A stretch of DNA of 64,000 nt. It comes from an uncultured delta proteobacterium. GTDB lineage: Bacteria > Desulfobacterota > Binatia > UBA9968. The notes beneath the pieces were generated by a model. The model was not told the origin of the DNA. It saw nothing but the letters and a program-made list of their open reading frames with translations, and ran no database searches. The stretch lies in contig CAVWLW010000030.1 in assembly GCA_963755715.1 (NCBI GenBank), forward strand, positions 45,585 through 109,584, written 5' to 3'. Every line of letters begins with the position of its first letter. The first letter of the stretch is position 1. Below are positions 1-64,000 of this stretch, piece by piece. The translations under genes and the position numbers were made by a program.

Positions 1-651
1 CGGGTATGAGAGCGTATGAAAGTCGTTGAGCAGCGTTTGCAGCCGGCCAATCTCGTTTTTTAGATCCTGCACCGTGCTCACGATCATTTCTTTGCTGAGA
101 TTGAAATTATTTTGTAACGACCGTTCTAAAAATTGTACGGTTGTCGACATGCCGTTTAGCGGATTTCGGATCTCATGAGCCAACATGGCCGTCGCCGTCC
201 CGATCGCCGCCATATGCCCTTTTTCTTTTAGGCGCTCCTGGAGTTCTTTTTGCTCACTGTCGTCGCTTAAAAGAATGAGATGCCCCTTGACGGCTCCTGT
301 GTCATCACGCAACGCCAGCGCCTCCAACTGCGCATACAAATACGACCCGTCTTTGCGCTGCAGCCAGTCGGAAATGACAACGCTATTTTGGCGCTGCGCC
401 TTTTCAATCGTTTGTTGCCATTTAGTTTCACCGGTCGGCGCAACTCTGAAAAGCGTCGGAAAATGGACGCCTTCCATTTCTTGACTCGGATAACCTAGAA
501 TCTTTTCCGTCCCTCGGTTGGAACGAACGACTTCATCCTCGAGGCCAAGAAATAAAATAGCGTAATTGGTCAAATTGCCCATCAAGCTTTCATCGAGCGA
601 CGAGGGGTGGATTGGTTTCGGGGTCAAAGCTGACAATTCTCGTTTTTCCAC
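1..651 (-). CDS. PAS-domain sensor histidine kinase, N-terminal part (runs off window start)
   Basis: Not in the ORF track. Manual translation from GTG at 651 gives a PAS-like segment (NYAILFLGLEDEVVRSNRGTEKILGY...LQRKDGSY) followed by the H-box AMLAHEIRNPLNGM; open to base 1. Confidence 0.85.
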   Translation of the reverse strand, partial: MEKRELSALTPKPIHPSSLDESLMGNLTNYAILFLGLEDEVVRSNRGTEKILGYPSQEMEGVHFPTLFRVAPTGETKWQQTIEKAQRQNSVVISDWLQRKDGSYLYAQLEALALRDDTGAVKGHLILLSDDSEQKELQERLKEKGHMAAIGTATAMLAHEIRNPLNGMSTTVQFLERSLQNNFNLSKEMIVSTVQDLKNEIGRLQTLLNDFHTLSYP

Positions 652-923
652 GGCAAATCGACTGTCTCAACACTGAGAATTTGGCGACGATTCTATCGGG
701 TGGCCATAGAGTGTTTCAGCATGGCGACAGGCCAGCTCTCTCTACTCTCAATCTTGGTACACGCATAGTCCTAAATCAACCCATCTCTGCTGAAAACCAT
801 TCACGATGTGCGATGTGGCGGTTAATTCTGGCGGCAAATGAGGCGATTTCCCTTCAGATGCTGATTTGAACCAGCTTGTTATGCCACTCGCGAGACGATG
901 GTTTCGTATCGTCTCGTTTTTCC

Positions 924-939
924 GGGAACAACGCTTGCA
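924..939 (+). promoter_or_regulatory. sigma54 (-24/-12) promoter candidate for the kinase-AAA gene
   Basis: GGGAACAACGCTTGCA has GG-N10-GC with TTGC at -12, about 60 bp upstream of ATG 1002. Confidence 0.55.
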
Positions 940-1001
940 CTTACATGGCGTTAAATGGCGCTACGAATCTTTTGCGACAGATTAAAGCTTAAAGTGCGGC
1001 A

Positions 1002-2567
1002 ATGAGTAAACATCTTTCGCCGTTGGTCGCCGCAATGCTGCGGCCGGAGTTTTACCCGGACAAACCCGCCGAGGTGGAGCTTCGGCAAACCCACATATCA
1101 TACGTATTTATCGCCGGAGCCCGTGTTTATAAGGTCAAGAAAAACGTCAAATTTCCTTTTTTAGATTATTCGACTTTAGACAAACGTCGCCACTTCTGCG
1201 CGGAGGAAGTGCGCCTAAACCGGCGGCTAGCGCCGAGCACCTACCTGGGCACTGTCGGGATTTGCCGCGTGGGAACAGCCTTCTCCCTCAATCGAGACTC
1301 AAGCCACCCTGCCGAAGAATATGCGGTCGAGATGAACCGGCTCCCCGACTCTCGAATGCTTAGCGCGTTATTGCGTCACGATGCGGTTGATTCGGAGTGT
1401 TTGATCGCGATCGCAACAAAACTTGCCGCTTTTCACGCGCGCGCGCCTTCCGACAAAGCGGCGATTTACGGCTCGCCGCAAACGATCGCCGCTAATCTTC
1501 GAGAAAATTTCCGCGCCACCCGGCCATTCGTCGATCGCACGATTACCGGACCTTCCTTCAAGACCATAAAAGCCTACAGCGAGGCGTTTCAAAAGGAGCA
1601 CGCCGCGCTCATCGCCGGGCGAATGGCTCAAGGCCGCGTCCGCGAAGGCCACGGCGATTTGCGCGCGGAACATATCTGCTTGGTGGGCGAAATAGAAATC
1701 TTCGATTGCGTGGAATTCGATGCAGCGCTCCGATATGGCGACATCGCCTCGGACATTGCTTTTCTCGCGATGGATTTAGATTTTTTCGGCTGCGCGCACT
1801 TATCGCGTCAGTTCGAAAGCGCCTACGCAGCAGCGGCACGCGATCCGGCAATGGCAACCTTACTGCCCTTTTATAAATGTTACCGCGCCTATGTCCGCGG
1901 TAAAGTCGAGAGCCTCAAAAGCGAGGAGCAAGAAATTTCCTCCGCCGATCGCCAACGCGCGTCTCTGCAGGCGTTGCGTTACTTCTGTCTGGCGACCCGA
2001 TATACCGAAAGTCGGCGAAAGCCGATCCTGCTAATCGTTTGCGGCCTGATCGCGACGGGAAAATCGACCGTAGCCGGATTGGTTTCCAATCTGACGGGCT
2101 TTCCGGTTTTCAGTTCCGATCAGGTCCGGAAAAAACTCGCCGGCATGGCGCCGACGAGCCGGCGAACCGACAAATTCCAACAAGGCATCTACGCCGAGCA
2201 ATTCACCGAGCAAACGTACGCGAGTTTACTCGAGGCGGCGGAGCAATGCCTGGCGAGGGGCAACGGCGTTATTATCGACGCCACTTTTGCGGCGCCGCGA
2301 TATCGTAATCAATTTCTTGATCTGGCCGGCCGCTTCAACGTTCCGGTGCTCTTCATTGAATGTCGGAGCGCAGAAAGAACCATCCGCGAGCGGCTCGCCG
2401 CAAGGGAAAAAGATCCGAACGAAGTCTCTGATGCGACCTGGGCGGTTTATCGAACAATGCGCGAGCAATTTAAGGCATTCTCGGAACTACCCAAGAATTG
2501 CCACATTGAATTGAACACCGATCGGAATCTCGCGCGCGCTCTAGGTAAATTGCAGGCGAAGCTGTGA
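1002..2567 (+). CDS. Bifunctional APH/kinase-like + AAA_33 P-loop protein (COG2187/COG0645, Rv2004c-like)
   Basis: QTHISYVF, YKVKK, EGHGDLRAEHI and FDCVEF kinase-like motifs; C-terminal P-loop GLIATGKST, SSDQVRK, IIDATF. Confidence 0.88.
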   Translation: MSKHLSPLVAAMLRPEFYPDKPAEVELRQTHISYVFIAGARVYKVKKNVKFPFLDYSTLDKRRHFCAEEVRLNRRLAPSTYLGTVGICRVGTAFSLNRDSSHPAEEYAVEMNRLPDSRMLSALLRHDAVDSECLIAIATKLAAFHARAPSDKAAIYGSPQTIAANLRENFRATRPFVDRTITGPSFKTIKAYSEAFQKEHAALIAGRMAQGRVREGHGDLRAEHICLVGEIEIFDCVEFDAALRYGDIASDIAFLAMDLDFFGCAHLSRQFESAYAAAARDPAMATLLPFYKCYRAYVRGKVESLKSEEQEISSADRQRASLQALRYFCLATRYTESRRKPILLIVCGLIATGKSTVAGLVSNLTGFPVFSSDQVRKKLAGMAPTSRRTDKFQQGIYAEQFTEQTYASLLEAAEQCLARGNGVIIDATFAAPRYRNQFLDLAGRFNVPVLFIECRSAERTIRERLAAREKDPNEVSDATWAVYRTMREQFKAFSELPKNCHIELNTDRNLARALGKLQAKL

Positions 2568-2620
2568 ATGCGAAATTCACAGCTCGCCGCAATTCTGCGA
2601 GTTCCTACGAGCCAAACGTC

Positions 2621-3241
2621 TTAAGCAACGGCTCGTACCGCCGCGGGCGTCGCCAGCCGACGATGGACCGTGTCCCAATCGACGTTGGCGAAAAATGCTT
2701 CAATATACTTACCGCGCTCCGCCGGTTTGTAGTCGAGTAGAAAGGCATGCTCCCAGACGTCCATGACCAAAATCGGTTTGAAACCGGACGGCACCCCGTC
2801 CTGATGCAGCGCAACCCAATGATTCGAAAGTCGCTCGGTTACCGGGTCCTGATACAAGATGGCCCAGCCGACGCCGCGCATTTCTCCGACGGCGGCAAAC
2901 GCCTGATGCCAGTTGTCGAAACCGTCGAAGCACTGCTCGACGGCGTGCTTGAAATCGGCGGACGGACTGCCTTTGCCCTTTGCCGCAAGGTTTTCAAAAT
3001 AATACTCGTGCAACACCATGCCGCCGTATTCGAATCCCAAGCGACGGGTCAGCTCGGCGTAAGCCGGGTCTTTTCCTGACGCCTCTTTGTTGCGGATGAT
3101 TTCAGCAATTTGCTCGTTGAGTAAATTGGTATTTTTCACGTAGCCTTCGTAAAGGCCAAAGTGCATTTTCAAGGTCTCGTCCGATATTCCCTTCAATCCG
3201 GAGAGCTTAAATTCCTTCGCTTTGTAAGTAGAATGCGCCAT
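2621..3241 (-). CDS. Fe/Mn superoxide dismutase family protein
   Basis: MHFGLYEGYV, GGMVLHEYYF and DVWEHAF metal-ligand motifs. Start reassigned to MAHSTY (3241), which has an AAGGA RBS. Confidence 0.9.
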   Translation of the reverse strand: MAHSTYKAKEFKLSGLKGISDETLKMHFGLYEGYVKNTNLLNEQIAEIIRNKEASGKDPAYAELTRRLGFEYGGMVLHEYYFENLAAKGKGSPSADFKHAVEQCFDGFDNWHQAFAAVGEMRGVGWAILYQDPVTERLSNHWVALHQDGVPSGFKPILVMDVWEHAFLLDYKPAERGKYIEAFFANVDWDTVHRRLATPAAVRAVA

Positions 3242-3337
3242 TGTTCTTCCTTTCGTCGATAAGATTCTTCTAAATAACGCAAAGGTGATACCAAATTTTG
3301 CCTGCTGCGGGCCGTCGCGAAAGTGGGACAAATACAT

Positions 3338-3353
3338 AGCTCGATATGTGCCA
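3338..3353 (-). promoter_or_regulatory. sigma54 promoter candidate for SOD
   Basis: Minus strand TGGCACATATCGAGCT: TGGCAC plus GC at the correct spacing; the -12 TT is imperfect. Confidence 0.5.
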
Positions 3354-3426
3354 AATTTAAGAAGCGAAACGGCCGGTCGCCCGTTCGATTTGGCTATAAA
3401 AGAGCCATCCTTGTCGTCGAGCGCCA

Positions 3427-3442
3427 TGGCACGTCTGTTGCG
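3427..3442 (+). promoter_or_regulatory. sigma54 promoter for the USP-psiE unit
   Basis: TGGCACGTCTGTTGCG matches the consensus TGGCAC-N5-TTGC just upstream of ATG 3455. Confidence 0.7.
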
Positions 3443-3454
3443 CATTAAAAAAGA

Positions 3455-3968
3455 ATGGCAGATCGTCAGCATATTTTGGTTGCTATCAATGATTTTCCGA
3501 TGACACAGCATCTTGAAGACTGCTTGCGGAAAACGGTTAAAGACCGAACTGCAGTGACGATCCATCTGTTTCATGCGCTCGGGCCGTTGCCGCCGCAACT
3601 GCTCGAATCACGCGGAGCTGAGGATCCCACAGACGAAAAGAAAGTCGAAGCCGAGCAAATTCAACAGCAAGAGTCTTGGTTTATTCGCGCACGGCAAGAA
3701 GCCGAACTTCTCTTGCAAACCGCAACAGCTCGGCTGCGAGATCTTTCTGTCTGACACCGAGATTAAATCTCATTTTGTCCTGCTGTATCAGCGCGAAGAT
3801 CTGGTCGCCGAAATTCTTAAAGCGGCGCATCACAATGATTGTGCAACGATTATCGTCGGCCACAAATCCTACCCCTGGCTGCGCGAGCAGTTCCATGCGC
3901 ATACCGCTGTGCAATTGAAATCGGCTTCACCGGACGTAACGGTTTGCGCCGTAGCCGTAAATGTATAG
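3455..3968 (+). CDS. Universal stress protein (UspA family), split by a frameshift near 3745
   Basis: N-terminal HILVAIND...IHLFHALG in ORF 3455-3754; C-terminal EILKAAHHNDCATIIVGH...VTVCAV in ORF 3573-3968. Confidence 0.75.
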
Positions 3969-4022
3969 TACCGGGTTGGCAAACCAGTGAATACGTGATG
4001 GCCCCTTCGACTAAAGATCTTA

Positions 4023-4532
4023 ATGGCTAAGAGCATCCAAGTCCCGCTACGTGAAAAGCTGTCACTTGCGTTTACGCTGATTGAAGACACTATTTACGTC
4101 GGACTTGGTCTGCTGCTCGCCGGTGTCGCCGCCGCTCTGCTCGTCACTGAAATCGTTTTCTTCAGCCAGTACATTCTTGCTGGAGAATTGTCCGACAACA
4201 TCGTTATGCTGCTCGACCGCATCCTGCTCATTATTATCTTTGCTGAAGTCTTGTACACGGTGCAGGTTTCTTTTCGCCAGCACATGCTCCAGCCCGGCCC
4301 GTTTTTGGTCGTGGGACTGATCGCTGTAACTCGGCGGATCCTTGTCCTCACGGCCGAACTACCCAAAATGGTGAAAGAAAACGAAGCGATTTTCTACAAT
4401 GCCATGATCGAACTTGGCTTGCTCACCGTTTTGATCGTGGCGTTGGTGGTTTCCCTACGGCTGATTCGGCCAAGCGATCCCAATGCCGCGGCGGAAGACA
4501 AATCGACGCCACAAATTAAACGCGGGGCCTGA
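4023..4532 (+). CDS. Phosphate-starvation-inducible PsiE-family membrane protein
   Basis: Four hydrophobic segments; LLDRILLIIIFAEVLYTV and PFLVVGLIAVTRRIL motifs. Confidence 0.8.
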   Translation: MAKSIQVPLREKLSLAFTLIEDTIYVGLGLLLAGVAAALLVTEIVFFSQYILAGELSDNIVMLLDRILLIIIFAEVLYTVQVSFRQHMLQPGPFLVVGLIAVTRRILVLTAELPKMVKENEAIFYNAMIELGLLTVLIVALVVSLRLIRPSDPNAAAEDKSTPQIKRGA

Positions 4533-4603
4533 TGGCTCATAGCGAGCGCACACTGTGGGGAGAAGTTTTTGAATTTACCAGCCCATCGGCGCTGAATTAG
4601 GGC

Positions 4604-4918
4604 TCAATTGCGCGATCCAGTAATTCTGAACAGCTCGCGTTTGGACGCCTGCTGCAAAAGCCCGGATACTTGCTGTGACCATGAATGAAAATCGCCATTC
4701 GCTGTTACTTTTTGGATTTGCGTTTCGAGCGCGCCGAGATCCTCCGCTTCCTGCTCGAACAGCAAATCCGGCGCGCCGATCGAGCCAAAATGCGTGCGCA
4801 TGATTCTTGGCTTGCTCCCGCCGGCTTCTTCAACCCATTTGAGAAGCTTCATGAGCTTGCCTTCGACCTCATCGGTTTTTCCGGGCAATGTGTGAAAACT
4901 CAATCGCGATAAAAACAC
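4604..4918 (-). CDS. Hypothetical protein (possible dimeric alpha/beta-barrel, NIPSNAP-like)
   Basis: 104 aa ORF with GGAGG RBS and natural composition; fold is a guess. Confidence 0.6.
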   Translation of the reverse strand: MFLSRLSFHTLPGKTDEVEGKLMKLLKWVEEAGGSKPRIMRTHFGSIGAPDLLFEQEAEDLGALETQIQKVTANGDFHSWSQQVSGLLQQASKRELFRITGSRN

Positions 4919-4951
4919 GACCTAAGCCCTCCAATAAAACAAGATTGAATA

Positions 4952-5272
4952 TTAAAACTGTTCTTTGTCCAGACAGCGACTCCACACAAGAAAACCCACG
5001 GCCGCGCCGGTCAGGACACCTAACGTTATCCACGGCCTCGCCTGGACGTAAGAGATCGCTACATCCGCTCCATGTCGGGCTTCTTTCAAAATATCTTCCT
5101 TCTGAATGAGCTGATCTCTTATCGACTGTAAGGTTCGGCGCACTTGTCCGCGTAACGAGGACAAGCCGTCATCCGCCTGCTCGGCCGTGGCTTTCATTAA
5201 CTCTTCCACGTCTTCCGTCAGCGTTTTGAGATTAGATAACAGCCTTTGGCGCGCAATTTCGGCTCGGGTCAT
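4952..5272 (-). CDS. DUF883 (ElaB/YqjD) tail-anchored membrane protein
   Basis: LKTLTEDVEELMKATA...YVQARPWITLGV plus a C-terminal TM; start at MTRAE. Confidence 0.85.
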   Translation of the reverse strand: MTRAEIARQRLLSNLKTLTEDVEELMKATAEQADDGLSSLRGQVRRTLQSIRDQLIQKEDILKEARHGADVAISYVQARPWITLGVLTGAAVGFLVWSRCLDKEQF

Positions 5273-5327
5273 ATAAATTCTCCCGCATCTAAACTTCACG
5301 ACCGATTATGGTATGGTTAGGTTTTAA

Positions 5328-5343
5328 AGCAAGTTATGTGCCG
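5328..5343 (-). promoter_or_regulatory. sigma54 promoter for the DUF883 unit
   Basis: Minus strand CGGCACATAACTTGCT, near-perfect -24/-12. Confidence 0.7.
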
Positions 5344-5478
5344 AATTTGATTTCCTATCCTTAAATAAATTGTGACAACAGTGAAGGATTAAATGCTTTT
5401 AGTTTGTCCGCACGCCTCTCACAGTTTCACAATGTTGAAAAAGTCGCGGCGAGTGCAACCGACCGGCGGTGGTTGTAC

Positions 5479-5512
5479 GAAAAACTCAGACAGAGAAGAA
5501 GAAAAACTCAGA
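5479..5512. repeat. 12-bp direct repeat GAAAAACTCAGA x2 (period 22 bp)
   Basis: Exact copies at 5479-5490 and 5501-5512, about 140-170 bp upstream of the sigma54 site. Confidence 0.6.
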
Positions 5513-5642
5513 ATTGAAGATTTATTTAGATCGCGGCGTGCGCGTTAGAGAGGGAATCAGGAGTTAGCCGTAGACGTTGATCGATAATTCGACGGAGAAA
5601 TCGACGAGGGAAAATGAAACGCCTCTGGGCTTCGATTGAAAA

Positions 5643-5855
5643 CTATTGCCAGGTTACCGCGTCCGTGATCACGATTTCTTCGGAAGAAACTAACGACTGT
5701 GTGCCGTCATCCCAATGCACGTTGACCAATTGCCCGCCCTCGCCTTCGAGTTCGTAGACAATAGTTCCTTCCGTCGCGGCTCCGATCGTTCCTTCGATAT
5801 CTAAAATCTCGGTCGCCGCGCGGCAACGTATTCCTTTCAGCGTAACATCTATCAT
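5643..5855 (-). CDS. Small hypothetical protein (SH3-like, DUF4314-like)
   Basis: 70 aa, EGTIVYE...VNVHWDDGTQSLV pattern, GAGGG RBS. Confidence 0.55.
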   Translation of the reverse strand: MIDVTLKGIRCRAATEILDIEGTIGAATEGTIVYELEGEGGQLVNVHWDDGTQSLVSSEEIVITDAVTWQ

Positions 5856-6040
5856 CGGCGCGCCCTCGTGGTCTCGTCGAAAACGACTTGACGGTCTTTG
5901 GTCTCAAGAAGGGCAACTTTAAACATGAAAATTTGTTCAAATCAACTGTAAAAAAACCTTTGCGCCGATAAAGTTTCGCCACGCTCGTTGCGAAAGCAGC
6001 GCTAGCCAACCAGCAGCCCACCATCGACAATCGAGGGAAG

Positions 6041-7372
6041 CTACGAAATCAACGCCACCTGAAGATCCATGACGTTGGTCAAGGTCGGACCTGTGACTAA
6101 TAAATCGTCCGTAGCGCGTAAGAAATGATAGGAATCGTTTCTATTTAGAAAATCTCTTGCGTCGAGACCTTTGGCTTTGCCGCGCTCGACGGTTGATCCG
6201 TCGATAATTCCACCGGCGGCATCCGTAGGTCCGTCCGTGCCATCCGTGCCGCCGCTCAAGAGAACGGCATCCTTCAGCCCGTCGATTTCAATTGCCGCCG
6301 CGAGAGCGAACTCTTGATTGCGGCCGCCCACGCCATCGCCGGAAACCGTGACCGTGGTTTCGCCGCCCGAGATCACGCAGGCGGGACGAGGAATCGGTTT
6401 GTCGGTCCGCGCAATCTCTTGCATCAACGAGGCGTGCGATCTGGCCACGGCTCTGCTTTCGCCCTCGATAGAATCGCCAAGAATCATCGTATGATAGCCG
6501 AGCGCGTCGGCGCGCTGGCGCGCCGCCTCTACGGCGATGCGATTGCTGCCAATGACGACGTTTTGGACTTTCTGAAAGATCGCGTCCGAAGGTTTCGGCG
6601 TCTCGTCATGCTTGCCGTCGGCGCCGCTTTGCAAATAATCGATCACCGCCGATGGAATCCGATCGTGAAGCCGGTAGCGACGAAGTATCTGCAAACACTC
6701 GTCGTAGGTGCTGTTATCGGGAGCAGTGGGGCCGGACGCAATGGCATCGAGCGCGTCGCCGACGACATCGGAAAGGATCAACGCGATCAAACGCGCGGGC
6801 GCTACGAGTTTCGCAAGCTGCCCGCCTTTCAATCGCGAAAGATGTTTTCGCAGCGCGTTGATTTCACCGATGCCGGCTCCGCTTTTTAAAAGAGCCTCGG
6901 TGGCTTGTTGCTTATCAGCGAGCGATAAGCCGTCAGCCGGAAAAGGCAAAAGCGCCGAACCGCCGCCCGAAATCAGAAACAAGACCAGGTCCCGTTCCTC
7001 GCAGTTGTGGAGGAGCTCCACAACCCGCCGCGCGCCATCGAGTCCGGCTTGATCGGGAATCGGATGACCCGCTTCAACGACGCGGATCTTCTTCAGCGGC
7101 AGGCCGTGGCCGTACTTCACGACGATGACGCCGTCCGCGATTTTATCCCCGAGCAATGCTTCGACAGCCGATGCCATCGGCGCGCTCGCTTTACCGCAAC
7201 CGGCGACAAAGATGCGGCGAATCGATGCTAACTCGTAGGCGCGGCCGGCGACGTGGAGCCGATCGCCGCGAAGTCGAAGGTTAGTCTTAACCGCTGCGCC
7301 AGGATCCGACGCGATTAAAGCGGCGCTGAAAATATTCCGGGCGTGCGTCCGCAGTTCGTTCAGAGATGGCAT
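6041..7372 (-). CDS. Glycerate 2-kinase / hydroxypyruvate reductase (TtuD/MOFRL family)
   Basis: GKAS, EAGHPIPD, LISGGGSAL, SDVVGD, GGETTV, GGRNQE, GTDGTDG, TGPTLTNVMD motifs. Confidence 0.93.
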   Translation of the reverse strand: MPSLNELRTHARNIFSAALIASDPGAAVKTNLRLRGDRLHVAGRAYELASIRRIFVAGCGKASAPMASAVEALLGDKIADGVIVVKYGHGLPLKKIRVVEAGHPIPDQAGLDGARRVVELLHNCEERDLVLFLISGGGSALLPFPADGLSLADKQQATEALLKSGAGIGEINALRKHLSRLKGGQLAKLVAPARLIALILSDVVGDALDAIASGPTAPDNSTYDECLQILRRYRLHDRIPSAVIDYLQSGADGKHDETPKPSDAIFQKVQNVVIGSNRIAVEAARQRADALGYHTMILGDSIEGESRAVARSHASLMQEIARTDKPIPRPACVISGGETTVTVSGDGVGGRNQEFALAAAIEIDGLKDAVLLSGGTDGTDGPTDAAGGIIDGSTVERGKAKGLDARDFLNRNDSYHFLRATDDLLVTGPTLTNVMDLQVALIS

Positions 7373-7461
7373 TTGCCGGAGCCTATCATGACGATAGCCA
7401 ATAGGTCACACGTGCGGGGAAATGCGCCGGAACGAAACGACGACCAGATCAATCGTCAATT

Positions 7462-7869
7462 CTATCGAGGGGATGATGCTTGAGGCTGAGGATCAAACAG
7501 GCGGAATCCACCAAAACCATATTCACCGATTTCCTTCCCGGTGCTCGCGTCATAGATATCGATCAACATGTTCTTTTCCGGATGTCCCGCGAGAAAGCGC
7601 GAAAAGATCTCGACGAATTCTTCTTGCTCAACGGCATTGGCCTTTGAAAAGCCTTCACCGACGAAAAGTCGGTGCGGTCTTTTGCTGCTGTCGAGTCTCA
7701 CCCAGTAGCGGGAACCGTTGGACCCTACTTTATCGAGCCACTTACGGTATTCCGAGACTCGAGCTTCGATTTCTTTGAAGTTGAGGTTTTGCGCTGACGC
7801 AAGAGGGGAAAAAAAACATGCGGATGCCAGGATAAAAATTGCTATTTTTCCCGACATCCGCATGGTCAC
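7462..7869 (-). CDS. Hypothetical secreted protein
   Basis: Signal peptide ending ASA-Q; 135 aa. Confidence 0.6.
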   Translation of the reverse strand: MTMRMSGKIAIFILASACFFSPLASAQNLNFKEIEARVSEYRKWLDKVGSNGSRYWVRLDSSKRPHRLFVGEGFSKANAVEQEEFVEIFSRFLAGHPEKNMLIDIYDASTGKEIGEYGFGGFRLFDPQPQASSPR

Positions 7870-7885
7870 GATCTAGTCTGCGAAA

Positions 7886-8593
7886 TCAGTTAACTTTGAT
7901 TTCGACTCTGCGATTCTTCGCTCGACCTTCTGCGGTCTTGTTGTCAGCGATCGGTTTGCTTTCGCCGAATCCCTGTCCGGAAACTCGGCCACCGTCAACG
8001 CCTTTCTTCACGACATAGTCCTTCACCGAAGCAACACGCCGCTCGGACAACCCTTGGTTGTACCTCTCGGTGCCAACGTTATCGGTGTAGCCCGACAAAT
8101 TGACCTTCTTGTCTTTGTTCTCGTTCATGAAAGCAACCAGCCGATCCAATATGGCCCCGGCTTCAGGCTTGACGTTGCTCTTGTCGAAGTCAAAGAGAAC
8201 ATCGTCCAAAATAATCGTCCGCTCAACCGGTGCCGGTTTTGGCGGAGGTGGCGGTGGTGGCGGTGGCGGCGGTGGTGGCGGCTTCGGCGCCGGCGGCGGT
8301 GGTGGTGGCGGTGGAGGCGGCGGTGGTGGCGGTGGCGGTGGTGGCTCTTGAGCGATCAAATATGCCAACCCGCCACATATCAATGCCCCAGTCACTAAAC
8401 CGATCGCGGCTCCAATACCCTCATTTACGTGACTGCCGTTTATTCCGTGGTGTGCGACCGCGGCACCCACTCCAGCTCCGCCCGCACCGCATGCTGCAGC
8501 TCCAACCAATGCGCTTTGGGTCTTGGACATTCCCGCACAGCCCGTCAAGAAAAACCCTAGCGCGGTTAAGGCCAGGTGTTTGCTTGTTTTCAT
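7886..8593 (-). CDS. OmpA-family lipoprotein with glycine zipper and polyproline linker
   Basis: Lipobox LTGC, glycine-zipper helices, long Pro-rich run, OmpA-C domain (FDFDKS, GYTDNVG, LSERRV, NRRVEI); start MKTSK. Confidence 0.92.
   Translation of the reverse strand: MKTSKHLALTALGFFLTGCAGMSKTQSALVGAAACGAGGAGVGAAVAHHGINGSHVNEGIGAAIGLVTGALICGGLAYLIAQEPPPPPPPPPPPPPPPPPPAPKPPPPPPPPPPPPPPKPAPVERTIILDDVLFDFDKSNVKPEAGAILDRLVAFMNENKDKKVNLSGYTDNVGTERYNQGLSERRVASVKDYVVKKGVDGGRVSGQGFGESKPIADNKTAEGRAKNRRVEIKVN
8236..8345. repeat. GGN triplet low-complexity tract encoding polyproline
   Basis: (GGT/GGC/GGA)n on the plus strand = CCN Pro codons on the minus strand. Confidence 0.9.
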
Positions 8594-9030
8594 CTCTGCC
8601 TCCCAAAAATGCTCACAAAATTTCGCCCAAAATATGACAAGGCACCCCCTGCTGTCAAGCAAATAATTAAGAAATTTTTGAACCAACTACTTTATACGTA
8701 CCGGGAGAGCCAAATAAGGCGCTAAATAGTGTAATTCCCCTTCATCTGGCACAATCTATAGGTGTACAAAGCCTGCCGTGCCCGCAGGTAAAATGAGCCG
8801 ACAATACCGCGTGAAGGTTTTGAGATCGGTGCTTCGGTGCTAGGGTGTGCGCGCACTTGGCGAGGGCGAGCGCCAAAATCGAGCGGTCTAACAGCCTACG
8901 GCCGCGGTTGTGCAGCGAAATCGCTTATATATCAGGCAAAAAGGGAAAGTCGAATTAATCAGGGTGGCGAGATCGATCGCCGCGTTTGGATTTGGTTGCC
9001 GGGCAATTTTTCAACGTGTATCGTTTTCAG

Positions 9031-11940
9031 ATGCCCGCTCTCGCTCGCACCGGTCTGAAACTCGGTGGAATTTTTCTCGCTCTCGTCGTGATCTTTTACT
9101 GCGCGCTCTATTTCATCATTCAGTCGGCGCCATTTCGCCCCTGGATAGAAGCCAAGCTTTCGACAGCGAGCGGCGCCACGGTGCGAGTGACGGATCTCCG
9201 TTTTCGGCTGCCACTGAGCATCGTCGCCGAAGACATGGAGGTTTCCAAACCGGACATATTTTTCTTCAAAGGCCATCGACTCACGGCGACGCTCAATCCG
9301 TTCGATTTGCGCTCAGGGACGGTGCATCGTCTAGACATCGAAAGTCCGCTCATCGAGCTGGACATTCAAGGATTATCGCGGCCCGCGAATAAGAAATCCG
9401 CCACTCTCGCGTTGCGCCATCTGAATGTGCGCGACGGCAGGATCGTCTTAAAAAAAGGCGACACGGTCTTGCTTGAGTTGCCGGCGGTGACTTTGAATGC
9501 GCAGAATTTCAATCTTGCGGACCATGCCGGGGTAAGCCTTCAGGCCGACATTCCCGAACTAAACGGCAATCTGGATTTCACGCTGGCAGGTCAACTCGAC
9601 GCACTGCAGGCCGATATTGCCGTCCGGTCGAAGACGACGCGCGGCCTGCTCGGCGGCGCCCAGCCGGACCCGGCGGCGCCCGAAATGCTCCGTCTCCGGT
9701 CGCTCATCAACCTAGCTGAAAATCAAAGGCCCGCAGCCACGATCGAGAGCCGATGGCACGATTTGCCAATTCAAACGACCAGGATGACCGGCGTTTTGAA
9801 CGCCAAGCTCGATATCGAGCCGGATTTCAGCGCCGTCGCGTTTACCGGGCGGGCTGAGCTCGTCGATGTTTTTAGCGCGCTCGTCCCGGCGCTTAGCCGG
9901 CTGCCCAACGGCAAAGCCGCGGCAACTTTTAGCGGTGCGTATGCCACCGCGAGCAAAAAACTCACGGTAAAAACAGTCGATATCGCTTCCGCTCTTGGCA
10001 GCGCCAAAGGCGACGGCGAGATGCTTTTTACCGAGCAACAGCCGACGGTGGCAAAAGCGGCGCTGCTCTTTCAAGACATTCCTCTGCAGGATCTGAAAAC
10101 GCTCCTGCCGTCACCATTCAATCAATGGAGCTATCAGGGTCGCGGCCGAGTCGAAGTCGAAGTCCATGGCGCCTGGAATGCGCTCGCAGTTAAAGGCGTC
10201 GCGCGGAGCAATGGCACGCAAATCCGCGGCGCCGACCTTGCGCTGGAAAATTTATCTTTGAGTGCGCCGTTTGAGTGGTTGCGACCGACTTGGCGCGTCG
10301 GCGAAGCGCAGCTAACCGCTCTCAAGCTCACCTACGGCGATAAAGATCGCTGGCAAGTCGCAGCGGAGCGAGTGCAAGCCAGCGCGACGATGAACTTTGG
10401 CGCCGACCCGGCGATGAAAATCACTGGGCGTCTTAAAAGCGCCGGCGGCAAATTCGCCTCTCCCGACGGCTCCAAGTTGGGCGAAAATTTCGCGATCGAT
10501 GGTGACTTCGAATTGCGCACCGATCCCGTCAAGCATTCCATCGGCGTCGGCGGCAAGTTTCGCGCCGACGCCGGCGAGCTCTTGTGGGGCAAATTTTTTG
10601 CGGATCTCAAAATGCAGCAACCGGTCATTGAACTCCAGGCCGATTATTTTCGCGATCTCGACCGCTTCGATTGTCGCCGCTGCAATTTTAATTTAACAAA
10701 AATCGGTTCTGTCGACGTGAGCGGCTCGGTCGAGGGCTTCAGCCAAAGCCCGAAGCTTCGCCTCCAAGCGCGCAGCGCGAATTTTTTGCCCGGCGGCTTT
10801 TATGAATTTGTCCTGCGCTCGAGTTTCAACCGTGAGTATCCGCTGCTCGACAAACTCACCCTCGGCGGCGAACTCGCCTTTCAATGCCAAATTCACGGCG
10901 ATCTGCAAAGCCTCATTACCGAGGGAGATTTATCTCTGAAGGCCGGTGAACTGCGCGAGCAACCGGAGGGCTGGCAGATCGGGCCGATTACGCTCAATCT
11001 ACCGTTCCAAATTTCCTGGCCGGGAAGCCCGCAGACATCGAGCGCCAAGCCGCAAATCGGCGTGCTCGCAATCGAGCAGGCGCGCTTTGGTGGCCAGTCG
11101 GTGGGCCGAATCACGGCGGCCATTAGCTTGTCCAATAATGCCTTGATATTTCCCCAGCCGATTCACGCCGAGATCTTTGGCGGTGCGGTCGAAATCAGCG
11201 CTCTTCGTTGGCCCGATGTCGTCAACGATCCGAAGCAGTTGTCGTTCTCGGCCGAGATGAAACGATTGCAGCTTGACGACCTGTCGCGGGCCCTCCACTG
11301 GCCACCTTTCAGCGGCACTCTGACCGGCTCGATTCCGCAAGTGCAATCGGTCGGCAACACACTGCAGACCAACGGCGAGATCCAGGCCGAGCTATTCGGC
11401 GGCCAAGTTCGCCTGGGAAAACTCGAAATCGAAAATCCTTTTTCGTCTCTGGCGGCGATCCGGCTGGACGCCCGGCTCAGCGGCATCGATCTCGAGCAAG
11501 TCACCAAAACCTTTTCATTCGGACGCATCTCAGGCATTCTGGAAGGAAGCATCGACGATCTCGTGATCACCGACAAACAACCGTCGCAATTTCGCGCCGA
11601 CTTGCATTCAGTCGATCGCGGCACGGAACAGCGGATCAGTGTCGAGGCGCTAAACAAGATTACGGTGTTGAGCTCCGGCGCAAGCGCCGGCGCCCTGTAC
11701 AGCGGACTCGCCGGCTTCTTCGACAGCTTTCGCTACAGTAAGCTCGGCTTCAAAGCGAGCTTGAAAAACGACCGGCTTACCTTGCGCGGCGTAGAAAGCC
11801 AAGGCGATCAGGAATTCTTGGTGGTCGGCAGTTTTCTGCCGCCGCGGGTCAATATCGTCAGTCACACTCAAAATATCGCCTTTTCAGAGCTGCTGCGCCG
11901 GCTTCAACAAATCAAATCAGACAAACCGGAAACGAAATAG
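9031..11940 (+). CDS. AsmA-like/YdbH-family intermembrane lipid transport protein
   Basis: N-terminal TM anchor, long beta-rich repeat body, YdbH-like C-terminus (FDSFRYSKLGF...LTLRG); lies directly upstream of a YdbL-like gene. Confidence 0.72.
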   Translation: MPALARTGLKLGGIFLALVVIFYCALYFIIQSAPFRPWIEAKLSTASGATVRVTDLRFRLPLSIVAEDMEVSKPDIFFFKGHRLTATLNPFDLRSGTVHRLDIESPLIELDIQGLSRPANKKSATLALRHLNVRDGRIVLKKGDTVLLELPAVTLNAQNFNLADHAGVSLQADIPELNGNLDFTLAGQLDALQADIAVRSKTTRGLLGGAQPDPAAPEMLRLRSLINLAENQRPAATIESRWHDLPIQTTRMTGVLNAKLDIEPDFSAVAFTGRAELVDVFSALVPALSRLPNGKAAATFSGAYATASKKLTVKTVDIASALGSAKGDGEMLFTEQQPTVAKAALLFQDIPLQDLKTLLPSPFNQWSYQGRGRVEVEVHGAWNALAVKGVARSNGTQIRGADLALENLSLSAPFEWLRPTWRVGEAQLTALKLTYGDKDRWQVAAERVQASATMNFGADPAMKITGRLKSAGGKFASPDGSKLGENFAIDGDFELRTDPVKHSIGVGGKFRADAGELLWGKFFADLKMQQPVIELQADYFRDLDRFDCRRCNFNLTKIGSVDVSGSVEGFSQSPKLRLQARSANFLPGGFYEFVLRSSFNREYPLLDKLTLGGELAFQCQIHGDLQSLITEGDLSLKAGELREQPEGWQIGPITLNLPFQISWPGSPQTSSAKPQIGVLAIEQARFGGQSVGRITAAISLSNNALIFPQPIHAEIFGGAVEISALRWPDVVNDPKQLSFSAEMKRLQLDDLSRALHWPPFSGTLTGSIPQVQSVGNTLQTNGEIQAELFGGQVRLGKLEIENPFSSLAAIRLDARLSGIDLEQVTKTFSFGRISGILEGSIDDLVITDKQPSQFRADLHSVDRGTEQRISVEALNKITVLSSGASAGALYSGLAGFFDSFRYSKLGFKASLKNDRLTLRGVESQGDQEFLVVGSFLPPRVNIVSHTQNIAFSELLRRLQQIKSDKPETK

Positions 11941-11953
11941 GGACGGAGGAAAC

Positions 11954-12535
11954 ATGCTGAAACGGATGATCTTCACACTGATATTTTTTGTCAGCGCCTG
12001 CGTGACGGTCAATATCTATTTTCCCGCGGCGGCCGTCGAACGCGCCGCCGATCAGATCGTCAAAGAAACTTGGGGCGGGCCGGCGAAACCAGCGACACCC
12101 GTGCCGCAGCCGCAGAGCCGCAGTTTATTTTCGCCGAACCGCTTCCTAGCGCTGAGCTTCGTGAGCGAAGCTTTTGCCCAGGACGCCGATATCAACGTGA
12201 CCAACCCGGCGATTCGCGCCTTGAAAGACTCGATCAAGAAGCGCAGCGACGCCATCAAGCCGTACATGGACCGCGGCAACATCGGTATCGCGCAAGACGG
12301 CCTGCTCGCGATCCGCAGCGCCGACGGCCTCAATCTCAAGGAGCGTGCCGAGGCCAACCAACTCATCGACGCGGAGAACAAGGACCGCGAGGCGCTCTAT
12401 GCAGAGATTGCCAAGGCGAATGGCATTCCGAAAGAGAACATTCCCAAGATCAAGAGCATCTTTGCCAAGAGCTGGATCGAGCAGGCACAGCCCGGCTGGT
12501 GGATTCAGAGCAATGGCAATTGGCAGAAAAAGTAA
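11954..12535 (+). CDS. YdbL-family (DUF1318) lipoprotein with YnbE-like N-terminus
   Basis: Lipobox VSAC-VTVNIYF; DUF1318 motifs GNIGIAQDGLL, ENKDREALYAEIA, GWWIQ..GNW.KK. Confidence 0.8.
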   Translation: MLKRMIFTLIFFVSACVTVNIYFPAAAVERAADQIVKETWGGPAKPATPVPQPQSRSLFSPNRFLALSFVSEAFAQDADINVTNPAIRALKDSIKKRSDAIKPYMDRGNIGIAQDGLLAIRSADGLNLKERAEANQLIDAENKDREALYAEIAKANGIPKENIPKIKSIFAKSWIEQAQPGWWIQSNGNWQKK

Positions 12536-12730
12536 GCGCCATGCTTCCGCCCGCCGGGCAGAGCCAACGCGGCGACTTGGATCTGGTCTTTTTTCTCGAT
12601 CGCGGCGGCTCGCGCGCCACTCGCGACCACAGCAGATAACAGGATCAGCGAGAGTAACCGCACTCGACGAAAAGGTCTTTCCATAGAACCAAACTCTTCC
12701 AGCTGGCGCGACGTCGCATAAAGATGCTCT

Positions 12731-13165
12731 CTACTTCAAATCCGCCGTGCAGTGGGCGCACTTCGTCGCCTTGAGTGGAATTGCCGAGAGACAATGCGGA
12801 CAATCCTTGGTTGTCGCCGCCGCCGCGGCCGGCTCCGGTTTTTTCAATGCATTCATCTGTCGAATGATCAAAAAAAGCACAAATGCGATGATCAAAAAAT
12901 TGAGTATGGTGTTAAAAAAAATGCCGTAATTGACCGTCGCGGCTCCCGCCGCTTTCGCTGCTGCGACGCTGGGATACTCCTTGTCTGACAAATTGACGAA
13001 TAGGTTGGCAAAATCAACGTTGCCGAGCATCCGTCCGATCGGCGGCATGATGATATCGTCAACAAGCGATGAAACAATCTTGCCGAACGCAGCGCCAATG
13101 ATCACGCCCACGGCCAGCTCGATGACCGGGCCTTTCATTGCGAACTCTTTGAACTCTTTCAACAT
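12731..13165 (-). CDS. mscL: Large-conductance mechanosensitive channel with C-terminal zinc ribbon
   Basis: [44 protein letters not shown]; tail CPHC...CAHC; GGAGG RBS. Confidence 0.95.
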
Positions 13166-13646
13166 AAGACCTCCCTGTCGTTTTTGCGATTCGCTTCGGG
13201 ACATTAATCGCGAGGTCACCCGCGTATAATGGCAGGTCACCGCTCATAAAGTCAATGGAAAAGTCGTGTCAGCAATCGAACGATCACGACGTTCCTACGG
13301 GTCATTCATGGCGGCGTATCGCCCAATATAATTATGATACACCTACGGCGCGTCGATATTTCGCGATCTCGTTTAATTACCATCCCAACGTCCTTTGTTT
13401 TTCGTATGGCAAAATTCACAGACCGACACGGCGCCGATCGGTCGCAAGAATCTGGTGGAGAGAAATTAAAGTGAATCGCCCGACTAACTTGGATTCAGCT
13501 CGAAAGAACCGAGATCCGTCGCTGAAGCGTTCGAATGATCGAGCTATATTCTACGGCGAGATAATCTTCCCGGATCGACATCGCGAAGCGAATGCTCATT
13601 AATTCTGCCGAAAGCGGATTAATCTGCGCATCGTCAAGTGCATTCT

Positions 13647-16600
13647 TTAATACCGTTTGCTCCAGATGATATCTATTCCACTCGAACCGCTGCTGCTCGT
13701 CTTCGTGCCGATTTTCCAGTTGGGCGCGATTTGATACTCGAGGGCAACTTCCTGTTCATGATTATCGGCAAGCTCTTGAGAAAGCGAAAAGTAGGTCTTG
13801 TCGCCGATGTAACGCCCGAAGCCGATGCGACCGCCGGAAAAATCCACTTCGCCCAAGCTATCCAAACCGAGCGCCTTGGAAACCGAGTTAGCAATTTGGC
13901 CGGCGACGAAGCCGCTCGTGATACCCAATGCGCTTTGCTGCAATGAGCCTTGCTCTTTCTGGCTCAGCGAGTCGATCGGTTTGCCGAAAATCAGCAGCGC
14001 AAGAATATCGGCTTGTTCTAGCTGCGGGTGGCTCGCGAGAGTCAAGCTAGGTTTTTCCGCTGTGCCGCCGATGATTACGTCAACCTCATAGTTCGGCAAT
14101 CGATATTCCGCCACGACGTCGAGCGACGGATTGATCTGGCCACCGCCCGTGAACTCGATCGCTCCCCTGGTCAACTGAAGCCGCCGCCCTTGAAAAGCCA
14201 GCCAGCCCCTGACGACATCGATGCGTCCCGTGAGATCGATCTCGCGATCGGGCGCCTTGGTCGCGTGCACATTACCGGAAAGCTCGGAAACCAAATCAGG
14301 ATGTCGGATCCAAACATGGCCCGGCGCGCTCACCGTTAGATCCAGACTGAGCTTTTTGAAAAGCTGGTCATCGCCTGCAGTGGAGGACTCTTTTTTTTGC
14401 GCCGGCGGCGGGCGCGGTACGCCGTTTTTATTAACGAACACAATCGTCTCGTCGGGCTTCAGCGGCACTTTGCTCTGCTCCAAAAAAGCCAGGTCCGGCC
14501 GCAGTGAACCTTCAAGAACGGTGATCTTGCCGGATATTTTCGGAGCAGTCAGAGTTCCTTGGGCCTCGACATCGCCGGCCACCTTCACTTGATAACGTTG
14601 GGTCTCGATCGCAGGCCAGCGCTGCGCCGTCAGCACCAGCTTGAATCCGTTGGCATCGAAGTCTTTAAGCGCGATCGAGCCGCTGCCCTTTATTTCCCCA
14701 TCCTTGGCTTTGGCGGTGAGCTCACGCACGTTGACGCTGCGCGAATCCAACCCCCCCGTCACCGTGATCCCGTTGATATCGACACCGAGAGGGACAACCT
14801 TCAACCTGCCATCACGCAATTGAAAGGTGCCGCGCAGATCCGGTTGTTTTACCGCGCCGCGCGCGCTCGCATCGAGGCTCACTTCACCGGCGATGTTTTC
14901 CAGGCTTTTGCCGCTAAACGCGTTTAAAAAAGCGACGCTTAGCCCGGCGCTTTGTATTCGGAGATCCAAGCCGTCGGCAAAATCGGCGCGAAAACCGTTG
15001 CTCCAGCTCAAGTTGAGCGGCAGCGTGCCGTTGGCATTGAGCGCGCGAGCAGCGTCCTGGCGCACCTCCAGTCGCAGAGTCGCGCGCTTGTCTTGATAAC
15101 CCAGGTCGGCAGTCGCACCGGCGTAGGCTTGTCCGGCGACCGTCGTTTCGGTGAGCTTTGCCGAAGCGGCGATTTCCGGCGCGGCGGCCGACCCCGTGAC
15201 CCGGGCATGCGCAGCGAGCAGTCCGGTCACCTTCGGGGGTTGCGCTAGAAAGGCGGTCACCAAGCCAAGCGGCAATCGATCGACAGTCAATGTCAGGTCC
15301 TGATTGCCGGCGACCGCAAAACGGCCGTATAGCGCCAATTCTCGGTCGCCGTTCTTCATGGAGAGCTGATCGATAGTAAAAGCATCGTCGCGCTTGGTCA
15401 CCGTTACCGGACGCGATAACTTCCACGTGCCGTCCGGCGCGGTGAGCGAAACCTGGCTCAGTCGCAGTATCAAAGCATCAGGCGCCAGATCCACCGTGCC
15501 GCTCACCGCGTGCTTGCGCTCGAGCAGGTCCTGCGCGTCTAAGTCGAGTTGGATCGACGGCACTGCCTGCCGCGACAACTTTGCCGTGGCGTTGAGACGT
15601 CGCAAGTTGAGCCCGGCAGCGATGTCGGTCAATTGCGCCGTGACCACTCCCCGAGGAAAAAATTCCTCCTGGGAGCCCCGCAGAGCGAAGGAAATGTTGC
15701 CCGCCTTCACAACAGTCCCTTCGAGCTCCAAACCCGATAAACGCACCACCCCCTGGGTTTGCAGATCAGCGGGATTACCTCGAGCTTGACCGCTGAGTTC
15801 GATTGCTCCCGAACCTTTTCTTTGGACCAGCGCCAGCCAAGGAGAGACATCGGTCATGCGCAGTCGATAATCGAGATTGCCGGTGTTCTTCGCGTCGAGA
15901 CCCAGTTCGCCGTTGACGGCCAACGTTGCATCATCGGTGGCAAGAGTAGCGCCCGCAATGCGGATTTTATTCTCGCTTAGAGTCGCGGTCAGCGCGCCTT
16001 GCTTGACCAGCACCGGACCCACGGACGATGGCAAAATGCGCACCTCCGCGCGCGTATTCATATCGGCAAGAGTCCATCCGGCGCCTTTGACCTTTGCCTG
16101 GAGGTTGAGTTTGCCCTGAATGGCAGTGCCGTCCGCCGCCTTTTCAATGTCGAGATCTTTTACCGACAGAGCCAACTCATACGGCGGCCGTTTTTCACTC
16201 AGGGCCACCTTCCCAGACCACTCGGCGCCGCCGAGCTTACTTTGGAGCCGGCCATCGACGGTCGCTATGCTGTCTTTCAGTACTCCTTGAATAGAAAGGG
16301 TGCCCAACAGCCATTCCTGCATTTGAGCGGCGTGGGCTTCCAAAGCCAGTTTCGCCTGCGTATCGCGCAATGCAAAACCGTTCCCGTTCGCTTCAATATT
16401 GGCATGCACGACTCCAGCGACATCCCTGCGGCCAAGCCACTGACGCAAGTCGAAACCGTTAACGATCGCCGTCGCCGAATAACGAGGGTTCGCCTGAGTC
16501 ACATCAGCCTTAAATTTTGCGGCGATTTTGCCGCCCGCGCCCGCTAACTCGAGATTTCCATTCAAAGCATCGAGCGGCCCCTCGATCGTTAGGTTGCCGG

Positions 16601-17438
16601 CAATATCGGGTTTCAACGGCCATTGCGAAACAAAATAGGCGATGTCCGCCGCCGCCAGCTTTTCAATCGATGCCTGGGCTTTCACCGTCATTTTTTCGCC
16701 GATGGCGAATTCGCCGTTCAGTTTGACCTGGGAGTGGCGGCTCACGGCCCAGAAATTTTTTACTTTGACCGTAGCCGGCGCCACAGCGGCCTGTTCGTAT
16801 TCGAACTCGCCTTTGAGCCGAAGGTCCGGCTGGCCCGACGAGATCAGCACTGTCATCAGCTCGGCGACGTCGAGTGAAACACCGGTCGGTCGAACTCCTA
16901 CCCGGCCCTGGAGATTTAAATCCTGCAAACGATAGAGCTTGCCGCCTCCCGAAGCGGGGCGCACGTCGAATTTCGCGTGGCGTAAATGGAAAGACTCCAC
17001 CAGCACGATGAAGTCGGATGGCTTCTCTGGTTCCGGTTGGCGCGGCGCTAAGGCCTCGACGAGGTTCCACTGTCCGGCCTGATCTTGAAGCAGGCTGGCG
17101 CTTGGCTCCGTGGCATCGATGCCGGCAATCTTCAGCTCGCCCCAGAGCAACGGGATCAAAGAAAAGAAAACTTCCAGGCGAGGGACTTTAAGGATCTCGC
17201 TTTGTTCATGGCGCAGCGTCACGTTGTGAAGCGTCAGCCTGCTCCATACCGATCCCTCGAGACGATCGACGCTAATGGTTCCTCGAATGGTCTGGTTGAC
17301 GAGGGTAATCGCTTCTTCTCGGAGCCAGCGGGTAAAGTTTTCCGTGCGCGTGTAGATCGCCACGATCACGACTGCGAGAAAGAGCAATGCGCCGACGCCC
17401 GCGACCAGCCATTTCAAAATGCGCCGCAATTTCTCCAT
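13647..17438 (-). CDS. tamB: Translocation and assembly module TamB (AsmA-like, DUF490)
   Basis: 1263 aa, N-terminal TM, C-terminal DUF490 (GTAEKP...QADILALLIFG, GRYIGDK, LEYQI...GIDIIWSKRY); follows an Omp85 gene. Confidence 0.88.
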   Translation of the reverse strand: MEKLRRILKWLVAGVGALLFLAVVIVAIYTRTENFTRWLREEAITLVNQTIRGTISVDRLEGSVWSRLTLHNVTLRHEQSEILKVPRLEVFFSLIPLLWGELKIAGIDATEPSASLLQDQAGQWNLVEALAPRQPEPEKPSDFIVLVESFHLRHAKFDVRPASGGGKLYRLQDLNLQGRVGVRPTGVSLDVAELMTVLISSGQPDLRLKGEFEYEQAAVAPATVKVKNFWAVSRHSQVKLNGEFAIGEKMTVKAQASIEKLAAADIAYFVSQWPLKPDIAGNLTIEGPLDALNGNLELAGAGGKIAAKFKADVTQANPRYSATAIVNGFDLRQWLGRRDVAGVVHANIEANGNGFALRDTQAKLALEAHAAQMQEWLLGTLSIQGVLKDSIATVDGRLQSKLGGAEWSGKVALSEKRPPYELALSVKDLDIEKAADGTAIQGKLNLQAKVKGAGWTLADMNTRAEVRILPSSVGPVLVKQGALTATLSENKIRIAGATLATDDATLAVNGELGLDAKNTGNLDYRLRMTDVSPWLALVQRKGSGAIELSGQARGNPADLQTQGVVRLSGLELEGTVVKAGNISFALRGSQEEFFPRGVVTAQLTDIAAGLNLRRLNATAKLSRQAVPSIQLDLDAQDLLERKHAVSGTVDLAPDALILRLSQVSLTAPDGTWKLSRPVTVTKRDDAFTIDQLSMKNGDRELALYGRFAVAGNQDLTLTVDRLPLGLVTAFLAQPPKVTGLLAAHARVTGSAAAPEIAASAKLTETTVAGQAYAGATADLGYQDKRATLRLEVRQDAARALNANGTLPLNLSWSNGFRADFADGLDLRIQSAGLSVAFLNAFSGKSLENIAGEVSLDASARGAVKQPDLRGTFQLRDGRLKVVPLGVDINGITVTGGLDSRSVNVRELTAKAKDGEIKGSGSIALKDFDANGFKLVLTAQRWPAIETQRYQVKVAGDVEAQGTLTAPKISGKITVLEGSLRPDLAFLEQSKVPLKPDETIVFVNKNGVPRPPPAQKKESSTAGDDQLFKKLSLDLTVSAPGHVWIRHPDLVSELSGNVHATKAPDREIDLTGRIDVVRGWLAFQGRRLQLTRGAIEFTGGGQINPSLDVVAEYRLPNYEVDVIIGGTAEKPSLTLASHPQLEQADILALLIFGKPIDSLSQKEQGSLQQSALGITSGFVAGQIANSVSKALGLDSLGEVDFSGGRIGFGRYIGDKTYFSLSQELADNHEQEVALEYQIAPNWKIGTKTSSSGSSGIDIIWSKRY

Positions 17439-17441
17439 AAG

Positions 17442-19277
17442 CTAAAAGGCGGCTCCAATACTGAAATGAATTTGCCAAGGCCGATCGCTGCGCGGCGGAT
17501 TAAACGGAAAGCCCAGGTCCACCCGGATCGGTCCAACGGGCGTTGCATAGCTCAATCCGAAACCAGTGGAAAATTGCAAATTATTCACGGGAATATCGAA
17601 AGCACGCTCCGAAACCTGACCGAAATCGACGAACAGCGCGCCGCTTAATTCCCGCCAGACGGGCCGGCGCAGTTCGAGCGAGCCTTCGATCAAACTGAGT
17701 CCACCCAAGGGATCGTTGCTTGCACTCAAGGGACCGAGACGGCGCCTGGCGTAACCGCGCACGCTCCTGTCACCGCCGGCATAAAATCGTTCGAACAGCG
17801 GCAAATTTTGGTGGTCGCCGATAGCATCGGCCAGGCCTAGCTTCAGTCGGCTGGCAAAAACCGTCTGCCAGCCGATATCGATGTATTTTTTTGCTTCCGC
17901 TGTAAATTTGTAGAAACTGAACTGACCGCCCCAGATCGCGCCCGCTTGATCCGCGGTTAGTGTCACCACTTCGCCTTTTTTAGGATTGAAAGGGTCGTCG
18001 GCGGTGTTCCAGACCAGGCTGGCGAACGGGCCGGAAAGAAGCCCTTTTTTCTCGATCCCGCCCAGCGCCTCCGAGGTAGCTTCCGAGACGTCGCTCAGCT
18101 GATCGTATTCCAGCCGATAACCCATGAAAGCGCTGAGTGTCTTGGAAAATTTATGTTCCACGCGCGGACGAAATCGGCTCGCGTTCAAATGATAGGTTTG
18201 CTCCTTTTCCTGGTTGTGCGTAAAGTTCACGACGGCTTGCGTATCGGGGGAGAAAAAATGCGGCTGAATGAAGTTGATCGTGCCCGAAGCTTCGATGGCG
18301 GAGTATCTAGCCAGAAGCGACAACCGCCTGCCGCCGCCCAGCCAATTCAGAAGGCGCCATTCGAGCTGAGTGCGAACTTGGTCTTCGGTGCCGTAGCCGA
18401 GCGATAACTTGATTTCGCGATTGGGCTTTTCCGTGACTTCCACTTCCATCGGTACGACGGTCGCCACTTGCTCAGGCTGCGCCGGGCCTACCCGCACCGT
18501 GCCGAAAAGGTCCAACGCCAATAACTTCTCCCGGGTTTCGGTGACTTTCGAGAGCGCATAAGTCTCCCCCGGGCGATAGGTGATTTCGCGCGTCACCAAC
18601 TCCGGATCCACCGTCGTCGTACCTTTCACTTCCGTTGCCCCGAAAACGGCGAGCGGTCCGGGTTGGACGACGTAGCGAATACGAACCTGCTGCTGGTCTA
18701 AATCGACTTCGGCGTGACGCTCGGTTTTGACAAAGGCATAGCCATTTTCCAAAAAAGTCGAGCGTAAAACTTGCTCGGCCTGCTGATAATCCGCCTCGCG
18801 AAAGATTTGTCCTCGCTTGACGGGCAATTCCTCGGGAAAAGGTGGCGGTTTCTGCGCCGATCCCTTCCCCGCCACTTGGACATCGATCTCGGTAATTACC
18901 ACGGGCACCGCTTCGTGCACGGCGATATGAGCCGTCACCAGCGCATCGGCTTCATCGACTTCGAGGTCGGGCGACAAGGTCGTCCCGTAGAAGCCTCTCG
19001 ACTCGTAAAGTCTCTCCAGTCGCTCCAGATCGGTGCCGAAAGTCACCGGATCAAACACCGGGCGATCCTCCCAAAAGCGATACCAAGGCCGCTCTTTGGT
19101 CGTCATCAGCTCACTAAGTTCGTCTTTTGAAATTTTTTTATTGCCGGAAAAATCGATTTGCTTGACCCTCCATTGTCGCGCGCTATCGAGAGCATCGAGC
19201 GGAATCGCAGCAACACTGCCAGCACATGCCAACCATCCGGCTAGCGCCGCTACAAGGATCTTGCATGGCTGCGTCAC
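17442..19277 (-). CDS. tamA: Omp85-family outer membrane protein, TamA-like
   Basis: Signal peptide, POTRA-like segments, FYAGGDRSVRGY, TPVGPIRVDLG, C-terminal FSIGAAF; adjacent to tamB. Confidence 0.85.
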   Translation of the reverse strand: MTQPCKILVAALAGWLACAGSVAAIPLDALDSARQWRVKQIDFSGNKKISKDELSELMTTKERPWYRFWEDRPVFDPVTFGTDLERLERLYESRGFYGTTLSPDLEVDEADALVTAHIAVHEAVPVVITEIDVQVAGKGSAQKPPPFPEELPVKRGQIFREADYQQAEQVLRSTFLENGYAFVKTERHAEVDLDQQQVRIRYVVQPGPLAVFGATEVKGTTTVDPELVTREITYRPGETYALSKVTETREKLLALDLFGTVRVGPAQPEQVATVVPMEVEVTEKPNREIKLSLGYGTEDQVRTQLEWRLLNWLGGGRRLSLLARYSAIEASGTINFIQPHFFSPDTQAVVNFTHNQEKEQTYHLNASRFRPRVEHKFSKTLSAFMGYRLEYDQLSDVSEATSEALGGIEKKGLLSGPFASLVWNTADDPFNPKKGEVVTLTADQAGAIWGGQFSFYKFTAEAKKYIDIGWQTVFASRLKLGLADAIGDHQNLPLFERFYAGGDRSVRGYARRRLGPLSASNDPLGGLSLIEGSLELRRPVWRELSGALFVDFGQVSERAFDIPVNNLQFSTGFGLSYATPVGPIRVDLGFPFNPPRSDRPWQIHFSIGAAF

Positions 19278-19558
19278 TCTTTTCTTCTTAACATCTCAAC
19301 TAAGCCCGCGAAATAAGTCAAAGTGAAATATGGATCCGCACAACGCGAATGAGCAATCTTGCCTTGCCCGAAACCATCATCACGCTGGCAAATCAGTGGA
19401 TCAGTAGCAAAATAAATGTTTTAGTGATTGAAGATCGAGAGTTTCAGTTCTTGGCGGCAAAGACAAACCAATCAACCGCGTTGTTAGCGGTCGAGGAAGG
19501 TTTTAGTCGTGATCAAACAAGCAATCGATTCAGCCGCGAAGGTAAGAAGGCGAATCCC

Positions 19559-20086
19559 ATGCGACGGATAATGTTATCGCGGCGAAACGCTGTCTTGGTT
19601 TTTCTACTCGTGTTTGAACTCTATGAGGGGCAAGTTCTGGCTCAGGCAGTAAGAGAAAGTTACACGACCACGGCCGACGTTTCGTTGCGATCCGGGCCCG
19701 GTATGAAGTATCCAGTCGTTACGACGCTACCCAAGGGGACCAACATCAACGTCGTCGGCCGCGAAGGTTATTGGCTCAAAGTTGAATCGAAGCATGGGGG
19801 TCAACCGGGTTATGTCGACGAACAATTTACTCAACCCGTTGAGACCACCCAAGCCGCTCCAAAGATTACGACCACGCCGGTCGTCGGCGCCTATAAAACA
19901 ATAAAAGATGTCGATCTGCGCCAAGGACCCGGGGCCAAATATCCCATAGTCGCAAAGATCCCTTCTGGAATCCGAGTCAACGTCGTTCGCGCGGAAGGAG
20001 ATTGGTTAAGAGTCGAATCCAAACGCGGCGCCAAGCCGGGATATCTGGAGAAGCGCTCGGTCGAACCCTGGGACGATCGATATTGA
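19559..20086 (+). CDS. Secreted protein with two bacterial SH3 domains
   Basis: Repeated motif V.LR.GPG.KYP.V......G..WL.VESK.G..PGY. Confidence 0.85.
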   Translation: MRRIMLSRRNAVLVFLLVFELYEGQVLAQAVRESYTTTADVSLRSGPGMKYPVVTTLPKGTNINVVGREGYWLKVESKHGGQPGYVDEQFTQPVETTQAAPKITTTPVVGAYKTIKDVDLRQGPGAKYPIVAKIPSGIRVNVVRAEGDWLRVESKRGAKPGYLEKRSVEPWDDRY

Positions 20087-20191
20087 AATTGACACGCAAC
20101 GTTCGCGCCTGTCGGCAATGAGCTAACAATCCAAGTGAGCGCGGCCGCCAAAATCTCTTGTACTTGCCGCGCCCACTTGGATGTAAAACGG

Positions 20192-20572
20192 TTACGACTT
20201 AGCTTTTTCTTCGCCGATCATCTGCAGGATTTTCTTGCGCACGTCTTGATCCGCGCGCGCCACTTCGAAAATCTTCGTATAGCTTTCTTCGCTCAATCCC
20301 TCTTTTGTGAGCACCTGTTGAAATTTTGATTGGGCTTCCTGTTGAATCTGCTTGCCCTCTTCCGGACCGGAAGCTTCTTTCGCGCGAGGCTCATACTCTT
20401 GTCGTATTTTCTCAACCTGAACGTAGACTTTGGCAAAGGACCTAAGTTGCTTTTCGTCGAGCTCTGATTGTGGTTTAGGGGCAACCTGGGCAACAAGCGG
20501 CTTTGCAACCACGACCATTAAGAACGCCGAGACAAAAATCGTGGCGAGGGTCTTCAGACTGACTCTTTTCAT
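20192..20572 (-). CDS. DUF4168-domain secreted protein
   Basis: Signal peptide; QLRSFAKVY...IQQEAQ...EGLSEESYTKI pattern; AGGAGG RBS. Confidence 0.75.
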   Translation of the reverse strand: MKRVSLKTLATIFVSAFLMVVVAKPLVAQVAPKPQSELDEKQLRSFAKVYVQVEKIRQEYEPRAKEASGPEEGKQIQQEAQSKFQQVLTKEGLSEESYTKIFEVARADQDVRKKILQMIGEEKAKS

Positions 20573-20611
20573 GGAACAACCTCCTTGGTATCAGAATCTG
20601 TCTTTCTGTCG

Positions 20612-20627
20612 CGCAAGAGATATGCCA
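20612..20627 (-). promoter_or_regulatory. sigma54 promoter for the DUF4168 gene
   Basis: Minus strand TGGCATATCTCTTGCG, consensus -24/-12. Confidence 0.7.
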
Positions 20628-20688
20628 GGAGGGGTCCCCGCCATATTATCAGTGATTTAGAGAAAGCTATTTTGCCCGAGAAAAAATA

Positions 20689-20712
20689 TGCTGCATGGGA
20701 TCCCATGCAGCA
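20689..20712. promoter_or_regulatory. Perfect 24-bp palindrome, candidate activator site
   Basis: TGCTGCATGGGATCCCATGCAGCA is its own reverse complement. Confidence 0.55.
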
Positions 20713-20862
20713 AAAACCAGAATCACCGGCAAGTGAAAGTGTTTTCATACACACTTACGCTGAAGTCAGCGATAGCTTGCCGAGAAATGCTGGGTAGATT
20801 CAAACGGAGACCGCGCAGGGCATTTAAAGTCAAACCTGCGGGATGGATGCGGCGAATCTAAT

Positions 20863-21678
20863 TCAGGACCCCTTGCCCAACTCCTGCGATCTTCTGGTCG
20901 CGCTCACCACCGCGTCCATCACCGTGCCGCGAAAACCGTTCTGCTCCATGGCGTAAAGTCCGGCGATAGTCGTACCGCCCGGCGAGGTCACTTCATCTTT
21001 CAACTCGCTCAAGTGCTTGTTGCCTTCCAACGCCATGCGCGCGGCACCGTAAACGGTCTGCATCGCTAGTTTCAGCGCCACATCGCGGGATAAACCGACT
21101 TGAACACCGCCGTCGGCGAGCGCTTCCATAAAAAGAAAAACATACGCCGGCCCGCTGCCGCTGAGCCCGGTGACCGCGTCCAAATATTTTTCTTCTACCG
21201 CTAAACCGACGCCAAAGCTGTTGAGAATCGCGCCGACTTTTTCTAAATCCGCAGCCGTGGCATGACCGCCGCCGGCAAAACCGGCGGCGCCGGCGCCAAC
21301 GACGCAGGGAATGTTCGGCATCACGCGCACGACGCGCGCTCCCGGCTCGAGGTGCGTCTCGATGCGCCCCAGTGGCACTCCCGCGGCGACCGAGACCAGC
21401 AGCTTGGATTTGCCGAGTTTCTTGGCGATCTCGCGCGCCACCGGATCGACGATTTGTGGCTTGACCGCGAGGATGATGATCTCGGCAAAATCACAGAGTG
21501 CGCCGTTATCCGGCGTGACCTTGATATCGAGATCCCGGGCGATGGCCTGACGCAGCTCGTCGCTTACGTCACTGGACATGACGCTTTCTTTATTCACCAA
21601 ACCGGCTCGAATGATTCCTCGAGCGATGGCCGAGCCGATTTTTCCCGCACCGATCACGCCGATTTTTTCCGTCAACAC
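20863..21678 (-). CDS. proC: Pyrroline-5-carboxylate reductase
   Basis: GAGKIG, LAVKPQ, VRVMPN, SGSGPAY, VTSPGGTTIAG motifs. Confidence 0.96.
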   Translation of the reverse strand: MLTEKIGVIGAGKIGSAIARGIIRAGLVNKESVMSSDVSDELRQAIARDLDIKVTPDNGALCDFAEIIILAVKPQIVDPVAREIAKKLGKSKLLVSVAAGVPLGRIETHLEPGARVVRVMPNIPCVVGAGAAGFAGGGHATAADLEKVGAILNSFGVGLAVEEKYLDAVTGLSGSGPAYVFLFMEALADGGVQVGLSRDVALKLAMQTVYGAARMALEGNKHLSELKDEVTSPGGTTIAGLYAMEQNGFRGTVMDAVVSATRRSQELGKGS

Positions 21679-21758
21679 TGGAGACCTCCTTGGATGCTTA
21701 GCCGACGCCGGCCAGCATAGTTGGTCGGCGCGCGAAGTTCAAAGTCCGGCGCTGCCAT

Positions 21759-21792
21759 AAAAAAAGCCCCCGGCCTGTAACCGGGGGCTTTT
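21759..21792 (-). terminator. Intrinsic terminator (hairpin flanked by A/T tracts)
   Basis: AAAAAAAGCCCCCGG-cctgtaa-CCGGGGGCTTTT, just downstream of the 21819-25292 gene. Confidence 0.85.
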
Positions 21793-21818
21793 AGTAAGGC
21801 GGATACTAGCTGACCTGG

Positions 21819-24800
21819 CTAGTATTTCGCGCCCAAGTCTTGCAGCGCCTTCAGCGCGTCCGCATCGTCAGGGCTGAGAGAGAGTATCTCGCGATACTTC
21901 TGTTCGGCATCTTTTATTTTTCCCAACTGGGCATAGGACTGGCCGAGCGAAAAGCGCAGATCGTTGCGCCGCCGCCGCATGCGCAGGGCTTCGGTATATT
22001 CCGCTGCGGCCTTCTCCCACACGGCGAGCCGGTAATACACACCGCCTAATTCGGTGTGGATTGTCGCCGAGTCCTCGCCCTTGGATTTGGACTTTTCGAG
22101 CAACGCGCGCGCTTCCTGCAGCTCTTTCTTGGCCTGGCCGTCGTCTTTTAGCCGCGCCGCTTTGGCCGCCGCCAAGCGTCCCCATGCCAGCAATACGGCG
22201 GGGTGTTCCGCTTGCAAGTCGCGCGCTTGAATAAACCATTTCTCGGCTTCCGCGAGATCGCCGGAATGAAGCGCGATATTGCCCAAGCCGAGATACGGCA
22301 AAACCTCTTTGTTGCCCATGCTGATCACCTTGCGGTAAATCACCTGGGCTTCCGGCAGATAGAATTCATCGCTCATCGCCAACACGTCGGAAATGTATTC
22401 AGACCCGCTCTCGAGCGCGGCAAGAGCTTCTTTCAATCCTTCAGTGCTCTTGTCTTGTTCGAGCAAAATTCTCATTTTCAAAAGATGAAATTTCGGGTTC
22501 TTTGGCTCGAGACGGATGGCTTCGTCGATTTCCTTCGAGGCGCGAGCGCGGGATAAGCTCGCCAAGTACGACTGCGCCATATAAAAGTGATGCATCGCTT
22601 CGGGCACCGGCAATGGCTTTGATTTAAGCCACGGTGGCGAATCCAGCAGAAACGGCGTCATGATGCGCCGGTTGAGCTCAGTCGTTGCCCGGCGCAGATT
22701 TTTCGGCGCCGAGAACTCCAACTGGGCGCCGTCATCGGTATTGATCGCAGCGCCCTTGGAAAATGCCAAAAAGCCGTCGCGGTTCATCCGATAAAAACCT
22801 TGCACCGCGTAGACGTCGGAGAGCCCCAGGTATTCGAGATCCGACTGCAAGGTCTTGTTATCGTCGTAGATTTTTTTGACCGCGGCATAATCGAAAACTT
22901 GCTCCTTTTTGCTGCCGATCAACAGAAAGTCGCTTTCTTTCATGCTCCACAGCGACACGTGCGGAAAGGCTTCGGCAAAAGTGCGAAACACCATGCGAAA
23001 ATCATCGGGCGACATGGAATAGTTATGAAACCATTGGGCGAAGATGCCGTCGTCTTTGATCTTGGATTTGATGACTTGGTAGAATTCACGGGTATAGAGA
23101 TTGGCGATGCCGGCGATCCAGGGATTCGACGGTTCCGCGGTGATGACGTCGTATTGTTCCGGTGTGGCCAAAATGTAGTTTCTGCCGTCCGTCGGAATGA
23201 CATGGACCCGCGGGTCCTCTAACACGCCCGCATGACGGGAATTGCGCGCGTTACGAGACAGGCGGTCAATGGCGCCGCGGTAATCGAGGTCCTCCGAGCG
23301 CTTCATCAGCTCGGCGCGCGCCGCCGGAGCCATCACGCCCTGATAGTAGATCCGCTTCTCTTTTTCGTCGTACCATACGCGAGTATCGGGGCTGTCGGCG
23401 ACAGAATCGTATACAAAGCGTGAGCGAACGGTCGGGCTCGACGGAAAAGAAACTCCCGGCGGCAGCTTAGCGAGCGGCACCGAGGTCCGGTCGAAGAACT
23501 TGCTCGCTTGGATCATTGCCGGCTCGATTTCGATGATCTCGATTCGCTTTAACGATTTAAAAGTGGCGAGGGCCTTGGCCGACATGCCGCTGCCAAGGCC
23601 GATGGTCAGGGCTCTCTCCGCCGTCGGATGCAGCAGCATGGCGATGTAGCTGGTCATCAATTGACTGAGCGCATCGCCGTAAGAACCGTCGATCTTGCCG
23701 TTCGATTTAAAATAGACGTAGTCGCTGCCCGGGATGCTGTGCACGCTGACAGTGGTGGTCAATCCCTCGCGGTAAAAAAGCACGTCGTCCCGCTTCATTT
23801 CCTCGACCCGCAAGGAATCGGTCGGCAACGATTCGTAGCGATCGGCATAGATCGTCACGCCGCTGGTGAGAACGTGCGGATCCCAACGATGCACCTTGAA
23901 AGGCACGATGATCGCCAACACCAGTACCGCCAGGCCGAGAGCGTAACGCGGCACAAAGGAGAGTTTCGAGTCGCTGATCACCAGCCAGGCGCCGATCAAA
24001 AGATTCAGGACGACAGCGAAAATAATGGTGTTTTGCACGCCGAGGTTGGGGATCAAGATAAAGCCGCCGGCAAAAGCGCCGACAACCGCGCCGACGGTGT
24101 TGGCCGCGTAGGAGCTGCCGACACCGCTGCCGACCCGATAAACACTTTGGGTGAACAAGCGCGCGACCAGCGGAAAGGTCATGCCCAGCAGCACCGTCGG
24201 AATGAACATCACTAGAGCCGAGAGAAAAATCTGGAGGTAGAGAAACACTGTGAACGTATCGCCGAACCCATGCAGCAACCGGACAAAGATCAGCGGCAAC
24301 CGCTCGAACAAAGGAATGGTGGCGAGAGCGGAGAGCCCCACCCAGAGCTCGATCAAGCCGAAGGTGTTCAAGCGCGCCTCGCGTCCACCGAGCACTCGGG
24401 CGTAAATAAAACCGCCGAGCGCCAAGCCGATGAGAAAAGTCACGAGCATCGTCGAAAACGAATAAATCGAGCTGCCGATCACGAGCGTGAGCGACCTCGT
24501 CCAAGCGTTTTCGTAAACCAGCGAAGCGAAACCGGAAAGCGCGAACGAAGTCAACACCACCCAGGCTAACCTAGAGGAACCTTGCGACTCAGCCGCAGCG
24601 GTTTCCTCGGCGGCGGTTGGCGGGACAATTTCCAGCGGCGTTTTATCGCGTAGACGATCGATCAGGAGAATAGCGGCGGCGATGACCAGGTTAACCGAAG
24701 CGGCGACGAAGACCGTCATGCGCATGCCCAGCGTCGGTATCAGAAAAAACCCGCCGGCGGCGCAGCCAATGACCGCACCGAGTGTGTTGGTTGCATAAAG

Positions 24801-25292
24801 ATCGCCGACGCGCCGGCCAAACTGCGCGAAGCTACGGACAAAGAACCGGCTGAGCACCGGCAAAGTCGCGCCCATCAGCATGGTCGGAAACACGAGCAGG
24901 ACGAAAGAAAGAAAAAACAGCACGAGATTGAAAAGAAACGGATAGCTCTCATTCAAACCGAAGATCGGCCCGTAGACCTTTTGTGCCATCTGAAAAATCC
25001 ACGGCACCAGGAAACCGTAGACGCCGACGCCCGCTTCGAGGATGCCATACAACAAAAAATCGTTCTTGCCGCGGTCAGCAATCTGGCCGAACAGATAACT
25101 GCCGATCGCCAAGCCGGCCATAAACGCGGACAACACGGTGGCAATGGCGTAAGTCGTATTGCCGAAGATTTGCGTCAGCATGCGGGTCCACACCACTTGG
25201 TAAATCAAACCCGCCGCGCCGGAAAAAAAGAAACAAAAGAGTCCGACGAGGAGCAGCCAATCTTGTTTGGAACGCGGAACACTATCCGTCAT
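21819..25292 (-). CDS. Fused membrane (MFS-like)/spermidine-synthase-like methyltransferase with C-terminal TPRs
   Basis: Duplicated TM block (SGAAGLIYQVVW / SGFASLVYENAW), GLGSG SAM motif, IEIEP, DGRNY, YDVITAEPSNPW, then TPR-like repeats. Confidence 0.88.
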   Translation of the reverse strand: MTDSVPRSKQDWLLLVGLFCFFFSGAAGLIYQVVWTRMLTQIFGNTTYAIATVLSAFMAGLAIGSYLFGQIADRGKNDFLLYGILEAGVGVYGFLVPWIFQMAQKVYGPIFGLNESYPFLFNLVLFFLSFVLLVFPTMLMGATLPVLSRFFVRSFAQFGRRVGDLYATNTLGAVIGCAAGGFFLIPTLGMRMTVFVAASVNLVIAAAILLIDRLRDKTPLEIVPPTAAEETAAAESQGSSRLAWVVLTSFALSGFASLVYENAWTRSLTLVIGSSIYSFSTMLVTFLIGLALGGFIYARVLGGREARLNTFGLIELWVGLSALATIPLFERLPLIFVRLLHGFGDTFTVFLYLQIFLSALVMFIPTVLLGMTFPLVARLFTQSVYRVGSGVGSSYAANTVGAVVGAFAGGFILIPNLGVQNTIIFAVVLNLLIGAWLVISDSKLSFVPRYALGLAVLVLAIIVPFKVHRWDPHVLTSGVTIYADRYESLPTDSLRVEEMKRDDVLFYREGLTTTVSVHSIPGSDYVYFKSNGKIDGSYGDALSQLMTSYIAMLLHPTAERALTIGLGSGMSAKALATFKSLKRIEIIEIEPAMIQASKFFDRTSVPLAKLPPGVSFPSSPTVRSRFVYDSVADSPDTRVWYDEKEKRIYYQGVMAPAARAELMKRSEDLDYRGAIDRLSRNARNSRHAGVLEDPRVHVIPTDGRNYILATPEQYDVITAEPSNPWIAGIANLYTREFYQVIKSKIKDDGIFAQWFHNYSMSPDDFRMVFRTFAEAFPHVSLWSMKESDFLLIGSKKEQVFDYAAVKKIYDDNKTLQSDLEYLGLSDVYAVQGFYRMNRDGFLAFSKGAAINTDDGAQLEFSAPKNLRRATTELNRRIMTPFLLDSPPWLKSKPLPVPEAMHHFYMAQSYLASLSRARASKEIDEAIRLEPKNPKFHLLKMRILLEQDKSTEGLKEALAALESGSEYISDVLAMSDEFYLPEAQVIYRKVISMGNKEVLPYLGLGNIALHSGDLAEAEKWFIQARDLQAEHPAVLLAWGRLAAAKAARLKDDGQAKKELQEARALLEKSKSKGEDSATIHTELGGVYYRLAVWEKAAAEYTEALRMRRRRNDLRFSLGQSYAQLGKIKDAEQKYREILSLSPDDADALKALQDLGAKY

Positions 25293-25640
25293 AAGTTCTC
25301 CCCAACGCCGTCGAAAAACAATTCAAGAAGTGATAGCAAGCCGCTCGCGAACTGTAAAGGGTAGCAGGCCGCGAGCGCGTCGATTTGCGACACGCGACGG
25401 GCTCGGTCAGCAACGCAAAGTTGGTAGGCCGAGCAAGATTTACCGTCGGTACGTTCGTTGACTTTGGGAGTAATGTCGTATAAGCGTAAATTCTGTCCAG
25501 GCATCCTGAATCGGAAAATTCTTTCCTCTGTAAATTGTTAACCGATTAGCTTAAAACTAACTGTTTGCTGATCCGATAGTTTTTTTGCACGAAAGTAGCG
25601 ATCGCGGCCAATTACAAGTTAAATTATTTGGAGGAAAGCA

Positions 25641-27212
25641 ATGGCAAACGCAAAACGAGACGGCGCTGCGCCGGAAGAAGTGAGAGATCTCAGGCGGGCA
25701 ATCGAGTGGATGAAGAAAGAAGGTGACATTATTATCACCGACAAAGAAGTCGACCCCAATCTCGAAATCACCGGCATCCAAAAACGGCTGGACGGCGGTT
25801 GCCCGATCCTTTTCAACAACGTTAAGGGCAAGCCTCAGCATCGTTGCATCACCAACCTCTTCGGCGACATGAACGTCATCAACAAGATGTTCGGCTGGAA
25901 GGATCACGCCGATCGGACCCGAAAACTTGCCTATGCGATCACTCACCCGATTGCGCCGATTGTGGTCGATCAAAAAGATGCGCCGGTACAGGAAGAAGTT
26001 TACGAAAAACCGGCTGAAGCCAACGACTACGTCGTGCCGATCCGCCACACCAACATCGAGCCGGAGTTGACCGTCGGCTCCGGCAACCGCTTAATCTCGG
26101 GCGAATATTTCAACGGCGGCACGGACCTCGGCTATAACCGCATGAATTTTCGCTGGGGCAACGTGGGGACATTCCAAATTTCTCCCGGCTCGCACATGTG
26201 GCAAGTCGTGAGCAAATATTACAAAGACAATAAGATGGTCCCGATCACGATGAATTTCGGTTTGCCGCCGGCCGGCTCGCTGCTCGCCGGCGCTGGCTTC
26301 GACTATGTTATCCTGCCGCAAGGTTGCGACGAAGTCGGTATGGCCGGAGCCGTGCAAGGCGCGCCGATGCGCTTGGTGAAAGCCCGCACCATCGATGCTT
26401 ACGCTTTAGCCGATGCCGAAGTCATTCTCGAAGGCTATGTAAATCCCCGCGACCGCCGTTTCGAGACCGCGGAGTCGGAAAAGGCCGGAATTCAAGGTCG
26501 CTTTCACTTCCATCCCGAATGGGCCGGCTATATGGGCAAAGCCTACAAAGCACCGACGTTTCATGTCACCGCCGTGACGACCCGTAAACGGGAAGGCAAG
26601 CCGATTATCTTTCCACTCGGCGTGCACACGCTCGACGATCACAACATCGATACGACGATCCGTGAAGCGGCGATGTTCGAGCTCTGCGAACGCATGCAGC
26701 CCGGCATCATCATGGACGTCAACATTCCTTACTGCATGACGGATTGGGGCGGAGCGATCATCCAGGTCAAGAAGCGCAATCGCATCGAAGAAGGGTGGCA
26801 GCGCAATTTCATGGCCGCGATCCTCGCGACTTCGCAGGGCTCGCGTTTGGTCATCGCCGTCAGCGAAGATTCCGACCCTTACGACATGGATGACATCATT
26901 TGGAATCTCACCACCCGCGTCAATCCAAAAACCGATATCATCAACCCGCTACCGGGCGGTCGCGGCCAAACTTTTATGCCGGCCGAGCGCATGACTGCCG
27001 GCGAAAAAGAGTGGACCGCATCGAATACCAGTTTCGAAGGCGGCATGGGCATCGACGCGACCGTGCCTTTCGGTTACGAGAGCGACTTCATGCGCCCGGT
27101 TTATCCGGTCGACAGAGTCGAACTTTCGAAATGGTTCAGTGAGAAAGATATTCAGAACGCCAAGAGTCGCATGCAAGGCTGGGTGCATTCGTTAGCGCGC
27201 ACCGGCCGTTAA
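25641..27212 (+). CDS. UbiD-family (de)carboxylase, divergent
   Basis: DLRRAIEW...EVDPNLEI, PILFNNVKG, AEVILEG, EWAGY, WNLTTRVNP, GIDATVP; GGAGG RBS. Confidence 0.85.
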   Translation: MANAKRDGAAPEEVRDLRRAIEWMKKEGDIIITDKEVDPNLEITGIQKRLDGGCPILFNNVKGKPQHRCITNLFGDMNVINKMFGWKDHADRTRKLAYAITHPIAPIVVDQKDAPVQEEVYEKPAEANDYVVPIRHTNIEPELTVGSGNRLISGEYFNGGTDLGYNRMNFRWGNVGTFQISPGSHMWQVVSKYYKDNKMVPITMNFGLPPAGSLLAGAGFDYVILPQGCDEVGMAGAVQGAPMRLVKARTIDAYALADAEVILEGYVNPRDRRFETAESEKAGIQGRFHFHPEWAGYMGKAYKAPTFHVTAVTTRKREGKPIIFPLGVHTLDDHNIDTTIREAAMFELCERMQPGIIMDVNIPYCMTDWGGAIIQVKKRNRIEEGWQRNFMAAILATSQGSRLVIAVSEDSDPYDMDDIIWNLTTRVNPKTDIINPLPGGRGQTFMPAERMTAGEKEWTASNTSFEGGMGIDATVPFGYESDFMRPVYPVDRVELSKWFSEKDIQNAKSRMQGWVHSLARTGR

Positions 27213-27498
27213 GCCGCTGTCGCAAATCCATAGCGCCAGAGGGGAAAATGAAATTCCTTGACCTCTCTGGCGCTTCCGACCCATTGAAACTATTATCTGA
27301 AAAATATCCAGGCGCGTAAAATCGCGACTCTTCAGCGCGTTGTTTTCCTGCAAAGCGAATTTTTTAGAAAAATCCCGTCTCATCGATATTTTTCCGGGAT
27401 CCGCGTTGACAGGATGTAATGGGTCTGATAGCCAAGTGAAAGTTTTTCAAGTTGCCGCCGCCCAGCAACTTCGATAGATCCTCTCCTGAGTTGAAAGT

Positions 27499-28194
27499 AT
27501 GGAGAACCGTCGTCAAACAACGCTTGCTCGTACTTTACGGCGCGCCGCCGGATGCAGCAAACTCGTCGTCATCGCAGTGCTGTTTGTTCCGCCGCTTTTG
27601 GCGTTCCAATCGCGATCGCAACAAGGCACCGTTGCTGCGCCCACGCGCATCGTCAAAGGGGTCGAGGTTGCCGCCAAACCCCGCTCCCGGGAATTGATTA
27701 AAATCTACTCGATTATCAAGGCGCACCGTCCCGATGTTTCGGAGGCAGAAACATGGAGAGTTGCGGAAGTCGTCTGGGAGGAATGCGCCAAACGCAAAAT
27801 CGATCCATTGCTCGTGTTAGCGCTGATCAAGATCGAGAGCGGCTTTCAATATGCCGCGGTGTCGCCCGTAGGCGCGCGCGGCATCATGCAAATCATGCCG
27901 GATACGGCCCGATCGTTGACCCACAGCGTCGGCGGCAATTACGGCATTCGGCCGGCGGCGTTCAGACCGGAAGCGCTCGACGATCCGTTGCTCAATATTC
28001 GCCTCGGTGTTTACTATCTGCATGGTTTAAAAACCCAGTTCCAGGATCTAAATCTCACGCTGAGCGCCTATAACTTCGGGCCGGCGGAGCTGCAAAACCG
28101 CCTCGACAACAATCTTGACTATTCGTCCGACTTCGCTGCCTTGGTTCTCGACGCTTACCAACGTTACCAGCAGGCAAAGCACCCGGCATTTTAG
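27499..28194 (+). CDS. Lytic transglycosylase (SLT domain)
   Basis: LIKIESGF, AVSPVGARGIMQIMPDTA, LSAYNFGP. Confidence 0.9.
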   Translation: MENRRQTTLARTLRRAAGCSKLVVIAVLFVPPLLAFQSRSQQGTVAAPTRIVKGVEVAAKPRSRELIKIYSIIKAHRPDVSEAETWRVAEVVWEECAKRKIDPLLVLALIKIESGFQYAAVSPVGARGIMQIMPDTARSLTHSVGGNYGIRPAAFRPEALDDPLLNIRLGVYYLHGLKTQFQDLNLTLSAYNFGPAELQNRLDNNLDYSSDFAALVLDAYQRYQQAKHPAF

Positions 28195-28391
28195 TAATCT
28201 CTTTTATCCGTTCGGTTTTTCGGTGCGAAATGGTCGTGTCCGACGAGCGTGATCGTCCGGCATGGCAGCACACACGAACAGGGGAAAAATAAGGAACTAT
28301 CCGGTGCCAGCCACGAGTCTCATAGCAACGCCGGCTATTCTCATGATAAATAGATTCGATCCCGTCGCTCCGCTTTAGGCTCGTTGAAAAG

Positions 28392-28847
28392 ATGTTGCTC
28401 ACGCAAGAAGCTTGGACCGAAATCTCGCGGCACGCGCAGGAGACCTTTCCTGAAGAGTGTTGCGGCGTCATATTTTCAGCGGGCGCAACCGACCAGGTGG
28501 TTCGGGTGAAAAATATCCAGAACCGACTGCACGCGCTCGATCCTCAGACTTATCCGCGCACGGCGGTGATCGCCTACGCCATGGACCCTTTGGAACTCGA
28601 TTCGGTGATTCGCCAGGGCGAAGAAAAAGGCCGGCGGCTCAAGGCCTTTTATCACTCGCACCCGAACCACGATGCCTACTTCTCCGATGAAGACAAGGCG
28701 TTTGCCAGCCCCTTCGGCGAGCCGACGTACCCCGACGTGGCGCAGATCGTTATTTCGATTTACAATCGCGCCGTGAAGGTGATCCGCGCCTTTGAATGGT
28801 CCGCCGCACGGAACGACTTCGCCGAAGTGCCCCTCGACCGTTTGTAA
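28392..28847 (+). CDS. JAMM/Mov34 (M67) metallopeptidase, Mec-like
   Basis: PEECCG and YHSHPNHDAYFSDED JAMM motif. Confidence 0.9.
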   Translation: MLLTQEAWTEISRHAQETFPEECCGVIFSAGATDQVVRVKNIQNRLHALDPQTYPRTAVIAYAMDPLELDSVIRQGEEKGRRLKAFYHSHPNHDAYFSDEDKAFASPFGEPTYPDVAQIVISIYNRAVKVIRAFEWSAARNDFAEVPLDRL

Positions 28848-28851
28848 CCGC

Positions 28852-29724
28852 ATGGCCGAAGCACGCGAAACCTTCGTCGACTCTCAGGGACTGCCGATTC
28901 ATTGCCTCGAGTGGGGCAAGCCCGCCGGCGAACCGCTCGTGCTCATTCATGGCTATCTCGATCTCGCGTATAGCTGGCGCGCCTTCGTGGCGGCACTGGA
29001 AAAAAAACACGGCGATACGCCGTGGATCATCGCACCCGACTGCCGCGGCCATGGCGACAGCGGCTGGGTGGGCGCCGGCGGCTATTATCATTTTCCCGAT
29101 TACGTATTCGATCTTGACTGCGTGACGCGAGCGTTCGGCGCGCCGGGCATCCGGTTGATCGGCCACTCAATGGGAGGAACCATTTCGCTTCTGTACGCCG
29201 GCACGTTCCCCAAGCACGTCTCCAAGTTAATGCTCATCGAAGGCATCGGCCCGCTCGGCATGAGCTACGCGGACGCGCCGCCACGCATGGAAAAGTGGAT
29301 CGCGGAAGTACGCGAGCGCGGCCGACGCCATTTTCGCGAGTACACGAGCGTCGAGGCAGGCGCCAGCCAGTTGCGCCAAACCAATCCGAGATTGCATCCC
29401 ACTCTAGCGCTCGATTTGGCGCGCGCCGCGATGAAACAGAATGACAAGGGCAAATGGGTTTGGAAATTCGATCCGCTGCACCGCACCCTCACGCCGCAAC
29501 CTTTTTATACGGCACAGGCTCTTGAATTTCTGCGCCGTATCGAATGCCCTGTTTTAATCGTCGATGGCAAGGAAAGCCGCCAGGCGCGGCGCACCGACAA
29601 ACAAGAAAGATATGACGCGATCGCGAACTATCGTCGCGCCACGATCGACAGGGCCGGCCACATGGTGCATCAGGACAACCCCGAGCAGTTGGCAGAAGTT
29701 GTCGCGGCTTTTTTGGAATCGTAA
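28852..29724 (+). CDS. Alpha/beta hydrolase
   Basis: LIHGYLD, RGHGDS, nucleophile GHSMGG, C-terminal AGHMVH. Confidence 0.9.
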   Translation: MAEARETFVDSQGLPIHCLEWGKPAGEPLVLIHGYLDLAYSWRAFVAALEKKHGDTPWIIAPDCRGHGDSGWVGAGGYYHFPDYVFDLDCVTRAFGAPGIRLIGHSMGGTISLLYAGTFPKHVSKLMLIEGIGPLGMSYADAPPRMEKWIAEVRERGRRHFREYTSVEAGASQLRQTNPRLHPTLALDLARAAMKQNDKGKWVWKFDPLHRTLTPQPFYTAQALEFLRRIECPVLIVDGKESRQARRTDKQERYDAIANYRRATIDRAGHMVHQDNPEQLAEVVAAFLES

Positions 29725-29926
29725 CCCAGTCTTCATTTATAAATGATAGAATTATGAAGCCAGTCGCGCGGCTGGAAAATTCGCCCGGTGAGACCGATGT
29801 TTCATGCGCCGGAAGACCTTGACTATTGAAGTCGATTTCGGTGATTATAGCGCTGCGATTATTGAGACCGCTTGATGACTATGGGAAACTACAAAGAAGT
29901 GATTCTGTTGATGCAAAGGACGACCC

Positions 29927-30382
29927 GTGCGCAAAGGCCATACATCGCGCAAGACCGGCGATCCTCTCGATAAGTCGGCGCGCGATTCGCGAGAAGTAAC
30001 CGTATCGACGACGCGGCGAAGGAACCGTCCACGCGCCGAGTCGTCGTCGCCCAATATTGACCTGACCCTGAAACATTTCCACCGTCGCAATGAAGGAGCG
30101 CTCACGTCGGGGGACGGCAAGAGGCTTTACCTACGAGTCGGCGATGAGGTCAATCACCTGCGTTATGAAGAGTGGGGCTTGGGAGTGGTAATGGAAGTGA
30201 TGACATCGTCGGTTCCGGGCGGCACCTGTCTCGCCCGCGTGCGCTTTCAAGACGGACAGTTACGCTGCTTTAACAACGATCTTGACAACCAGGCCTGTTG
30301 CTACTATTTCGGAGTACGGCGCTACTGGAACCCGACCGAAGGCGTCGAAGCCATTCGGACACAATTCTTTTTAAGGAGATAG
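29927..30382 (+). CDS. Hypothetical protein, DUF3553-like (start uncertain)
   Basis: LYLRVGDEVNH...WGLGVV...ARVRFQDG...CCYY, SH3/Tudor-like pattern. Confidence 0.6.
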   Translation: MRKGHTSRKTGDPLDKSARDSREVTVSTTRRRNRPRAESSSPNIDLTLKHFHRRNEGALTSGDGKRLYLRVGDEVNHLRYEEWGLGVVMEVMTSSVPGGTCLARVRFQDGQLRCFNNDLDNQACCYYFGVRRYWNPTEGVEAIRTQFFLRR

Positions 30383-30386
30383 CTTC

Positions 30387-30710
30387 ATGTCTACACGATG
30401 GAAATTCTTTGCCGCCGCCTTCGCCCTAGCTCTCACCTTTTTGTCGCCGCCTTCGCTAAAAGCGGAAGACGTCGTGGAAAATGCCGGTGTCGCCATCGGT
30501 GTCAGCATCGGAAATGTTCTTTTTCTGCCGATCAAAGCAATTTCGATGACCATGGGCGTATTCAGCGCCGGATTCTCCTACGCTGTCACCGGGAATGCCG
30601 ACCTAACCAAGCAAATTTGGCAGGACACAACCCAGGGCCCCTACGTGATTACGCCTGACCTCGCCCGTACCTCGATCGGGCAACGCCCGGAGCTCCTTGA
30701 GAAAAAATAA
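30387..30710 (+). CDS. Hypothetical exported/membrane protein
   Basis: AAGGAG RBS, signal peptide, hydrophobic hairpin. Confidence 0.65.
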   Translation: MSTRWKFFAAAFALALTFLSPPSLKAEDVVENAGVAIGVSIGNVLFLPIKAISMTMGVFSAGFSYAVTGNADLTKQIWQDTTQGPYVITPDLARTSIGQRPELLEKK

Positions 30711-30761
30711 AAAACGGCATGCAGCCTTACTCGAATGAGCATGGCAGCATGCCGTTTTTTT
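30709..30761. terminator. Bidirectional terminator between convergent genes
   Basis: AAAAAACGGCATGC...GCATGCCGTTTTTT inverted repeat. Confidence 0.7.
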
Positions 30762-30783
30762 CGCGTCTTGCCGTTCGTACCGC

Positions 30784-31518
30784 TTAAGCTAAATTTGTTT
30801 TGAAGAAGCTAACGGTTCTTCCCCATGCGTCCTTGGCCGCTTCGGGATTGTAGCGGTCTGCGTTGGTATTGTTGTTAAACGCATGTTTCGCGCCCGGATA
30901 AACTTTACAATCAAACTTTTTCCCCGCCTTCTGTAGCGCCGCCTTCAAAGGCTCCACGCCCGGCATGATGTTCGCGTCATCTTCGGCATAGTTCCCCATC
31001 ACCGAACAAGGAATGTTGGCGACGGAATCAAGTGGATCCGGGTTGCGGCCGTAGTAGACAACCGCAGCGTTCAGATCCTTGCTCTTGGTGGCGAAATTTA
31101 GCGACTGACCGCCGCCCCAGCAGTAGCCGACCACGCCGACTTTGCCGTTGACGTAGTTCTGCTTTTTCATATAAGCCACTGCTGACGCCAAATCCTCGGC
31201 CACCATGGTTCCGTTTACCTTCTGAATTTCTTTGGTGGCCTCATCACTGCCATTCCATTTGTCACTGCCACCGATCCGGCCCATGCAGTCCACCGCGATC
31301 GCCGCGAAGCCGTCTTTAGCGAAGTGCCGCGCCACGTCTTTGATATGACCCACGAGTCCCCGGTTTTCGTGAATCACGAGCACCGTACCCAGATTCGTCC
31401 CGCTCTTCGGCCGTGCTACATAAGCGTTGACGGTTCCGGCTTGACCGGGGAATGAGACCATTTCCGAGGTCAAACTGGAATCATTCGGATCGACGATATT
31501 TTCTATAGTCTGAGCCAT
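30784..31518 (-). CDS. Dienelactone hydrolase family protein
   Basis: IHENRGL, nucleophile GYCWGG, YPGAKHAFNN. Confidence 0.92.
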   Translation of the reverse strand: MAQTIENIVDPNDSSLTSEMVSFPGQAGTVNAYVARPKSGTNLGTVLVIHENRGLVGHIKDVARHFAKDGFAAIAVDCMGRIGGSDKWNGSDEATKEIQKVNGTMVAEDLASAVAYMKKQNYVNGKVGVVGYCWGGGQSLNFATKSKDLNAAVVYYGRNPDPLDSVANIPCSVMGNYAEDDANIMPGVEPLKAALQKAGKKFDCKVYPGAKHAFNNNTNADRYNPEAAKDAWGRTVSFFKTNLA

Positions 31519-31694
31519 TGTAAAACCTCCTTCAGCAAATTTTTAAATCATTCGCCCCAGCTATAGCTAAAAACAAAATTCAAATCCAGACCCATTTGCC
31601 GGATTGTAGGCCCTCAAAACAGCAACGGCGCCTTGACGGCGCCGCTGTTCGTGGAACTCGCGATTTTCTCTGAAACGAAGAAGGAATCAGCGTC

Positions 31695-32042
31695 TCACGC
31701 CGAGGTCGAGCTCGCGGCGGAAGATGACTTTTCACCGCTCGACGGAGTGCTCTCGCTTTTCTTACTCTCTGTCTTAGTTTCCGTCTTGGTTTCTTTGCTT
31801 TCTTTATTATTTGAATCCGCAGGCGACTTGGCGGTTTTATCGTCCTTGGCATCGCCGTTTTGGCCTTTACGCGCGTAGTCGGTGACGTACCAGCCGGTAC
31901 CTTTCAGTTGGAACGAAGTGTTCGAGATAAGCTTTTTGACTTTATTCTTACAAGTGGGACATTTGCTCAGCGACTTCTCGGTGATTCTTTGCGTGACCTC
32001 GAAGGTGCCGCATTTTTGGCATTGATACTCGTAGATAGGCAT
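31695..32042 (-). CDS. FmdB-family zinc-ribbon protein
   Basis: [12 protein letters not shown]...CPTC...[13 protein letters not shown] followed by a low-complexity tail. Confidence 0.92.
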
Positions 32043-32124
32043 GAAAAATCCTCAACTTAGCTGTTTGTCGGATAACTTAACCACAGTCTTCGATGATGTC
32101 AATTGAAGCTCATGACGGCTCCAT

Positions 32125-32481
32125 TCACGCCCGCGCATTGCGGTCCGAGCCGTCTTCTTTGACATGCGGCCCGCCGAATCCTTCCGAGCGGTTGCCGAAC
32201 AGCACCAGCGGTTCCGTTCCGTTGTTGGTAATTTGATAATAGTCCTTGGCTTCCAAGAAAAGCACCTCATTTTTACGAATCGGCCGCTCCTCGCCTTTCA
32301 AACCTTTGACCACGCCGCTCCCGGACAAGACCAAAAAAGTTTCCGGATTGGCGTGGTAGTGCATATCCGTGCCGTCACCTGGAACGAAATAAAGCATCCA
32401 AGATCGGAAATTACCGGCACCGAATAAATGGATATTGCGTTTTTTTGTCGAAATCATTTCGTCGAGATTCTTTACGTCCAT
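32125..32481 (-). CDS. Cupin-domain protein
   Basis: PGDGTDMHYHANPETFLVLSGSG; the second cupin motif has Tyr where His is usual (KDYYQITN). Confidence 0.85.
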   Translation of the reverse strand: MDVKNLDEMISTKKRNIHLFGAGNFRSWMLYFVPGDGTDMHYHANPETFLVLSGSGVVKGLKGEERPIRKNEVLFLEAKDYYQITNNGTEPLVLFGNRSEGFGGPHVKEDGSDRNARA

Positions 32482-32624
32482 TGCGATCCTCCTTAGACTA
32501 ATTTTTTGATTCTAGCCTAGCTCTCTTGTTTTGAGCAAGCGTCGCGAATCGAGCTTGACAGCCAAATGGGGCTGCAATATTGGTGCTCGGTAAACCGTTT
32601 ATCTAAACGATGGAGGCGTTTCGC

Positions 32625-33368
32625 ATGCTAAAACTCAACGAGTCGCAAGCCGAAGAATTTATCGCCGATCTTGCCGCGAAATGCGACCGCCGCTGGAAGG
32701 AAACCGTCGATAAGACCCGTTTTATGGACGAGCTGCGCGAAGGCAAGCTAAAAAAAGCAACGCTGCAGCTTTTTTACAAGAACTGGGGCTCCTTTGTGCC
32801 GGTGATCAATTCGGTTTACACCTCGGCCTTTTATAAGCATCTCTGGTTTTTCGTTAAAAACGTCGACTTGATGGAGGTCTACACTCAAAAAGTTCTCGAC
32901 GAGTTCGGCCATCCTTGCCCGCCGGGGCATATTCAGATCCTGATGAGCACGGGCAAAGCCCTGGGTCTGAGTAAAGAGGAAGTGCTCCTTTCACCGATGC
33001 TGCCGGAGTGCCGGGCGCTGCCCGACTTTCATCGCACTCTGATCAACGACGGGCAGATTCAGGAGTATTGGTTTTCGGTTCTTTGGGAGCATCCCTTCGG
33101 CAATTCTTGTCTGGATTTTTTCAAAGCCCTCACCACGCATTACGGTCTCAGCACGGCCGACGCGAGTTATTTTTCCAAACATCACGAAGCCGACACCATG
33201 GATCATCTGGATCGAAAATCACACGGCGCGGTGACGCAGACGGTTTTGGTCCGGCTGCTGCAGGAAGGCATCAGCGAGCGGCCGGGCTATTCGGCGGAAT
33301 ACTGCGCCGTCACGCCGGCGGATTTGAACAAGATGTTCATGGACGGCTGCTATAAGGCAACGCATTAG
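32625..33368 (+). CDS. Heme-oxygenase-like diiron oxidase (PqqC/CADD/TenA superfamily), paralog A
   Basis: TRFMDELREGKL; DEFGHPCPPGH, LWEHP, YFSKHHEADTMDH..SHG ligand-like motifs; GGAGG RBS before ATG 32625. Confidence 0.78.
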   Translation: MLKLNESQAEEFIADLAAKCDRRWKETVDKTRFMDELREGKLKKATLQLFYKNWGSFVPVINSVYTSAFYKHLWFFVKNVDLMEVYTQKVLDEFGHPCPPGHIQILMSTGKALGLSKEEVLLSPMLPECRALPDFHRTLINDGQIQEYWFSVLWEHPFGNSCLDFFKALTTHYGLSTADASYFSKHHEADTMDHLDRKSHGAVTQTVLVRLLQEGISERPGYSAEYCAVTPADLNKMFMDGCYKATH

Positions 33369-33373
33369 TCGAA

Positions 33374-34456
33374 ATGCCGCGAAGCGAGAACAAAATGTCG
33401 TTGGCAGAGCTCAATCAGAAACTCAAAGAGCAAAATCTCATCGGCTACTGGACGATTCCCAATACCAGCACCGGCTTTCGCGAGCCGGAGCCGACCTTCC
33501 GGCCCTTCCTTTGGAAATGGAAGGAGATTCGCGCGGCGCTCGATCAAGCCGCGCAGCTTATCCGTCCCGAAGAAGCGTTCCGCCGATTTATCGGTTACCA
33601 GCACCCTGAATTGAAATTGGGCACGGCGCACACTCTGCTCATGGGTGCGCAAATGGTCCGGCCCGGCGAGTTTGCGCCGGCGCACCGTCACACCATGGGC
33701 GCGATCCGCTTCGTCGTCGAGGGCCACGGCGCGACAACCATCGTCGAAGGCGAGCCCTTGCCGATGGAGCCGGGCGATTTGATCACGACACCGAGTTGGA
33801 ATTGGCACGACCACGTCAATAGCGGCGACACACCGATCATCTGGCTTGACGGCGCCGACGGACCGATGCTGCACTATTATCAAGCCGGTTTTGCCAACCC
33901 GTTTCACGAGCGCCAACAGACCGTGAGCAAGCCTGAAGATTGGTCAAAAAAAACCTACGGCGCCTTGCGTCCGCAGTCCACGCCGCAACCGACGTCGAGT
34001 CTTTACCGCCCGCCCTATCGCTACGCCTGGAAAGACACGGAAGAGATTTTTGCAGCGATGGCTGAAGCGCCCGGCGATCCCTACGACGGAGTTTTGCTGC
34101 ACTATGCGGACCCGCTCAGCGGCGGGTCGACTTTGCCGACGATGAATTGCCAAGTGCAAATGTTTCGCCCCGGTGAGAAAGGCCGCTCGCATCGTCACAC
34201 ACACTCGGTCGTGTACCATGCTTTTCGCGGCTCGGGCACGACTTGGGTCGGCAATGAGAAATTCGACTGGCAGCAAGGCGATTCCTTTGTCGTGCCGCTC
34301 TGGAGCTGGCACGCCCATGAAAATAATTCGGGTGAGCCGGCGATATTATTTTCCATCAATGACCGGCCGGCGATCGAAGCGTTGGGGTTTTTCAGAGAAG
34401 AAACGAGGGAGAAAGTCTTACGTCAGCATCTCCAGTGTCAAACGGGTGTCACCTGA
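33374..34456 (+). CDS. Bicupin, gentisate 1,2-dioxygenase family
   Basis: PFLWKW, PAHRHTMGAIRFVVEG, WNWHDH, WLDGADGP; second domain SHRHT..., WSWHAH, DRPAIEALG. Confidence 0.88.
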   Translation: MPRSENKMSLAELNQKLKEQNLIGYWTIPNTSTGFREPEPTFRPFLWKWKEIRAALDQAAQLIRPEEAFRRFIGYQHPELKLGTAHTLLMGAQMVRPGEFAPAHRHTMGAIRFVVEGHGATTIVEGEPLPMEPGDLITTPSWNWHDHVNSGDTPIIWLDGADGPMLHYYQAGFANPFHERQQTVSKPEDWSKKTYGALRPQSTPQPTSSLYRPPYRYAWKDTEEIFAAMAEAPGDPYDGVLLHYADPLSGGSTLPTMNCQVQMFRPGEKGRSHRHTHSVVYHAFRGSGTTWVGNEKFDWQQGDSFVVPLWSWHAHENNSGEPAILFSINDRPAIEALGFFREETREKVLRQHLQCQTGVT

Positions 34457-34544
34457 GCGAATGCGAAGGGTCGCGTTCGTCGAATTCTCCTACCGTCAGA
34501 CACCAGAACTTTAGACTGCGATTCGAGTTTTTAGACAAGTGAAC

Positions 34545-35966
34545 ATGGCCTTCACTGACCTAAGAAACTTCATCGACGGCGCCGCGCGCATCGGCGAGCT
34601 GAAAGTCATCGACGGGGCGCACTGGAACCTCGAAATCGGCTGTCTGACGGAATTGATGGCCGAGCAAGAAGGACCGCTGCTGCTCTTCGACAAGATCGTC
34701 GATTATCCCGCGGGTTTTCGTATCGCGACCAACGCGTTGGCGACACCGCGGCGCTTCGCCCTGGCTCTCGGCCTACCCACCGATGTGCCGAAGCTGGAGA
34801 TTCTCAAAGCCTGGCGCAACAAGATTCGCGATCTCAAGCCTTTCGCCCCCGTCGAAGTTTCATCCGGCCCGATAAGCGAGAATGTTCTTGAAGGTGATCG
34901 CATCGACTTGGATATTTTTCCCACGCCCAAATGGCACGAGCACGACGGCGGGCGCTATATCGGCACCGGCGACATGGTGATTATCAAAGATCCGGATAGC
35001 GGCTGGATCAACGTCGGTACCTACCGCTCCTGCGTCGTTGCCAAGGATCGCGTTACGCTCTGGATCATCGAGCACAAGCACGGCAAACAGATCGCGCGCC
35101 GATATTGGAACGCGGGACGCCCCTGTCCCGTCGCCATCGTGCTCGGTTGCGAGCCCGCTACCTGGCTGGCTGCGCCGTCCGCCGCCAAATCCGGTGTGAG
35201 TGAATATGAATATGCCGGCGCGTTGCGCGGCGCGCCGCTCGAAGTGATCCGAGCGCCATTCACCGGACTGCCGATCCCCGCAACAGCTGAAATTGTCATC
35301 GAAGGCGAAATGCCCTCGCCCGAAGAAGAGTCGCACGCGGAAGGGCCCTTCGGCGAATGGCCGGGATATTACACTCATAGCGGCGATGAATGTGTCGTCC
35401 GCGTCAAGCGGATTCTCTATCGCAATGATCCGATCCTGCTCGGCAATCCGCCGCTTTTGCCGATCACCGAGCGCTATGGCATTCCGCTCTACGCCGCGCG
35501 CATCTGGGACCACTTGGAGCAATCCGGCATCTCGGACGTCCAAGGCGTTTGGTGCCATTGCCATACTTTGATGGTGGTCGTCTCTCTGAAGCAACGGCAC
35601 GCCGGGCAGGCATTGCAAGCGCTCACTGCGATCGCCGGCATGCAAACCGGCGCGAGCATGTATCGCTACTATATCGCCGTCGACGACGACATCGATCCGG
35701 TGGACCTGAAACAAGTCATCTGGGCCATGTGCACGCGCGTCGATCCGGCGGAGTCGGTGCAGATTCTTAAATCCTGGACCACCGATCTCGACCCGCGCTT
35801 GCCGCCGGACAAGCGCGACAAGGGCGATTTTACTATGAGCCGCATGTTGATCGACGCCTGCAAACCGTTTCATTGGCGCGAGCATTTCGCCGTCGCCAAT
35901 AAGTTCAGCGCCGAGAAGCGCGAGGAGATCTGGGAAAAGTGGGCGCCGAAACTTTTACTCAAATGA
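34545..35966 (+). CDS. UbiD-family prFMN-dependent (de)carboxylase
   Basis: DGGRYIGT, NVGTYR, AEIVIEG, EGPFGEWPGYY, VDDDIDP, WAMCTRVDP, LIDACKP. Confidence 0.92.
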   Translation: MAFTDLRNFIDGAARIGELKVIDGAHWNLEIGCLTELMAEQEGPLLLFDKIVDYPAGFRIATNALATPRRFALALGLPTDVPKLEILKAWRNKIRDLKPFAPVEVSSGPISENVLEGDRIDLDIFPTPKWHEHDGGRYIGTGDMVIIKDPDSGWINVGTYRSCVVAKDRVTLWIIEHKHGKQIARRYWNAGRPCPVAIVLGCEPATWLAAPSAAKSGVSEYEYAGALRGAPLEVIRAPFTGLPIPATAEIVIEGEMPSPEEESHAEGPFGEWPGYYTHSGDECVVRVKRILYRNDPILLGNPPLLPITERYGIPLYAARIWDHLEQSGISDVQGVWCHCHTLMVVVSLKQRHAGQALQALTAIAGMQTGASMYRYYIAVDDDIDPVDLKQVIWAMCTRVDPAESVQILKSWTTDLDPRLPPDKRDKGDFTMSRMLIDACKPFHWREHFAVANKFSAEKREEIWEKWAPKLLLK

Positions 35967-36026
35967 AGTTGTCGGGTTGACGTTTCAGCGCACATAAACT
36001 AAGGACTGAAACAAGGAGGACACATC

Positions 36027-36938
36027 ATGGACAAAGTAAACTTTCCCTATCGTTCGGACAGCCATCTGCCGTTTCTTCACGTCGTTCACGACTCGGGTTC
36101 CTGGGCGAAGCACGGCCTTGACGTGAATTACGACTACGAGATTACTTCGGAGGATTCGCACAAGAACGTCGCCAACGGCACGGTCGAATTCGTCGGCGGC
36201 AATCATCTTTCGCCTTACATTCGCCGTTCGATGGGCGACAAATGGGTTTACCTCGGCCAATCCGTGAGTTTGTTGAATCATCGGCTGGTCGTGCGCGCCG
36301 ACTCGGGCATCAACAAAGTTTCCGATCTCAAAGGCAAAAAAGTTGCGACCAAGGGCAAGCACCCCGGTTTGAATACTTGGCTCTTCATCAAGCAGGCCGG
36401 GTTGATCCACGAGTGCGAGGTGGAGAAAGCCAAGGGCAGTAAGTTTCACTGGGAAGCGGTGCGCGACGGCGAAGCTGATGCGGCGTTCGTCACGCCGCCG
36501 GCGGATATTCTGTCGAAACGCGCCGGCTTGAAAGTCATCGAGGTGCCGTTCTTGCCGATGGTGTGGTTCACCACGGTTTCGAGCGGGTTGCCCTTCGTCG
36601 AGAAACACCCGGATATAATCGACAAGATGCTCCGCGGCATTTGCGAGGGCATCGCCTATTTCAAAACGCACCGCGCCGAGTCGATCAAAATCATCAAAGA
36701 AAAATACAAGGCCGAAGGCGATCTCGACGACGAGACGGCGAGCCATCTGTACGACGACCTAAAGAAAGTCCTGCAGGCGAAGCCGTACGCGACGATTCCG
36801 GCGATCAGCAATGTCTACGAGATTTCAATCGTGCAGGACAAGGCCGCCGAAAAGACCGATCCGATGGCGCTGTGGGATTTTCACTATCTCAGACGCATCG
36901 ACGACAGCGGCTTTATCGATAATCTATATCGGACTTAA
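36027..36938 (+). CDS. NMT1/SsuA-like substrate-binding-fold protein without signal peptide
   Basis: KHGLDV, DLKGKKVA, VRDGEADAA, IDDSGFIDNLY; strong AGGAGG RBS, and the N-terminus MDKVNFPY has no hydrophobic leader. Confidence 0.8.
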   Translation: MDKVNFPYRSDSHLPFLHVVHDSGSWAKHGLDVNYDYEITSEDSHKNVANGTVEFVGGNHLSPYIRRSMGDKWVYLGQSVSLLNHRLVVRADSGINKVSDLKGKKVATKGKHPGLNTWLFIKQAGLIHECEVEKAKGSKFHWEAVRDGEADAAFVTPPADILSKRAGLKVIEVPFLPMVWFTTVSSGLPFVEKHPDIIDKMLRGICEGIAYFKTHRAESIKIIKEKYKAEGDLDDETASHLYDDLKKVLQAKPYATIPAISNVYEISIVQDKAAEKTDPMALWDFHYLRRIDDSGFIDNLYRT

Positions 36939-36948
36939 GACCTTCATG

Positions 36949-37017
36949 CTTCGACAAGGCTCAGCACGAACGGAGGATTCGGGTTCTTTTTTTCCGTTCG
37001 CCCTGAGCTTGTCGAAG
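36949..37017. repeat. REP-like inverted repeat pair
   Basis: CTTCGACAAGGCTCAGCACGAACGGA ... TCCGTTCGCCCTGAGCTTGTCGAAG, imperfect inverted arms in an intra-operon spacer. Confidence 0.75.
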
Positions 37018-37058
37018 GGCTCCGCTTTTCTTGTACTCAATCAACGGAGCAACAGCCG

Positions 37059-37832
37059 ATGACTGGCGTTACTCCTCAGCTCGGCGTCAAGATGAGCTCC
37101 AATGACGCCAGAGCGTACATCGACGAAGTCAACAAGAAAGTCATTCAGCGCTGGAACGAGCGAGTGACGCAAGGTCCCTTCATGAGGAAATTACTAGAAG
37201 GCACCTTGCCGATGTCGGCGATTAAGCTGTTCTTCAAAAATTGGGGCAACTTCACCGTCGAGATCAATACTCTGATATCCGTCTCGTATCATAAACATAT
37301 CGGCTTTTTTAAACGTCATCCCGACCTCATGGCACCGCTCGGCGTCAAGATTGCCGACGAGTTCATTCATCCCAAGCCGCCCGGTCATGTGCTCGTGATG
37401 CTTCAGACCGCCGAAGCGCTGGGGCTCACGAAAGATCAGGTGCTGCGCGAACCGATGCTGCCGGAGTGCCGCGCCATACTCGATTTCAAACGGCAGCTCA
37501 TGTGGGAAGGAACCGTCGCCGAATGGTGGTTTTCCATGCTGACGGAAGAGCCCATCGGTCACTGGTCGGCCATGTGGTTCAAAACCTTGACGCAGAAATA
37601 CGGTTTCAGTAAGGAGCAGGCCGTTTACTTCTCCACCCACGAGGAAGCCGACCTGAAAGAACACGAAGACGGCGTCATGGGTCATGGTAGTTTCAACAAA
37701 CTAGTCATGCAGCGCATCCTCGAAGACGGTTACGCCGATACGCGCGAAGGTTACAATCTCGAATACTGCGCCACTGCCGCCGTCGATCTCTACGGCGTCA
37801 TGCACCGCGCGGCGGCGGAGCTGGCGGAATGA
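37059..37832 (+). CDS. Heme-oxygenase-like diiron oxidase, paralog B
   Basis: PFMRKLLEGTL; DEFIHPKPPGH, LTEEP, YFSTHEEADLKEH...GHG; shares KNWG and PMLPECRA with paralog A. Confidence 0.78.
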   Translation: MTGVTPQLGVKMSSNDARAYIDEVNKKVIQRWNERVTQGPFMRKLLEGTLPMSAIKLFFKNWGNFTVEINTLISVSYHKHIGFFKRHPDLMAPLGVKIADEFIHPKPPGHVLVMLQTAEALGLTKDQVLREPMLPECRAILDFKRQLMWEGTVAEWWFSMLTEEPIGHWSAMWFKTLTQKYGFSKEQAVYFSTHEEADLKEHEDGVMGHGSFNKLVMQRILEDGYADTREGYNLEYCATAAVDLYGVMHRAAAELAE

Positions 37833-37853
37833 TCAACCCAAGAGAAATTTTCC

Positions 37854-38857
37854 ATGACAGCTTTGAGAATTTTCATTATCCGCCGTGTTCTTGCTTTTTC
37901 TCATCGGCGACTGCCCAGGCGCAAACGACCTCACTCGTCCTCGGCTACAGCGGCTCGGGCATCAGCACGGATCTGCGCCGCGTCATGGATCTGGAAAAAA
38001 TCTGGGAGAAGCACGGCCTCATCATCAAATCGGTCTACTTCAATAGCGGCAGCGTTCTCACCCAAGCGATGATCGGCGGGAACATAGCGCTGTCGGATTC
38101 CGGCGTGCCTGAAATGCTTGTCCTGCCGGTCTCCGGCGCATTCGAGACCAAAGTCATTACTGTCAATATCAATCGTCTCGAACATATTTTCGTCACGCGC
38201 AAAAACGTCGCAAAGCCCGAAGACCTGAAGGGCAAGCGCATCGCCGTGAGCCGTTTCGGCTCGGCGTCGGATCTCACGACGCGAATGGTGCTACGATCAT
38301 GGAAGCTCGACCCGGAAAAAGACGTTGCCTTGTTGCAATCCGGCAACACGCCGACCCGCATGACCGCGCTGATCGCCGGCCACGTCGACGGCGCGCTGGT
38401 GAGTCCCGAGAGTCTGCACAAGGTTTTGGCCAGCGGCTGCTGCCGATCTTTGGCCGATCTCTCCGAGCTGCCCCTCGACTTTGCCCGTTTCGGCGTGACC
38501 GTGCCGGCTTCGTTGATTCGCAACCAGCGCGACGTCGCGCGCCGCATCGTCATGGCCTACGTCGAAGGAATTCATGCATTTAAAACAAAACCCAAACTCG
38601 TTTACTCCGTGCTCGAAGAAGAAGGCATCAAGGATCCAGCCGTCGCTAAAGAAATTTATGCTCGGTTGAGTTTCAGCATGCGCGAATATCCGATTCCCGA
38701 AGCGAGCGGAATACAAAATGCCCTCGATTCGCTCGGTCACCCGAACGCGCGCAACGTGAAACCGGCCGGTGTGATCGACACGAGCCTGATCGAGGAAGTG
38801 CGGAAATCCGGCTTTATCGACAAACTCTACGGGCGAGCGCCGATGAATCAAAAATAA
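37854..38857 (+). CDS. ABC transporter substrate-binding protein (NMT1/SsuA-like); signal peptide region appears frameshifted
   Basis: Mature part from AQA-QTTS: DLKGKRIAVSRFGSASD, ALIAGHVDG, KSGFIDKLY; hydrophobic leader MTALRIFII is in another frame. Confidence 0.8.
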
Positions 38858-39309
38858 AACTCAGTGTTTGAAACCTGCCACGGTCGCGCGCCATCCCGCT
38901 TCGTTTTCATCGGCACACGGAAAGACACAACCCGTCGTATTTTTTCAAGACTTGTGATTAGAATTGAGAGCACGAAAGAGATTGTGGAAGTGATCACAAA
39001 GACGCCGAGCAGGCCTAGACCAGTTTCGAAGATTTGTTTGGAATCGGAGAGTTCGTCGCTGCCGTCGCGAAAAGCAAAATTCTTAACGAGCACGCCATCC
39101 TTTCTGAGATACAGTCCGAAGAGAATAAGAACAATTGGACTGAATAACGAAAACCACCGACCTAGTCTTAGACTTGACTCCCACGCTACCCCAGAATCCG
39201 AATTGTTGAGCACTCTCGCCAGCGAATCAAGCTATTCGCTGAGCCCGGAAGCCGGACAGTAGAGTCCAATGAATTTGATTCTTAAATTTTGTAGCGTCGT
39301 AGTTTTCAT
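38848..39309 (-). pseudogene. Degenerate membrane-protein gene (in-frame TAG at codon 26)
   Basis: ATG 39309 is in frame with the 38848-39213 ORF but interrupted by TAG; hydrophobic segments; AT-richer than its neighbours. Confidence 0.35.
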
Positions 39310-39341
39310 TTTAGGATGACTGTCGGTTTAAGATCGATTTT

Positions 39342-39683
39342 TTAGACCTTCTCGTCTTCCGCCAAAATGTCCGTTATCAGATCCCGAATCAGCTGCCGCT
39401 TCGGCAGCGGTTCGACAGTGATCAATTCCGGCGTTACCTTGGCGATGCAGGTATATTCCACCGCGCCGTTCACCAGCGCCATGCAGGTTTTGCAGGCGTT
39501 AGCGTTGATGCAGCTGTAGCGAATCCCCAGCGTGCTATCGAGATGAATGCGAATCCAGCGCAGCGCGTCGAGCACCGACATGCCTTCTTCGTAGGGAACG
39601 TCGAAGACATCGTAACGGCCCGCTTCGCCGACCGACCCGCGCCGGACGCGAAGACGGGTGGTTTTGCCGATTGGATCAGCCAT
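39342..39683 (-). CDS. 2Fe-2S protein, SdhB/FrdB N-terminal domain only
   Basis: GMSVLDAL, RYSCINANACKTCMALVNG...TC, VEPL...IRDL; ends before the 4Fe-4S/3Fe-4S domain. Confidence 0.85.
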   Translation of the reverse strand: MADPIGKTTRLRVRRGSVGEAGRYDVFDVPYEEGMSVLDALRWIRIHLDSTLGIRYSCINANACKTCMALVNGAVEYTCIAKVTPELITVEPLPKRQLIRDLITDILAEDEKV

Positions 39684-41383
39684 GACTCGATTCGCTGCGA
39701 TTGAGTCGGACGAGAGCGGCCCAGCGCGTCGACAGGTTGCCGTCTTTCAGCTCCAGCACCTGATTCTTGAGCAATCGCGCATCCGCGATCGGAAAATCTT
39801 CGCGCTGATGTGCGCCGCGGCTCTCGGTTCGCGCCAAGGCGGAACGGACGACCGCTTCCGCCGTCGTCAGCATCGCGCGTAATTCGAACCAATCTTGCAG
39901 ATCGAGATTGAAGTCACGTTCTCGGTTAATGCGCAGACGAAGCAGGTCCGTCTTGCTCATCTCTTCGATGCGCGCGAGCGCCTCCGTCAGCTTCTCGCCG
40001 GTGCGAAACGGCCCGGCTTGCTCCCACATCAGCTTCTGCAGCTCAATTTGCAGCGTGATCGGAGCGGCGCCGTCCGAGCGGGAATTTTCGTAGACAAATC
40101 CTAAGCGCTCGATTGTTTTCTGAGCGAGTTTCTCGTCCCAAGCAGCTGGCGCGCGCTGCGCCGCTTCAGCGGCGCTGGAGCCGGCGCGCGCGCCGAATAC
40201 GAACGCTTCAGTGATCGCGTTGCCGGACAGTCGATTGGCCCCGTTAGAGCCGCCGACCGCTTCGCCGGCGGCATAAAGCCCTTCGATTCGCGTCCGCATG
40301 TTCGTGTCGACGCGAATCCCGCCCATGTGATAGTGCGCCATCGGGCCGACTTCCACGGGCATTTGCGTGAGATCGATGCCGTTGACGAGCAGGCGATCGA
40401 TCACCGGACCGAAAGCGGCGCGCAGTTGCGTTTCAGGAATGTGGCGGAAGTCGAGATAAGCGCCGCCGTGCGGCGTGCCGCGCCCGGCTTCGACTTCTTT
40501 TAAGATCGCGTAGGCCGCGATGTCGCGGGTGGCGTTGTAATGGCCGAAATCCGTGCTGCCGTAGCGGTCGATGAATTCTTCGAATTGTCCGTTGAGCAGT
40601 TTACCGCCGAGCTTGTAGCGAAACGGATCCCATAGGATCGGATCCATGCCGACCAGGCGCGGCGCAAGATGGCCGATCGGAAAAAATTGCACGAACTCCA
40701 TATCGATCAGCTCCGCGCCGGCCGACAATGCCAACGCGTACGCTTCGCCGCCCATGTTGGCCGACGCGCTGTTGCGCTCGTAGAGTTTCGTGAGACCGCC
40801 GGCGGCGAGAATCACCGCTCGTGCTTGAATCGTGACCCATTCGCCGCCGGCGAGACTGAGAGCGACGGCGCCGATCGCCCGCCCGTCGCGCGCCAATATT
40901 TCGAGCCCGGCGAGATTGCTGATGCGCCGAATGTTTGTCGACTCGCTCACTTTGCGCCTGAGCGTCGCTGCCACGGCTGGACCGGTGTTGAGAAAGTCGA
41001 CGTAGCAACAGCGTTTGACGCTGTGCCCGGGCGCCATTTCTTGCTTGATGCGGCCGTCTTCCCGCGCCCAGCGCGTGCCCCACTGCTCCATCTCGACGAT
41101 GCGCTTCGGCCCGTCGCTGCAAACCAACCGCGGCAAGCTCTTCGTTGCACAGGCCGCGGCCTGCCCTCAAGGTATCTTCCAGATGCAGCTCGACCGAGTC
41201 CGGTTCCGCCGCGCCGAGCGCTACGGCGACGGTCATCTGCGCCATGATCGTCGCGCCGCCGCGGCCAACTTGGCCTTTGTCGACGAGAAGCACCGAGGCG
41301 CCATCGCGTGCCGCGGCGATCGCCGCGTACATACCGGCGCCACCAGCACCGACTATCAGTACATCTGTCGAGAGTTGGGGCAT
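39676..41383 (-). CDS. SdhA/FrdA/NadB-family FAD oxidoreductase (frameshift near 41130)
   Basis: DVLIVGAGGAG in ORF 40601-41383; LAAGG, DMEFVQFFP, HYHMGGI, YAAGE, GANRLSGN, RTESRGAHQREDFP in ORF 39676-41136. Confidence 0.88.
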
Positions 41384-41425
41384 GACCGATTCGTTACCCC
41401 GCCGATGGGAATGTTGAGACGAAAC

Positions 41426-42166
41426 TCAATCCACTGTCTGTTCGCCGCTTTTTTGGAGCTCGTGCAGGGCCTTCTTCGCCGCTTCCTGTTCGGATTGTTT
41501 CTTGCTCCGACCTTCGCCTATACCTAAAATTTTACCGCCGACGGCGATCTCAGTAAGGAATAGCTTTTCATGATCGGGGCCGGTCGCGGCGATCACCCGA
41601 TAAGCCGGCGGCGCGTGATAGAGCATCTGGCTGATTTCCTGAAGCCTTGTCTTGTAATCATGCTGGCCGAGTTTTTTCGCGGTCACGTCGGCGTTGAAGA
41701 AGCGCTCCACCACCGTGCGCGCGGCTTCGTAACCGCCGTCCTTATACACGCCGCCCAACACTGCTTCGAAGGCGCCGGCAAGGATCGACGGCTTGTTCCG
41801 GCCGCCGCTCCATTCTTCACCCTTGCCGATGCGCAGCATGGGACCGAAATTAAGCAGGGCAGCCTTTTCCGCGAGCACGGTGGAATTTACCAGCGCCGCG
41901 CGCATTTTGGATAGCACGCCTTCGCTCTTATCGGGGTTGCGTTCAATCAAGAGATCGCTGATCGCCAGATCGAGCACCGCGTCGCCGAGAAACTCCAAGA
42001 CCTCGTTATGGCCTTCGCTTTTCTTTCGCTCGTAGGAGACATGGGTCATACACCGCAGCAACAGCACGGGATCTTTAAAATAGTATCCCAACGCGTTTTG
42101 CAGCGCACCGAGTTGCGTCTCGTTCTTCAATCCGGTCCTACCGTAAAAAACCGGCGAGTCAGCCAC
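41426..42166 (-). CDS. rnc: Ribonuclease III
   Basis: NEVLEFLGDAVL, AFEAVLGGVY, dsRBD DYKTRLQE...GPDHEK...SKKQSEQEAA. Confidence 0.95.
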   Translation of the reverse strand: MADSPVFYGRTGLKNETQLGALQNALGYYFKDPVLLLRCMTHVSYERKKSEGHNEVLEFLGDAVLDLAISDLLIERNPDKSEGVLSKMRAALVNSTVLAEKAALLNFGPMLRIGKGEEWSGGRNKPSILAGAFEAVLGGVYKDGGYEAARTVVERFFNADVTAKKLGQHDYKTRLQEISQMLYHAPPAYRVIAATGPDHEKLFLTEIAVGGKILGIGEGRSKKQSEQEAAKKALHELQKSGEQTVD

Positions 42167-43484
42167 GCGCCGAAAGGTCAGTACCCCGTTCGAAGTCTAT
42201 TCCCGTCAGCCATCCTTCGCGCCAGCCGTTGAGCTCCACGTCTACTTCTCGATTCGACGAATCGGTTCCCGCCGGCAAAATCACCGGCAGATAATTCCGG
42301 CTAAAGCCGCGCCGAAAGCCGCTCGCGCCGTCGACTTTTTCTTCGACCAACACCGAGACGCGCCGGCCAAGGAAACTCGAACAAAACTCGCTTTTCTTGC
42401 GCACGCCGAGCGCGCGCATGCGCCGCGCTCGCGCTTTTTTCACCGGCCCGGCCACATGATTCGCGAGAGAGACCGCGGCGGTGCCGCGGCGCGACGAATA
42501 GGGGAAAACGTGGAAATAAGTGAGCGGCAGCGAGTTAAAATACTCCAGAGAATTTTCAAACTGGGCGTCGCTCTCGCCGGGAAATCCCACGATGATGTCA
42601 CTGCCGAGCGCGGCCTCGGGCAAACGGGTGCGCACGCGCGCCAAGAGGTCGCGATAATACACCGTGTCGTAGTTGCGCCGCATTTGCTTGAGTATCTCAT
42701 TATCGCCCGCCTGTGCGCAGATATGCAGGTGCGGACAAATAGTTTTCGAAGCCGCGATCAAATCTAACAATCGGTCCGGCACCTCGCGCGGATCGAGGGA
42801 GCTCAAGCGCAGGCGTGAAATCAATCCGCTATCGGCGATCCTTTCGACGAGCGCCGCAAGATCGATCTTTGGATTTAAATCCTGGCCGTATCCGCCGAGA
42901 TGAATGCCGGTGAGCACGATTTCTTTGTATCCCGCGCCGGCCAACCGGCGCACCTGCTCCATGACTTCGCTCGGCGTGACGCTGCGGCTCAGCCCGCGCG
43001 CCGTCGGGATAATGCAATAAGTGCAGGAGTAATTGCAGCCTTCCTGAATTTTCAAAAATGCCCGCGTGTGCCCAGGCAGCGCGCGCGTGCCGAGCACCGG
43101 CACGCCGCGTTCCCGCTTCACGTCGCTGACGGCGATCCGTGGCGCGCCCGTGGGAACGGACTCGACGAAGCGGAGCAAATCATCGAGCCGGTTTAGCCCG
43201 ATGACGAAATCGACACCGGGAACTTCGGCGACTTCCTGCGAATTCACTTGCGCATAGCAGCCCGTGACCAGCACCTTCGCCGCTGGGTTTCGTCGCTTGG
43301 CCCGGCGCACCAACTGGCGCGCCTCCCAATCCGCTCGATCCGTCACCGTGCAGGTATTGATCACATAACATTCGGCGACTTCATCAAAAGCGACGAACGA
43401 GTGTTTATCTTCCAGCCGGCTTTGAATCACCGCGGAGTCGTACTGGTTGATCTTGCAACCCAAAGTTGTAATCGCGATACGCAT
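42159..43484 (-). CDS. mtaB: tRNA (t6A37)-methylthiotransferase
   Basis: TLGCKINQYDS, INTCTVT, TGCYAQ, radical-SAM KIQEGCNYSCTYCIIP, HVFPYSSRRGT. Confidence 0.92.
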   Translation of the reverse strand: MRIAITTLGCKINQYDSAVIQSRLEDKHSFVAFDEVAECYVINTCTVTDRADWEARQLVRRAKRRNPAAKVLVTGCYAQVNSQEVAEVPGVDFVIGLNRLDDLLRFVESVPTGAPRIAVSDVKRERGVPVLGTRALPGHTRAFLKIQEGCNYSCTYCIIPTARGLSRSVTPSEVMEQVRRLAGAGYKEIVLTGIHLGGYGQDLNPKIDLAALVERIADSGLISRLRLSSLDPREVPDRLLDLIAASKTICPHLHICAQAGDNEILKQMRRNYDTVYYRDLLARVRTRLPEAALGSDIIVGFPGESDAQFENSLEYFNSLPLTYFHVFPYSSRRGTAAVSLANHVAGPVKKARARRMRALGVRKKSEFCSSFLGRRVSVLVEEKVDGASGFRRGFSRNYLPVILPAGTDSSNREVDVELNGWREGWLTGIDFERGTDLSARG

Positions 43485-43495
43485 GACCTTAGTCG

Positions 43496-43568
43496 TTAGG
43501 CAACAGGCACTAGGCTACAGAAAGACCACATGTTCTCAATCTTATTCTTACTAGTGCCTGTCGCCTAA
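43496..43568. repeat. Inverted pair of heptamer-type repeats
   Basis: TTAGGCAACAGGCACTAG ... CTAGTGCCTGTCGCCTAA (17/18 complementary). Confidence 0.7.
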
Positions 43569-43570
43569 TG

Positions 43571-44647
43571 CTATTGCCTTTCTTCTTTTATGGCTCGTTC
43601 GATCCAGCCGCCGCCGAGCAAATGCTCGCCGCAATAAAATACCGCGGCCTGTCCCGGCGTCACTGCCGGAAACGCTTCGTTAAATCTTATTTCACATGCA
43701 CCGGGCGAAGTCGTACGGATCGTGCAGGGAATCGACGGCGCGCGGTAGCGGATCTGCACTTCGGCGTCGATACTGGTAATATTGGGCGGCTCGATCCAAT
43801 TAACCGCACGCGCGATTAATCCGATTGAGCCCAGCTCATTTTTGTTGCCGACGACGACGCGGTTCGCTTCTTTATCGATCTCGACGACGTAAAGCGGTTC
43901 GCGTCCCGAGATACCCAAACCTCGGCGCTGCCCGACGGTGACTGTATGCACGCCGCCATGCCGGCCGAGCAGTTTGCCCGACCGATCGACGACTGCACCG
44001 CCGTCAAGCTCGCTTTCTTTCGCATAAGTTGCCACCAACGCCTTGTAGTCACCGAAGCAGATATCCTGGCTCTCCGGCCGCTCGGCCGCGGGCAAATTCA
44101 AGGCGCGCGCCTTCGCGCGCACAGCGCTTTTCTGCATCGCGCCGAGGGGAAAAACCGTGTGCGCCAGCTGCTCCTGCGACAGAGCAAACAAAAAATAAGA
44201 CTGATCCTTGGCGCCGTCCGCGCCGCGCAGCAATGACGTGTGGCGCGTTCGATCGTCGTGAATTACTCGGGCGTAATGCCCGGTGGCGATGTAAGCGGCG
44301 CCCTGCTCCTTGGCCCAGCGCAGCAGCGTGCCGAGCTTGAAGTCGCGGTTACAGGCGACGCAAGGATTGGGCGTGCGCCCGTCGAGATAATCCTGAGCGA
44401 AAGGCTTCACAACTGTCTCGGCGAACTGACCGCGTAAATCGAGCAGCGTGTGCGGAATCCCCAGATGTTCGGCAACTTCCTTGGCGCCACGATGATCCGA
44501 ACACACCCTCGGCCCACGCTCCCCTTCCCACATGCGCAGCGAAACGCCGTGAACATCGTAGCCCTGCTCGACAAGCAACGCCGCTGTCACCGAACTATCG
44601 ACACCGCCACTCATAGCGACGACGATCTTATTGGATCGCGTTGACAT
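43571..44647 (-). CDS. mnmA: tRNA-specific 2-thiouridylase
   Basis: AMSGGVDSS, TPNPCVACN, ATGHYA, KDQSYFL, ESQDICF, TVGQRRGLG, TPGQAAVFY. Confidence 0.96.
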   Translation of the reverse strand: MSTRSNKIVVAMSGGVDSSVTAALLVEQGYDVHGVSLRMWEGERGPRVCSDHRGAKEVAEHLGIPHTLLDLRGQFAETVVKPFAQDYLDGRTPNPCVACNRDFKLGTLLRWAKEQGAAYIATGHYARVIHDDRTRHTSLLRGADGAKDQSYFLFALSQEQLAHTVFPLGAMQKSAVRAKARALNLPAAERPESQDICFGDYKALVATYAKESELDGGAVVDRSGKLLGRHGGVHTVTVGQRRGLGISGREPLYVVEIDKEANRVVVGNKNELGSIGLIARAVNWIEPPNITSIDAEVQIRYRAPSIPCTIRTTSPGACEIRFNEAFPAVTPGQAAVFYCGEHLLGGGWIERAIKEERQ

Positions 44648-44688
44648 GGTTTCTTACATAACGAGCGAATCAATGGTCGCCTTTCGAA

Positions 44689-44715
44689 AGGGCAGACACG
44701 TAGGTCTGCCCCTAC
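44689..44715 (-). repeat. GTAG-type REP palindrome
   Basis: Minus strand GTAGGGGCAGACCTACGTGTCTGCCCT hairpin. Confidence 0.7.
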
Positions 44716-44748
44716 ATCCGATCTATGTTCTAATGCCTGTTGCCTTCT

Positions 44749-45496
44749 TCAACTTCCCGTATTCTTCAGCAGCTCTTTGATCTTGTTGAGCTCTTCGCTT
44801 TCCTCGTTGGTCTTCTCTTCCAGGCCGCCTTGGCGGTCGGTCAACTCGTCAATCCGCTTTTCCAATTTTTCAATATAGTCCGCCAGACCACCGATCGCTT
44901 TGGCGACAAGGTCGGGCAGGTCGGCCGAGTTGAGATCGATGATCGCTTTACCGGCCGCCGTGTGTCGCGCTTCTCCCTTGACGATTCTGCCCGGGATACC
45001 GACCACGGTGGAGTGCGCCGGGACAGAAGTAACGAGCACCGAGCCCGCGCCGACCCGGCTGTGCCGGCCAACGGTCACCGGCCCGAGCACCGCGGCGCCG
45101 CTGAAGATCGTCACCGACTCCTCGATCGTGGGGTGCCGTTTGATGCGCTCGGTCGAAGTGCCGCCGAGAGTGACGCCCTGATAAATTGTCACGTCGTCGC
45201 CGATCTCGGTCGTCTCGCCGATCACCACGCCCATGCCGTGATCGATAAAAAAGCGCCGACCGATTTTCGCGCCCGGATGAATCTCGATACCGGTCAAGAA
45301 ATCGTCCCATGTGGCTCACCACGCGCGCCAGCGTCCAAAGATTTCGCTGCCAAAGCCAGTGCGCCAGCCGGTACAGCAGCATCGCGTGAAAACCAGGATA
45401 GGCAAGCGCGATCTCCCACACCGAGCGCGACGCCGGATCGCGCTGAAAGATAACCTGGATATCTTCTTTAATGTTTTGCCACATGCCGAAAGGCAT
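44749..45496 (-). CDS. cysE: Serine O-acetyltransferase (frameshift near 45300)
   Basis: RDPASRS...YPGFHA..YRLAH in one frame; [33 protein letters not shown] in the next. Confidence 0.92.
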
Positions 45497-45500
45497 GGGG

Positions 45501-45581
45501 CAGGCAGTAGGCAGCAGGCATTAGGTCAAGATATCAAATCCATTACTCCATCGTTCTACTACTGCCTGTTGCCTAGTGCCT
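45501..45581. repeat. Inverted pair of heptamer-type repeats
   Basis: CAGGCAG-TAGGCAG-CAGGCAT-TAGG ... ACTGCCT-GTTGCCT-AGTGCCT. Confidence 0.7.
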
Positions 45582-45585
45582 CCTT

Positions 45586-47168
45586 TCAATTCGCCCGATG
45601 CCTCGCATCCTTATAGAGCTTGTAATCAATGCTATCGACCAGCGCTTGCCAACTCGCTTCGATCACGTTGTGCGATACGCCGACCGTGCCCCAACGGCCT
45701 TTGCCGTCGCCGGATTCGATCAACACCCGCACCACTGCGCCGGTGCCTTCGCCCGTCGAGAGCACGCGGACTTTATAATCGAGCAGCTCGACCTGCTTGA
45801 GCGACGGATAGAATTTGGTGAGCGCGCGGCGCAGCGCCTGGTCGAGCGCGTTGACCGGCCCGTTGCCCATCGCCGCGGCGTGCTCCATCACGCCGTCGAC
45901 TTGCACCATGATCGTCGCTTCGGAGATCGGCGCCTCGCCCTCTTTGCGTTTTTCGTCGATAACGCGAAAGCCGACCAGGTTGAAATTCTTCTTCTTCTTG
46001 CCGAGCGCTTCCTGAATCAGCAGCTCGAAAGACGCCTCGGCGGCTTGGAACTCGTAGCCCTGGCCTTCCAGCTCCTTGGTCCGGCGCAAAATATTTTTGA
46101 CCGCGTCGCCGGCGTCCTTGAGATCGATGCCGTACTCCTTGCCTTTGTAGACGACGTTGCTCCGGCCCGAGAGATCGGAGACCAACACCCGCTGGCGGTT
46201 GCCGACCAGCTCCGGATCGATGTGTTCATAGGTTTCGCGGTTCTTGAGCACGCCCGAGACATGCAGCCCGCCCTTGTGCGCGAAGGCGCTGTCGCCGACG
46301 TAGGCTTGGCGCTTGTTCGGTTGAATGTTCGCCAGCTCGTAGAAAAGCTGCGACACCTCGCGGAGCTTTTTGAGTTGCGCCGCGCTCACGCATTTCTTGC
46401 CCATCTTCAATTGCAAGTTGGCGATCACCGAGATCAGATTGACGTTGCCGCAGCGCTCGCCGAAGCCGTTGATCGTGCCCTGAACCTGAGTCGCGCCCAT
46501 CTCCACGGCGGCCAACGTGTTGGCAACCGCCAGTTCGCCGTCGTTGTGGCAGTGAATCCCCAGCGGCGTCTTGATCGCCCGGTTGACTTGCGCGAGCGCG
46601 TCGCGAATATCAGCCGGGCAGCCGACCCGCCGTTGGTCTCGCAGAGGACGATCCAATCGGCGCCGCCTTCCTGCGCCGCTTTGAGACATTCCAGCGCATA
46701 GTCGGGATTGGCGCGAAAGCCGTCGAAAAAATGCTCGGCGTCGAAAATCACTTCATCGACCCGCTTCTTCATGAACGCGATCGAGTCGGCGATGATTTCC
46801 AAATTGGCTTTCTGGCTGATGCGCAGATCGTCGCGCACGTGCAGGTCCCAGGTCTTGCCGACCAAGGTCACCGCCGGCGCATCGGCGCCGAGGAGAGCCT
46901 TGAGATTGATATCCTGCGACGGCTTGGCACCGAATTTTCTCGTCGTCCCGAAGGATGCGACCTTGGCATTCTTGAGCTTGAGCTTTTTCACCTGCTTGAA
47001 AAAATCGGCGTCGCGCGGATTGGAGCCCGGATAACCTCCTTCGATATAGTCGATGCCCATGTCGTCGAGCTTCGCCGCCATGCGCAGCTTATCCTCGAGG
47101 GTCAATGAAACATCCTCCGCCTGACAACCGTCCCTGAGAGTCGTGTCGTAAAGCAAAACGTCCTTCAT
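45586..47168 (-). CDS. cimA: Citramalate synthase (LeuA/CimA family; frameshift near 46625)
   Basis: [38 protein letters not shown]; then [47 protein letters not shown]. Confidence 0.92.
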
Positions 47169-48388
47169 ACTTGCCCCTGTTTTCCGATAAACGCGTCGTG
47201 CAGCACCCGCACCGCGAGCTCCGTGTATTTGGCATCGATGACCACCGAGATTTTAATCTCTGAAGTCGATATCATCTCGATGTTGATGCCTTCGGCGGCC
47301 AACACCTGGAACATTTTCGCAGCCACGCCGGCATGCGTGCGCATGCCCACGCCGACCACGGAGATTTTGGCGATGTCGGTGTCGACTTTGATGCCCTTGG
47401 CGTGCACCGCAGATAAAGTTTTTTCCATGATGCCGAGCGCCTTTTTGTGGTCGGCCTTGGGCACGGTGAAAGTCAGATCGGTGGTGCCGTCTTCGCTGGC
47501 ATTCTGTATTATCATGTCGACGACGATGTGCGCGTCCGCAATGGGCCCGAAAATCTGCGCCGCCAAGCCCGGCTGATCGGGAACGCGGATCAAGGTGATT
47601 TTGGCTTCATTCTTGTCCGAGGCTACGCCCGAAACCAACACATCGTTCATGCTCTCCTCCTCGTTGACCAGCCAAGTTCCCTCGGCGTCTGAAAACGACG
47701 AGCGCACGTGCACCGGCACAGAGAAATTTTTGGCAAATTCCACCGAGCGAATTTCCAAGACCTTCGCTCCGATGCTCGCCAGCTCGATCATCTCGTCGTA
47801 GGAAATCCGCGCCAGCTTTCTCGCCTGCGGACAAATTCCAGGATCAGCCGTAAATACACCTTCTACATCGGTGTAAATTTCGCATGCCGCGGCGTTGAGA
47901 AAAGCCGCCAGCGCCACCGCGCTGGTGTCCGAGCCGCCGCGTCCGAGAGTGGTAATATTGTCATCTTCGTCCACGCCCTGAAAGCCGGCGACGACGACGA
48001 CATCGCCCTCGTTCAACGCCTGCACGATCTTGGTCGAATCGATGCTTAAAATGCGCGCCTTGCCGTAAGCGTTGTCGGTCTCGATACGCACCTGATGGCC
48101 CAAGTAAGAGCGCGCCGGCTGACCGAGCTCCTTGAGCGCGAGCGTCAGCAAGGCGACGGAAACCTGTTCGCCGGAGGCGAGCAGCACGTCTTTCTCACGC
48201 TCGTCGGGGATCTCGGCAATCTCATGAGCAAGGGCCAGTAAACGATTGGTCTCGCCGGCCATCGCCGACACCACCACGACGATATCGTGCCGCGCTCGCT
48301 TGGCGGCAACGATCTTCGCCGCCACTTGCTTGATGCGCTCAATCGATCCGACCGAGGTGCCGCCGTATTTCTGCACCAACAATGACAT
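47165..48388 (-). CDS. lysC: Aspartate kinase
   Basis: [33 protein letters not shown], two ACT domains, STSEIKIS. Confidence 0.96.
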
Positions 48389-48436
48389 TTCCCTATGGCC
48401 TCTTCGACGCAGCATAATTAGAATGAATTTTAATTT

Positions 48437-48904
48437 TTACTTTTTAATTTTGTCCACGATCTTTTCATAGCGCTCGCCATGCGCGATAAAACTCAGTTCG
48501 CGCTTCGATCCGCCGCCATGCGCAAGCCGCACTTCGAGATACTCGTCAACTTCCGCCGCCGGCAAATACTCGAACCATTCGATCAGGCTCACGCCGTCGG
48601 CGTAGAGATACTCGCGAAGATTGAGCGCGTCGAGCTCATCCTGCTTACCGACCCGGTAAAGATCGATGTGGTAAACCGGCAGGCGGCCTTGATACTCATT
48701 GATCAAGGTGAACGTCGGACTGCGCACCCAAGCTTCTTTGCCGACTTCAATTCCGGCGCAGAAACCGCGGACAAAGCAAGTTTTGCCCGTGCCGAGCTCG
48801 CCGACTAAACCGACAATCTCTCCCCCACGCACCCAGCTCGCCAGTTTTCGCCCCAGGCTCATGGTTTTGCGACTGGAGTTGGAAGTGACAGTCCACGAAC
48901 CCAT
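48437..48904 (-). CDS. tsaE: tRNA threonylcarbamoyladenosine biosynthesis ATPase
   Basis: GELGTGKT, SPTFTL, HIDLYR, LIEW. Confidence 0.95.
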   Translation of the reverse strand: MGSWTVTSNSSRKTMSLGRKLASWVRGGEIVGLVGELGTGKTCFVRGFCAGIEVGKEAWVRSPTFTLINEYQGRLPVYHIDLYRVGKQDELDALNLREYLYADGVSLIEWFEYLPAAEVDEYLEVRLAHGGGSKRELSFIAHGERYEKIVDKIKK

Positions 48905-48971
48905 CGCCAACGGGCCTCCCGATACAACTAGTATATTTTTGTCGAAATATCGAGATTGACTCGGGACCGCC

Positions 48972-48999
48972 GTAGGGGCGCAGCCTGCTGCGCCCCTAC
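48972..48999. repeat. GTAG-type REP palindrome
   Basis: GTAGGGGCGCAGC-CT-GCTGCGCCCCTAC, near-perfect 28-bp palindrome. Confidence 0.75.
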
Positions 49000-49052
49000 C
49001 CTAAAATTGTCGCATTCTGCCGATCCCACCAAACCAGTCGCGCAAGGGAAAT

Positions 49053-50603
49053 CTAAGGCGCCGCGAGGGCGCGCATGCCTTCAGGCAAACCATCGATGAT
49101 ATCGGACGCAATCAGACCAACTTCGCCGCGCGCCGCTGCGACCCGATCGCCGACAAAGCCGTGCAGGTACACGCCGAGCTTCATCGCGCTGGCCGCAGTA
49201 AAACCCTGGCCGAGAAGCGCCGATAGAATACCCGCCAACACATCGCCCATGCCGCCGCTCGCCATGCCCGGGTTGCCGGTTGGATTGATAAAGACATTTC
49301 CCTCCGCCGTGGCAATTACGGTGCGCGCCCCTTTCAAAACCAGGTGGCAACGGTGTTCGACGGCAAACGCGCGCGCGATTTCCACTCGATCGGCGTTGAC
49401 ATCCGCGGTGCTTTTGCCGATGAGCCGCGCCATTTCGCCCGGATGGGGCGTGAGCACCGGAGCGGTTTTGGCGTGGCGCAGCCGGCCGATCTCCAGCGCC
49501 AAGTTATTGAGTCCGTCGGCATCGATCACCCAAGGCAGGTCCAAATTTCTCAACAACCAGCGCAAGTTATTCTGGGTCGCCGTAGTGACGCCGATCCCCG
49601 GCCCGAAGAGCAGCGCGTCTTTCCGCTCCAGCAAGCGATGCCAATCGTCGTCGCCAAGCGGCTCTAGTTCTTCCGCAGCATTGTCGCCCAACGGCTCGGT
49701 CATGACCTCGATCAGCGAAGCGGCGAAAATATTATTGAGCGAGCGCGGCGCGGCCAAGGTCACCAATCCGGCGCCAGTGCGCATAGCAGCGCGGCAAGCA
49801 AGAATCGCCGCGCCGGTTTTGCCGCGCGAGCCGGCGACGACTAACAAGTGGCCGTAGGTGCCTTTGTGCGTGTCCGGGGCGCGCCGCGGCACCAGCCAGC
49901 GGATCGTTTCGCGATCGAGAAGCTCGGTTTTGGGCGCGACTTCCGCCACCGCGGCTTCCGCAATGCCGATATCGGCGACTACCAGAACACCGACGTAGTT
50001 GAGTCCCGGATAGATCACTTCACCGAGCTTGGCGAAACCTAACGCCACCGTCATCTCGGCCTGCACCGCGACGCCGAGCGGTGTGCCGTTGTCGGTATGC
50101 AACCCCGAGGGAATATCGACGGCGACGACCGGCACGCCGGACGTGTTGATCATCGTGATCGCGTCGCCGAACAATCCGCGCACTTCGTTTTTTACTCCCG
50201 TGCCAAGTATCGCATCGACGATCAGCCCCTTCTGGCTCATGCGCTCACCCAGCAACTCAAGTTGATCCGCGGAAATCTCGGTGACTTTTCCCTTGAGCTT
50301 GAGATAAGCGCGCAGATTGTGCGCCGCGTCGGGCGAAAGCTCGTCTTTGCGCGCCAGCAGCGCGACTTCACAGGGAATGCGTTTTTTTTTAAGCAGGCGC
50401 GCGACGACAAAACCGTCGCCGCCGTTGTTGCCCTTGCCGGCGACGATCAATACGCCTTGCTTGGCGTTGCGCGCGAAGTTTTGCAAAATCGCCTGCGTGA
50501 CCGCCTGGCCGGCGCGCTCCATCAACGTCAGGCTCGGCACGCCATATTTCTGGATCGTCAAGCGATCCATCTCGCGCATCTGTTCGGCGGTGACGACGAT
50601 CAT
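49053..50603 (-). CDS. nnr: Bifunctional NAD(P)H-hydrate epimerase/dehydratase
   Basis: LMERAG, GKGNNGGDG, VDIPSG, HKGTYG, IDADGL, LTPHPGE, GGMGDVLAG. Confidence 0.95.
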   Translation of the reverse strand: MIVVTAEQMREMDRLTIQKYGVPSLTLMERAGQAVTQAILQNFARNAKQGVLIVAGKGNNGGDGFVVARLLKKKRIPCEVALLARKDELSPDAAHNLRAYLKLKGKVTEISADQLELLGERMSQKGLIVDAILGTGVKNEVRGLFGDAITMINTSGVPVVAVDIPSGLHTDNGTPLGVAVQAEMTVALGFAKLGEVIYPGLNYVGVLVVADIGIAEAAVAEVAPKTELLDRETIRWLVPRRAPDTHKGTYGHLLVVAGSRGKTGAAILACRAAMRTGAGLVTLAAPRSLNNIFAASLIEVMTEPLGDNAAEELEPLGDDDWHRLLERKDALLFGPGIGVTTATQNNLRWLLRNLDLPWVIDADGLNNLALEIGRLRHAKTAPVLTPHPGEMARLIGKSTADVNADRVEIARAFAVEHRCHLVLKGARTVIATAEGNVFINPTGNPGMASGGMGDVLAGILSALLGQGFTAASAMKLGVYLHGFVGDRVAAARGEVGLIASDIIDGLPEGMRALAAP

Positions 50604-50670
50604 AAGAACCGTGGGATGTGCTTGTGGCGCATGTTCGTGAAACAATCAAAGATCGCAGAACGAAACACGA

Positions 50671-51396
50671 TCACGATTCACGAACACGATTAAGAAGTTC
50701 TTTCATTTCTCGTACCGCCTGCTCAATGCCGACGATAACCGCGCGGGCAATGATGCTGTGGCCGATATTCAGCTCGACGATCTCGGGAATCTTCGCGATC
50801 GGCAGGACATTTTCATAGTCTAAGCCGTGGCCGGCGTGCACTTCCAACCCAAGGCGGCGCGCCAACGCCGCCGCATCCGCGATCGCCGCCAACTCGCGCT
50901 GTCGCGCCGCCGTGGCGACGTTGCAATAAGCGCCGGTGTGAATTTCGATCGCATCGGCACCGACTTCCTTGGCTGTCTCGATTTGCGCCTGCGCGGGGTC
51001 GATGAATAAACTGACATGAATGCCGCGATCCTGGAGTTTCTTCACGGCATCTTTCACTTTGATTTTATGCGCGACGACGTCGAGACCGCCCTCGGTGGTC
51101 AACTCTTCGCGTTTCTCCGGCACGAAGCAGGCGTCATGAGGCCGGATTTTTTCGGCGTACGCCACCATCGCAGGCGTCACGGCCATCTCCAAATTGATCT
51201 TGGTAGCGGCTTGCTCACGCAGCCGCTCGACGTCGCGCTCCTGAATATGCCGGCGATCTTCGCGCAGATGTACGGTGATGCCGTCGGCGCCGGCTTTCTC
51301 GGCCAAGAGCGCCGCTGCTACCGGATCGGGGACTTCCGCGCGGCGCGCTTGGCGCACCGTCGCCACGTGATCGACGTTGACTCCCAAACGAATCAT
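50671..51396 (-). CDS. pdxJ: Pyridoxine 5'-phosphate synthase
   Basis: [41 protein letters not shown]. Confidence 0.97.
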
Positions 51397-51398
51397 GA

Positions 51399-52850
51399 CT
51401 AGCTGCCAACCTCCGCACGGATCCGATCGGCGATATCCTCGGCCATGGCGCGGATCTTTTTTTCGTTCTCGCCTTCCAACATGACTCGAGCGAGCAATTC
51501 GGTGCCGGAATAGCGCACCAAGACTCGCCCTCGTCCCGCCAAAGCGCTTTCCACCTCGGCGATCTTTTGACTGACCTTGAGCATGCTGGCCAAATCTCTT
51601 CGCTCTTTAACGTCGATGTTGAGCAATACCTGGGGCAAGCGCGTCATCACGCGCTTGAGAGCGCTCAAGCGCTGGCGCTTTTCGACCATCAACGCGAGCA
51701 TCTGCAAACAAGTGATCGCGCCATCGCCGGTGGTGTTATGATCCAAAAACAAGATATGCCCCGATTGCTCACCGCCGAGATTATAATTGTCCGCGACCAT
51801 CTTCTCGACCACGTAGCGATCGCCGACCTGGGTGCGCACGAGGCCTAGTCCGGCGTCGCGCAGGGCCAGTTCCAGCCCGAGATTGCTCATCACAGTGGCG
51901 ACCACGCCGCTGCCTTTGAGGGTGCCTTTCTGTTGCATGTCCAATGCCGCAATCGCCAGCACTTGATCGCCGTCGAGAATGTCGCCGGTTTCATCGATGA
52001 AAATCGCCCGATCGGCATCGCCGTCCAGCGCCACTGCGAAATCAGCGCCCTCGTGCAGCAACACTTCGCGCGCCGTTTCCGGATAAAGGGCGCCGCAGCG
52101 CCGGTTGATGTTTTCACCGTCGGGCTGCACGCCGATGGGCAGCACTTCCGCGCCGAGCTCGGACAAGACTTCCGGCACGACTTTGTACGCCGCGCCATGG
52201 CCGCAATCGACGACGATCTTTAATCCCTCTAAAGTCAAATGGCGCGGAAAGCTATTCTTCAGAAAAACATTATAGCGTCCCACGGCATCGGCGAGGCGAA
52301 AGGCCTTGCCGATCTCTGAAGCGGTCGGGCGCGACTCTTCGGTCACCCCGCTGAAGATCATCTCTTCCATGCGCGCCTCGACTTCGTCGGGCAATTTAAA
52401 ACCGTCCCAGGAGAAAAATTTGATGCCGTTGTCCTGATAAGGATTGTGCGACGCTGAGATCACCACACCCGCGTCCGCGCGCATGCTCCGGGTTAGGAAC
52501 GCGACTCCGGGCGTCGGCATGGGCCCGACCAGCAAAACATCGGCCCCCATCGAGACAATACCTGAAGCCAACGCGGTTTCGAGCATGTATCCCGAAAGGC
52601 GGGTGTCTTTGCCGATCAGTATCTTGTAGCGGTGTTTGCCATCTTCGCCGTTTTTGCGCGCAAACGACGGCGGCAGCTTCCGGCCGGAGGAGTCGGTCGG
52701 GTCGGACTCGTGCAGCACTTTGGCGATCGCTCGGCCGAGCTTCAGCGCCATCTCCGAAGTCATCGGCTCCTGGTTGGCGACGCCGCGCACGCCGTCGGTG
52801 CCGAAGAGGTGGCGCATGGGTTTGTTTTTATTTGATCGCGGCTGACTCAT
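51399..52850 (-). CDS. glmM: Phosphoglucosamine mutase
   Basis: [41 protein letters not shown]; AAGGAG RBS before 52850. Confidence 0.96.
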
Positions 52851-52875
52851 CTCAATGAACTCCTTTGCATTCAAA

Positions 52876-53805
52876 TCACTCGGCCGGCTTGACGATGCGA
52901 ACGCGAAAGCGCTGGGGTTTTTGTTCGACAACGTTAATCTCAGGCGGCAGGTTGAACGACAATGCCACGCTGTGGTCCCCGGCCACCATCCCGTGCAAAT
53001 TCAAGTAAACATTTTCTGAAGTCAATTTCAGTTTTGCCATCGTGCTCTTAGGACCGGAAAGCTGAAAATGCGCCCACTGCGGCGTGACCGTGTAAGTGCC
53101 TTTGAAGTCTTTGGCATGGATTTCGACTTTATCGAACTCCCGGCTGGCCTGCTCCTCCTCGACCGTGACGGCAACATCCACCTGGTCCGGGGTTATCGTC
53201 AACGGCTTGTTATCGTTCGACAGCCGAAGTCGACGTTTGATTCCGCTTCGGCTTTCTTCGACATCGAGCGGTAGGGTCTCGACTGCCGCGAGACGCCGTA
53301 CATCTTCCGCCGGTCCTTGCACCGAAACGTTCTCCGGCAGCGCCACGGTTTGCGTGACTCGGTAGCCTTCGGCCGGTTTGCCGGAGAGCCGCACCGTCAC
53401 CGGCAAGGTGCGTTTGACCACCGGCTCCAGTCGCAGATGAATCACCGGAGGCGTGATTCTGGCGACGGCGACGCCGCGCGGGACATTGAAATCCTCTCCC
53501 ACCAGTGTGTAGCTCGAGGCGCCGGACTTGGCGCCGTTCAGATCCAACGAGAGTTTCAGGTTGTCGGCGTCAAGCGTCGAAACCAGCGTGCGCGGCCCCA
53601 TCAGTCGTAACACTACGTAATCAACCCGATTGTCCATCACCATCAAATCCGACGGCAGGTTACGAAACTCCACGGCGACCTCGATCGCCCGTTCCGTATC
53701 ACGATGGCCGGCCAACCAGAGTCCCACGGCGATAATCAAAGCGAGCGCCTTGAGACCGAAATTGCTGCCCGCCAAGGAGACGATTTTTTCCCATAGACGT
53801 TTCAT
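52876..53805 (-). CDS. cdaR: CdaR/YbbR-like regulator of diadenylate cyclase
   Basis: [18 protein letters not shown] followed by YbbR-like repeats (VSVQGP); lies between cdaA and glmM; ATGA overlap with cdaA. Confidence 0.85.
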
Positions 53806-54459
53806 GATTTGACCAAGTCTTGCAACGCCGATCGCAGCCGTCCGCCGTCGATATTCTCGGTTACGTTGCCGCCGACGACGAGCGCCACCGTGCTCTCCTG
53901 TTCGGAGATAACCACGGCAACCGCATCGGTCTCTTCCGTCACCCCGAGCGCGGCTCGATGGCGCGTGCCCCAAGTCTTGCGCAAGTTGGGATTGGTGCTA
54001 AGCGGCAATAGGCAGCGCACCGCGGTGACTCGTCCCTTTTGAATAACCAGCGCGCCATCGTGGATCGGTGAATGGGGCAGAAAGACGCTTTCGACCAGCT
54101 CCCGGCTCACCCGGGCGTCGAGCCGCGTGCCGATTTCCATGTATTCGTTCAATCCCACTTCGCGCTGCAGCACGATCAGCGCGCCGACGTGCTTGGCGGC
54201 GAGCGACATCGCCGCTTGAGCGATTTCCTCGATGATGTCCTCGTGCCGCTGGATCATGCGCTCGGCGGTGACGAACAGGGGCGCGCTGCCCACTTGCGTC
54301 AGCGCACGCCGGATATCGCTTTGAAAAATGACGATGATAACCAGAATGATCGAGCCAAGAAAGTTGTCGAGAATCCAGTTGAGCGTGAACAGCCCGAGGG
54401 CGCGCGACGAGACATAGGCGACGAGAATCACGGCTAAGCCCATGATCATTTGCACACCC
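53802..54459 (-). CDS. cdaA: Diadenylate cyclase CdaA, N-terminally truncated at the junction
   Basis: IVIFQSDIRRAL, GALIV, HDGA and GTRHRAA DAC motifs; the first TM helix before GVQMIMG is missing. Confidence 0.9.
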
Positions 54460-54501
54460 GACATCAAGGAGTTCCCGGTCCACGAGATGATCACCGCCTA
54501 G
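54460..54501 (+). other. 3' remnant of an unrelated gene (…DIKEFPVHEMITA*) marking the start of the high-GC segment
   Basis: GAC ATC AAG GAG TTC CCG GTC CAC GAG ATG ATC ACC GCC TAG: every third position is G/C. Confidence 0.55.
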
Positions 54502-54583
54502 CACCGCAAAGAGTAGTCGACAGGGCATCGAGCACCGCGGTGTCCTGTCGACGAGCGGCCGGCCGTGAACGACGTACCTAGGC

Positions 54584-55599
54584 TCAGCAGAAGGCGCCGA
54601 TGCGCGGCAGGATCGTTTGCGCGCAGGTAGGGAGTGTCCCAACCGCCGCGCAGAGCCAACTTCGACTCGCATAGCCTCGTAGGCGAGGCCAGGCGCGTCG
54701 AGGAAGTAAATGCCGTACTGCGGCGCTTCGGCGACCAGGACGTTGGTCGCGCTGCGCCGGAACGCAGGGATCTCACCGGGCTGGGCCGTCGTCAGCACGA
54801 CCACCGGCCCGCGAGCCGAAAGTCAGGCTCTCGAGCAGGCCGACGTCGGCGCGGCCGTCCCAAGGTTCGGGCGGCTGGTTCGAATCCGACAGCCATGCCG
54901 TGACGAGCCGGCGCGATCCCGTCGATGAAGACCAGGCCGACGACGTCGTGCGGGATAGCGCGCGGTGAAGTCCGAGATGAGAAGGCCCCCGAGCGAGGCG
55001 CCGGTGAGGATGTACGGCCCCGGAACGTTTGCGTTGGTCAGCACCGTATGCAGTTCGCGTGCAAACGTCTCCGCGGTCGGCGGCACGGACATCGGACGCG
55101 GATCGCTCGCGCTAGGTACGGGCGCCGTAGTGCCGGGACGGTCGTATGTGCACACACGGTTTTGACCGCTGAGCGCGTACTGCACCTTCCGATAGTTGAG
55201 GCGTGTTGCGACCTGACCCGTTTCGATCACCACCGTAGGCGCGCCGGTGCCCACGCACTCCAGGTGCAGCCGGTAGCCACCGACGTCGACGAGGTTCCCG
55301 GCGGGCGCCGGCGGCTCAGGGAGGGTCGGTGGCTTTGGCTTCGGCGCCTGCTTTGGTTTCGGGGAGAGGCGACGTAGGGGGCCAGTCGGCCGGAGTGACA
55401 GTGGTACCGATAGCGGTGGTATGCACGGTCGCGACGCTTGTCGCACCGCCCGCCGGCCTTCAGAAGACGTGCTTGCCGTTGATCACCGCCGCCCTGAGCC
55501 CGCGGCGCACTCAGTTCGCGCCGATGCTGCCGGCTCGTGAGCTGCGGCAAGCCCAAGAAGCACGACGGATGCGAGTAATGACGAGAGGAGGAGGCGCAC
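54584..55599 (-). CDS. Secreted alpha/beta hydrolase with small Cys-rich N-terminal domain (several frameshifts)
   Basis: Leader VRLLLSSLL, LVDVGGYRLHLECVGTGAPTVV, VCTYDRPG, GASLGG; ends LPTCAQTILPRIGAFC*. Confidence 0.7.
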
Positions 55600-55679
55600 C
55601 TCGACCCCAACATCTCCGGCGGCGGCATGGTCAACCCCTTTCCCAACCGAGGTACGTGATCCCGCAAACGTATGCCGCG

Positions 55680-56637
55680 TCAAGGCAACGTCAAGAACTC
55701 GACTGCGCCGCTCGTCGTCAAGCCCGGCTGCGGCTGCCGGCGATCGCATACACCGTGCGTCCGAGCGACACGACGCCGAGTCCGTGCCGCGGCGTCGGGA
55801 GGTCCGGCAGACGGCGCCAGCGCCGTGTGCGCGTGTCGTACGCGTACACGAGCTTGATCGTGCCGCCGGGCTGCTCGCCGCCGATCGAGACGATCGTTCG
55901 GCCGACGACTGTCGTGCCCGTTCCGCCACGCGCCGTCGGCACGGGCGGGAGTCGGGTCCCAGCGGCGCGCACCGGGCTGCCAGCTCTCGAGCATGCGCAG
56001 GTTCGTGTCGAGCCCGGCGTGACGTCCTGCGAGCGCGTACACGCGGCCGGCCGCCGCAGTGACCGCGAGGTGCTCGCGCGGCGTGGGGCCGGGATCTGCC
56101 GCCACCCACCACGTCGCAGGTCGAGCGCGAGTGCCGCGCGCGCAAGGCCGGCAGGCCCGATGCCGCCGACGACGTAGAGCGTGTCCCCGATCACCGCCGC
56201 ACCGCCCGCAGCGCGGCCCGCCGGGAGTCGGTCGAAGCTCGCGCCACCGTCCGCCGTCGAGCACGAACGCTCGGTCGCTGGGTGTGTTGCGCCCGAGGTA
56301 GCCGCCGACGACGATCGCGCGGCCACGCCACGTCGTGGCCATCGCATGGTTGACGGCGACGGGAAGGTCGGGCAGGCGCCGCCAACGCTGCTGCGCCGGT
56401 GAGTATGCGTCCGCCAGGCGCGGACGAGTCGCCCGCTGGGAGAAAGCCGCCGACGACGACGAGGTCGGCTCCGTGTCGCGCCGCAGCCACCTCCGTTCGC
56501 GGGACGGGCAATGGCTCCACCTCGCTGCCAGTGGGCGCGGCGGCCGCGCCGACCGCCGGAACGATCAGCGTCGCGACGAAGGCCGTCCGTCCGAGACGAC
56601 TATCGAACAGTCGGCGCACGATTGGGCGAAAGGACAT
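55680..56637 (-). CDS. Kelch-repeat protein (several frameshifts)
   Basis: Repeated LP.PR...VVGG...W motifs across frames (LVVVGGF, IVVGGY, LYVVGG, IVSIGGE, WRRLPDLPTPRHG). Confidence 0.8.
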
Positions 56638-56670
56638 CGCGACCCCCTTGCAGGCCGATCCTAGCTTCAC

Positions 56671-56735
56671 TCGTGTGGACTCCACACAAAGGGTGTGAGG
56701 CGCTCCGAAACGCGCTTTGTGTTGAGTCCACACGA
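56671..56735. repeat. 21-bp inverted repeat pair (REPIN/MITE-like hairpin)
   Basis: TCGTGTGGACTCCACACAAAG ... CTTTGTGTTGAGTCCACACGA, one mismatch. Confidence 0.7.
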
Positions 56736-56786
56736 AGTCTGCGCGCGCGAGGAGATCACGGCCCGCCGTTCGCGGCCCGGCTACCG

Positions 56787-57254
56787 CTATTTGATCGCGT
56801 TGCCCTTCGGTGAGAGCACGTACCAGATGCCGAAGAAGCCCTGGCCCCGGACCTGTCCCGGCTGCTTGTCTCCCGCCGGCGCTCCGAAGCCGCCGTGGAA
56901 GAAGTACAGCGGGTGCTTCTTGTAGGTCACCTGCTTGACGCCGCCGGCGCCCTTGGCGACACCGAGCAGCGCCGCGTTGATGCCTTTGCCGGCGACGGGC
57001 TTGCCCTGGGTGGCCACCGCGGGCCACGCCTTCGGGCAATCAGGCGACAGCGCGGCGCAGGACGGAACGCCGCCGGAATCGCTGATCAGCAGGTAGATGG
57101 TTCGCCCGCGGCCGTCGACGATGATCGTCTTCTTCAACGTGGCGTTGTACGCCGTCTTGATGACGGTGCCCCCGGCGGATACCGATGTCGCCGGTGCGGC
57201 GAGTGCGAAGCCGACGAGCAGCATGCTCGTGACGATGAGCACGAGTCGCTTCAT
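56787..57254 (-). CDS. COG4315 / Lipoprotein_15 secreted repeat protein
   Basis: Signal peptide, VDGRGRTIYL..D, CPKAWP, QVTYKKHPLYFF..D..PGQVRGQG..GIWY; GAGGAGG RBS. Confidence 0.85.
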   Translation of the reverse strand: MKRLVLIVTSMLLVGFALAAPATSVSAGGTVIKTAYNATLKKTIIVDGRGRTIYLLISDSGGVPSCAALSPDCPKAWPAVATQGKPVAGKGINAALLGVAKGAGGVKQVTYKKHPLYFFHGGFGAPAGDKQPGQVRGQGFFGIWYVLSPKGNAIK

Positions 57255-57343
57255 GCAAACAGCATCCTCCTCGAACCGCCTCGATGCAAGCGGCCGCCGG
57301 GGAACACTCCCGAACGAGTGCGCGGCCCTATAGTCGCTCCACG

Positions 57344-57695
57344 ATGGTGACGAGCGGTCCCTCTGCTTGCGAGTCGTGATCTCGATGCGACGGCGGCGTT
57401 CTATCTCCGCCTCGGATTCACGAACAAGGGCGCGCCGCACGACGAGTGGGACTACCTGATCATCGAGTACGGCGGGAGCGAGTTCCATTTCCTCGGGCCG
57501 CTCGTCGACCAACGAACGCCCGGCAGCTGCTGGGTCTACGCGGATGACGTCGAGAGCGTCTACGAGCAGTGGCGGGCGGGTGCCGGCGAGTCTGCGACGT
57601 TCACACCGCTTGCGTTCACGAACTTCGGGATGCGCGCCTTCACGATGTTCGATCCAGACGGCAACGAGATTCGGGTCGGCCAGCCCGCCCGCTGA
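57344..57695 (+). CDS. VOC/glyoxalase-bleomycin resistance family protein (frameshifted)
   Basis: Manual translation across frames: SRDLDATAAFY.RLGF ... SCWVYADDV ... FGMRAFTMFDPDGNEIRVG. Confidence 0.75.
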
Positions 57696-57697
57696 CG

Positions 57698-58092
57698 CTA
57701 GGACGCGGCGGCTTGCCGCGACGCGATCAGCGTGCGCAGACGCTCGGCTGCAGTCGGTGAGCTTCGCTCCAGAGCCCACACGTCACGCTTGAACAGCACG
57801 ATCATGCGCATCGGCGATGTGGCGACGACCGACGACGTCCGCCGGCCCGATGCGAGCACGGCGATCTCCCCGAAGATGTCCCCTGGCCCAGCTCGCGCAA
57901 CGGCTCGCCATCCGCGGTCACGGTGGCGGTTCCGGATTCGATCGCGTAGAGCGCGTGCCCGAAGTCGCCTGCGGCCGCGAGCGACTGTCCTTCCTCTGCG
58001 GTCGCCTCCGACGCTGCGCTCGCGACCGCCGCGAGCTCACGATCCGTGAGGCCGGCAAAGAGAGGGATGGCGCTGAGCCTGGACGCGTCCAC
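57698..58092 (-). CDS. Stand-alone cyclic-nucleotide-binding domain protein (frameshift near 57885)
   Basis: IPLFAGL, GHALYAIESG, then GDIFGEIAVL..GRRTSSVVA in the next frame. Confidence 0.8.
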
Positions 58093-58251
58093 GCGTCGGA
58101 ACCTAGCGCGGGTCGCGCGTCGGTTTGGTTGGCCGTTGGAGAACGATCGGTATCAACCTGGTGTCAGCGAAAACGCAGCCGCACGCCACGACGCTTCCGC
58201 TCGTCTCTGCAAAACTCGGGGCACCGATCAGCACGCAACGAGGGGGTTCCG

Positions 58252-59445
58252 ATGGTCGACTACGCGGTTGCACACCTGGACGAGATCGAGGAGATCGACG
58301 ACGGGCGCTCTCCCTACCGGCCCGTGCGCCACCACCTGGGGATCACTCCTTCGGCGCGACGGCGTGGACGGCCCGCGCTGCCGGTGACCGGATCATCAAC
58401 GAGCACGACGAGGCAGAGACGGGAACGAAGAGCTCTACCTCGTCACGCAAGGGCATGCTGTGTTCGAGGTCGACGGGACCGCGTCGACGCGCCGGCCGGC
58501 ACGTTCGTCGCCGCCCCTCCGGGTGAAGCGAGGCGTGTCGCCGAGGAGGCCGGCACGACGGTCGTCGTCGTCGGCGCGGCCCGCGACAAGCCGTACGAGG
58601 CCAGCGGCTGGGAGATCGGGCGCCGCTCTATGCGCGCTACGAGGCGGGGAGTACGCCGAGGTCGGCGAGCGTCTGCGCGCGATCGTTGCCGCGCATCCGC
58701 AGTACGGCTTGCTGTTCTACAACCTCGCCTGTTGCGAGAGCCTCACCGGCCAGACGGACGGGCGGTCGGCCACGTCCGTCAGGCGATCGAGTTGTCCGAG
58801 AAGTTCCGCACGTATGCGAGGCACGACTCGGACCTCGACGCGCTTCGCGGCGACGCCGCGTTCCAGCGCCTCGTCGGCGACGACGAAGCGGGCGGCCTGC
58901 CGCGCGTCAACGAGGCACGGCTCGAGGAAACCGGCTCCGGGCTCGCACCCGCGAGCGACGGCTGGTTCGTCGTCAACGTCCGGGACACGCAGTGGATGAC
59001 GTCCGAGACCTTCGGCTCCGGTTGCGTGTTCGAGAGCCGGGAGCACTCGTTCCCGGAGTTCGGGATCAACCTGGCCGTCCTCCAGCCCGGCGAGCCGAAC
59101 TGCCTCTACCACGCCGAGTCCCAACAGGAGTCGTTCCTCGTGCTCTCCGGCGAATGCCGTCTGCTCGTCAACGGTGAGGAGCGGGCTCTGAAGCCCTGGG
59201 ACTTCGTCCACTGCCCTGCCGGGACGGAGCACGTCTTCGTCGGCGCGGGGAGGGGCCGTCGACGATCCTGATGGCCGGCGCGCCGATCCGAGAACGAGCA
59301 GCTCTTCTACCCGGCCTCGGAGCTCGCGGCGCAGTACGGCGCCGCCTCGGAGAACGACACCCCTGACCCGAGACAGGCCTATGCCCCGTTCAAGCGGCCG
59401 GAGGCGACTCGGCCTCCCTACTGGCAAGAGCTGCCCTGGGCGTAG
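58252..59445 (+). CDS. Cupin + TPR + cupin protein(s) (frameshifted; one fused gene or two genes)
   Basis: PVRHHLGI, NEHDE..EELY; FYNLACCES TPR; GWFVVNVRD, FGINLAVLQPGEPNCLYHAESQQESFLVLSG, HCPAGTEHVF. Confidence 0.7.
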
Positions 59446-59447
59446 CC

Positions 59448-60336
59448 GTAGATCGCGCCGGCGCGGAGGCCTGGATCCGCGCGCACATCGAATCGGCGGC
59501 GAGATCGAGGTCGCGCACGAGCGACCCTGGGCGACCGTGTTGCGCGTGCCGCACGCGGACGGCGTCGCGTGGTTCAAGGCGTGCGGGCCGATTCAGTCGT
59601 TCGAGCCGCGGCTGACGGCGGGGCTCTGCGCGCGCTGGCCGGGGCGGGTCGCCGACGTGCTCGGTCACGACGAGCAGCGGGCCTGGCTGCTCCTCGCCGA
59701 TGCGGGCACTCCCGTCGGCGTGTTCGGCAACCCGCCCGAAGCGTGGCTGCGGCGCTGCCCGTGTACGCCGAGCTGCAACGCGGCGAGGCCGAGCACGCTG
59801 CGAACACGTCGCCACGGCGTTCCCGACCTGCGGCTCGCGGCATTGCCCGAGCGCTACGACGACCTGATCGGCCGCGAACTGCCGTTGGACGCCGACAGCT
59901 CGAGCGGCTCGTCGCGTTCGCGCCGCGGTTCTCGGAGCTGTGCGACGAGCTCGCCGCGGCCGGCATCCCGGAGACGGTTCAGCACGACGACCTCCACCAT
60001 GCGAACGTCTTCGAGCGCGACGGGCAGATGCGCGTCCTCGACTGGGGCGACAGCTCGATCTCGCACCCGTTCGCGTCGCTCTTCGTCACGTTTCGCTTCC
60101 TCGAGGAGATCACCCATCTCTCGCCCGAGGATGCCTGGTTCCCGCGGCTGCGCGATGCCTACCTCGAGCCGTGGGGCGAGGGTCTCACAGGCACGTTCGA
60201 CCTGGCGATGCGTGTCGGTGGGTTCGCGCACGGCATTGCCTGGGCGCGGCAGCGGGACTACCTCCCGGAGGAGGATCGCCCCGACTTCGACCGGTGGTTC
60301 GCCGTCGTCCTGCGCCGCGCCCTCGCGCGCGAATGA
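59448..60336 (+). CDS. Aminoglycoside-phosphotransferase-family kinase (frameshifted)
   Basis: RPWATVLRV, WFKAC, WLLLADAG, TVQHDDLHHANV, VLDWGD. Confidence 0.78.
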
Positions 60337-60338
60337 CC

Positions 60339-60716
60339 TTAGACGAGCAGCGGTTTCAGCGTGTTGCGCGCCAGCACAAAGCCGCGCTCGATGAGCTCCG
60401 GCGTCTGCTCGAAGTTCGGGCTGTCCTCGGCGTAATGGGCATCGCGGTGCAGGCCGGTCGCGGCAACGACGTGGAGGCCGGTCTCGCGCGCCACCCGGGC
60501 GAGGCCGTCCAGGTCGCGGCCGAGGCCGAGCGGCGTCCAGTCGACGAGCGAGCGGCCGCCTGCGGCGACGAGCGTCCGGGCCTCTTCGACCGCCTTGTCG
60601 CGGTCGAGGAACTCCTCGCCGGGCTGCGCCGGCGTGTCGAGGAACAGGTGCTCGTGCGCATCGCACGGCCCGAGGTGGGCGGGGGAGATGTCCCCCAGGA
60701 CTGTGCGGATGATCAC
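60339..60716 (-). pseudogene. Phosphotriesterase-homology protein, N-terminal third only
   Basis: IRTVLGDI, DAHEHL, LVDWTPLGLGRD, VVAATGLH; only 125 aa versus about 300 aa for the family. Confidence 0.65.
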
Positions 60717-60760
60717 GAGCGGATCCTAGACATCGCGCTTCTCGGTACTCTCGAGGCGTC

Positions 60761-61382
60761 ATGACACGTGTCACACGGAGCACCGTGGACCGTTCGTGCG
60801 CCGTCTGCGAGCGGACGCTGCTGATGGGTGAGCGGACGACGCGGTTCTCGCCGAACGGCGGCGGCGACTACGTCGACGTCTGCCCGCTCTGCGCGGAGGC
60901 GGCCGTCGAGTACGGCTGGCTGCGTGAAGGCGCGCCGACGTCCCCGACCGTCCCGACGGAGCGGCGGCGGCGTGGGGGAGGGCTGCTCGCGAACCTGCTC
61001 GGCAACCGTCAGAAGACGGTCGAGGAGACGATCGCCAGCGAGCCGATCCTGCGCCGGCTCTCGGAGCAGGAGCAGGCGATGGTCGAGGCGGCCGACGTCT
61101 TCAACGCCTCGCAGTACCGGCGCACGATCGGCGGCATCGGCAAGTCGCTCGGGCCGCCGCGGATCTCGATCGTCGTCGCTGTCGGGGGTGAACGCCGAGG
61201 TCGTCGTGACCGTGGCGTGGGACATCTCCTGGTACCAGTACCGCATCTCGCCGGACTCGGACAACCCGGTGCGGCTCGAGGGGCGCGGCCACGATCCGTC
61301 GGAGCTCGAGGGCTCGGCGACCGACTGGAACGCCCAGATGGACGACGCCGGGCGGATCCTGCCGGACATCGCCCGGCTGTAA
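60761..61382 (+). CDS. Conserved hypothetical protein with N-terminal CxxC...CxxC (frameshift near 61180)
   Basis: CAVCERTLLMGE...VCPLC; C-terminal VTVAWDISWYQYRI...WNAQ. Confidence 0.65.
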
Positions 61383-61433
61383 TCCTGGACCTCCGGGGCT
61401 GGCGTCCGCCGATCAGGCTCGTACACTGCGACC

Positions 61434-61669
61434 GTGATCTATTGCGTCATTCCGCGCGAGCTGGAGGCCGAGCTCTTCGAGAAGATGGTCGAGTACTACA
61501 AGGACAACCCGAACGTGACGGTGATCGTCGACCGCCGCGAGGGCCCTGATCGCCGCTCGGGCCAGGAGGACGGCTCCTTCAAGGAGCAGCGGGTGCGCGT
61601 GACCGCCGCCGCGCCCGCGCGGCCGGCACCTTCCCGGACACGGACGTGCCGGACCCCACCGACAAGTAA
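61434..61669 (+). CDS. Small hypothetical protein (frameshifted)
   Basis: MIYCVIPRELE...VIVDRREGPDRR; high GC3; ends GTFPDTDVPDPTDK*. Confidence 0.55.
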
Positions 61670-61707
61670 CGGACTGTTACAAGCTCGGCCACGGCTAGGA
61701 TCGCCGC

Positions 61708-63147
61708 ATGGCCACTGCGACCTTCGAATCGTTGAATCCCTCGACCGGCGAGGTGATCGAGTCCTTCCCGCGCTCCGGCGCGGACGACGTCGCCCGCGCG
61801 GTCGACACCGCCCGCGACACGTGGGAGAGCTGGCGCCTCGTGCCGGCGCCCGAGCGCGGCAACATCCTCTTCCGCTTCGCGCAGGTGCTCGAGCAGCACA
61901 AGGCGGAGCTGTCCGACCTGATGACGCGCGAGATGGGCAAGGTCAAGGCCGAGGCCGGCGGCGACGTCCAGGAAGCGATCGACATGAGCTACTACATGGG
62001 CGGCGAGGGCCGGCGCCTCTTCGGGCAGACCACGCCGTCGGAGCTCCGCGACAAGTTCATGATGAGCGTCCGCATGCCGGTCGGCGTCGTCGGCGCGATC
62101 ACGCCGTGGAACTTCCCGATCGCGATTCCGGCGTGGAAGCTCTGCCCGGCGCTCGTCTGCGGCAACACCGTCGTGCTGAAGCCGGCGGAGGACACGCCGA
62201 AGCTCGCGCAGCGGTTCGTCGAGCTGCTGCAGGAGGCAGGCCTGCCCGAGGGCGTCGTGCAGATCGTGCACGGGTTCGGCGAGGAGGCGGGCGACGCGCT
62301 CGTCAAGCATCCCGACGTGCCCGTGATCACGTTCACCGGCTCGCGCGAGACCGGCGTGCTCGTGACGAAGAACGCCGCCGACGAGCTGAAGCACGTGCAC
62401 CTCGAGCTCGGCGGCAAGAACGCGATCATCGTCATGGACGACGCCGACGTCGACCTCGCGGTCGACGGCATCGTCTGGTCGGCGTTCGGCACGGCCGGCC
62501 AGCGCTGCACGGCGGCCTCGCGCGTGATCGTCCAGCGCGGCGTCTACGAGGCGCTGCAGCAGAAGCTCGTCGCGCGCGCCGAGCAGATGCGGATCGGCTC
62601 GCCGTGGGAGGACGACACCGAGATCGGCCCGGTGATCAACGAGACCGCCGTCGAGAAGATCCACTCGTACACCGAGATCGGCCAGGGGGAGGGAGCGAAG
62701 CTCCTGACCGGCGGTGAGCGCGTCGAGGGCCACGGCTTCTACTACCGCCCGACCGTCTTCGCCGACGTCGACCCGCAGATGCGGATCGCGCAGGAGGAGA
62801 TCTTCGGCCCGACGACCGCGCTGATCCCCGTCGACACGTTCGAGGACGCGGTGCGCGCCGCGAACAGCGTCAAGTACGGCCTCTCGTCGTCGATCTTCAC
62901 GCGCGACGTCAACAAGGCGTTCAAGGCGATGCGCGACCTGCAGACCGGCATCACCTACATCAACGCCGGCACGACCGGCGCCGAGGTGCACCTGCCGTTC
63001 GGCGGCATGAAGCAGACGGGCAACGGCCACCGCGAGGCGGGGCAGGCCGCGCTCGACGTCTTCACCGAGTGGAAGTCGGTCTACGTCGACTACAGCGGCA
63101 AGCTGCAGCGCGCGCAGATCGACAACGCCGAACTCGTCGGCGTCATA
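61708..63147 (+). CDS. Aldehyde dehydrogenase family protein (3' end reads through into RNase H)
   Basis: ITPWNFP, LKPAE, FTGS, LELGGKN, GQRCTA, EEIFGP, PFGG. Confidence 0.92.
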
Positions 63148-63547
63148 GGCGCGCGACTCTTCACCGACGGCGGCGCGCGTGGCAACCCCGGCCCGGCCGC
63201 CTACGGCTTCGTGCTCGAGGACGAGGACGGCACGGTGCTCGCGTCCGAAGGCGAGCCGATCGGGATCGCGACGAACAACGTCGCCGAGTACAGCGGCCTG
63301 ATCGCCGGGCTGCGGAAGGCGGTCGAGCTGCAGCTTCCCGCGGTCGAGGTCGTCTCCGACTCGGAGCTGATGGTCAAGCAGATGCGCGGGCGAGTACCGC
63401 GTCAAGAACGAGGCGCTCCGTGAGCTGTCGGTGGAAGCCGGCCGCCTTGCGCGCGAGCTCGGCAAGGTCGAGTATCGCCACGTGAAGCGCGCGCACAACG
63501 AGCTCGCCGACAAGCTCGTCAACGACGCGCTGGACGCGGCCGAGTGA
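63148..63547 (+). CDS. Ribonuclease HI (actinobacterial/archaeal-like type; frameshift near 63390)
   Basis: FTDGGARGNPGPA, TNNVAEY, SDSELMVKQM, then HVKRAHNELADKLVN. Confidence 0.85.
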
Positions 63548-63919
63548 CGGTCAGCCACCCGTTCGGCGTCGCCGTCGAGGCGGGCGACGACGAGGCGGCG
63601 CTCGCGACACTCTCGCCGGACGTCGTCTTCCGCAGCCCGGCGGTCCACCAGGCATACCAGGGCCGCGACACCGTCGCCGCGCTGCTCAGCATCGTCGGCC
63701 AGACGTTCGAGAACTTCCGCTACACGAAGGAGTGGCGCGACGGGCAGCACGACGATCCTCTTCTTCGAGGCGAACGTCGGCGACCGCGAGCTGCAGGGCG
63801 TCGACATCCTCGAGGACGGCGACGACGGCCTCGTCGAGGAGTTCACGGTCATGGTGCGGCCGCTCTCGGGCCTGCAGGCGCTGGCCGGAGCGGTCGCCGC
63901 ACGCCTCGGGATCGCCTGA
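63544..63919 (+). CDS. NTF2/SnoaL-like protein (frameshift near 63750)
   Basis: LSPDVVFRSP..Y.GRD, FENFRY, LQGVDIL...GLVEEFTVMVRPLSG. Confidence 0.8.
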
Positions 63920-63929
63920 CGAGGGCCGC

Positions 63930-63935
63930 TATAAT
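63930..63935 (+). promoter_or_regulatory. -10 box of the tRNA promoter
   Basis: TATAAT in a GC-rich context, 10 bp before the tRNA. Confidence 0.6.
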
Positions 63936-63945
63936 CCGCGCCTGC

Positions 63946-64000
63946 GCGGATGTAGCTCAGTTGGCTAGAGCGTCTCCTTGCCATGGAGAAGGTCGTGAGT
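63946..64000 (+). tRNA. tRNA-Gly (GCC), truncated by the window end
   Basis: GCGGATGTAGCTCAGTTGGCTAGAGC D-arm; anticodon arm TCTCC-TT-GCC-AT-GGAGA. Confidence 0.92.

What the first reader, a model, noticed from the sequence alone, without database searches (positions are those of the whole stretch)
32125..38857. Uncharacterised operon: paired heme-oxygenase-like diiron oxidases, ring-cleavage bicupin, UbiD decarboxylase and two binding-protein folds
Seen: six co-oriented, closely spaced genes (HDO-A, gentisate-dioxygenase-like bicupin, UbiD, signal-less SBP-fold protein, HDO-B, SBP) plus a divergent small cupin. Known: HDOs (CADD, UndA, BesC, SznF) perform O2-dependent diiron chemistry mostly in biosynthesis; UbiD enzymes reversibly decarboxylate aromatic or unsaturated acids; gentisate-family cupins cleave aromatic rings. 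I do not recognise a described pathway combining them. Inference: an aromatic or heteroaromatic acid degradation (or tailoring) route in which HDOs replace Rieske or flavin hydroxylases. This is the best candidate for a new system in the window.
Basis: partly seen in the sequence, partly recalled or inferred. Interest (0 to 1): 0.8.

Follow-up and report, generated by a model that had tools for sequence, protein, structure and literature searches.

The report
Aromatic-acid operon with paired diiron oxygenases
A soil bacterium of the uncultured Binatia group carries a conserved operon that most likely breaks down an aromatic or nitrogen-ring carboxylic acid, and it uses two oxygen-activating enzymes of a type so far known only from biosynthesis.

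Summary

New findings:
- The UbiD is about 60% identical to PhdA, the phenazine-1-carboxylate decarboxylase of Mycobacterium fortuitum (PDB 7PDA, 598 bits).
- Both HDO-like proteins keep the 3-His/3-carboxylate metal site. HDO-A was modelled and folds like CADD. They are not TenA, PqqC or CADD-type pABA synthases.
- The bicupin keeps the iron triad of gentisate/salicylate dioxygenases.
- The neighbourhood is conserved. Of 23 Binatia-type loci long enough to judge, 21 have the UbiD, 18 the cytoplasmic NMT1-fold protein, 16 HDO-B and 10 the bicupin. Alphaproteobacterial MAGs also pair HDO-A with UbiD paralogues.
- Seven related loci carry a TctA carboxylate transporter gene.
- No paper was found that combines HDOs with UbiD or with aromatic catabolism.

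Best reading: a catabolic operon for an aromatic or N-heteroaromatic carboxylate. The substrate and the HDO reaction are inferred, not shown. This copy lacks UbiX, lacks a second UbiD, and its exported binding protein has lost its signal peptide. I rate it a new variant of a known kind, interest about 0.6.

The parts
32125..32481 (-). Small single-domain cupin (118 aa), divergently transcribed. Function unknown.
   Evidence: Cupin_2 42.1 bits. The sequence contains an HYH...E motif. The best PDB sequence matches are weak generic cupins of up to 29 bits. It is present next to HDO-A in 20 of 23 Binatia-type loci with at least 5 kb downstream.
32625..33368 (+). [quoted passage not shown] The ORF is open from 32610.
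   Evidence: PF14518 27.1 bits. E98, H107, E160, H191, D195 and H199 are invariant. The AF2 model has pLDDT 92.2. The best Foldseek match is CADD 8vag/1rcw, TM 0.73-0.86, E 1e-7.
33374..34456 (+). Bicupin Fe(II) ring-cleaving dioxygenase of the gentisate/salicylate 1,2-dioxygenase family. Substrate unknown. It is an optional member of the cluster.
   Evidence: NCBIfam MabB 311.5 bits (cut-off 650) and gentisate 276.8 bits (cut-off 442). PDB 3bu7 247 bits and 2d40 241 bits. The HxH...H, R and Q residues align with those of 2phd/3bu7. It is present in 10 of 23 judged loci.
34539..35966 (+). UbiD-family (prFMN-dependent) decarboxylase. Its closest characterised relative is PhdA, the phenazine-1-carboxylate decarboxylase.
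   Evidence: Three UbiD Pfam domains are present and TIGR00148 scores 283 against a cut-off of 245. PDB 7pda_A scores 598 bits, E 1.3e-178, and the next best match scores 189 bits. 7PDA is M. fortuitum PhdA. The EGPFGE motif is kept.
36027..36938 (+). Cytoplasmic NMT1/THI5-fold (class II periplasmic-binding-protein fold) protein. Its role is unknown: accessory binder or enzyme.
   Evidence: NMT1 44.1 bits. It has no signal peptide, and 83 columns are invariant across 19 orthologues, including many His, Asp and Arg residues. The AF2 model has pLDDT 85. Foldseek matches are 3qsl, ThiY, Thi5, SsuA, DszB and PqqT, TM 0.62-0.70. There is no PDB sequence hit.
37059..37832 (+). HDO-B: paralogue of HDO-A (40% identity) with the same ligand set.
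   Evidence: PF14518 32.7 bits, above the cut-off. The ligands are invariant in A1 and A5. The HDO-B-type rows form a group with 94/83 support in the tree.
37829..38857 (+). NMT1/SsuA-type solute-binding protein. Its N-terminus is degenerate here, with no signal peptide.
   Evidence: NMT1_2 35.2 bits and SsuA_fam 52.9 bits. All 10 orthologues have an MKK...AQA signal peptide and the window protein does not. DNA between 37826 and 37920 has no counterpart for about 1.6 kb that is present in four relatives.
30784..31518 (-). Dienelactone-hydrolase-family protein. It is a conserved neighbour and possibly part of the pathway.
   Evidence: DLH 162.8 bits and YghX-family 187.5 bits, below the cut-off. 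It is present in 18 of 23 judged Binatia-type loci. A DLH paralogue sits directly after HDO-B-type genes in 8 of 18 HDO-B-anchored loci.
31695..32042 (-). FmdB-type zinc-ribbon protein. It is a conserved neighbour of unknown role.
   Evidence: Zn_ribbon_8 57.4 bits and TIGR02605 70.5 bits. It is present in 19 of 23 judged loci.

Best explanation
This is a chromosomal catabolic operon, native to a lineage of Candidatus Binatia, for an aromatic or N-heteroaromatic carboxylic acid.

Shown by sequence and structure comparison:
- a PhdA-type UbiD decarboxylase with its catalytic motif;
- two CADD-like HDO proteins with a complete 3His/3carboxylate dimetal site;
- a gentisate/salicylate-type bicupin with an intact iron site;
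- a cytoplasmic NMT1/THI5-fold protein;
- an NMT1-type binding protein.

Inferred mechanism:
1. The acid is taken up. In sister genomes this is by a Tct (TTT) transporter encoded inside the operon.
2. The UbiD removes a ring carboxylate non-oxidatively. It uses prFMN made by a UbiX encoded elsewhere.
3. The two HDOs use O2 and a dimetal centre to oxygenate, most likely hydroxylate, the ring system at two different steps or positions.
4. Where the bicupin is present, an ortho-hydroxy-carboxylate intermediate is opened by Fe(II)-dependent 1,2-dioxygenolytic cleavage.
5. The neighbouring dienelactone hydrolase and alpha/beta hydrolase may process the product.

The cytoplasmic NMT1-fold protein is tied to the HDOs by gene order. 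It is either a substrate-holding partner or an enzyme in its own right.

The leading single candidate substrate is phenazine-1-carboxylate or a similar polycyclic or heterocyclic acid. The substrate is not established.
For: Organism and native status
- L001, a Candidatus Binatia MAG, is 100% identical over HDO-A.
- GC of the operon (0.53-0.58) equals that of its flanks.

UbiD
- PDB 7pda_A scores 598 bits, against 189 bits for the next characterised UbiD.
- 7PDA is PhdA.
- 63 of 102 residues are identical in the block 103-204, counted by hand.

HDOs
- The ligand columns are invariant in 15 sequences and invariant or at least 90% conserved in 42.
- The fold is closest to CADD, followed by PqqC, BesC, FlcD, HrmI and UndA.

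Bicupin
- The iron triad aligns with solved gentisate and salicylate dioxygenases.

Synteny
- Binatia-type loci with at least 5 kb downstream (n = 23): UbiD at 60% identity or more in 21, NMT1-fold protein in 18, HDO-B in 16, bicupin in 10.
- Alphaproteobacteria-type loci (n = 12): a UbiD-family gene in 12, two or more UbiDs in 9, NMT1-fold protein in 10, bicupin in 5.

Carboxylate uptake
- TctA occurs in 7 of 80 loci. In 6 of them TctC-TctA-TctB lies directly downstream of the NMT1-fold gene.
- TctC-like genes occur in 22 of 80 loci.
- TTT systems carry phthalate isomers (PMC13040137, passages).

Catabolic company in paralogous loci
- FAA hydrolase, DHDPS-type aldolase, LigB, Rieske alpha/beta, Amidohydro_2 and IclR.
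Against: - No reaction has been tested. The HDO role is inferred from context alone.
- The roughly dozen HDOs validated so far act mainly on fatty acids or amino acids, in biosynthesis (PMC13108848, section 4).
- No UbiX lies in the 64-kb window or in any of the 80 loci.
- The Pfam scans of the window's larger ORFs returned no reductase, regulator or membrane transporter between 28.8 and 39.3 kb.
- No maleylpyruvate isomerase or FAA hydrolase follows the bicupin here.
- The bicupin is absent from 13 of 23 judged loci, so ring cleavage by it is not a core step.
- If the UbiD removes the only carboxylate, as PhdA does, the product could not be a salicylate-type substrate for the bicupin. The order of steps is therefore unclear.
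- This copy has lost the second UbiD and the binding protein's signal peptide, so it may be partly decayed.
- About 60% identity to PhdA does not fix the substrate. P0230, which is 61% identical to the window UbiD, scores 586 bits against PhdA, about the same as the window protein's 598.
Confidence: 0.55

Rival explanations
1. Specific version: the operon degrades phenazine-1-carboxylic acid (PCA) or related phenazines. The UbiD acts like PhdA. The HDOs hydroxylate PCA or phenazine, for example to 2-hydroxy-PCA, a salicylate-like acid that a gentisate-family dioxygenase could open.
For: PhdA is by far the closest characterised UbiD, at 598 bits against 189. The mycobacterial pathway also starts with this decarboxylation and then needs ring oxygenation, done there by Rieske-type and extradiol-type dioxygenases (PMC4626857, section 8). 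Known phdA-carrying degraders are rare in soils although producers are common, and that survey discarded reads under 80% identity. Binatia genes at about 60% would therefore have been missed (PMC7591250, passages). These MAGs are labelled as soil or groundwater organisms.
Against: Identity is only about 60%. Streptomyces plasmids carry 55%-identical UbiD+UbiX pairs next to NRPS genes, so this subfamily is not tied to phenazine catabolism. No HDO is listed among the phenazine-induced genes of Table 1 of PMC4626857; its supplementary Table S1 was not read. The alphaproteobacterial clusters pair HDO-A with UbiDs that are only 31-47% identical to this one.
Confidence: 0.22
2. The substrate is a benzene or pyridine di- or polycarboxylate, or a hydroxylated one such as a hydroxy-phthalate isomer from lignin or humic matter. 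Several decarboxylases strip carboxyl groups and the HDOs add hydroxyls. The product is a gentisate- or salicylate-like acid for the bicupin.
For: Related loci hold 2-5 UbiD paralogues plus an Amidohydro_2 decarboxylase-type gene. TTT transporters and many TctC-like receptors are present, and TTT systems import phthalate isomers. A dicarboxylate would leave a carboxylate for the salicylate-type bicupin after one decarboxylation. In L074 the bicupin, an HDO and an FAA hydrolase are adjacent, as in a gentisate pathway.
Against: No characterised UbiD for such substrates is close to this one. Known aerobic phthalate routes use Rieske dioxygenases, and the UbiD step is known from anaerobes acting on CoA esters. 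No CoA ligase lies in the window.
Confidence: 0.15
3. The cluster is biosynthetic, making a cofactor or natural product, as for all HDOs characterised so far.
For: Validated HDOs serve biosynthesis. CADD and Thi5, the nearest solved relatives of two of the proteins, are both biosynthetic and self-sacrificing enzymes. UbiD enzymes occur in quinone and antibiotic biosynthesis (NCBIfam names).
Against: There are no core biosynthetic genes in the window or in the annotated relatives. A ring-cleaving dioxygenase, dienelactone hydrolase, FAA hydrolase and carboxylate importers are catabolic signatures. Lys152, the proposed amino-group donor of CADD, is Phe in HDO-A and Trp in HDO-B, and this position is not conserved.
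Confidence: 0.1
4. The HDOs do not act on the pathway substrate. They service the UbiD enzymes instead, for example by O2-dependent oxidative maturation or repair of prFMN.
For: HDO-A is linked to UbiD-family genes across two phyla, in 22 of 23 and 12 of 12 judged loci. No UbiX lies nearby.
Against: HDO-B-type genes often occur without any UbiD. A UbiD is present in only 4 of 18 HDO-B-anchored loci, and the partners there are DLH, the bicupin or NMT1-type genes. To my knowledge UbiD enzymes mature prFMN without a helper (recalled, not from a call).
Confidence: 0.05
5. The cluster salvages thiamine pyrimidine (TenA thiaminase II plus a ThiY-type binding protein) or is PQQ-related (PqqC-like plus a PqqT-like binder), as the automatic names suggest.
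For: JGI names the homologues 'PQQ biosynthesis protein C'. HDO-B scores 24.1 bits on the TENA_THI-4 model, above the cut-off of 22. ThiY, Thi5 and PqqT are among the structural matches of the NMT1-fold protein, and PqqC is the second-best fold match of HDO-A.
Against: The full dimetal ligand set is invariant. TenA and PqqC are metal-free (for PqqC, the review abstract; for TenA, recalled). HDO-A is below the TenA cut-off, at 19.1 against 22. No other thi or pqq gene appeared among the window ORFs scanned. The UbiD, bicupin and DLH have no place in either route. The structural matches of the NMT1-fold protein are equally good for SsuA and DszB.
Confidence: 0.04

Closest known systems
PhdA/PhdB, the phenazine-1-carboxylic acid decarboxylase system of Mycobacterium fortuitum (PDB 7PDA)
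   Same: The window UbiD aligns end to end with PhdA at 598 bits, about 60% identity, and keeps the EGPFGE catalytic motif. Both sit in oxygen-dependent catabolic contexts.
   Different: No UbiX (PhdB) lies adjacent. The mycobacterial locus continues with Rieske-type and extradiol-type dioxygenases. Here the partners are two HDOs, a gentisate-type bicupin and NMT1-fold proteins. The substrate has not been tested.
CADD (CT610) and NePabS, self-sacrificing p-aminobenzoate synthases that are founding members of the HDO family
   Same: CADD is the best structural match, TM 0.73-0.86. It is also the best PDB sequence match of both HDOs, at E about 0.01. The 3His/3carboxylate ligand pattern is shared.
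   Different: Identity is only 15-16%. CADD Lys152 is replaced by Phe in HDO-A and Trp in HDO-B, and the position is not conserved. The last His ligand sits one residue later than in CADD. The genomic context is catabolic. The subfamily is small and separate: 171 representatives at E up to 1e-10 among 1.84 billion.
Gentisate, salicylate and 5-aminosalicylate 1,2-dioxygenases (bicupins; PDB 3BU7, 2D40, 2PHD; NCBIfam MabB)
   Same: The two-cupin architecture, the HxH...H iron triad and the neighbouring Arg and Gln residues align.
   Different: Scores are below both equivalog cut-offs, 277 against 442 and 311 against 650. No maleylpyruvate isomerase or hydrolase lies in the window. The gene is optional in the cluster, present in 10 of 23 judged loci.
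NMT1/THI5-fold proteins: ThiY, Thi5, SsuA/TauA, DszB desulfinase and PqqT
   Same: The class II binding-protein fold is shared, TM 0.62-0.70, and there is a Pfam NMT1 match.
   Different: The protein is cytoplasmic. It has no PDB sequence match at E up to 0.01. It is very strongly conserved, with many invariant His, Asp and Arg residues. It is never seen next to ABC permease genes in the loci annotated. Whether it is a binder or an enzyme (as Thi5 and DszB are) is open.
Phenylphosphate carboxylase (PpcABCD), a multi-subunit UbiD-type enzyme
   Same: The best NCBIfam name for the UbiD is 'phenylphosphate carboxylase subunit beta', and several UbiD paralogues cluster in the related loci.
   Different: The score of 302.7 is below the cut-off of 469. 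There are no alpha, gamma or delta (phosphatase) partners in the window. O2-dependent enzymes surround it.

Membership tests
[quoted passage not shown] | Seven-helix heme-oxygenase-like bundle | tested here: met
   The AF2 model of HDO-A has pLDDT 92.2 and is all-helical. Foldseek matches are CADD at TM 0.73-0.86, then PqqC, BesC, FlcD, HrmI and UndA. HDO-B was not modelled; it is 40% identical to HDO-A.
[quoted passage not shown] | 3His/3carboxylate primary ligand motif on core helices (as described in PMC13108848, section 4) | tested here: met
   E98, H107, E160, H191, D195 and H199 (HDO-A numbering) are invariant in 15 sequences that include both paralogues. They are invariant or at least 90% conserved in 42 sequences. 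In the phmmer alignments they lie on the CADD motifs, with the last His one residue later. The CADD ligand residue numbers are recalled, not taken from a call.
[quoted passage not shown] | Binds Fe/Fe or Mn/Fe and activates O2 | not testable with these tools
   This needs metal analysis, spectroscopy and O2 consumption measurements on purified protein.
HDO (Pfam PF14518, Haem_oxygenas_2) | Score at or above the gathering cut-off of 28.9 bits | tested here: inconclusive
   HDO-A scores 27.1 bits, below the cut-off. HDO-B scores 32.7 bits, above it.
CADD-type self-sacrificing pABA synthase | Lys152, the proposed amino-group donor (with sacrificial Tyr27) | tested here: not met
   CADD K152 (peptide K152IRGLTE) aligns with Phe170 of HDO-A and a Trp of HDO-B. 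The column is not conserved. Tyr27 lies just outside the aligned stretch, so it was not judged.
TenA thiaminase II | Pfam TENA_THI-4 score above the cut-off of 22 bits, and a metal-free active site | tested here: inconclusive
   HDO-A scores 19.1 bits (below) and HDO-B 24.1 bits (above). Both keep a full dimetal ligand set. The TenA catalytic cysteine was not mapped.
UbiD family (prFMN-dependent decarboxylase) | Three UbiD domains and a family model score above its cut-off | tested here: met
   UbiD_N 47.8, UbiD 209.1 and UbiD_C 90.0 bits. TIGR00148 scores 283.3 against a cut-off of 244.85.
UbiD family (prFMN-dependent decarboxylase) | Catalytic E-x4-E motif (the role of the motif is recalled) | tested here: met
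   'EGPFGE' aligns with the same letters in PhdA.
PhdA (phenazine-1-carboxylate decarboxylase) | Decarboxylates PCA, with a UbiX partner (PhdB) encoded alongside | tested here: not met
   The UbiX partner is absent from the window and from all 80 loci. Activity on PCA is not testable here. Sequence similarity is high, at 598 bits and about 60% identity.
Gentisate 1,2-dioxygenase family | Bicupin with an HxH...H Fe(II) site in the N-terminal cupin | tested here: met
   There are two Cupin_2 stretches. 'aHrH...wHdH' aligns with 'EHRH...FHGH' of 2phd and the equivalents in 3bu7 and 2d40.
Gentisate 1,2-dioxygenase / 5-aminosalicylate 1,2-dioxygenase (NCBIfam equivalogs) | Score at or above the equivalog cut-off | tested here: not met
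   TIGR02272 scores 276.8 against 442.1. NF049978 scores 311.5 against 650.
NMT1/SsuA-type transport binding protein | Exported (signal peptide) and encoded with ABC permease and ATPase genes | tested here: not met
   The protein at 36027-36938 starts MDKVNFPYRS, with no signal peptide in any of 19 orthologues. The protein at 37829-38857 lacks the signal peptide its orthologues have. No ABC permease or ATPase appeared among the window ORFs scanned or in the annotated loci.
Phenylphosphate carboxylase | Score above the equivalog cut-off, with alpha/beta/gamma/delta subunits | tested here: not met
   phenyl_P_beta scores 302.7 against 468.95 and phenyl_P_alpha 169.6 against 564.6. There are no partner subunits in the window.

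The most novel reading that the evidence does not exclude
Uncultured soil Binatia, and by a related cluster some Alphaproteobacteria, degrade phenazine-type or similar N-heteroaromatic carboxylic acids by a route in which CADD-like HDO dimetal enzymes hydroxylate aromatic rings. This would be the first catabolic role for an HDO and the first aromatic-ring oxygenation by one. A cytoplasmic binding-protein-fold partner would work with them. It would also identify a missing group of phenazine consumers in soil that read-mapping at 80% identity to mycobacterial phdA could not detect.
Probability: 0.15. Interest if true: 0.85.

Novelty: new variant of a known kind. Interest (0 to 1): 0.62.

Why it matters
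Only about a dozen HDO enzymes have been validated, mostly on fatty acids or amino acids in biosynthesis (PMC13108848). A conserved, two-phylum linkage of a distinct HDO subfamily to UbiD decarboxylases, ring-cleaving dioxygenases and carboxylate importers points to an unexplored catabolic use of this O2-activating scaffold.

It gives a concrete, clonable six-gene test case. It could also assign a carbon-cycling trait to Binatia, a widespread uncultured soil lineage. If the substrate is phenazine-1-carboxylate, it bears on how long antibiotic phenazines persist in rhizospheres.

The cytoplasmic NMT1-fold protein is a second unknown worth solving. It is very strongly conserved and has no solved relative detectable by sequence.

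Tried and rejected
1. Complex prediction of HDO-B with the cytoplasmic NMT1-fold protein gave no verdict, score 0.00. It says nothing either way.
2. A search for longer, fused forms of HDO-A through the word index found none. The exhaustive profile search later found about 500-aa tandem HDO-HDO proteins, but no fusion to UbiD-sized or NMT1-sized partners was examined.
3. A plasmid search with HDO-A found no match. With the NMT1-fold protein it found only distant 'ABC transporter substrate-binding protein' matches at 21-35% identity. My recollection that 4,5-dihydroxyphthalate decarboxylase has this fold therefore found no support here, and two paper searches did not settle it.
4. Promoter and terminator scans found no more sites than shuffled sequence.
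5. ESM Atlas look-ups returned only the proteins' own Binatota-rich clusters.
The source names of the 59-70% identical UbiD homologues stayed unknown.
7. The dip (dipicolinate) cluster was considered and dropped. That paper does not mention UbiD.
8. NCBIfam gave no names for the unannotated proteins of the related loci.
9. The original PhdA paper (PMC5915785) is not held.
Synteny counts therefore rest on the best 80 of 357 matches in GTDB species representatives.

Full report
**What is in the window**

- A divergent 118-aa cupin lies at 32125-32481 (-).
- Six genes follow on the + strand: HDO-A (32610/32625-33368), a bicupin (33374-34456), a UbiD (34539-35966), a 303-aa NMT1/THI5-fold protein (36027-36938), HDO-B (37059-37832) and an NMT1-type binding protein (37829-38857).
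- The gaps between them are 5, 82, 60, 120 and -4 bp, which fits one transcription unit.
- A consensus promoter/terminator scan gave no more sites than shuffled sequence, so it adds nothing.
- GC content of the operon equals that of its flanks. The surrounding genes are housekeeping (TamB, BamA-like, ProC, RNase III, MiaB-like, MnmA, PdxJ and others).
- The organism is a Candidatus Binatia MAG. L001 is 100% identical over HDO-A, 97% over the bicupin and 98% over the UbiD.

**The UbiD**

A sequence search of the PDB gives one outstanding hit. 7pda_A scores 598 bits (E 1.3e-178) and aligns over residues 4-472. The next characterised UbiD, HudA/PA0254, scores 189 bits.

A JBC 2024 paper (PMC10850782, passages read) identifies 7PDA as PhdA, the phenazine-1-carboxylic acid decarboxylase of Mycobacterium fortuitum. 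Counting by hand in the printed alignment, 63 of 102 residues are identical in the block 103-204, so identity is about 60%. The EGPFGE motif is kept.

PhdA starts PCA degradation in mycobacteria. I know this only through citations in PMC7591250, because the original paper is not held. That locus continues with Rieske-type and extradiol-type dioxygenases (PMC4626857, section 8 and Table 1; supplementary Table S1 not read).

Three things caution against fixing the substrate.
- P0230, a homologue 61% identical to the window UbiD, scores 586 bits against 7PDA, about the same as the window protein. PhdA and the window enzyme are therefore members of one subfamily rather than demonstrated orthologues.
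- Streptomyces plasmids carry 55%-identical UbiD+UbiX pairs beside NRPS genes.
- No UbiX is found in the window or in any of the 80 related loci.

**The two HDO-like proteins**

They are 40% identical to each other. Pfam PF14518 scores are marginal: 27.1 and 32.7 bits against a cut-off of 28.9.

In an alignment of 15 sequences spanning both paralogues, E98, H107, E160, H191, D195 and H199 are invariant. In 42 sequences they are invariant or at least 90% conserved. This is the 3His/3carboxylate pattern that a 2026 review gives as the usual HDO ligand set (PMC13108848, section 4).

The AF2 model of HDO-A is confident, with pLDDT 92.2. Its best structural matches are CADD (8vag and 1rcw; TM 0.73-0.86, E about 1e-7), then PqqC, BesC, FlcD, HrmI and UndA.

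They are not CADD-type pABA synthases. Lys152, CADD's proposed amino-group donor (preprint 10.1101/2022.08.01.502304, passages), aligns with Phe in HDO-A and Trp in HDO-B, and the column is not conserved.

The subfamily is small and well separated. A profile search of 1.84 billion representatives found 383 proteins at E up to 0.001, 171 at E up to 1e-10 and 59 at E up to 1e-30. In genome contigs, 357 stretches encode a relative.

**The bicupin**

It matches solved gentisate dioxygenases (3bu7 at 247 bits, 2d40 at 241 bits) and the salicylate/gentisate dioxygenase 2phd (162 bits). The HxH...H iron ligands and the neighbouring Arg and Gln align. The roles of the Arg and Gln residues are recalled, not taken from a call.

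It falls below both NCBIfam equivalog cut-offs. It is therefore a gentisate-family ring-cleaving dioxygenase with an unassigned substrate. That substrate most likely carries a hydroxyl group ortho to a carboxylate.

**The NMT1-fold proteins**

The 303-aa protein has no signal peptide. It is strikingly conserved, with 83 invariant columns in 19 orthologues down to 53% identity, many of them His, Asp or Arg. It has no PDB relative by sequence.

Its model (pLDDT 85) matches class II binding-protein folds. These include transport receptors (ThiY, SsuA, TauA, PqqT) and also enzymes (Thi5, DszB). Whether it binds or catalyses is open.

The last gene is an SsuA/TauA-like receptor. In this genome it lacks the signal peptide that all 10 aligned orthologues have. 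DNA comparison with four relatives (L016, L018, L020, L027) shows that the window lacks about 1.6 kb between HDO-B and this gene. In those relatives that stretch encodes a second UbiD (about 41% identical to the first) and the signal-peptide region.

**Conservation of the neighbourhood**

I ran tblastn with the window's proteins against the 80 loci kept from 357 matches.

| Locus group | Total loci | Loci judged | Feature within 8 kb of the anchor |
|---|---|---|---|
| Binatia-type HDO-A (at least 65% identity) | 42 | 23 (at least 5 kb downstream) | UbiD at 60% or more: 21; NMT1-fold gene: 18; HDO-B: 16; small cupin: 20; DLH: 18; bicupin: 10 |
| Alphaproteobacteria-type HDO-A (50-65% identity) | 19 | 12 (at least 5 kb downstream) | UbiD-family gene: 12; two or more UbiDs: 9; NMT1-fold gene: 10; bicupin: 5 |
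| HDO-B-type anchor | 19 (one, L061, has no HDO-B hit of sufficient coverage) | 18 | DLH paralogue: 8; NMT1-type gene: 9; UbiD: 4; bicupin: 2 |

The core association is therefore HDO with UbiD and an NMT1-fold protein. The bicupin and DLH are recurrent but optional modules.

Pfam and NCBIfam annotation of nine relatives adds catabolic company: Amidohydro_2, Rieske ferredoxin, IclR, glyoxalase-Rieske fusions, LigB, Rieske alpha/beta, FAA hydrolase, DHDPS-type aldolase, isochorismatase and an arylmalonate-decarboxylase-like protein.

Carboxylate uptake genes are also present. In six Binatia loci TctC-TctA-TctB lies directly downstream of the NMT1-fold gene. TctA occurs in 7 of 80 loci and TctC-like receptors in 22 of 80. 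There are none in the window. TTT systems are known importers of phthalate isomers (PMC13040137, passages).

**Interpretation**

The parts and their company fit a catabolic route for an aromatic or N-heteroaromatic carboxylic acid. The proposed steps are uptake of the acid, prFMN-dependent decarboxylation, O2-dependent oxygenation by the two HDOs and, where present, gentisate-type ring opening and hydrolase steps.

- Shown: family, fold, ligand conservation and synteny.
- Inferred: every reaction, the order of steps and the substrate.

The leading single substrate candidate is PCA or a similar polycyclic or heterocyclic acid, because of PhdA. A polycarboxylated benzene or pyridine acid is the main alternative. 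That reading rests on the several UbiD paralogues, the TTT transporters, and the fact that such a substrate leaves a carboxylate for the bicupin.

Several points weigh against the model.
- There is no UbiX, reductase, regulator or downstream maleylpyruvate enzyme in the operon.
- The bicupin is absent in 13 of 23 judged loci.
- This copy has lost genes and a signal peptide.
- All validated HDOs are biosynthetic.

**Comparison with the literature**

- A search for 'heme oxygenase-like', 'UbiD' and 'gentisate' (at least two terms) listed 8 papers. None of them holds the HDO term.
- 'Binatia' plus 'UbiD' gave 0 papers.
- In the 2026 HDO review the words 'aromatic' and 'degradation' do not occur, and 'catabol' occurs once, for heme.
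- A search on PCA degradation clusters listed nothing with this gene set.
- These searches cover open-access papers and bioRxiv only.

I therefore rate it a new variant of a known kind: an aromatic-acid catabolic cluster that uses an unprecedented class of oxygenase and an unexplained cytoplasmic binding-protein-fold partner.

**What stayed unchecked**

- The closed collections metagenome contigs and viral contigs.
- The 277 of 357 genome matches that were not kept.
- Source names of the homologous proteins (unavailable).
- Supplementary tables of PMC4626857 and PMC7591250.
- The surroundings of phdA in mycobacteria.

Noticed in passing
window 37826-37920 (junction of HDO-B and the SBP gene): Relative to L016, L018, L020 and L027, the window lacks about 1.6 kb. 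In those loci the stretch encodes a second UbiD (about 41% identical to the first) and the signal-peptide part of the binding protein. The window protein starts with about 25 residues that have no counterpart in orthologues. This may be a real deletion or an assembly artefact.
   Followed up: partly
window 54500-64000: GC rises from about 0.53-0.62 to 0.66-0.70. The genes here look fragmentary or odd: a 125-aa phosphotriesterase-family piece (60339-60716, -) and an aldehyde dehydrogenase ORF with an RNase H/RVT_3-like C-terminus (61708-63423, +). This could be a foreign island or a chimeric join in the assembly.
   Followed up: partly
window 25641-27212 (+): A divergent 523-aa UbiD-family protein (Pfam UbiD 95 bits) lies about 7 kb upstream of the operon. 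tblastn with the operon's UbiD finds a 21-24%-identical UbiD-family gene at the corresponding upstream position in 20 of the Binatia-type loci. Its role and any link to the operon are unknown.
   Followed up: no
L003, L004, L006, L010, L022, L030 (e.g. L010:14595-17640): A complete TctC-TctA-TctB tripartite tricarboxylate transporter lies directly downstream of the NMT1-fold gene in six sister loci; in four of them (L003, L006, L010, L022) HDO-B follows it. L040 has a fused TctA-TctB after HDO-A and the bicupin. The window has none.
   Followed up: yes
proteins P0238, P0242, P0246, P0261, P0325: Five representatives of about 483-519 aa hold two HDO domains in tandem. In three of them the N-terminal domain keeps all six ligand residues; in P0246 and P0325 the last His column is read as Glu or Asn. 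The C-terminal domain has lost most of the ligands in all five. This suggests that the subfamily works as a dimer, with a catalytic and a degenerate half in the fused forms.
   Followed up: partly
L061:2570-3258: The HDO-A gene of this otherwise syntenic Binatia-type locus matches at 95% identity, but only in pieces. No tblastn hit reaches 50% coverage. The likely cause is a frameshift or a sequencing error.
   Followed up: no
L042, L046, L048, L052, L057, L063 (Alphaproteobacteria MAGs): These clusters hold four or five UbiD paralogues around one HDO-A. In L042, the one locus annotated by Pfam, they come with an Amidohydro_2 protein, a small Rieske ferredoxin, an IclR regulator and several TctC-like receptors. 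This is an unusually decarboxylase-rich locus and deserves study of its own.
   Followed up: partly
window 39342-41136 (-): Convergent with the operon lies a pair of genes for a 2Fe-2S (Fer2_3) protein and an SdhA/FrdA-like flavoprotein. The flavoprotein's match starts at profile position 82 of FAD_binding_2, so its N-terminus looks short or the start is miscalled. No membrane anchor genes were seen. Any link to the operon is unknown.
   Followed up: no
window 21819-25292 (-): A 1157-aa ORF combines an MFS-like N-terminus, a spermidine-synthase-like domain and C-terminal TPR repeats.
   Followed up: no
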